From positions 1-17,683 of the forward strand of contig CACXDP010000262.1 in the NCBI GenBank assembly GCA_902766445.1: a stretch of 17,683 bases of DNA, in the 5' to 3' direction. The notes under the pieces are model-generated. The model was not told the origin of the DNA. It worked only from the letters and a program-made list of their open reading frames with translations, and ran no database searches. Within the stretch, counting starts at the first letter, position 1; every line of letters starts with the position of its first letter. The translations under genes and the position numbers were made by a program. The DNA comes from an uncultured Coriobacteriaceae bacterium. GTDB taxonomy: Bacteria > Actinomycetota > Coriobacteriia > Coriobacteriales > Atopobiaceae. Positions 1 through 17,683 of this stretch are shown one piece after another.

Positions 1-66
1 ATCGCGCCAGAGCGCATCCGCACCTACGGCATCGCCTTCCGAGGCAAGGAGGTGCTGGTGGGGTGA
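1..66 (+). CDS. 3' end of an unidentified plus-strand CDS entering from upstream of the window (translation ...IAPERIRTYGIAFRGKEVLVG*)
   Basis: Frame 1 is open from base 1 to a TGA at 64-66. 19 of 21 codons end in G/C, matching the high-GC3 coding style of the rest of the window. The fragment is too short to assign a family. Confidence 0.3.
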   Translation: MAPERIRTYGIAFRGKEVLVG

Positions 67-261
67 CGACGTTGCCCCATGTAGTGGCATGTGCCTTTGC
101 GCTTGGCGAGACTCTATCTGGTGGAAATCGGCTGTAGTTGGTTGCTCTGACGGAATTGGCCTTGCTGTGTAATTCCGACCCGCTGGAAGCACAATACCAC
201 CAGACTCTACTCCACCGAGTGCGGAGTCTACAGATTGGCTTTTCCCTGGAACGGGTGGCCG

Positions 262-278
262 AAAAAGGGTGACCCTTT
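262..278 (-). terminator. Weak candidate intrinsic terminator downstream of the LPXTG gene (minus-strand transcript AAAGGG-UCA-CCCUUUUU)
   Basis: A 6-bp stem (aaaggg / cccttt) with a 3-nt loop is followed by TT on the minus strand, about 115 nt downstream of the stop codon at 393-395. The stem is short, so confidence is low. Confidence 0.2.
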
Positions 279-392
279 GCAAGCGCTTTCCCGAGGCCCC
301 CCACAAACGCGGGGACCGCCGCAAGGCTTTTGCCCCGCGACGGTCCCGTAATTCGTCAGCCGTGATGGCTGGCCGCTATGTTGGCGATATGG

Positions 393-2096
393 TTACTCGG
401 CCATCGTACGACGGCGAACAACCAGCGTCACAGCTGCGCCGACTACGAGCGCACCGCCAACTACGTAGAAGATGATGGTACCAATGCCACCGGTAGAGGG
501 AAGCTCGACGCCCTGAGTGTTCTTAATCTTACCGCTGTTCGCATCCGTACCGACAACAGTGTCGCCAGCGGTAACCGCGGTCATGTCCTGCTCAGCATCG
601 TTTGTAATCGTGTAGCTCGCAGTCTCTACATTGTCAATGATAATCTTGTAAGAATCCAAGCTATCCGTCTTATAGGTGACTTCAATATCCTCAATTGTTT
701 CCGTAACCGTCTTCTCAGACACTACAGTTGTAATCTCGATAGTGTGCGTGTTGGGATCCTTGATGTAGCCATCAGGAGCACTAATCTCCTTCAGATAGTA
801 CTTGCCTGCGTCCAAGCCCTTAATTTTGAGCTTACCGTTTTCATCAGTGGTAATTGGGTTATGGAAGTTGTCGTTGGAGTACTCCTCGGTGCAGTCCTCA
901 TTCTTGTAGAGCTTGAAGATCGCACCCTGCAGTGCACCATATTTTTGTCCGCTATCGACCGTTACAACCTTGGTGATTTCGTTGCCGTTCGCGTCGAGAC
1001 CCACCTTGACAACTTCGGTCGTCTCGTAATTGGTGCCACCGAACAAGTCGCCATTGATATCGAAGGTGTAGTGGTTGGTCTTATCCTTCAGAACTCCATG
1101 GCCTGTGTTATCCGTCGGGCTATTGGAGTAATTGACGGTAATCGTGTTGTCTTCCTGATTAACGTTGGTGGCAGCTGCGCTGGTAACCTTTGCTCTGTAG
1201 GTAATCTCAACCTCTGTTGCCGTCGTGCAGGTAGTTAGGTAATCAGCAGCAAAGGCAAGAGTGAAGCCCGTCTTGCCAGTCTCGGTCACTGTGTACTTAC
1301 CCGTCGCGTTCGTGGGTTTGACAAGTGTCTCGGAATCTGCAACCAGTTCCAGTCCGGTGGACAGTGCGTCGGTCACTTTGAAGACAGGGTTGGTATAGTT
1401 GGAGGCGAATCCCGGAATCGTAGTCTTAACGGTGAAGGTAACCTCGTCGCCTACCGCTACGGTCTCCTCATCGTTCGTATCAACGGTTGTGGCATCTTTC
1501 GCGGTCTTTTCTACGTCAATCTCGCTCTTCTTGGCGATAGCTTCATCACTATAGGAAAGCTCGGTATCCACATTCCAAGTGTTCTTGTTCGTATCACCCT
1601 GATAGTAGTCTGCGGCAACAAACACGGGGTTGTAGGTGTACCCAGTGCCACCAGGTGTGATGATGGCGATGTACAGGCCAGCTTCCGGAGTAGCCTGCTC
1701 CACTTTGTTGTTCGCCGCGGTTAATTCACCATACTTAACGTCTGCACTCTCAGCTAGATCGCCAAGCTTACCGGCAATAGTAGAAGAGATGGCACCGGGG
1801 GTAGTTGCTGTTCCGACCACGGCGGCGAGTTCGTCATCCGTCAAAGAAGTAAAGCCGGTCGCCCGCTTCCAGCCGTCTTCCCACTTTAGGACTTTATAGA
1901 AGTTCACTTTGTCGCCATTCTGCAGGCCGGTAATGGAAATCATGTCATCCAGCGTAAGGTTTCCAGTGGGTGTAGTAGTCGCGGCAGGTGTGTCGCCGCC
2001 TGCTGCGGGTTCATTGGTCGCTAGTGCTGGCACGGCCAGCGTGACCGCCATGATGGCAGCAACAACAAACGCGAACAGCCTTCTTGTTTGTTTCAT
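393..2096 (-). CDS. LPXTG-anchored cell-wall surface protein, pilin/Cna-B-like (putative sortase-dependent fimbrial subunit)
   Basis: There is an N-terminal signal peptide MKQTRRLFAFVVAAIMAVTLAVPALA. The C-terminal sorting signal is LPSTGG, a hydrophobic stretch (GIGTIIFYVVGGALVVGAAVTLVV), then RRRTMAE. An E-box-like motif YYLKEISAPDGY lies near the C-terminus. The protein is Thr/Asn/Val-rich with beta-sandwich-type composition. An RBS (AAAGGGG) sits 6 nt upstream of the ATG. The gene's GC content is visibly lower than that of its neighbours. Confidence 0.85.
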   Translation of the reverse strand: MKQTRRLFAFVVAAIMAVTLAVPALATNEPAAGGDTPAATTTPTGNLTLDDMISITGLQNGDKVNFYKVLKWEDGWKRATGFTSLTDDELAAVVGTATTPGAISSTIAGKLGDLAESADVKYGELTAANNKVEQATPEAGLYIAIITPGGTGYTYNPVFVAADYYQGDTNKNTWNVDTELSYSDEAIAKKSEIDVEKTAKDATTVDTNDEETVAVGDEVTFTVKTTIPGFASNYTNPVFKVTDALSTGLELVADSETLVKPTNATGKYTVTETGKTGFTLAFAADYLTTCTTATEVEITYRAKVTSAAATNVNQEDNTITVNYSNSPTDNTGHGVLKDKTNHYTFDINGDLFGGTNYETTEVVKVGLDANGNEITKVVTVDSGQKYGALQGAIFKLYKNEDCTEEYSNDNFHNPITTDENGKLKIKGLDAGKYYLKEISAPDGYIKDPNTHTIEITTVVSEKTVTETIEDIEVTYKTDSLDSYKIIIDNVETASYTITNDAEQDMTAVTAGDTVVGTDANSGKIKNTQGVELPSTGGIGTIIFYVVGGALVVGAAVTLVVRRRTMAE

Positions 2097-2387
2097 TCTT
2101 GCCCCTTTCTTACTTATTAACGTTGGTTGCAGTTTTATCGAACCGTGTTGGAGTTCTCACTCCTTTGGACTTCGTGCTCGACACGCCCGAAGCTTTGGTG
2201 TGGTAGCTCTACCCTCCCTTCATTTCGTGTCGTCGACCGAAGTCCGACCAATGAGAGATAAGGTGCGCCCAACTAAAACATTCCGATTCTATATCACGCA
2301 CCCCCTCTCCGGACTGCTGTCGTTCCCATTTTTGCGATTTCTCACGCAAAATAAACCACTGAATATTATGCCACACACAAAGCGCTA

Positions 2388-2416
2388 GTTATACTTAAAA
2401 TTTGACATGTATCCAA
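2388..2416 (-). promoter_or_regulatory. Candidate sigma70-like promoter for the LPXTG gene (minus strand -35 TTGGAT, 17-nt spacer, -10 TATAAC)
   Basis: The -10 corresponds to plus-strand gttata at 2388-2393 and the -35 to plus-strand atccaa at 2411-2416. Both lie in the only AT-rich patch of the 376-bp intergenic region. This predicts a leader of about 285 nt. Confidence 0.25.
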
Positions 2417-2472
2417 AATTCGGTTGAAAAATCCACGCGAATGGATAATTTATGATTCTTGGTACTACCTCA

Positions 2473-2979
2473 TCAGATGCCCTGTGCACGACGGAGTTTT
2501 CGCAGCTCCGCACGCTTGCGTGATGCCTCGCATTCGGCATGCTCCTCGGGGGTGCACGCCACGAGCCCCCACGGTACCGGCGTCGGCCTGCCATTCTCGT
2601 CAATGCACACCTCTGTGAGATAGGCATGGTTGATCATGCGCCTCTCCCCCGTGCAAGTGTCCTCCACATATGTGTCCGCGCGTACCTCCATCGATGTGCG
2701 CTCCACGTGCGTCACCCACGCCTCAATGGTCACGATGTCATTGAGAAAAGCTGGGTACTTGAACTCGAGCGTGTCAACGGCCACCGTCGTGATGGCACAT
2801 CCGGCGTGACGGCGCGCTGCGATGCCCGCTGCGTCGTCAATCCACTCCATGAGTCGCCCGCCAAAGAGGCGGTCGGCACCATTCATGTCCTCGTGACGCA
2901 GTATACGCGTGGCGATGGTGAGCGAACTCCCGACCTTCTTGACCCCCAGTGGATACTCACGTCCATTGTCGTCCTTCAT
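2473..2979 (-). CDS. Acyl-CoA thioester hydrolase, YciA-like hotdog-fold thioesterase
   Basis: The protein matches the YciA/4HBT pattern: ...LTIATRILRHEDMNGADRLFGGRLMEWIDDAAGIAARRHAGCAITTVAVDTLEFKYP... An RBS (GAAGGGAGGGGA) lies immediately upstream of the ATG at 2977-2979. Confidence 0.8.
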   Translation of the reverse strand: MKDDNGREYPLGVKKVGSSLTIATRILRHEDMNGADRLFGGRLMEWIDDAAGIAARRHAGCAITTVAVDTLEFKYPAFLNDIVTIEAWVTHVERTSMEVRADTYVEDTCTGERRMINHAYLTEVCIDENGRPTPVPWGLVACTPEEHAECEASRKRAELRKLRRAQGI

Positions 2980-3048
2980 TCCCCTCCCTTCATCGTTCTC
3001 CGCCGATCAAGCGCTCTCGTCCGCTCTGTGAAGAGCAATCCGAGGCCC

Positions 3049-3690
3049 CTACTCTGTGCCCACGACCACGCCAAGCATACCCACCAGGTCAATCGCTTGT
3101 TCCGGTGCGATCAGCATGCCACGAAGCTCGGTCCTCGTGTCGCTCACCGCGATGCCCGCGATGTTGCATGTGCTGAGGTCGAGCCCCTTGAGAGAGGTGC
3201 GAAAGAAATCCGCTTGCGTGAGATCGCACCCCTCAAACCGTGTGCGTTTTCTTATACCCATCTCGCTCAAGAACGTCTCACGAAAATCGCAATCCGTAAA
3301 ACTTGTTCCCTCAAAGGTAGCCTCACCGAAGTTCGCGTAGCGGCACATGCAGCTCATAAGCCGCGACGTGCGCCAGAACGACTTCGTGAGCTGCGCCCCC
3401 TCAAGCTTGCAGTTTGCAAACCGCGTGCGCGAGAAATACGCTTCCTCGAGCCGTGCTCCGCTGAGGTCACAGTCAACCAGCGTGCAGTCGTAGAAACTCG
3501 CCTTGGCTCCACGCAACCCGCGTAGAATGCAATGCTCGAGTCTCACGTGATGAAACTCATAAAACCCCAGGTCAAGCGTATCGTCGAGCTCCTCGCCCTG
3601 CGCCACCACACCCTCCACGTAGGGGTCTGCCTCATCGCATGCTCGCGCGATTGCCGACGCCAGCTCTCCTGCGCCCTCAACACCTGCCAT
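3049..3690 (-). CDS. Pentapeptide-repeat protein, Qnr/MfpA-like topology
   Basis: Tandem A(D/N)LXX-type pentapeptides run through most of the protein (CDLSGARLEEAYFSRTRFANCKLEGAQL...FEGTSFTDCDFRETFLSE...FEGCDLTQADFFRTSLKGLDLSTCNIAGIAVSDTRTELRGM). The C-terminal tail ...AIDLVGMLGVVVG resembles the Qnr C-terminus ...LLMERLGIAVIG. The start lies 5 nt after the stop of the upstream gene. Confidence 0.8.
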   Translation of the reverse strand: MAGVEGAGELASAIARACDEADPYVEGVVAQGEELDDTLDLGFYEFHHVRLEHCILRGLRGAKASFYDCTLVDCDLSGARLEEAYFSRTRFANCKLEGAQLTKSFWRTSRLMSCMCRYANFGEATFEGTSFTDCDFRETFLSEMGIRKRTRFEGCDLTQADFFRTSLKGLDLSTCNIAGIAVSDTRTELRGMLIAPEQAIDLVGMLGVVVGTE

Positions 3691-3695
3691 GTCGC

Positions 3696-4676
3696 CTACC
3701 CGAACTTCTGCTTGAGCTCGGCGAAACTCACACGACTGTCCATCTCGCGTATAGCCACACGTCCTTCGAGCACGGCAAAGAGGAACGCCGCGATATGCTC
3801 GATGGTGAGGTCAGCCGACTGACTACCGTCAGCCTTGTTAAGCGCGTATGTCCGCAGGAGCTGGGTGCTCAGCGCCCCTGCCGATATCAGGAAATGGTTC
3901 TCCAGCTTTGTCGGGTCCGCGAGATCCGAGGCTAGGACGCGCGTCGCCACCGAATAACTGTTTACCAATATATTGGTACCATCGTCATCCACAAGCACGG
4001 TCCGCTGCGCATCAGCATCGAGGTCCATGCGGATGCGTCCGCTCTCGGGCGACTCCTCTTCGCCCTTGTAGAGCACGCCGAGGTCAGCCAAGGCAAGGCA
4101 ATGGAGCTCCGCCCCAGGCAGCACCCGCATCGGCTCCACCGAGAAGGCCGTGGGATACAGCAGGTAGTTCACATCATTAAGCTCCGTCTCTGGAGCATGG
4201 AAGGTGCCCACCATCACATGCGACAGATACAGCCTCCTCGACGCAAAGACGCCACCGAGCACAACGCAGCTCTCGAGCTCGACATCCGCCCCGTAGATGC
4301 TGCCTCCCACGTAGCAGTTCTTGAGGCGCACTGACGTGGCATTGATGTCAGCCCCAAAGAGCACACGCCCGTTGGCAACAAACGCCGACACGGTGTCAGC
4401 GCTCGCCACCGCCTTGCGAAACGTGATGGGCTTCGTTGCGTCGGTCTTTACGTGCAGTTCTTTGTTTACGTAGACGGCATTCTTGAACTCGGTGGGTCCA
4501 TCGTCGATCTCGAGCGCCTCCGCGTACACGCCGCCTTCGACCATCACGTTACCGCGCACGCTGACCGATCGCGACAGCTCGCTCGCACGCTCGGGTAGGA
4601 TGCCACCGCGCACGACGCAGTCAGCGAGCCCCACCAAGTTGTCGGTGCCGACCTGCACCTCTTTGAGCTTTGCCAT
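3696..4676 (-). CDS. Beta-helix-type repeat protein, bactofilin-like (function unknown)
   Basis: The start is revised to the ATG at 4674-4676 (MAKLKEVQV...), which is preceded by GAGGAG. The ORF-track start at 4730 lacks an RBS. The protein has repetitive V.G.V/i.G short-strand periodicity (VRGNVMVEGGVYAEALEI...VANGRVLFGADINATSVRLKNCYVGGSIYGADVELESCVVLGGVFAS) typical of beta-helical or bactofilin folds. There are no enzymatic motifs. Confidence 0.6.
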   Translation of the reverse strand: MAKLKEVQVGTDNLVGLADCVVRGGILPERASELSRSVSVRGNVMVEGGVYAEALEIDDGPTEFKNAVYVNKELHVKTDATKPITFRKAVASADTVSAFVANGRVLFGADINATSVRLKNCYVGGSIYGADVELESCVVLGGVFASRRLYLSHVMVGTFHAPETELNDVNYLLYPTAFSVEPMRVLPGAELHCLALADLGVLYKGEEESPESGRIRMDLDADAQRTVLVDDDGTNILVNSYSVATRVLASDLADPTKLENHFLISAGALSTQLLRTYALNKADGSQSADLTIEHIAAFLFAVLEGRVAIREMDSRVSFAELKQKFG

Positions 4677-4744
4677 GCCACTCCTCTCACTTTCTCGACG
4701 GGCCTGCCCCTGAACTCGGCGGAATATCAAAGCCGAAGCCGAGC

Positions 4745-5761
4745 CTACCCAGCAGCGTAAAGCTGCCCAATCAACGCCGCGACCCGTTCGTCACCCCCAC
4801 CGGCAGCATAGTCCGCAAGCCGCCTCTGAAAGCCTTGATCCACTTCAGCCTTATCTGTCTGCGCCGAACGCTGCCACTGCGCATCGGGTATGTGTGCCAC
4901 ACGAGCAGCCACACCTTCGGTAAGCACGCCACCCTGTCCATCTGACACCTCGTACACCCTCGTGTGCGGTTCTCCCCCGGCAAGGTCGCGCTCGCGCGCC
5001 ACGATGACCGGAACAAACACGATCCCTCCGCTAGGATCGTCCACCATGATGCCATCGACTGCCTCCGCATAGTCGCCCAAGTAGCCACAGACCTCGGCAA
5101 GACTTTCCAGCGACTCGGCAGCTCGACGCTTTGCTTGCGCGCACTGGAGCTTGAGCTGAGCTGTGCTCGTCTCCTCGCCCTCCGTTAGCGTCCGAGCCGC
5201 CTCGCGCACATAGGGTCCTGTCACCACATCCCGCATGGCATGCAGGGCGATGTTGTGCGCAGAACGGTCCAGCTCGCACACCCTACGCTCGAGCTCGTCG
5301 TCCAACCTTCCAAAGATGCGCAGGTAACGGGCCCTAATCGCAGCGTAGTCAGAAGCCATCTGACGATGTACCTGCTCTACCTGCTGTGCCTCATGCGCAA
5401 GCAATCCCGCACTCGAGCGCATGCTACTCGAGAACTCCGAAACGCTCGTCGACATCTCGCTGGCGAGCACTCGAAAGAACCCATGTGTCGCGGATTGCGA
5501 TATCTCCTCCCCAGCGCGCATCACCTCGGCGACCTGAGCTGCCTCCATGGCCGTGAGGGCACCGGTCACCACACCAAGCGCGGCGTTCGTCCCTGCCACA
5601 CTCCGGTCGAAGTCATCGGTGTCGACATGGATGTGAATGTGCACCGGTACGTCACCGGAATAATGCACTGTCTGCGTCCCGCCGTGCTCACTGGCGGGGT
5701 AGGACACCGTCTTTGAGCCGCTGTAGTGGATCGTCTCTGAGTACGACTCCGTGTAGCTCAC
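4745..5761 (-). CDS. Uncharacterized coiled-coil protein, paralogue 2 of a tandem pair, with a His/Tyr/Ser-rich N-terminal extension
   Basis: The GTG start overlaps the upstream stop (GTGA). The protein is homologous along its length to the upstream 303-aa protein. Matching blocks are VDTDDFDRSV..ALGVVTGALTAMEAAQV, IRARYLRIFGRLDDELERRVCELDR, VFVPVIVARERD and a DERVAALIGQLYAAG tail. The N-terminus MSYTESYSETIHYSGSKTVSYPASEHGGTQTVHYSGDVPVHIHIHV is unique to this copy. Confidence 0.7.
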   Translation of the reverse strand: MSYTESYSETIHYSGSKTVSYPASEHGGTQTVHYSGDVPVHIHIHVDTDDFDRSVAGTNAALGVVTGALTAMEAAQVAEVMRAGEEISQSATHGFFRVLASEMSTSVSEFSSSMRSSAGLLAHEAQQVEQVHRQMASDYAAIRARYLRIFGRLDDELERRVCELDRSAHNIALHAMRDVVTGPYVREAARTLTEGEETSTAQLKLQCAQAKRRAAESLESLAEVCGYLGDYAEAVDGIMVDDPSGGIVFVPVIVARERDLAGGEPHTRVYEVSDGQGGVLTEGVAARVAHIPDAQWQRSAQTDKAEVDQGFQRRLADYAAGGGDERVAALIGQLYAAG

Positions 5762-6669
5762 CTGCCGCCACCCCCTACGCCCGCGTCAAAGAGGCCCTGC
5801 ATGGTCTGTGCCACACGTTCGTCCACACCGCTCGTCGCCAACTTGCGCGCAAACGAAGCGCGCACCGATGCGACCTCCTGTCCGTTTGCGCCTCGCAGGT
5901 CCTGCTGCCGACGACGTACACTCTGGGCAACGCTCGCTTGCGTCTGCGGCGAAAGAAACTCGGGGGTGTGAACCTCAAACGCATAGTTGTCCGGCGTGAC
6001 CTGATTCTCCGTCACGGCGTAGACCACAGGAACGAAGCTCACCGATTCTCCCGCCGTATGCCGCTCAAAGACGTTCCTGGTCGTGCGACCATAGTCCATG
6101 ATGCTGCGGGCCCCTTGACCCAGCTCGCTCAACGAGTCTTCCACGCGCGCCTTCGTCCTTGCGCACGACGCCTTGAGTGCAACGACAGACGTGTCACTCG
6201 CATAGAAGAGCGCCGCAGGGGCTTCTTGGCACCGACGCGCCGCGAGCACGCTCTGCCGCGCGGAGGCGAGTTCCATGGCAGGGCGATCGAGATCCTCGAT
6301 GCGCTTCCTGAGGCTGCGATCAAGACGGTCGAAGAGCTTGAGATAGCGGGCCTTTATTCGGTTGAAGTCGCCAAGCATCTGCTGGTGCGTGTGGTCGATG
6401 GCCTGGGAGGTTTCCATCATCGAGCCACTCCGGCTGCTCATGGTACTCGTGAACTTGGCAACCCGCTGGCTCAGGCGTGTGCGCATGAGCAGGTAGAAGC
6501 CCCCGTCGATGCTCTGGCAGATCTTTTCCGTCGCCTTGCGCTCCGAGGCGATGACTGCCGCTTCCATAGCCGAGACAGCCGTCCCCACGACGGCGACGTT
6601 GCTGCTCACGTCATCCAAGCTGCGCGCCATCGGCCGCGTGTCGACGTTGAAGTTAAACGTAGCCATCAT
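5758..6669 (-). CDS. Uncharacterized coiled-coil protein, paralogue 1 of a tandem pair
   Basis: The ATG start overlaps the upstream stop (ATGA). It shares blocks with the downstream paralogue: FNVDTRPMARSLDDVSSNVAVVGTAVSAMEAAVIASE, IKARYLKLFDRLDRSLRKRIEDLDR, VSFVPVVYAVTENQ and DERVAQTMQGLFDAG. I do not recognise a known family. Confidence 0.7.
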   Translation of the reverse strand: MMATFNFNVDTRPMARSLDDVSSNVAVVGTAVSAMEAAVIASERKATEKICQSIDGGFYLLMRTRLSQRVAKFTSTMSSRSGSMMETSQAIDHTHQQMLGDFNRIKARYLKLFDRLDRSLRKRIEDLDRPAMELASARQSVLAARRCQEAPAALFYASDTSVVALKASCARTKARVEDSLSELGQGARSIMDYGRTTRNVFERHTAGESVSFVPVVYAVTENQVTPDNYAFEVHTPEFLSPQTQASVAQSVRRRQQDLRGANGQEVASVRASFARKLATSGVDERVAQTMQGLFDAGVGGGGR

Positions 6670-8618
6670 GCACCAGCCCTCTGGCCATACCCTTGGCCGG
6701 ACTCATCCATGAGCGCACGAATCTCATTCTCAGCCCGTGCGCTGAGGTTGATAGCGAAGTCGCGATCGAGGTCTTCGGACACGTTTGGCTCAGGCGGGAT
6801 GTCACCATGCTGCGCCAGATACGCCCCCACCGTCGCGAGCCTTCGCCGACGTGCATCGAGTTCACGCACTGCCGCAATGGCGCGTGCATTCTCGCGAGCT
6901 TGATAGTCACGCAAGGAGGCCTCGTAATACTCCACGTGTCCAAACTGCTCCGCGCACTGGTCGATGTCTGCGCGAATGCCCTCCATGAATTGCGTGAACT
7001 CCTCCTGCTTCGCCCGGGCTTGGTTGGTCTGGAGCTGGAACCCGGCGATGACCTCGGCTTGGTTCTTGGCCTCGGCGACTTCAGCATCCTCCAGATTTCC
7101 CGTCGCCTTCATGCTCTTGAACGCGGCGCTCTGCTGCTCGTAGTTGATGTGAGCCTCCACGAACTCAGCGTAGGCCTCGTTCATGCGTTGGATGAGCTCG
7201 TTGGCCTCCGCGCGATTGCGGCCAAAGAAGTCGTCAGTGTCGCGATGCCACTGATTGAGATAGTCCGTCTTTTGGTTCGCGATGTCGCTATAGATGCGTA
7301 GGCGCTCGGTGCGATGCTCCTCCATGAGGTTTGCAATCACGGGCATGAGCACCTCGGCGTCCACCTGATGCATCCCGAAGGGCAGGGCCGTGCGGGCGCC
7401 GTTGTCGGCCACCCAGGCGTCAGCAAAGATGTCATAGCGCACGCGCGAGCTTTCCTTGAGCGAGAAGGGCCGCCACTCGCTCGCCTCGTCGGAGTAGTTG
7501 AAGGTTGCCTCGCGGATTCGCTCGATCTCGGCCGCTTCCAGCGCGGGTGAATACTGATTGTAGGAAGCTTTGAGGACATTCTGCAAGATGTGGGAGGTAT
7601 ACCCGACGAGCTGCGACATGCTCGCCGTGCGCGAGCGCGACACGAGGTCGACGCCCTGTGCAAGCTGACGCATCACATTGCAGAAGAAGCCCACGTCACC
7701 GCTACCGTCTTGGGCAGATTGCGCGTTAAGCTTACCCATCGAGGAGAACTCCTCGACCTTGCGCTGAGCATCGCGCGTGTCAAAAACGGGAATGATAGGA
7801 TGACCCTGCGGATCGCTCGTGCCGTATTCAGCGAGCAGGCGGTAGCGCTCACTGCCGGGTGGAACAACGGGCATGCTCAGCGAGACCCTGCGGTTGTCGC
7901 CAATCAGATAGCTCAGCTCGCGGACCTTACGGTCAACCGTACCCATGTAGTCATGCAGCGTGACGTCTTGAAGCGAGGTGGAATAGTCCGAGGTGTCCAC
8001 GACCTCTACCACATCGTTTGATTCGACGCCTGGCATGGCCTGCATCTGACTGGCAAGACCATCCATGGCGTTCTTTAGCTCGTCGGGCTGGTTGATAAGG
8101 GTGAGCGTGAAGTCCGTCTCTGGCTGATCACCGGTGAAGTCCACCACGTAACTCTTGTCCCCCATGCCTACACGTCGCGCCACGGGAACGTAGGCAACAC
8201 CGATGCGGTCAACGCGATAGTCACGACGGATGCCTTGCCATTCCTCCTGCAGCTGAGCCAGACGCTGGTCGCATTCGAGGACCTTGGCCGTTTCGGCCTT
8301 TTGGGTGGCATACTGCCTGTAAGCGATGATCGCACCAGCAGCGAGGGCAACAATCGCAAGGATAGGAACGCCGGCGATCAGAGTTACCAGCGCGCATGCA
8401 CACCCCACGACAGCAGCGATGATGACCTGCTTACCGGTCGCATCAGCCTTGGCTGTCGCCTCCTGGCGCTGCTCGCCCACAGAGGCAATCTCCTGCTCGA
8501 TGCGCGTCTCTTCGGCCACTATTCTTTCTGCCGCCTGGCGATAGTAATCAAAGAGTATCTGAGCTTGGTCCTCGTAGATGTCGGACGATTCCTCGAATAC
8601 CCTGCCCGTTGTCGTCAT
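6666..8618 (-). CDS. Large uncharacterized protein (650 aa) with an N-proximal transmembrane hairpin and a long cytoplasmic or extracytoplasmic domain
   Basis: An RBS (GAGAGGAG) lies 7 nt upstream of the ATG at 8616-8618. A hydrophobic segment VIIAAVVGCACALVTLIAGVPILAIVALAAGAIIAY of about 38 aa gives two TM helices. It is flanked by charged coiled-coil-like sequence. There are no P-loop or other catalytic motifs. The C-terminal third is Glu/Ala/Gln/Arg-rich helical sequence. Confidence 0.75.
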   Translation of the reverse strand: MTTTGRVFEESSDIYEDQAQILFDYYRQAAERIVAEETRIEQEIASVGEQRQEATAKADATGKQVIIAAVVGCACALVTLIAGVPILAIVALAAGAIIAYRQYATQKAETAKVLECDQRLAQLQEEWQGIRRDYRVDRIGVAYVPVARRVGMGDKSYVVDFTGDQPETDFTLTLINQPDELKNAMDGLASQMQAMPGVESNDVVEVVDTSDYSTSLQDVTLHDYMGTVDRKVRELSYLIGDNRRVSLSMPVVPPGSERYRLLAEYGTSDPQGHPIIPVFDTRDAQRKVEEFSSMGKLNAQSAQDGSGDVGFFCNVMRQLAQGVDLVSRSRTASMSQLVGYTSHILQNVLKASYNQYSPALEAAEIERIREATFNYSDEASEWRPFSLKESSRVRYDIFADAWVADNGARTALPFGMHQVDAEVLMPVIANLMEEHRTERLRIYSDIANQKTDYLNQWHRDTDDFFGRNRAEANELIQRMNEAYAEFVEAHINYEQQSAAFKSMKATGNLEDAEVAEAKNQAEVIAGFQLQTNQARAKQEEFTQFMEGIRADIDQCAEQFGHVEYYEASLRDYQARENARAIAAVRELDARRRRLATVGAYLAQHGDIPPEPNVSEDLDRDFAINLSARAENEIRALMDESGQGYGQRAGA

Positions 8619-8710
8619 TGCCCACTCCTCTCGTTACGATCGCATCAGCGGGATCATCATATGCCGCTCGTCCCAGCTTTGACCCCTTCGCACCCACTGC
8701 GGCCATCCCG

Positions 8711-9448
8711 TCAGCTGCGCAGGGAGCGGCGCTGCGCTATGAGCATCAGCACCTCGTCCGCCTCGTCGCAGGCGACCTGCGCCTGGGCGACGCCAAGGTC
8801 CGGTGTCCTCGAAAGCGTCGCCACGAGACCATCAAGCCCTTGCGCAATTCTTTCCTCCAGACGAGCCGCCTCAGCCGTGTGTACGGGCGACGTGTAGCGC
8901 AGCTCCTCGGCGATGCGGTCTACGTATCCCACCAGCTTGGCATTGGCCTCCGACGACGTGTCGAGGCGCGAAGCGCGCAACGCGAGCTGCTCAGACGTCG
9001 CGCGCAGACGGTCTATGGACCCACGCGTGGCGGCCTCCTCGCGCCTCACGTCCTCAATGTGCTCCTCGGCAGCTCTCCCGAGGAAGCACCACATCAGCAG
9101 CACGAACGTCCCAACGAGTTGGGCCACCACCAGAAACTTGAGCGGTGGCGGATACATCGTGTTTGCAAGAACGATGTCGGTGATGGTCAGCGCCGCATAC
9201 AGGCTGACACCGCGCATCGCCATGCCCAACGACACGATGCGACCACCAGTGAGGCGTCCTATCGCGTCGGGTGCCAAGAGCGGAGCAAAGACTACGCCAT
9301 ACAGCGCGACGGCACTCACCGTCGTAAAGAGCGCCACCGACGAACCCTCCCGCCCATAGGGCAACAAGAGAAACAAACCCAGTACCAGCACAAAGAGACC
9401 AAAGACAAAGAGCGCGACTCCGAGCACCCCGAGACGACTTCGCGTCAT
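8711..9448 (-). CDS. Integral membrane protein (about 4 TM) with a C-terminal coiled-coil domain
   Basis: A strong RBS (GGAAGGAG) lies 5 nt upstream of the ATG at 9446-9448. The N-terminal hydrophobic helices are LGVLGVALFVFGLFVLVLGLFLLL, VALFTTVSAVALYGVVFAPLLA, VSLYAALTITDIVLA and FLVVAQLVGTFVLLMWCFL. They are followed by an Arg/Glu/Ala-rich helical tail. The gene lies 21 nt downstream of the SPFH gene stop. Confidence 0.75.
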   Translation of the reverse strand: MTRSRLGVLGVALFVFGLFVLVLGLFLLLPYGREGSSVALFTTVSAVALYGVVFAPLLAPDAIGRLTGGRIVSLGMAMRGVSLYAALTITDIVLANTMYPPPLKFLVVAQLVGTFVLLMWCFLGRAAEEHIEDVRREEAATRGSIDRLRATSEQLALRASRLDTSSEANAKLVGYVDRIAEELRYTSPVHTAEAARLEERIAQGLDGLVATLSRTPDLGVAQAQVACDEADEVLMLIAQRRSLRS

Positions 9449-9469
9449 GACGACTCCTTCCGCACGTTC

Positions 9470-10825
9470 CTACTGTCCAAGCTTCTTGCCACACTGCGGA
9501 CAGAACTTCGTCCCGGGCGGCACCTGCGCATGACAGCGCGGGCACTCGGTGTCGGCGCCCAAATTGCGCGCAGATGCGAGCTGCGCCCCACAGGTAACAC
9601 AGCGATGGGCGTTTGTCTGATTGTCGGAGCCGCACACCGGGCAGGGGTTGTATTCGTGGCCGCAGTTGGGGCAGAAGCGTGACGAAGCGTCAAAGGTCCT
9701 TCCGCAGTTCGCACAGAACACCTGCCGTCGCTGCGCACCGCCTCCCGAGGCGTACCCGCCACCCGCTACAGGCATCTGGTCGTTTCCCGGACCGGCACCG
9801 TAGCCGGCGCGACCTGCAACGAACCCGCGACTGCCGCCCATGTCGTTGGCATATCCACCTCGTCCTTGTTGGCCATAGCCTTCGGCCTGGCCGAAGCCGC
9901 CGAAGCCCATTGCGTCCTGCCGTCCATACCCTGGCCCAGCATTGAAGCCGTACTGACCAGGTTGCTGCATCATCCCGGCACCGAGGCCACCACCAGCTCC
10001 CCCACCGGAGAACATGCCTCCCATCATCGCCATGCCCAGGATTCCCATGTCAGACCCCGACTCCATCGCCGCGCGCGCCGTATCGAAAGACTGACGTTGC
10101 TGCCAGGTATAGCCCGCGATGTTTTGCGTACTACGGTCGGCAAGGGCTTCGGCAATCCTGCGCCCCGACTCCGAGGAGGTATCCACGTCGATAGAGGTGA
10201 TGTAAAAGCCCGTGAGCTCGAGGCCGTATTCGTCCCAGAATTCAGCCATCGGTTGGCTGATGAAGTTGCTCAGCTGGTCTAGCTGCATGGCAATCTGTGT
10301 GATGCCCACGCGATTGGCCGTCATGTACGACGCGATGACACTGTTTGTCTTTGACGTGAGCGGACCCATGAAGTGGTCCGTGAGATCTGACGCAGTGAAC
10401 TCGCGCATGGTGCCGATGAGCTTAACGAGGAACTTCTCCGCGTCACGCACCTTGACGCCGTAGCGACCAGTAGCGCAGATGGGCACCATGGCACCATAGT
10501 CGGGATCCATGATGCGCATGGAATTCGTGCGCCAGTCGATGGTAAGCGGCATGGCTTTGTTCACGAACCAGACCTCGGCAAAGAACGGATTCGTGCCACC
10601 AAACGGAATGCCATAGAGCTTGCGTAGAATGGGCAGGTTCTCAGTGGTAAGGCGATGCTTTCCGGGTCCGAACTTCCCCAGAATCTGCCCCTTCGAGAAG
10701 AATACCGCCTCCTGCGACTCACGCACGACAAGCTGCGTGGCCGTGCTGAGGTTGGACTCTGGATAGCGCCACGCATATACGTTGTTGCCGCGCGGCGACC
10801 ACTCGACGACATCAATGATGGCCAT
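9470..10825 (-). CDS. SPFH/band-7 (stomatin-prohibitin-flotillin) family protein, COG4260-like, with a Gly/Met/Gln-rich linker and a triple C-terminal zinc ribbon
   Basis: The start is revised to the ATG at 10823-10825 (MAIIDVVEW...), which is preceded by AAAGGGGAAG. The N-terminal domain shows the conserved SPFH/COG4260 block (NVYAWRYPESNLSTATQLVVRESQEAVFFSKGQILGKFGPGKHRLTTENLPIL...). A low-complexity GGMFSGGGAGGGLGAGMMQQPGQYGFNAGPGYG region follows. The C-terminus carries three CxxC...CxxC ribbons (CANC..CPNC, CPVC..CVTC, CPRC..CPQC). Confidence 0.85.
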   Translation of the reverse strand: MAIIDVVEWSPRGNNVYAWRYPESNLSTATQLVVRESQEAVFFSKGQILGKFGPGKHRLTTENLPILRKLYGIPFGGTNPFFAEVWFVNKAMPLTIDWRTNSMRIMDPDYGAMVPICATGRYGVKVRDAEKFLVKLIGTMREFTASDLTDHFMGPLTSKTNSVIASYMTANRVGITQIAMQLDQLSNFISQPMAEFWDEYGLELTGFYITSIDVDTSSESGRRIAEALADRSTQNIAGYTWQQRQSFDTARAAMESGSDMGILGMAMMGGMFSGGGAGGGLGAGMMQQPGQYGFNAGPGYGRQDAMGFGGFGQAEGYGQQGRGGYANDMGGSRGFVAGRAGYGAGPGNDQMPVAGGGYASGGGAQRRQVFCANCGRTFDASSRFCPNCGHEYNPCPVCGSDNQTNAHRCVTCGAQLASARNLGADTECPRCHAQVPPGTKFCPQCGKKLGQ

Positions 10826-10865
10826 GTCTTCCCCTTTCCAGCGAGTGACGACTGCCTGCCTCTTC

Positions 10866-10874
10866 GTGCACTCC
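10866..10874 (-). promoter_or_regulatory. Candidate extended -10 element (TGcTACAAT on the minus strand) about 35 nt upstream of the SPFH start
   Basis: The minus-strand reading ...gtactgcTACAATgggag... corresponds to plus-strand attgtagca at 10866-10874. No convincing -35 is present, consistent with an extended -10 promoter. It would drive the minus-strand gene string. Confidence 0.25.
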
Positions 10875-11100
10875 CATTGTAGCAGTACGCACGCCATCCG
10901 TTTTGCATATGACGTTAACGGAGAACGTGCAGTATCTGTGCCACTCGACCTTGTCTGAAAGGCACGTCGTGGGGCGAATAGAGCGCTCCTAGCCTCCCGA
11001 TACCACTACCCACCTGAGAAGCGTCCTCCTTGACCGCCTTCGATATGGTTCAGCTGCAGCTGGCAGCCCTCCATTCCCCGCTGGCCTCATCTGATAGTGA

Positions 11101-11129
11101 TTGCGATTGTTGCTAGGACGAAGTATGAT
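11101..11129 (+). promoter_or_regulatory. Candidate sigma70-like promoter for the toxin-antitoxin pair (-35 TTGCGA, 17-nt spacer, -10 TATGAT)
   Basis: TTGCGA is at 11101-11106 and TATGAT at 11124-11129, about 38 nt upstream of the TTG start at 11168. A GAAGG RBS lies in between. Confidence 0.35.
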
Positions 11130-11167
11130 ATTCAAAAAGTATCGTTTGGACATCTAGAAGGTATACG

Positions 11168-11434
11168 TTGGATGAATTAGTTGAAATCGGTTGGTCGGCA
11201 TTCAAGCACGACCTCTCCGAGGAGGACATACTCCATGCCTGGCGCTACGCATTTGCCGAACTTCGCGACACCCGCGAAGGAAGCGTGCACCTTGCGGTGG
11301 GTCCCGACGGAAGCGGCAGGCTGGTCGAGGTGATTGCCGAACGTCGTCCTGACGGTTCATGGTATCTCTTCCACGCAATGACACCACCGACGAGGAACGT
11401 CCTCAGGTTCTTGGGATTGGAGGCACACAGATGA
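11168..11434 (+). CDS. BrnT-like (DUF497-type) ribonuclease toxin of a type II TA pair
   Basis: The 88-aa protein has a TTG start. Its N-terminal W..FKHDLSEEDILHAW block resembles the BrnT W..K..KHGVSFEEA block. The C-terminal GRLVEVIAERRPDGSWYLFHAMTPPTRNVLRFLG resembles the BrnT GR.LVVV...R.D..RIISARKAT..ER..Y core. Its TGA stop overlaps the downstream ATG (ATGA). Confidence 0.5.
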   Translation: MDELVEIGWSAFKHDLSEEDILHAWRYAFAELRDTREGSVHLAVGPDGSGRLVEVIAERRPDGSWYLFHAMTPPTRNVLRFLGLEAHR

Positions 11435-11682
11435 CCGAAGAGCAGATTGCGAGCTACATTGAGCGTGCAGAGCGAGACGAGCTCGACTTGGCTTCGTGGG
11501 AGCCGGTTGCGGTCGTTCGCGGAGACGAGGTAAGACAGCAACCCAGAGTGGTGAACATCTCCCTGCCAGACTGGCTCGTGCGCAACCTTGACGCAGAGGC
11601 GAGCAGGCGCAACGTAACGAGAAAGGATCTCATCAACACCATACTGGTCAAGGCAGCCGACTCGCGGTACTCATTCGCGTGA
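11431..11682 (+). CDS. BrnA-like antitoxin (ribbon-helix-helix/CopG-type C-terminal domain)
   Basis: The start is revised to the ATG at 11431-11433 (MTEEQIASYIERAERDELDL...), which is preceded by GGAGG and overlaps the toxin stop. The C-terminal VNISLPDWLVRNLDAEASRRNVTRKDLINTILVKA matches the BrnA/RHH pattern of a beta-strand followed by two helices. Confidence 0.5.
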   Translation: MTEEQIASYIERAERDELDLASWEPVAVVRGDEVRQQPRVVNISLPDWLVRNLDAEASRRNVTRKDLINTILVKAADSRYSFA

Positions 11683-11718
11683 TGCAGTTACACAGGTGCT
11701 AAGCACGCCGCCTCAAGC

Positions 11719-11765
11719 TGAGCCTCCCGACCCCTTGCCATGGCAGAAGAAGGTCGGGAGGCTCA
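11719..11765. terminator. Strong stem-loop between convergent genes (14-bp perfect stem, 19-nt loop), a likely bidirectional terminator
   Basis: tgagcctcccgacc at 11719-11732 pairs with ggtcgggaggctca at 11752-11765. The loop contains the palindrome gccatggc. No U-tract is present, which is common for high-GC actinobacterial terminators. Confidence 0.35.
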
Positions 11766-11801
11766 ATGCGTGCGTTGCGCCATATGTTCTCGGCTGTAAA
11801 A

Positions 11802-13478
11802 CTACCTGCGCGTGCCGAAGATGCCGCGTAGAATCTGCCTGCTCGCCTCGCGCCCAATGGTACCCACCACGCTGGTGACCACGGTGTTCGTCACGCGGTC
11901 GCGGGCGCGCTTGGCCTCTGCCTCCTTGCGCTCGGCTTCCTTCTCGGCCTTGAGGCGCAGGCGATCCGCCTCCTTCTCGGCTTTCAAGCGCAGACGCTCC
12001 TCTTCCTTCTCGGCTTTCAGGCGCAGCCTCTCGGCCTCTCTGGCCTCGGCAGCGGCCCTTGCAGCGGCCTCCCTATCGGCCTTTGCGGCGGCAGCAGCTT
12101 CCTCCTTGGCCTTTTGCGCCTCGAACGCAGCCTTCTCCTTCTCGAACGCCGCGCGCTCGGCAGCAAGGCGGGCAGCTTCGCTAGCCTCGGCACGCTCTTG
12201 TTCGATGAGCTCGTAGGCGCTCTCGCGGTCATAGGCCTCCTCGTACTTGTTCATGAGCTCGTACTCGTTGGCGATGACGGTGCTTACGATGCCCGCGTCT
12301 GCAGCAGCCATGCGGCACCCAGGGAAGAGCACCTTTGCGCGTTCCACGATGGACGGCTTTCCACTCGCATCGAGGAAGCTCACGAGCGCCTCACCCGTCG
12401 CGACGTCCTGCAGGGCCTGCACGGTGTCGAAGGCAGGATTGGTACGGAAGCTTGCCGCAGCAGCTTTGACTGCGCGCTGCTCGGCCGGAGTGTAGGCGCG
12501 AAGCCCGTGCTGCACGCGGTTGGAGAGCTGGGCCAGCACCTCACCGGGCACATCGGCAGGCGACTGCGTGATGAAGTACACGCCCACGCCCTTGGAGCGA
12601 ATGAGCTTGACGACCTGCACGACCTTGTCGGTGAGCGACTTGGGCATGCCGTTGAAGAGCAGGTGAGCCTCGTCAAAGAAGAACACGAACTTCGGCTTAT
12701 CAGGGTCTCCCACCTCGGGCAAACGCTCAAAGAGCGTCGAGAGCATCCAAAGCAGGAACATCGAGTACACGAGCGGGGTGTTGATGAGACGCGACGCGTT
12801 GAGGATGTTCACATAGCCGCGACCGTTTGCATCGCAGTCAAACCAATCCATGATGTCGAGGTTCGGCTCGCCAAAGAAGATATCACCACCCTGATCCTCC
12901 ACCGCGATGAGCGCGCGCTGAATGGCGCCCACCGACTGGCTGGAGACACGGCCATAGGTAATCTCGTACTCCTTGGAGTGGTCAGCCACGTAGGTGAGCA
13001 TGGCGCGCAGGTCCTTGAGGTCGATCAGCAGCATCTGCAGGTCGTCCGCCACGCGAAAGACGATGTTGAGCACGCCCTTCTGCACCTCGGTGAGGCCCAG
13101 AAGTCGACCCAGCAGCTCAGGCCCCATGTCGGAGATCGTCACGCGCACCGGTATGCCCGCGTCGCCGAGCATGTCCCATATGCGACACGGCGTGCCTTGG
13201 AAGGCGAACTCACGCTCGTCGATGCCAAAGGCCTCCATACGCGTACGCAGCGCGTCCGTGAACTCGCCCGCCTGCGCCATGCCCGTGACGTCGCCCTTGA
13301 CGTCAGCCATAAAGACGGGCACGCCCGCGTCGGAGAAGCCCTCGGCCATGACCTTGAGCGTCACCGTCTTGCCCGTACCTGTGGCGCCTGCAATGAGGCC
13401 GTGTCTGTTTGCTTTGTTGAGCAGCAGGTAGCAGGGGTTGTCACCCTGCGCCATCCAGATGCGATCGTCCTTGAGCAT
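11802..13478 (-). CDS. HerA-like / DUF853-family P-loop ATPase (YjgR-like) with a charged coiled C-terminal repeat region
   Basis: The start is revised to the ATG at 13476-13478 (MLKDDRIWMAQGDNPCYLLLNKANRHGLIAGATGTGKTV...), which is preceded by GAAAGGA. A Walker A motif GATGTGKT is present. A Walker B-like FVFFFDEAHLLF is also present. The C-terminus ...ILRGIFGTRR is typical of DUF853 proteins. Confidence 0.8.
   Translation of the reverse strand: MLKDDRIWMAQGDNPCYLLLNKANRHGLIAGATGTGKTVTLKVMAEGFSDAGVPVFMADVKGDVTGMAQAGEFTDALRTRMEAFGIDEREFAFQGTPCRIWDMLGDAGIPVRVTISDMGPELLGRLLGLTEVQKGVLNIVFRVADDLQMLLIDLKDLRAMLTYVADHSKEYEITYGRVSSQSVGAIQRALIAVEDQGGDIFFGEPNLDIMDWFDCDANGRGYVNILNASRLINTPLVYSMFLLWMLSTLFERLPEVGDPDKPKFVFFFDEAHLLFNGMPKSLTDKVVQVVKLIRSKGVGVYFITQSPADVPGEVLAQLSNRVQHGLRAYTPAEQRAVKAAAASFRTNPAFDTVQALQDVATGEALVSFLDASGKPSIVERAKVLFPGCRMAAADAGIVSTVIANEYELMNKYEEAYDRESAYELIEQERAEASEAARLAAERAAFEKEKAAFEAQKAKEEAAAAAKADREAAARAAAEAREAERLRLKAEKEEERLRLKAEKEADRLRLKAEKEAERKEAEAKRARDRVTNTVVTSVVGTIGREASRQILRGIFGTRR
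11940..12038 (-). repeat. In-frame tandem repeat, 3 x 33 bp, encoding RLRLKAEKExx x3 inside the ATPase C-terminal region
   Basis: The units are at 11940-11972, 11973-12005 and 12006-12038 (cttctcggcYttSaRgcgcag...). A degenerate fourth copy sits immediately upstream at about 11907-11939. Confidence 0.8.
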
Positions 13479-13534
13479 GGGAGTCCTTTCGCCGTGGTTG
13501 CATGCAACGCTCATTGTAGCAATTGAGACATAGG

Positions 13535-13592
13535 GATTCGGGGGACAGTCCCCTGATTCCCCGACGGGAATCAGGGGACTGTCCCCCGAATC
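13535..13592. repeat. Near-perfect inverted repeat (27-nt arms, 4-nt spacer) overlapping the rsmI stop codon and the rsmI/ATPase intergenic region
   Basis: gattcgggggacagtcccctgattccc at 13535-13561 is the reverse complement of gggaatcaggggactgtcccccgaatc at 13566-13592. Each arm also contains its own GGGGGAC.GTCCCCC sub-palindrome. The last 7 codons and the TGA of rsmI lie within the right arm. Confidence 0.85.
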
Positions 13593-14458
13593 ACCAAGTC
13601 GTACACCTCGGAGCGCGACATCGAGAACTCCTGAGCCAAGCGTTTCGCAAGACGACTCTTTGACTCGCCCGAGGCCAGCCCTTCGGCAATCGCATCCTCA
13701 AGTGACCGCGATCCCGCTGTGGGATTGTGGTCACTTGACCACAATCCCACAGCGGGATCGCGGTCATCCTTGCGCGGGCCTTCGACCACAATTACGCACT
13801 CGCCGCGTAGCTCCGGCCTTTCCGCCACCCGACGTGCCAACTCCGGAGCCACGTCGCGCACGACCTCCTCATGCAGTTTGGTAAGCTCGCGCACAAGCGC
13901 CGCACGCCGCGCGGGCATGACCTCGGCCACTGAAGCCAGCGTCGCCGCCACTCGATGCGGTGACTCATAGAAAACGAGCGCCCCCGGCACGAACGCCAAC
14001 TCGCGTAGACGTCGCTCCCGAGCCCCTGACTTGCGCGGTAGGAACCCCTCAAAGAAGAAATGCTCCATAGGAAGTCCCGACGCGACAAGCGCGCAGGTCA
14101 CGGCACTCGGCCCCGGAATCACCTCCACGGGCAAACCCCGTTCGAGCGCCTCGTCCACCAGCTGTTGCCCCGGATCGGAGATTCCCGGCATGCCGGCATC
14201 GGAGACGAACGCCACGCGCTCGCCCAACTCCACACGCTCCATCACGCCCGCGATGCGCGATGCGATGACGTTCTGGTCGCAGCGTACGAGCGACACACGG
14301 ATGTCGAAGCGAGCGAGCAGTCTCGACGTGACGCGTGTGTCTTCGCAGAGCAGCACGTCTGCCCGCCGCAAGGTATCGAGCACACGAGGGGAAGCATCGT
14401 CGAGATTGCCAATGGGCGTGCCCACCATCGAGAGCATACCCGAACCTGCCGCACTCAC
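13571..14458 (-). CDS. rsmI: 16S rRNA (cytidine1402-2'-O)-methyltransferase RsmI (tetrapyrrole-methylase fold)
   Basis: The N-terminal GTPIGNLDDASPRVLDTLRRADVLLCEDTRVT matches the RsmI signature (PTPIGNL...EDTRHT in E. coli). The overall length and order of blocks are as in E. coli RsmI. The start overlaps the upstream gene stop by 4 bp. A palindrome-encoded insertion of about 21 aa is in the C-terminal linker. Confidence 0.8.
   Translation of the reverse strand: MSAAGSGMLSMVGTPIGNLDDASPRVLDTLRRADVLLCEDTRVTSRLLARFDIRVSLVRCDQNVIASRIAGVMERVELGERVAFVSDAGMPGISDPGQQLVDEALERGLPVEVIPGPSAVTCALVASGLPMEHFFFEGFLPRKSGARERRLRELAFVPGALVFYESPHRVAATLASVAEVMPARRAALVRELTKLHEEVVRDVAPELARRVAERPELRGECVIVVEGPRKDDRDPAVGLWSSDHNPTAGSRSLEDAIAEGLASGESKSRLAKRLAQEFSMSRSEVYDLVIRGTVP
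13704..13766. repeat. Perfect 63-bp palindrome (30-nt arms, 3-nt spacer) located inside the rsmI coding sequence and translated in frame
   Basis: gaccgcgatcccgctgtgggattgtggtca at 13704-13733 is the exact reverse complement of tgaccacaatcccacagcgggatcgcggtc at 13737-13766. The spacer is ctt at 13734-13736. The element encodes DDRDPAVGLWSSDHNPTAGSRS in RsmI. The ORF track shows mirror-image ORFs on both strands, as expected for a palindrome. Confidence 0.9.
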
Positions 14459-15492
14459 TTGAGCATGCTCCGCTCAAAGCTGGAGAGGGCAACGCGCGAA
14501 TCCCAGCCCGAGAGATGCCCGCTCGTCTTCCACGTCTGAAAGAACCACGCCGGCAAGCCTTCGAACGCAGCGATTTGCTCCGCGCAGTACACGCGCTCGA
14601 GGGCAATGCGTCCCTCAGGCGTCATGAGCGAGTCCGCAAAGGGCAGCGCAGCCGACCAAGCGCCCACCATGACGGGCAGGCCAGTACGCATGGCGCGAGC
14701 AAGCGTCTTTCGCGAACGGGAAATCAGGGTCGCCGCGCCAGCGGGACCGGTGGCATCGATCTGATCGTCATAGTGATACAGGTGGCAATCAAGCCACACA
14801 CCACTATACTTGCGGGTCGCCCCAAACACGCTCCATGCCTTTGGCTGATTGGCATCCGGCAGCACCACGCATGGTCCCTCCCCCGCCGCCTTGCGAATCA
14901 CATCGTATGCCTCACGATAATAGTTGCGCAGCGAATGCAGTGGCACCCCGTCCGAGATGCTGATTAGCCTCTTACGACGCTGCAGAACCGGCTCTTGGGC
15001 AACCTCAATGCCAAACAACGCCGATTCCTGCGCGTAACGAGCGGCAAGGGCGCCCAGAACGGACAGCATGTCCGCGCGATGCCCGCGCCCCGTTGTCAAG
15101 AGCACGTCTTCCTCGCCCCGGGCGCCAGGATTGATTGCCAAGACAAGCAGGACACGCAAGCCGTTGGCCGTTGCCCATGCGAAGGCGTCATCCACCTGTT
15201 CGATGCAACCAACGTAACGTCCCGGGTTTGGCCCTTCCTCGCCGAGCACGTACCACGGTACGGGAAGGCGCACAGCGTTGAATCCCCTGCGTGCGATGAG
15301 CTTGAAATCCGTCTCGGTAACGAAGCTCGAACGATGGTTGCTGATGAGCTCGCGATAGAGGTCATCTCCGAGGACGTCCACGAGGTTTTGTTCCCCCAAG
15401 GATCCCGTCCCCGCAAAAAGCTCAGGTGTCACCCATTGCTCGAGACCGAGCCATCCAGCTAGATTCACGCCATGCAGAGCTTCTGTGGCCAT
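14455..15492 (-). CDS. Glycoside hydrolase family 5 homologue (exo-1,3-beta-glucanase-like), no signal peptide, possibly catalytically degenerate
   Basis: The N-terminal GVNLAGWLGLEQWVTPELF...FVTETDFKLIARRGFNAVRLPVPWY closely follows the GH5 exoglucanase pattern GVNLGGW.VLE.WM.PSLF...ITE.DF..I...G.N.VRIP. There is no N-terminal hydrophobic signal sequence. Confidence 0.7.
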   Translation of the reverse strand: MATEALHGVNLAGWLGLEQWVTPELFAGTGSLGEQNLVDVLGDDLYRELISNHRSSFVTETDFKLIARRGFNAVRLPVPWYVLGEEGPNPGRYVGCIEQVDDAFAWATANGLRVLLVLAINPGARGEEDVLLTTGRGHRADMLSVLGALAARYAQESALFGIEVAQEPVLQRRKRLISISDGVPLHSLRNYYREAYDVIRKAAGEGPCVVLPDANQPKAWSVFGATRKYSGVWLDCHLYHYDDQIDATGPAGAATLISRSRKTLARAMRTGLPVMVGAWSAALPFADSLMTPEGRIALERVYCAEQIAAFEGLPAWFFQTWKTSGHLSGWDSRVALSSFERSMLK

Positions 15493-15566
15493 ATGCGTCC
15501 CCTCTCGTCGGCGCCACCTACCAGTATAGACCTCAGACGGGACGGAATGACGTTCGTTTCAGCAAC

Positions 15567-17231
15567 TTAACTGGTGGCTTCAACGTTCGCGGCGCCACCG
15601 CTGCCGCCACGTCCCCTGCCACCACGACGCCGACGGCGACGCTTGGGAGCATCCGTTGTCTGTCCCTCACCCGTGGCTTGGCTCGCGGTCCGCTGCTGCT
15701 GGGCGCTTTGTCCACCCTTGTCGCCGGGACGACGACGGGGCTTCGGCTGCGTCGATTGGCCCTGACTCTGCCCTTGGCCTTTGCTCTGGCTCTGACCTTG
15801 GCCTTGGCCCTGAGCCTGTGTGTTGGCAGAGCTCGAGCGATGACGACGCCTGCGACGACTCGTGCCACCGGATTCCTTTGGCTGTCCATCAGAGCCACTA
15901 CCTTGCAAAGACCTATCGCGTGCAGCATTTGCCTGGGCGCTACCAGATTGCGTCTCTACGCCTTGCGTACCGGCGGCATCCTGGCCTTGGGTCGCACCTG
16001 AACGACGACGACGGCGACGCTTGCTTTGCCCTTCCTCCTGTGAGACCACATCATCCCGCGTAGGCAACGCCTTCGGAGCAAGCCTCTCCGACGTCTCCGT
16101 CGACTGCGCACCGGAGCGTCTGCGGCGACGACGTCTCGCATTGCCCGATGCTTCCGCCTGCTGCTTCTCTACCGCCGGCTCTTGCGCTTCTGATCTACCC
16201 GAGCCATTCGAACCGCCCGAGCGACGGCGACGCTTGCGAGGCTTCGTCTCCGCAAACAAATCCTCCGTCTCGTACTCCTCATCCTTGACCACGCCCATCT
16301 TGCGGTCGAGCTCCGCCAAGGCCATCTGCACGTCAGGAGAACTGAGTTTGTCGAGCGACGAGCGCAGCACCGTGTCGGGACGGCATGGACAGTGCAGCTC
16401 CTCGGACTTCTTGACTGCGGCATCCGAAGTCACCATCTCGCCAAGCGGGATGCATACGGTCTTTCCGTTCTCGATGCGCAGGACCAGCCGCTCCTTGGGC
16501 GTGTCGTACTCGACAATCTTTGCCTTGCCGAGCGGGGTGTCGATGACGGCATTGCGCTTGGGGGCACGACTCTTGAAGTCGCGGTATGCCTCGAACTCGT
16601 AACGCAGACAGCACATGAGTCGACCGCATGCACCGCTGATCTTGTTTGACGTGAGGGGCAGGTCCTGCTCCTTGGCCATGCGTATGGACACCGGCTCGAA
16701 CGAAAGGCCTATGCGCGCGCAGCAAAGCTCCTGTCCGCAGTGGCCGAAGCCGCCCACGACGGCCGCCTCTTCGCGCACGCCGATCTGCCGCATGTCGATG
16801 CGCTCGTGTAACTCATGGGAGAGACTGCGTACGAGCTGACGGAAATCTACGCGTTCGTCAGCCGCAAAATAGCAGACCACGCGTTCCCTGCCAAAGAGGT
16901 ACTCTACGCCGACGGGCTTCATGTCGAGCTCGGACTCCTTGACGAGCCGTCGGAAGGTCGGCATTGCCTCCTCGCCCTTGCGCGCAAGGTCCTCGGCCCG
17001 GACGAAATCACCCTCCGAAGCCACGCGAAGCACGGGCTTGAGCGCAGAGTTGGTCTTGCGTCCGAGGTCAGCACCACTCACCTCGAAGGGGTCTTCCGTA
17101 GCGAGACCTATCTCGGTCCCACGCTCGGTGGAGCAAATCACATGGTCGCCCTCCACCGCGCCGGTCTGACCTGGATCAAACCACAAATCGCGCGCGGCAT
17201 AGGCAAACCTTACCGGTATGACGGTTGCCAT
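15567..17231 (-). CDS. ricT: PSP1-domain protein RicT/YaaT homologue with a roughly 230-aa Arg/Gln/Gly/Ser-rich disordered C-terminal extension
   Basis: The N-terminus MATVIPVRFAYAARDLWFDPGQTGAVEGDHVICSTERGTEIG matches YaaT (VIGVRFKKAGKIYYFDP...). A cysteine cluster GHCGQELCCARIG...GACGRLMCCLRYE is present. The C-terminal half has six poly-Arg tracts (RRRRRR) and QGQGQ runs. The gene lies immediately downstream of a delta-prime-like gene, as in the Firmicutes holB-yaaT synteny. Confidence 0.8.
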   Translation of the reverse strand: MATVIPVRFAYAARDLWFDPGQTGAVEGDHVICSTERGTEIGLATEDPFEVSGADLGRKTNSALKPVLRVASEGDFVRAEDLARKGEEAMPTFRRLVKESELDMKPVGVEYLFGRERVVCYFAADERVDFRQLVRSLSHELHERIDMRQIGVREEAAVVGGFGHCGQELCCARIGLSFEPVSIRMAKEQDLPLTSNKISGACGRLMCCLRYEFEAYRDFKSRAPKRNAVIDTPLGKAKIVEYDTPKERLVLRIENGKTVCIPLGEMVTSDAAVKKSEELHCPCRPDTVLRSSLDKLSSPDVQMALAELDRKMGVVKDEEYETEDLFAETKPRKRRRRSGGSNGSGRSEAQEPAVEKQQAEASGNARRRRRRRSGAQSTETSERLAPKALPTRDDVVSQEEGQSKRRRRRRSGATQGQDAAGTQGVETQSGSAQANAARDRSLQGSGSDGQPKESGGTSRRRRRHRSSSANTQAQGQGQGQSQSKGQGQSQGQSTQPKPRRRPGDKGGQSAQQQRTASQATGEGQTTDAPKRRRRRRGGRGRGGSGGAANVEATS

Positions 17232-17683
17232 TCGAGTGCCTCCTTGACACAGAGAAGCATGACCTCGAGGGCCAGCTGAGGTGTTACGTTATGGGCAAGG
17301 TCGCTCGAGGCCGCGTGGCACGCCTCCAAGGCCCGCAGCACGCCTGCAGTCGTCGCGTCATGCGCAATGCGCTCCACCGAAGAGCGCACGTCCTCGTTGA
17401 CGATGGGCTCCAATGCCCCCTCGCAGCAGAGGAGCACGTCACGCAGGAAGGACTCGGCCGCCGCAAGTGCCTCTATCATAGCCGAACGCTCGCGTGCAGA
17501 CAGCTCTCTGCGCACGACATCCTCAAGTCTCTTGAGCATGGCGGGCGTGTAGTAATCCTCTTGACCTTGCGCGCGACGCTTCGTCTCCTCCGAGATGACC
17601 TTATCGCGCTTGAGTGCGGCCTTCCCGCGTTGGCGAAGACCCACCGATATCTGTACTTCTTCCACGAGACCTTGCGCCGCCTG
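17210..17683 (-). CDS. holB: DNA polymerase III delta-prime subunit, C-terminal part (partial; 5' end lies beyond the window)
   Basis: The frame is open to the window edge (QAAQGLVEEVQISVGL...). The C-terminal helical domain carries the NVTPQLALEVMLLCVKEAL motif typical of clamp-loader delta-prime and DnaX domain III. It sits directly upstream of ricT/yaaT with a 22-bp overlap. Confidence 0.55.
   Translation of the reverse strand, partial: QAAQGLVEEVQISVGLRQRGKAALKRDKVISEETKRRAQGQEDYYTPAMLKRLEDVVRRELSARERSAMIEALAAAESFLRDVLLCCEGALEPIVNEDVRSSVERIAHDATTAGVLRALEACHAASSDLAHNVTPQLALEVMLLCVKEALEWQPSYR

Follow-up and report, generated by a model that had tools for sequence, protein, structure and literature searches.

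The window analysed here, a 17,683-nucleotide stretch of DNA from an uncultured Coriobacteriaceae bacterium (GCA_902766445.1, CACXDP010000262.1), carries on its minus strand (13571–14458) a gene for RsmI, the 16S rRNA C1402 2′-O-methyltransferase, 295 amino acids in length. The identification rests on TIGR00096 (217 bits over residues 8–233, against a cut-off of 167.9), on the PDB RsmI structures 5hw4 and 9pzg (E ~1e-43) and on homologues. The catalytic TP_methylase part (residues 8–228; 13775–14437, minus strand) is 97% identical in nucleotide sequence to alleles with and without the insert described below, with a dN/dS of ~0.02–0.04. Downstream of the insert lies a C-terminal three-helix domain (residues 253–293; 13580–13702, minus strand; helices 253–262, 267–278 and 282–293). 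Two separate palindromic repeat families, which we call family 1 and family 2, touch this rsmI within 240 bp: a family-1 element separates the two domains, and a family-2 element overlaps the 3′ end of the gene. Elsewhere in the window, three 33-bp tandem repeats (11929–12038) fall within the C-terminal charged coiled region (...RLRLKAEKE...) of a herA/DUF87-like ATPase gene.

The family-1 element is a perfect inverted repeat. A repeat search of the window places its arms, each 31 nt and 100% complementary, at 13703–13733 and 13736–13766, with a 2-nt centre (CT), for a palindrome of 64 bp in all (13703–13766). The preliminary description, made from the sequence of the window, had recognized the perfect symmetry but gave a slightly smaller element (63 bp, 13704–13766, 30/3/30 rather than 31/2/31). 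It had also held that such a repeat is extremely unlikely to arise by chance, and the statistics agree: the window has two occurrences of the 31-nt arm, none of 200 dinucleotide-preserving shuffles contains it, and the element, folded as single-stranded DNA, forms a hairpin of −42.1 kcal/mol (z = −16.6). When a 104-nt segment is folded in the mRNA sense, the element yields a 30-bp uninterrupted perfect stem (MFE −77.1 kcal/mol, z = −10.2). A search of Rfam 15 returned only sub-threshold generic miRNA-precursor hairpins (at most 49.6 bits, against gathering scores of at least 80).

Each arm is also a 13/5/13 hairpin unit in its own right, TGACCRCRATCCC-N5-GGGATYGYGGTCA, and the rsmI element as a whole contains four TGACCRCRATCCC half-sites in alternating orientation. 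Unit A (13703–13733) reads TGACCGCGATCCC-GCTGT-GGGATTGTGGTCA, with two stem positions that are G·T on this strand; unit B (13736–13766) is its exact reverse complement, TGACCACAATCCC-ACAGC-GGGATCGCGGTCA. The element is thus a doublet of two inverted 31-nt hairpin units with a 2-nt spacer. On either strand, its frames 2 and 3 are free of stop codons and encode the peptides DRDPAVGLWSSDHNPTAGSRS and TAIPLWDCGQVTTIPQRDRG, while the remaining frame opens with TGA.

Within rsmI, the doublet lies in frame and corresponds to residues 232–252. The encoded peptide, DDRDPAVGLWSSDHNPTAGSRS, is exactly the one reported in the preliminary description. That account had about 21 residues added to the protein; 21 are indeed encoded by the element, but the net gain is 12 codons, as the linker has 24 codons in the window and 12 in the nearest insertion-free alleles (net +36 nt). 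Since the element has two open frames and the net change is a multiple of three, the gene would be read through, with a linker longer by 12 residues.

An alignment of 32 Atopobiaceae-type homologues and an AlphaFold prediction both place the insert in the C-terminal linker of RsmI, where it had been assigned from the window. Linker length and sequence vary among the 32 homologues. In the prediction, which used the same 32-sequence alignment (mean pLDDT 79), residues 233–249 have pLDDT values below 50 and form a low-confidence loop between the last catalytic strand (221–226) and the confident three-helix domain (253–293), whose helices are aligned and conserved in the 32 homologues. We considered whether the long RsmI linkers of other Atopobiaceae are also palindrome insertions and rejected this idea, as the long linker at the P0010 locus (L035) contains no inverted repeat. 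In some homologues (P0085, P0089, P0071 and others), the N terminus is extended by up to ~50 residues in which MGERV...AENDGR motifs recur; these extensions may be start-codon miscalls or another variable appendage.

Comparison of insert-bearing haplotypes gives a dN of 0.002 and a dS of 0.13 for the catalytic part and, against the RUG440 haplotype described below, a dN of 0.013 and a dS of 0.13 for the C-terminal domain; dN/dS for linker plus insert is ~0.6. The C-terminal domain is still under purifying selection past the insert. As purifying selection on the frame beyond the element argues for its translation, ribosomes probably read rsmI straight through the doublet.

To define the distribution of the unit, we scanned the pattern GACCRCRATCCC-N3–7-GGGATYGYGGTC over 185,579 species-representative genomes (one per species). 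The scan returned 24 stretches, among them 11 sites (10 loci on 9 contigs) from a single genome, "uncultured actinobacterium RUG440" (ONMP01); every other genome had at most one site. Other copies of the arm, for which the preliminary description had proposed a search, thus exist in this one genome, where at least 11 dispersed elements share the hairpin unit. These comprise 7 inverted doublets and 4 single units, that is, at least 18 units on 9 contigs. The doublets are located, by RUG440 locus, at L006 2200–2265, L013 1724–1789, L015 4247–4310 (the rsmI copy), L021 3431–3496, L022 652–717, L026 6518–6581 and L027 5121–5186; the single units are at L004 7211–7241, L007 3784–3814, L014 5842–5872 and L021 4282–4312. 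A repeat family, its hairpin structure and its dispersal are established by these copies.

Matches in Streptosporangium, Trebonia, Oscillospiraceae and other genomes were rejected as family members, since each genome has one site and the loops differ. Two Streptosporangium matches have near-identical flanks, and the Oscillospiraceae match has a T-rich loop and a T-run that resemble an intrinsic terminator; both cases were set aside. The unit pattern had no matches in the JGI metagenome collection or the IMG/VR viral collection, indicating that phages do not carry the family and that it is absent from those collections.

The 31-nt consensus unit is TGACCACGATCCC-(ACAGC or GCTGT)-GGGATCGTGGTCA. 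All units open with TGAC(C) and close with (G)GTCA. In the doublets, units are separated by 2–4 nt, the two loops are mutually reverse complementary and the long hairpin is the predicted MFE structure. The outer arms are 100% complementary in 8/8 doublets. In the five doublets with one decayed unit (L006, L021, L022, L026 and L027), the inner arm accounts for all 15 mismatches and the outer arm for none (p ~3e-5), as though each doublet behaved as a unit maintained only at its termini; these appear to be its conserved and functionally relevant part. One doublet is particularly close to that in rsmI. It sits at the unlinked L013 locus, flanked by genes for a CLC channel and a P-type ATPase. Its stems have the same derived variants as those in rsmI (outer GCG, inner ACA), and only loop orientation and spacer set the two doublets apart. 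From their sequences, the L013 and rsmI doublets would look like sister copies of a mobile doublet.

Most copies sit at the 3′ ends of genes, and 10 of the 11 RUG440 elements lie outside known protein domains. For eight flanking ORFs (at L006, L007, L013, L014, L021, L022 and L026), the terminal TGA/TCA of an element supplies the stop codon. In six of these eight, a Pfam domain (DUF554, CLC channel, beta-lactamase, HAD, GT2 or, in one methyltransferase, Methyltransf_4, PF02390) runs to the C terminus. At L026 6518–6581, two convergent genes each stop in one end of the same doublet. Only the rsmI copy is bordered by protein domains at each end. Across the 22 flanks of the 11 elements, neither a target-site duplication nor an insertion motif was apparent. 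A 7-mer flank, GCAAGGA, is common to the rsmI and L026 copies.

The rsmI locus of RUG440 (L015) is 96.8–96.9% identical to the window over 5 kb, which makes the two conspecific. It carries the doublet at the identical position in rsmI, with one mismatch (in the mRNA sense, GGCCA in place of GGTCA). Each of the four proteins that make up the 90%-identity RsmI cluster has the insert, and ENA and Logan yielded it from 10 or more contigs of 9 different assemblies, built from several samples, with record names of the k141, k87, STEW18/STEW19 scaffold and Logan types. This recurrence disposes of an assembly artefact, one of the outcomes by which the preliminary description would have been refuted. 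An insertion site common to two haplotypes is established: a perfect-palindrome haplotype (the window, L001 and L032–L034) and a one-mismatch haplotype (L015 and L028–L031). The two differ at 1 of the 64 positions of the element, and the difference is non-synonymous (S to P). Drift at the synonymous rate of 0.13 would give ~8.3 differences (Poisson p = 0.002), and the coding divergence of 3.4% would give ~2. This similarity is a suggestive but weak hint of constraint on the nucleic acid, as it rests on full neutrality. The low divergence could mean that the hairpin is under selection or that one of its arms has served as the template for correcting the other.

Outside the cluster, the closest homologues are P0002 and P0003 (loci L002 and L003), with 97.5% nucleotide identity over the first 680 nt of rsmI. 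Their linker consists of 12 codons (VTDERTEVAVRT) and has no palindrome. The question of whether the insertion is strain-specific can thus be answered in part: the closest alleles outside the cluster are free of it, but it is not private to one strain, being common to two haplotypes. Relative to the window, dS for L002/L003 is 0.10 over the 228 upstream codons and 1.43 over the 35 downstream codons. This sharp jump indicates that a recombination breakpoint coincides with the linker (~13700–13776) and that L002 and L003 are not true empty sites. As the alleles compared include no true empty rsmI site, those of L002/L003 being recombinant or divergent downstream of the linker, the insertion event, and how a 64-nt element gave a net +36 nt, cannot be reconstructed. 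The intergenic DNA downstream of rsmI in L002/L003 is unrelated to that of the window.

The family-2 element, a palindromic doublet at 13527–13600, has 35-nt arms that are 91% complementary and an inverted arrangement of a unit unlike that of family 1, in which a TGA comes directly after the core GGGGACAGTCCCC. Reaching into the 3′ end of rsmI, the element provides the last six codons and the TGA stop (13571–13573; ...VIRGTVP*). The RUG440 haplotype has no family-2 element here, and its RsmI ends ...LLKR*. The difference is an indel polymorphism of conspecific haplotypes, in which 73 bp of the window (13522–13594, containing the family-2 palindrome) correspond to 2979 bp of L015 (1160–4138). 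The 2979-bp segment, between the herA-like gene and rsmI, encodes a Flg_new-repeat surface protein called as 867 amino acids. The family-2 unit also occurs in RUG440 at L026 (66–108 and 3445–3481), as one direct pair and one inverted pair.

Several other features of the neighborhood vary. The L034 contig ends inside the family-2 palindrome (10906–10921), and palindromes of this type can break short-read assemblies. Downstream of rsmI, other Atopobiaceae-type genomes carry unrelated short repeat arrays (L035 10920–11110; L002 ~1000–1160), one of which consists of direct and inverted copies of CTAACGAAATCGGACCTTGCGGCA; this intergenic spot seems to collect repeats. The perfect-palindrome haplotype (L032 1264–3853, L033 and L034) has a methyltransferase and RE_XamI restriction-modification gene pair ~6 kb upstream of rsmI; the RUG440-type haplotype (L028/L029) lacks the pair at that position.

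How might the family-1 units have spread? REP and REPIN systems have a cognate single-copy RAYT, a Y1 HUH transposase that is typically flanked by REPs. Using Pfam, we detected no Y1_Tnp (PF01797)/RAYT in 46 RUG440 ORFs (those flanking elements and 26 further ORFs, from ~70 kb of loci) and no Y1_Tnp among the 10 largest ORFs of the window, and the pre-computed Pfam annotations of the 20-kb rsmI loci L028–L034 contain none either. A regular-expression search for HUH motifs gave one candidate, which we judged implausible.

The rsmI palindrome is most probably one copy of a dispersed REP/REPIN-type hairpin repeat family that is read through in frame. The host of the family is an uncultured Atopobiaceae-like actinobacterium of a rumen lineage. 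The family-1 unit is a 31-nt hairpin, found singly or, more often, as an inverted doublet able to fold into one long hairpin. One such doublet would have inserted into rsmI at the variable, disordered linker that joins the catalytic and three-helix domains, where it is presumably, in essence, a tolerated passenger at the protein level. The spread of the family, now or in the past, may have depended on a transposase that recognizes single-strand hairpins, such as a RAYT or an IS200/IS605-type enzyme; both the conserved outer arms and the lack of visible target-site duplications are in line with such an enzyme. The 30-bp mRNA stem may lower rsmI expression; the preliminary description had likewise allowed for effects on translation, and for a cruciform in the DNA. 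The dispersed RUG440 copies, the insertion-free nearest alleles and the disordered linker all favor the proposal, made from the window, that a small MITE/REP-like palindrome has been tolerated in frame.

One alternative is that the element has been exapted, either because the mRNA stem tunes the level of RsmI, as a target of RNase III or an obstacle to ribosomes, or because the longer linker is useful. The perfect 30-bp stem formed by the 104-nt mRNA segment and the finding of one haplotype difference where ~8.3 are expected at the synonymous rate speak for such a role. However, this deficit assumes full neutrality and becomes one difference against ~2 at overall coding divergence, the single difference is non-synonymous and linker plus insert evolve with a dN/dS of ~0.6, the encoded peptide is predicted to be disordered, and the presence of other copies at unrelated gene ends implies that the sequence was not shaped for rsmI. 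We consider exaptation unlikely. There is also a bolder reading, in which the family would be the first REPIN-like system in Coriobacteriia, with a non-GTAG/CGTC hairpin, stop-donating TGA/TCA termini and a mobilizer other than a classical RAYT, and in which the rsmI mRNA hairpin has been co-opted to throttle a ribosome-modification enzyme. If this rather improbable scenario were true, the rsmI copy would be held under constraint at the level of nucleic acid (1/64 differences where ~8 are expected). It is also conceivable, but very unlikely, that the units are protein-binding sites, each doublet offering four TGACC-type half-sites to a dimeric or tetrameric regulator or a nucleoid protein, with the rsmI copy as an intragenic operator. 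The regular 13-N5-13 layout of half-sites, their repetition as inverted pairs and the strong conservation of the outer half-sites would suit this role, but the copies follow the stops of genes that have no function in common, separate convergent genes or interrupt a coding linker, none lies in a promoter region, with perhaps two exceptions, and the rsmI element is present or absent among conspecific alleles.

Template switching or hairpin-primed synthesis could have generated an inverted duplication of the native rsmI linker de novo, with no family involved, and the ends of the palindrome do align loosely with the linker codons of relatives (D-D/E-R on one side and R-S/T-L-E on the other). Since the 31-nt unit occurs at 10 other places on 9 RUG440 contigs, once as a doublet with identical stems, we regard this origin as highly improbable. 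A fold-back or hairpin chimera introduced by a de Bruijn assembler deserves almost no credence. Perfect palindromes can arise in this way at contig ends, and L034 does break inside the neighboring family-2 palindrome, but the one in rsmI is internal, lies between unique flanks, leaves the reading frame intact and is seen in 10 or more contigs of 9 assemblies, as two haplotypes one base apart.

If a dispersed hairpin repeat entered rsmI, the locus offers a clean, datable case of selfish hairpin DNA lengthening a housekeeping protein, in which a conspecific insert-free allele persists beside two insert-bearing haplotypes. It would also add a rumen Atopobiaceae lineage, and a TGAC terminus in place of GTAG or CGTC tags, to the range of REP/REPIN-type repeats. 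On the practical side, such palindromes may trip gene callers and assemblers, as illustrated by the related contig that breaks in the neighboring element.

Family 1 most resembles the REP sequences and REPINs, in which REP doublets form hairpins and are mobilized by RAYT transposases (PMC3116915, PMC3337134). As in those systems, a short, imperfectly palindromic unit occurs as singlets and as inverted doublets with a short spacer that fold into one long hairpin (PMC3116915, PMC3337134). The copies are dispersed, mostly extragenic, 3′ of genes or between convergent genes, and lack visible target-site duplications, and the family-1 singlets look like decayed doublets. By the features that define REPs and REPINs, there is a dispersed 31-nt 13/5/13 unit, a majority of inverted doublets (7/11) and an extragenic bias (10/11, with eight element ends abutting ORF 3′ ends). 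The differences are that we counted 11 elements in the sampled RUG440 loci, compared with hundreds in classical cases, that their host is not a proteobacterium but an Atopobiaceae-like actinobacterium, that the scanned ORFs include no RAYT and that family 1 has both head-to-head and tail-to-tail loop arrangements. Our literature search, which was incomplete in coverage, found no report tying REPs or RAYTs to Actinobacteria.

MITEs have IS-derived terminal inverted repeats and usually generate target-site duplications. Like ERIC, Correia/NEMIS, RUP and other such elements, family 1 is small, non-coding, palindromic mobile DNA, but its members are shorter (31 or 64–66 nt), no direct repeat flanks any of the 11 elements, and in the loci examined there is neither a transposase gene nor a visible parent IS, which sets family 1 apart from MITEs. 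Bacterial MITEs are sometimes intragenic and yield in-frame fusions (PMC10969869). The Rickettsia palindromic elements (RPEs; Ogata et al., 2000) insert in frame into housekeeping genes where the fold of the protein can accommodate them (reviewed in PMC10969869). The rsmI insert is similar in that an in-frame palindromic repeat adds a peptide to a housekeeping protein, a resemblance in behavior only. RPEs are ~100–150 bp, and in-frame insertion, in tens of genes, is their rule, whereas the doublet is 64 bp and 1 of 11 elements is intragenic; in both size and intragenic share, family 1 falls outside the RPEs.

Two large REP superfamilies are defined by GTAG or CGTC tetranucleotide tags (PMC3733652). 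Neither tetranucleotide is conserved in the units or flanks of the 11 elements, which places family 1 outside both superfamilies; its terminal tetranucleotide is TGAC and lies within the stem, and the donated stop is TGA rather than TAG. In other respects the parallel is close. Di Nocera et al. (2013) described REPs whose full length falls within the ORF of a known protein, with dimers or groups making up more than half of these cases, and REP termini that give stop codons to flanking ORFs (PMC3733652). Family 1 has counterparts of both, an intragenic dimer in rsmI and element-given stops in eight flanking ORFs. Because in-frame REP dimers and REP-donated stops were catalogued before (PMC3733652), as were in-frame palindromes in the form of the Rickettsia RPEs, the rsmI doublet leaves current understanding unchanged and adds to it a further example of a hairpin repeat that a housekeeping gene has come to encode.

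What the first reader, a model, noticed from the sequence alone, without database searches (positions are those of the whole stretch)
14455..15492. Cytoplasmic GH5-like gene with apparently degenerate catalytic motifs inserted into the conserved holB-ricT-rsmI neighbourhood
The protein starts directly with the GH5 exo-beta-1,3-glucanase core (GVNLAGWLGLEQW...) and has no signal peptide. At the position of the conserved acid/base NEP motif it reads QEP (GIEVAQEPV). At the nucleophile G-E-(W/F) position it reads GAW (PVMVGAWSA). If this by-eye alignment is right, it is a catalytically inactive pseudo-glycosidase. It is translationally coupled to rsmI by a 4-bp overlap, in the slot where Firmicutes carry yabA/yabB/yazA.
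Basis: inference. Interest (0 to 1): 0.55.

Follow-up and report, generated by a model that had tools for sequence, protein, structure and literature searches.

The report
Dead GH5 glycosidase homologue upstream of rsmI
This gene encodes a well-conserved cytoplasmic protein that has the fold of a beta-glucan-cutting enzyme but has lost most of its catalytic residues. It sits immediately in front of the ribosomal RNA methyltransferase gene rsmI in every Atopobiaceae and Coriobacteriaceae locus examined, so databases that call it a glucanase or cellulase are very probably wrong.

Summary
Window 14455..15492 (-) encodes a 345-aa GH5 protein with no possible upstream start and no signal peptide. 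Alignment to solved exo-beta-1,3-glucanases gives QEP for NEP: the Asn is lost and the acid/base Glu167 is kept. The nucleophile reads GAW (Glu to Ala278). Two further losses were missed: the DLH His is Ala119, and the beta8 Trp is Gln319.

This is a family trait. None of 120 closest homologues has the canonical residue set, whereas all 82 full-length sequences classed as active (all 40% identical or less) have it. The former catalytic columns are among the more variable in Atopobiaceae, yet the gene is under strong purifying selection (omega about 0.03 in close pairs, against 0.08 for rsmI).

The gene lies directly upstream of rsmI in 80/80 Atopobiaceae loci, and also in Collinsella and Coriobacterium. 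Stop and start overlap in most loci. The degenerate clade is monophyletic. Two members of its catalytically intact sister clade are also fused to rsmI, so the linkage predates the catalytic decay.

Best reading: a conserved pseudo-glycosidase with a non-hydrolytic binding or partner role, co-translated with RsmI. Non-catalytic GH5s are known, so this is a new variant of a known kind. Its function is unknown.

The parts
14455..15492 (-). GH5-like pseudo-glycosidase gene, 345 aa, predicted (beta/alpha)8 barrel. Key codons: Arg75, Ala119 (was His), Gln166-Glu167-Pro168 (was Asn-Glu-Pro), His237-x-Tyr239, Ala278 (was nucleophile Glu), Gln319 (was Trp).
   Evidence: ORF. Pfam PF00150. PDB alignments. 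AF2 model has pLDDT 86.9 and pTM 0.88. Foldseek top hits are 6zb9, 8z2w and Candida Exg. Column statistics.
15493..15566 (-). 74-nt ricT/GH5-like spacer carrying a Shine-Dalgarno-like GAGAGGGGA a few bases before the ATG.
   Evidence: Read directly from the sequence. No consensus promoter or terminator was found here.
14455..14458 (-). GTGA overlap: the GH5-like stop TGA and the rsmI GTG start. A GGAG sits about 9 nt upstream of the GTG, inside the GH5-like 3' end.
   Evidence: Sequence. The overlap class is conserved: -1 in 46 and -4 in 15 of 84 loci.
13571..14458 (-). rsmI, the 16S rRNA (cytidine1402-2'-O)-methyltransferase. It is the invariant downstream partner of the GH5-like gene.
   Evidence: TIGR00096 at 2.8e-64 and PF00590 at 1.5e-34. 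Adjacent in 80/80 Atopobiaceae loci. Also adjacent in Collinsella, Coriobacterium, and the P0131, P0129 and P0307 loci.
15567..17231 (-). ricT (yaaT/PSP1), the upstream neighbour. It carries a roughly 300-aa Arg/Gln/Gly-rich low-complexity C-terminal tail.
   Evidence: NF041131 at 4.7e-74 over residues 29-243 and PF04468. Upstream of the GH5-like gene in 47/80 loci.
17210..17683 (-). 3' part of holB (DNA polymerase III delta'). The gene runs off the window end.
   Evidence: PF09115 at 1.4e-5 and NF005926 at 1.6e-13.

Best explanation
The gene encodes a cytoplasmic pseudo-glycosidase. It is a folded GH5 (beta/alpha)8 barrel descended from intracellular exo-beta-1,3-glucanase-like enzymes, and it can no longer carry out the canonical retaining hydrolysis. 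It lacks the nucleophile Glu, the transition-state His, the NEP Asn and the -1-subsite Trp.

It is nevertheless a working protein, kept by strong purifying selection throughout Atopobiaceae and Coriobacteriaceae. It is made as the first cistron of the rsmI transcription unit and is translationally coupled to RsmI.

Inferred history: an intact cytoplasmic GH5 gene became fixed directly upstream of rsmI in an ancestor of this lineage. That subfamily acquired its own signature residues in the beta4-alpha4 and beta7-alpha7 loops. In the ancestor of Coriobacteriales the sugar-binding and transition-state residues (His, Asn, Trp) were lost. After that the two catalytic Glu became dispensable and were lost separately: the acid/base in Coriobacteriaceae and the nucleophile in crown Atopobiaceae.

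Inferred mechanism today: non-hydrolytic binding of a small ligand or a protein partner. It would use the conserved, remodelled loop face of the barrel and the retained subfamily-specific residues.

Shown: the fold, the residue losses, the selection, the gene linkage and the phylogeny. Inferred: absence of activity, and the binding or partner role.
For: **Residue mapping.**
- Alignment to 6zb9 and 8z2w gives the residue assignments.
- None of the 120 closest homologues has the canonical set.
- Among the 100 full-length representatives analysed, the 82 classed as active carry R-H-N-E-H-Y-E, and all are 40% identical or less. A few odd, possibly truncated sequences are the exceptions.
- Coriobacteriaceae orthologues read A-D-[S/T]...E.
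- Trp319 is Gln in 216/216 clade members against 96% Trp in active homologues.

**Reversal of constraint.** The catalytic columns carry 1.5-2.3 bits of entropy in Atopobiaceae and 0 bits in active homologues. Their +-4 neighbours carry 0.5-0.85 bits.

**Purifying selection.** Median omega is 0.028 in 179 close pairs, against 0.077 for rsmI. For the window versus L001, dN/dS is 0.195/1.69. There are 56 invariant columns over 68 diverse members.

**Fold.** The AF2 barrel is confident (pLDDT 86.9). Its best structural matches are exo-beta-1,3-glucanases.

**Linkage.** The GH5-like gene precedes rsmI in 80/80 loci, with stop/start overlap in 61/84. The same order is found in Collinsella and C. glomerans, and at the intact P0129 and P0307.

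**Phylogeny.** The pseudo clade is supported 100/100. Pseudo plus the intact sister clade is supported 99/100.

**Subfamily signature residues.** Several are shared with the intact sister clade.

**Precedent.** Non-catalytic GH5 lineages are described in PMC3526467.
Against: - No biochemical data exist. Loss of canonical residues does not prove loss of all catalysis.
- Glu167, His237, Tyr239, Arg75 and Glu18 remain in this particular protein.
- In Coriobacteriaceae the substituted positions are fixed (A, D, S/T, E) rather than drifting. That could mean a new chemistry there, though that sample is dominated by closely related Collinsella.
- The link to rsmI existed while the enzyme was still intact. 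Gene order therefore says little about the function of the degenerate form.
- I had no access to model coordinates. The statement that clade-specific residues lie on the catalytic face rests on secondary-structure position only.
- The C-terminal 19 residues are conserved but modelled at pLDDT below 50.
Confidence: 0.6

Rival explanations
1. It is a dedicated accessory subunit or regulator of RsmI, or more broadly of 30S maturation. Translational coupling yields matched amounts of the two proteins, and the barrel binds RsmI or its substrate. This is a special case of the best explanation.
For: The adjacency is invariant and same-strand, with overlapping stop/start, across two families and a sister clade. 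In Coriobacteriaceae the cluster continues into metG-ksgA-tatD, a translation-related block. Selection is as strong as or stronger than on rsmI.
Against: The linkage predates the loss of catalysis, so it may be a frozen accident of operon structure. The protein is acidic (median pI 5.9), with no nucleic-acid-binding signature. RsmI here has ordinary length and domains.
Confidence: 0.15
2. It is still an enzyme with a non-canonical mechanism or a new substrate. Examples would be Glu167 acting as general base in an inverting or substrate-assisted reaction, a phosphorylase-type reaction with an external nucleophile, or a non-glycosidic reaction in the old pocket.
For: Glu167, His237, Tyr239, Arg75 and Glu18 are retained in this protein. 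Basal clade members keep both Glu (A-D-E-E-Q). Coriobacteriaceae show fixed rather than drifting substitutions. From general knowledge, GH1 myrosinases work without an acid/base and nucleophile mutants act as glycosynthases. PMC3526467 itself leaves 'alternate mechanisms' open.
Against: Within Atopobiaceae no candidate catalytic position is constant. The nucleophile column reads A69/K40/E4/S4/G2/C1. The acid/base column reads E68/D38/A6/N3/S3/Q2. The Asn column reads D/N/H/S/Q/Y and the His column A/G/D/N/S. A Lys at the nucleophile site co-occurs with Asp-Asp/Glu at 166-167 in 37 of 40 cases. That looks like a salt bridge filling the pocket, although the association is confounded by shared ancestry. 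The stacking Trp and the QNGFDN sugar-binding loop are gone.
Confidence: 0.12
3. The protein itself is functionless. The ORF persists only because rsmI depends on its promoter and on translational coupling, making it a leader cistron.
For: Stop/start overlap with rsmI is the rule. No promoter-like or terminator-like site separates the two genes. Catalytic residues have decayed.
Against: A leader ORF needs only to be translated to its end. Here omega is about 0.03, there are 56 invariant residues spread over the whole 345 aa, and length is constant (343-349 aa) at down to 47% identity. These show selection on the folded protein.
Confidence: 0.04

Closest known systems
Bacterial intracellular GH5 exo-beta-1,3-glucanase from the moose rumen microbiome (PDB 6ZB9; inactive variant 6ZB8 E167Q/E295Q; Kalyani et al. 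2021, cited in PMC8949617), and fungal GH5_9 exo-glucanases (Candida albicans Exg 1CZ1, Aspergillus oryzae AoBgl 8Z2W)
   Same: Same (beta/alpha)8 fold: Foldseek E 2.8e-25 with TM 0.81, and phmmer 2e-28. Same N-terminal GVNLGGWLxLExW motif, Arg, HxY and acid/base Glu. Like the window protein, 6ZB9 has no signal peptide.
   Different: About 25% identity. The window protein lacks the nucleophile Glu, the DLH His, the NEP Asn, the QNGFDNSG loop and the FWT[WY]K Trp. It sits in a housekeeping operon, not a sugar-utilisation context.
Catalytically intact sister clade (P0129, P0305-P0311; unnamed Coriobacteriia-like gut MAGs)
   Same: 38-41% identity to the window protein, and the closest intact relatives (99/100 NJ support for the joint clade). 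P0129 and P0307 have the same position directly upstream of and overlapping rsmI. Many subfamily signature residues are shared: W80, R139, G182, H186, N190, H240, P292, E293.
   Different: These keep the full R-H-N-E-H-Y-E plus Trp set and are presumably real glycosidases.
Previously noted non-catalytic GH5 lineages (Aspeborg et al. 2012, PMC3526467): subfamily GH5_30, the Xanthomonas expansin-linked GH5, GH5_8-like lipoproteins, and the Clostridium thermocellum RsgI24C-GH5 carbohydrate biosensor
   Same: GH5 modules with incomplete catalytic machinery that have been retained, presumably for binding or sensing.
   Different: Those are extracellular, lipoprotein or multi-domain proteins from other GH5 subfamilies. 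This one is a single-domain cytoplasmic protein of the exo-1,3-glucanase-like branch, embedded in the rsmI operon and found across a whole bacterial order.
Clan GH-A and other glycosidase-derived pseudoenzymes (alpha-Klotho KL1/KL2, chitinase-like lectins and XIP-type inhibitors, SLC3 heavy chains, plant BAM4/BAM9). This comparison is from general knowledge.
   Same: TIM-barrel glycosidase folds that lost one or both catalytic carboxylates and now act as binding, scaffold or regulatory proteins.
   Different: Eukaryotic and mostly extracellular. No homology beyond fold or clan. No operon context.

Membership tests
Glycoside hydrolase family 5 (sequence/fold family, Pfam PF00150) | Significant match to the family profile and a (beta/alpha)8 fold | tested here: met
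   PF00150 at 42.8 bits against a 23.5 cut-off. The AF2 model shows eight beta-alpha units. The Foldseek top 50 are all GH5.
Catalytically competent retaining GH5 | Nucleophile Glu at the end of beta7 (G-E-W/F) | tested here: not met
   Ala278 (GAW) aligned to E295 of 6zb9. The column reads A69/K40/E4/S4/G2/C1 in the family.
Catalytically competent retaining GH5 | Acid/base Glu at the end of beta4 within N-E-P | tested here: met
   Glu167 aligned to E167 of 6zb9. It is variable in the family: E68/D38/A6/N3/S3/Q2.
Catalytically competent retaining GH5 | Asn preceding the acid/base (binds the substrate 2-OH) | tested here: not met
   Gln166. The column is 100% Asn in active homologues and D/N/H/S/Q/Y in the clade.
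Catalytically competent retaining GH5 | Conserved His after beta3 (DLH) | tested here: not met
   Ala119. It is never His in 216 clade members and is 100% His in active homologues.
Catalytically competent retaining GH5 | Conserved Arg (beta2) and His-x-Tyr (beta6) | tested here: met
   Arg75 is invariant and His237/Tyr239 are present. Tyr alternates with Phe in the family (77:39).
Catalytically competent retaining GH5 | Conserved Trp on beta8 forming the -1 sugar platform | tested here: not met
   Gln319, where 96% of active homologues have Trp. It is Gln in 216/216 clade members. Equating this column with Candida Exg Trp363 is from memory and was not checked on coordinates.
Exo-beta-1,3-glucanase type (GH5_9 / 6ZB9-like) | GSQNGFDNSG loop after beta3 and the LE-x-W Glu that closes the -1 pocket | tested here: inconclusive
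   The loop is not met: it reads NPGARGEEDV, and Q125/N126 are 94% conserved in active homologues but lost here. Glu18 and Trp20 of the LE-x-W motif are retained. CAZy subfamily HMMs were not available.
Pseudoenzyme (operational definition) | Homologue of an enzyme family that lacks essential catalytic residues yet is under purifying selection | tested here: met
   Residue losses. Omega is about 0.03. Monophyly of the degenerate clade is 100/100.
Pseudoenzyme (operational definition) | Demonstrated absence of the ancestral activity | not testable with these tools
   Needs a recombinant protein assay.
rsmI operon member | Same strand, no intervening terminator, conserved adjacency and stop/start overlap | tested here: met
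   GTGA overlap. Adjacency in 80/80 loci. Overlap in 61/84 loci. No terminator-like site between the genes. Co-transcription itself was not tested.

The most novel reading that the evidence does not exclude
The barrel is an obligate partner of the 16S rRNA C1402 2'-O-methyltransferase RsmI, or another factor in small-subunit maturation, recruited from a glycosidase. That would be a ribosome-biogenesis accessory protein specific to Coriobacteriales and a bacterial, cytoplasmic counterpart of Klotho-type glycosidase-derived scaffolds. The invariant translationally coupled gene pair does not exclude this, and nothing I could run tests it.
Probability: 0.12. Interest if true: 0.8.

Novelty: new variant of a known kind. 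Interest (0 to 1): 0.5.

Why it matters
**Annotation.** Public sources label this protein 'glucan 1,3-beta-glucosidase', 'cellulase family glycosylhydrolase' or 'glycoside hydrolase family 5 protein' in Olsenella, Collinsella, Enorma, Fannyhessea and Coriobacterium. Counting it as a CAZyme inflates the predicted glycan-degrading capacity of common gut, rumen, oral and vaginal Actinomycetota.

**Evolution.** It offers a clean case of stepwise pseudoenzyme evolution with the intermediates still alive:
- an intact sister clade;
- basal members that keep both Glu;
- one family that lost the acid/base;
- another family that lost the nucleophile.

**Biology.** A protein this conserved, placed in front of rsmI in every locus of the two families examined, has an unknown job in the cell. 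It is cheap to test.

Tried and rejected
1. **AF2 on a linker-fused GH5-like + RsmI paired alignment** (18 pairs, A2), to look for a confident complex.
2. **Literature searches** for a GH5 pseudoenzyme, for the annotation in Collinsella/Olsenella/Atopobium, and for glycosidases lacking the nucleophile. Nothing on this protein was found. The primary 6ZB9 paper is not in the library.
3. **Promoter/terminator scan of 13300-17683**. No site between ricT, the GH5-like gene and rsmI. It is a consensus scan only and is uninformative for this high-GC organism.
4. **Rfam and tRNA scans of the window**. Nothing found.
5. **dN/dS on distant pairs** (dS above 0.5). Rejected as unreliable: apparent omega of 0.3-0.45 for both genes reflects synonymous saturation and codon bias. 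Only close pairs were used.
6. **First NJ attempt with Biopython's distance calculator** timed out. It was redone with a numpy distance.
7. **Organism of the intact sister clade.** Cluster look-up gave no names. Its MetG is only 57-62% identical to Atopobiaceae and Collinsella MetG. It can only be called a deep Coriobacteriia-like lineage.
8. **An alternative nucleophile nearby (Glu293 in TPEGR).** Rejected because that Glu is also conserved in intact homologues.
9. **A basic, RNA-binding surface.** Rejected at the crude level because the clade is acidic, with pI about 5.9.
Full report
**1. What is in the sequence**

The finding's coordinates coincide exactly with a 345-aa ORF on the minus strand, 14455..15492. 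Translation of the upstream region shows an in-frame stop 22 codons before the ATG, with no other start codon in between. The protein must therefore begin MATEALHGVNLAGWLGLEQW, which is the first beta-strand motif of the exo-glucanase-type GH5 core. No signal peptide can be added.

A purine-rich GAGAGGGGA precedes the ATG. The stop codon overlaps a GTG that opens the rsmI reading frame (…CTCAAGTGAGTG…).

The flanking genes are:
- RicT (NF041131, 4.7e-74), upstream;
- RsmI (TIGR00096, 2.8e-64), downstream;
- the 3' end of holB, beyond ricT;
- a HerA-like ATPase, beyond rsmI.

**2. Family assignment and residue mapping**

Pfam places the protein in GH5 (PF00150, 42.8 bits against a 23.5 cut-off). 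The best solved relatives are exo-beta-1,3-glucanases:
- Aspergillus oryzae AoBgl, 8z2w, 6.5e-29;
- the moose-rumen bacterial enzyme, 6zb9, 2e-28;
- Candida and Saccharomyces Exg, about 1e-16.

An AlphaFold2 model built on 68 family members is a confident barrel (pLDDT 86.9, pTM 0.88). Its top Foldseek hits are the same enzymes (6zb9, E 2.8e-25, TM 0.81).

The depositors' inactive variant of 6zb9 is E167Q/E295Q, which fixes the two catalytic positions. In the HMMER alignment:

| Query | 6zb9 | Result |
|---|---|---|
| GIEVAQEPV | GIEPINEPV | Asn becomes Gln166; acid/base Glu167 kept |
| PVMVGAWSA | PVVVGEWCI | Nucleophile becomes Ala278 |
| LLVLAINPG | LIDLHTVPM | His becomes Ala119 |

Comparison with many active homologues adds a fourth loss. 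The Trp of the beta8 motif FWT[YW]K is 96% conserved in active sequences and is Gln319 here. The QNG of the sugar-binding GSQNGFDNSG loop is also gone.

**3. This is a family trait, not a one-off**

A search of 5.8 billion proteins returned 448 hits. The best 120 are 54-99% identical, almost all 343-349 aa, and labelled Atopobiaceae, Olsenella or Olegusella where named.

None of the 120 has the canonical R-H-N-E-H-Y-E set. The column counts are:

| Position | Residues seen in the family |
|---|---|
| Nucleophile | A69, K40, E4, S4, G2, C1 |
| Asn of NEP | D64, N20, H10, S7, Q6, Y6 |
| Acid/base | E68, D38, A6, N3, S3, Q2 |
| His of DLH | A58, G20, D16, N12, S8; never His |

The flanking residues, by contrast, are invariant: G277, W279, R75, F317, Q319, W321, K322, T323.

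An exhaustive HMMER search of 1.84 billion cluster representatives shows a sharp boundary. Among the 100 full-length representatives I analysed, the 82 classed as active carry the full canonical set and are all 40% identical or less. Every sequence at 47% identity or more lacks His119 and Asn166. A handful of odd or possibly truncated sequences fall outside both groups.

Expressed as column entropy, the four catalytic positions carry 1.5-2.3 bits in Atopobiaceae and 0 bits in the much more diverse active set. Their +-4 neighbours carry 0.5-0.85 bits. Constraint has been inverted.

Many active homologues also start directly at the GVNLGGWL core. A cytoplasmic location is therefore normal for this branch and is not a peculiarity of the window protein.

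**4. It is not a decaying gene**

Codon alignments of the GH5-like gene and of rsmI were taken from the same 83 loci. For close pairs (dS 0.05-0.5; 179 pairs from 39 loci), median omega is 0.028 for the GH5-like gene and 0.077 for rsmI. The window versus its nearest GTDB relative gives dN/dS of 0.195/1.69. More distant pairs are saturated and were discarded.

Fifty-six columns are invariant over 68 diverse members. The protein is therefore under selection at least as strong as its housekeeping neighbour.

**5. Gene neighbourhood**

In all 80 best genome loci, the GH5-like gene is immediately upstream of rsmI on the same strand. These loci cover Olsenella, Atopobium, Fannyhessea vaginae, Parolsenella, Thermophilibacter, Tractidigestivibacter, Kribbibacterium and many MAGs, with identity down to 47%. 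holB-ricT lies upstream in 47 of them.

With heuristic start calls, the GH5 stop and the rsmI start overlap by 1 nt in 46 loci and by 4 nt in 15 loci, out of 84.

The Coriobacteriaceae orthologues (Collinsella, Enorma, Coriobacterium glomerans; about 354 aa) have the order GH5-like, rsmI, metG, ksgA, tatD, with unrelated genes upstream. A more divergent degenerate member, P0131, has the same arrangement.

From general knowledge, the B. subtilis order is holB-yaaT-yabA-yabB-yazA-yabC(rsmI)…metS-yabD…ksgA. The conserved partner, however, is rsmI and not ricT.

**6. Phylogeny and order of events**

Coriobacteriaceae orthologues have the signature Ala119, Asp166, Ser/Thr167, Glu278, Gln319. They have lost the acid/base and keep the nucleophile.

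The NJ tree used 57 sequences, 323 columns and 100 bootstraps:
- all degenerate sequences form one clade (100/100);
- its sister is a small clade of catalytically intact proteins, P0129 and P0305-P0311 (own support 93/100; joint support 99/100);
- basal degenerate members still have both Glu (A-D-E-E-Q).

Two intact sister proteins, P0129 and P0307, are also directly upstream of and overlapping rsmI-metG. P0305 and P0306 share contigs with metG. One intact member, P0309, and more distant active homologues, P0139 and P0142, are elsewhere.

The inferred sequence of events is:
1. An intact cytoplasmic GH5 was fixed in front of rsmI.
2. His, Asn and Trp were lost in the Coriobacteriales ancestor.
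3. The two Glu were then lost independently in the two families.

Many residues that distinguish the clade from ordinary active homologues are already present in the intact sister clade: W80, R139, G182, H186, N190, H240, P292, E293, R189, R193, R200, R300. The subfamily had its own character before catalysis was abandoned.

**7. What it probably does**

The canonical double-displacement mechanism needs the nucleophile Glu. The His, Asn and Trp bind and distort the -1 sugar. All four are missing here.

In the Olsenella subgroup the nucleophile site holds Lys, together with Asp-Asp/Glu at 166-167 in 37 of 40 cases. This suggests a salt bridge in the old pocket, although the statistic is inflated by shared ancestry.

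Because no candidate catalytic position is constant across Atopobiaceae, a shared alternative chemistry is unlikely. I therefore commit to a non-hydrolytic, binding-type function of a stable barrel, produced together with RsmI (confidence 0.6).

Whether the partner is a small molecule, RsmI itself or something else is not determined. The acidic pI (about 5.9) argues against generic RNA binding. The rsmI linkage predates catalytic loss, so it is weak evidence for an RsmI-specific role (0.15). The pure 'leader cistron' idea is contradicted by the selection data (0.04). A non-canonical enzyme remains possible (0.12), more so for the Coriobacteriaceae form, whose substitutions are fixed.

**8. Comparison with the known**

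The protein is a GH5 member by sequence and fold. It fails four of the eight defining catalytic and substrate positions, so it should not be filed as a glucan 1,3-beta-glucosidase.

Non-catalytic GH5 lineages have been described: GH5_30, a Xanthomonas expansin-linked group, GH5_8-like lipoproteins and the C. thermocellum RsgI24C-GH5 sensor (PMC3526467). All of these are extracellular or multi-domain. I found no description of this cytoplasmic, rsmI-linked clade.

It is therefore a new variant of a known kind, the glycosidase-derived pseudoenzyme.

**9. Verdict**

Interest is moderate (0.5). The case for interest is that the pseudoenzyme is clean, found across two families, currently mis-annotated and has living evolutionary intermediates. 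Against that, its function is unknown and its class is not new.

Noticed in passing
window 15567-16480 (-), C-terminal half of ricT; tandem repeat at 15756-15813: RicT here is 554 aa. The conserved RicT/PSP1 core ends near residue 250. It is followed by about 300 aa of Arg-runs (RRRRRR), Gln/Gly/Ser repeats (QGQGQSQSKGQGQ) and a 24-nt tandem repeat. This is an unusually long disordered, highly basic tail for a RicT.
   Followed up: no
window 13703-13766 (-), inside rsmI: A 33-nt tandem duplication (1.9 copies, 77% match) lies in the linker before the C-terminal helical domain of RsmI. It encodes ...DRDPAVGLWSSDHNPTAGSRS..., which is an insertion relative to the nearest orthologue L001.
   Followed up: partly
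window 11802-13514 (-): A HerA-like/DUF853 P-loop ATPase (PF05872, 3.2e-194) lies directly downstream of rsmI, in place of the metG found in Coriobacteriaceae. It has a Glu/Lys/Ala-rich repetitive C-terminal tail (33-nt repeats at 11938-12026). It is present downstream of rsmI in only 16 of 80 related loci.
   Followed up: partly
window 3696-9448 (-): Five consecutive same-strand ORFs (344, 338, 303, 650 and 245 aa) have no Pfam match at E<=0.001. They lie between a pentapeptide-repeat protein (3049-3690) and an SPFH/Band-7 protein with double zinc ribbons (9470-10897).
   Followed up: no
window 393-2096 (-): A 567-aa surface protein with a SpaA prealbumin-like domain and an LPXTG cell-wall anchor, i.e. 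a pilin- or adhesin-like protein.
   Followed up: no
L087 1430-5585 (Collinsella, GCA_025992535.1) versus L086: In one Collinsella genome an integrase/resolvase/HTH cassette sits immediately upstream of the GH5-like gene, where another strain has Tad-pilus genes. The region 5' of the GH5-like-rsmI unit may therefore be an integration hotspot.
   Followed up: no
P0333, P0335, P0338, P0344 (541 aa) and P0121 (573 aa): Some metagenomic gene calls give the pseudo-GH5 a 190-230-aa N-terminal extension. These are probably mis-called upstream starts or fusions and were not examined.
   Followed up: no
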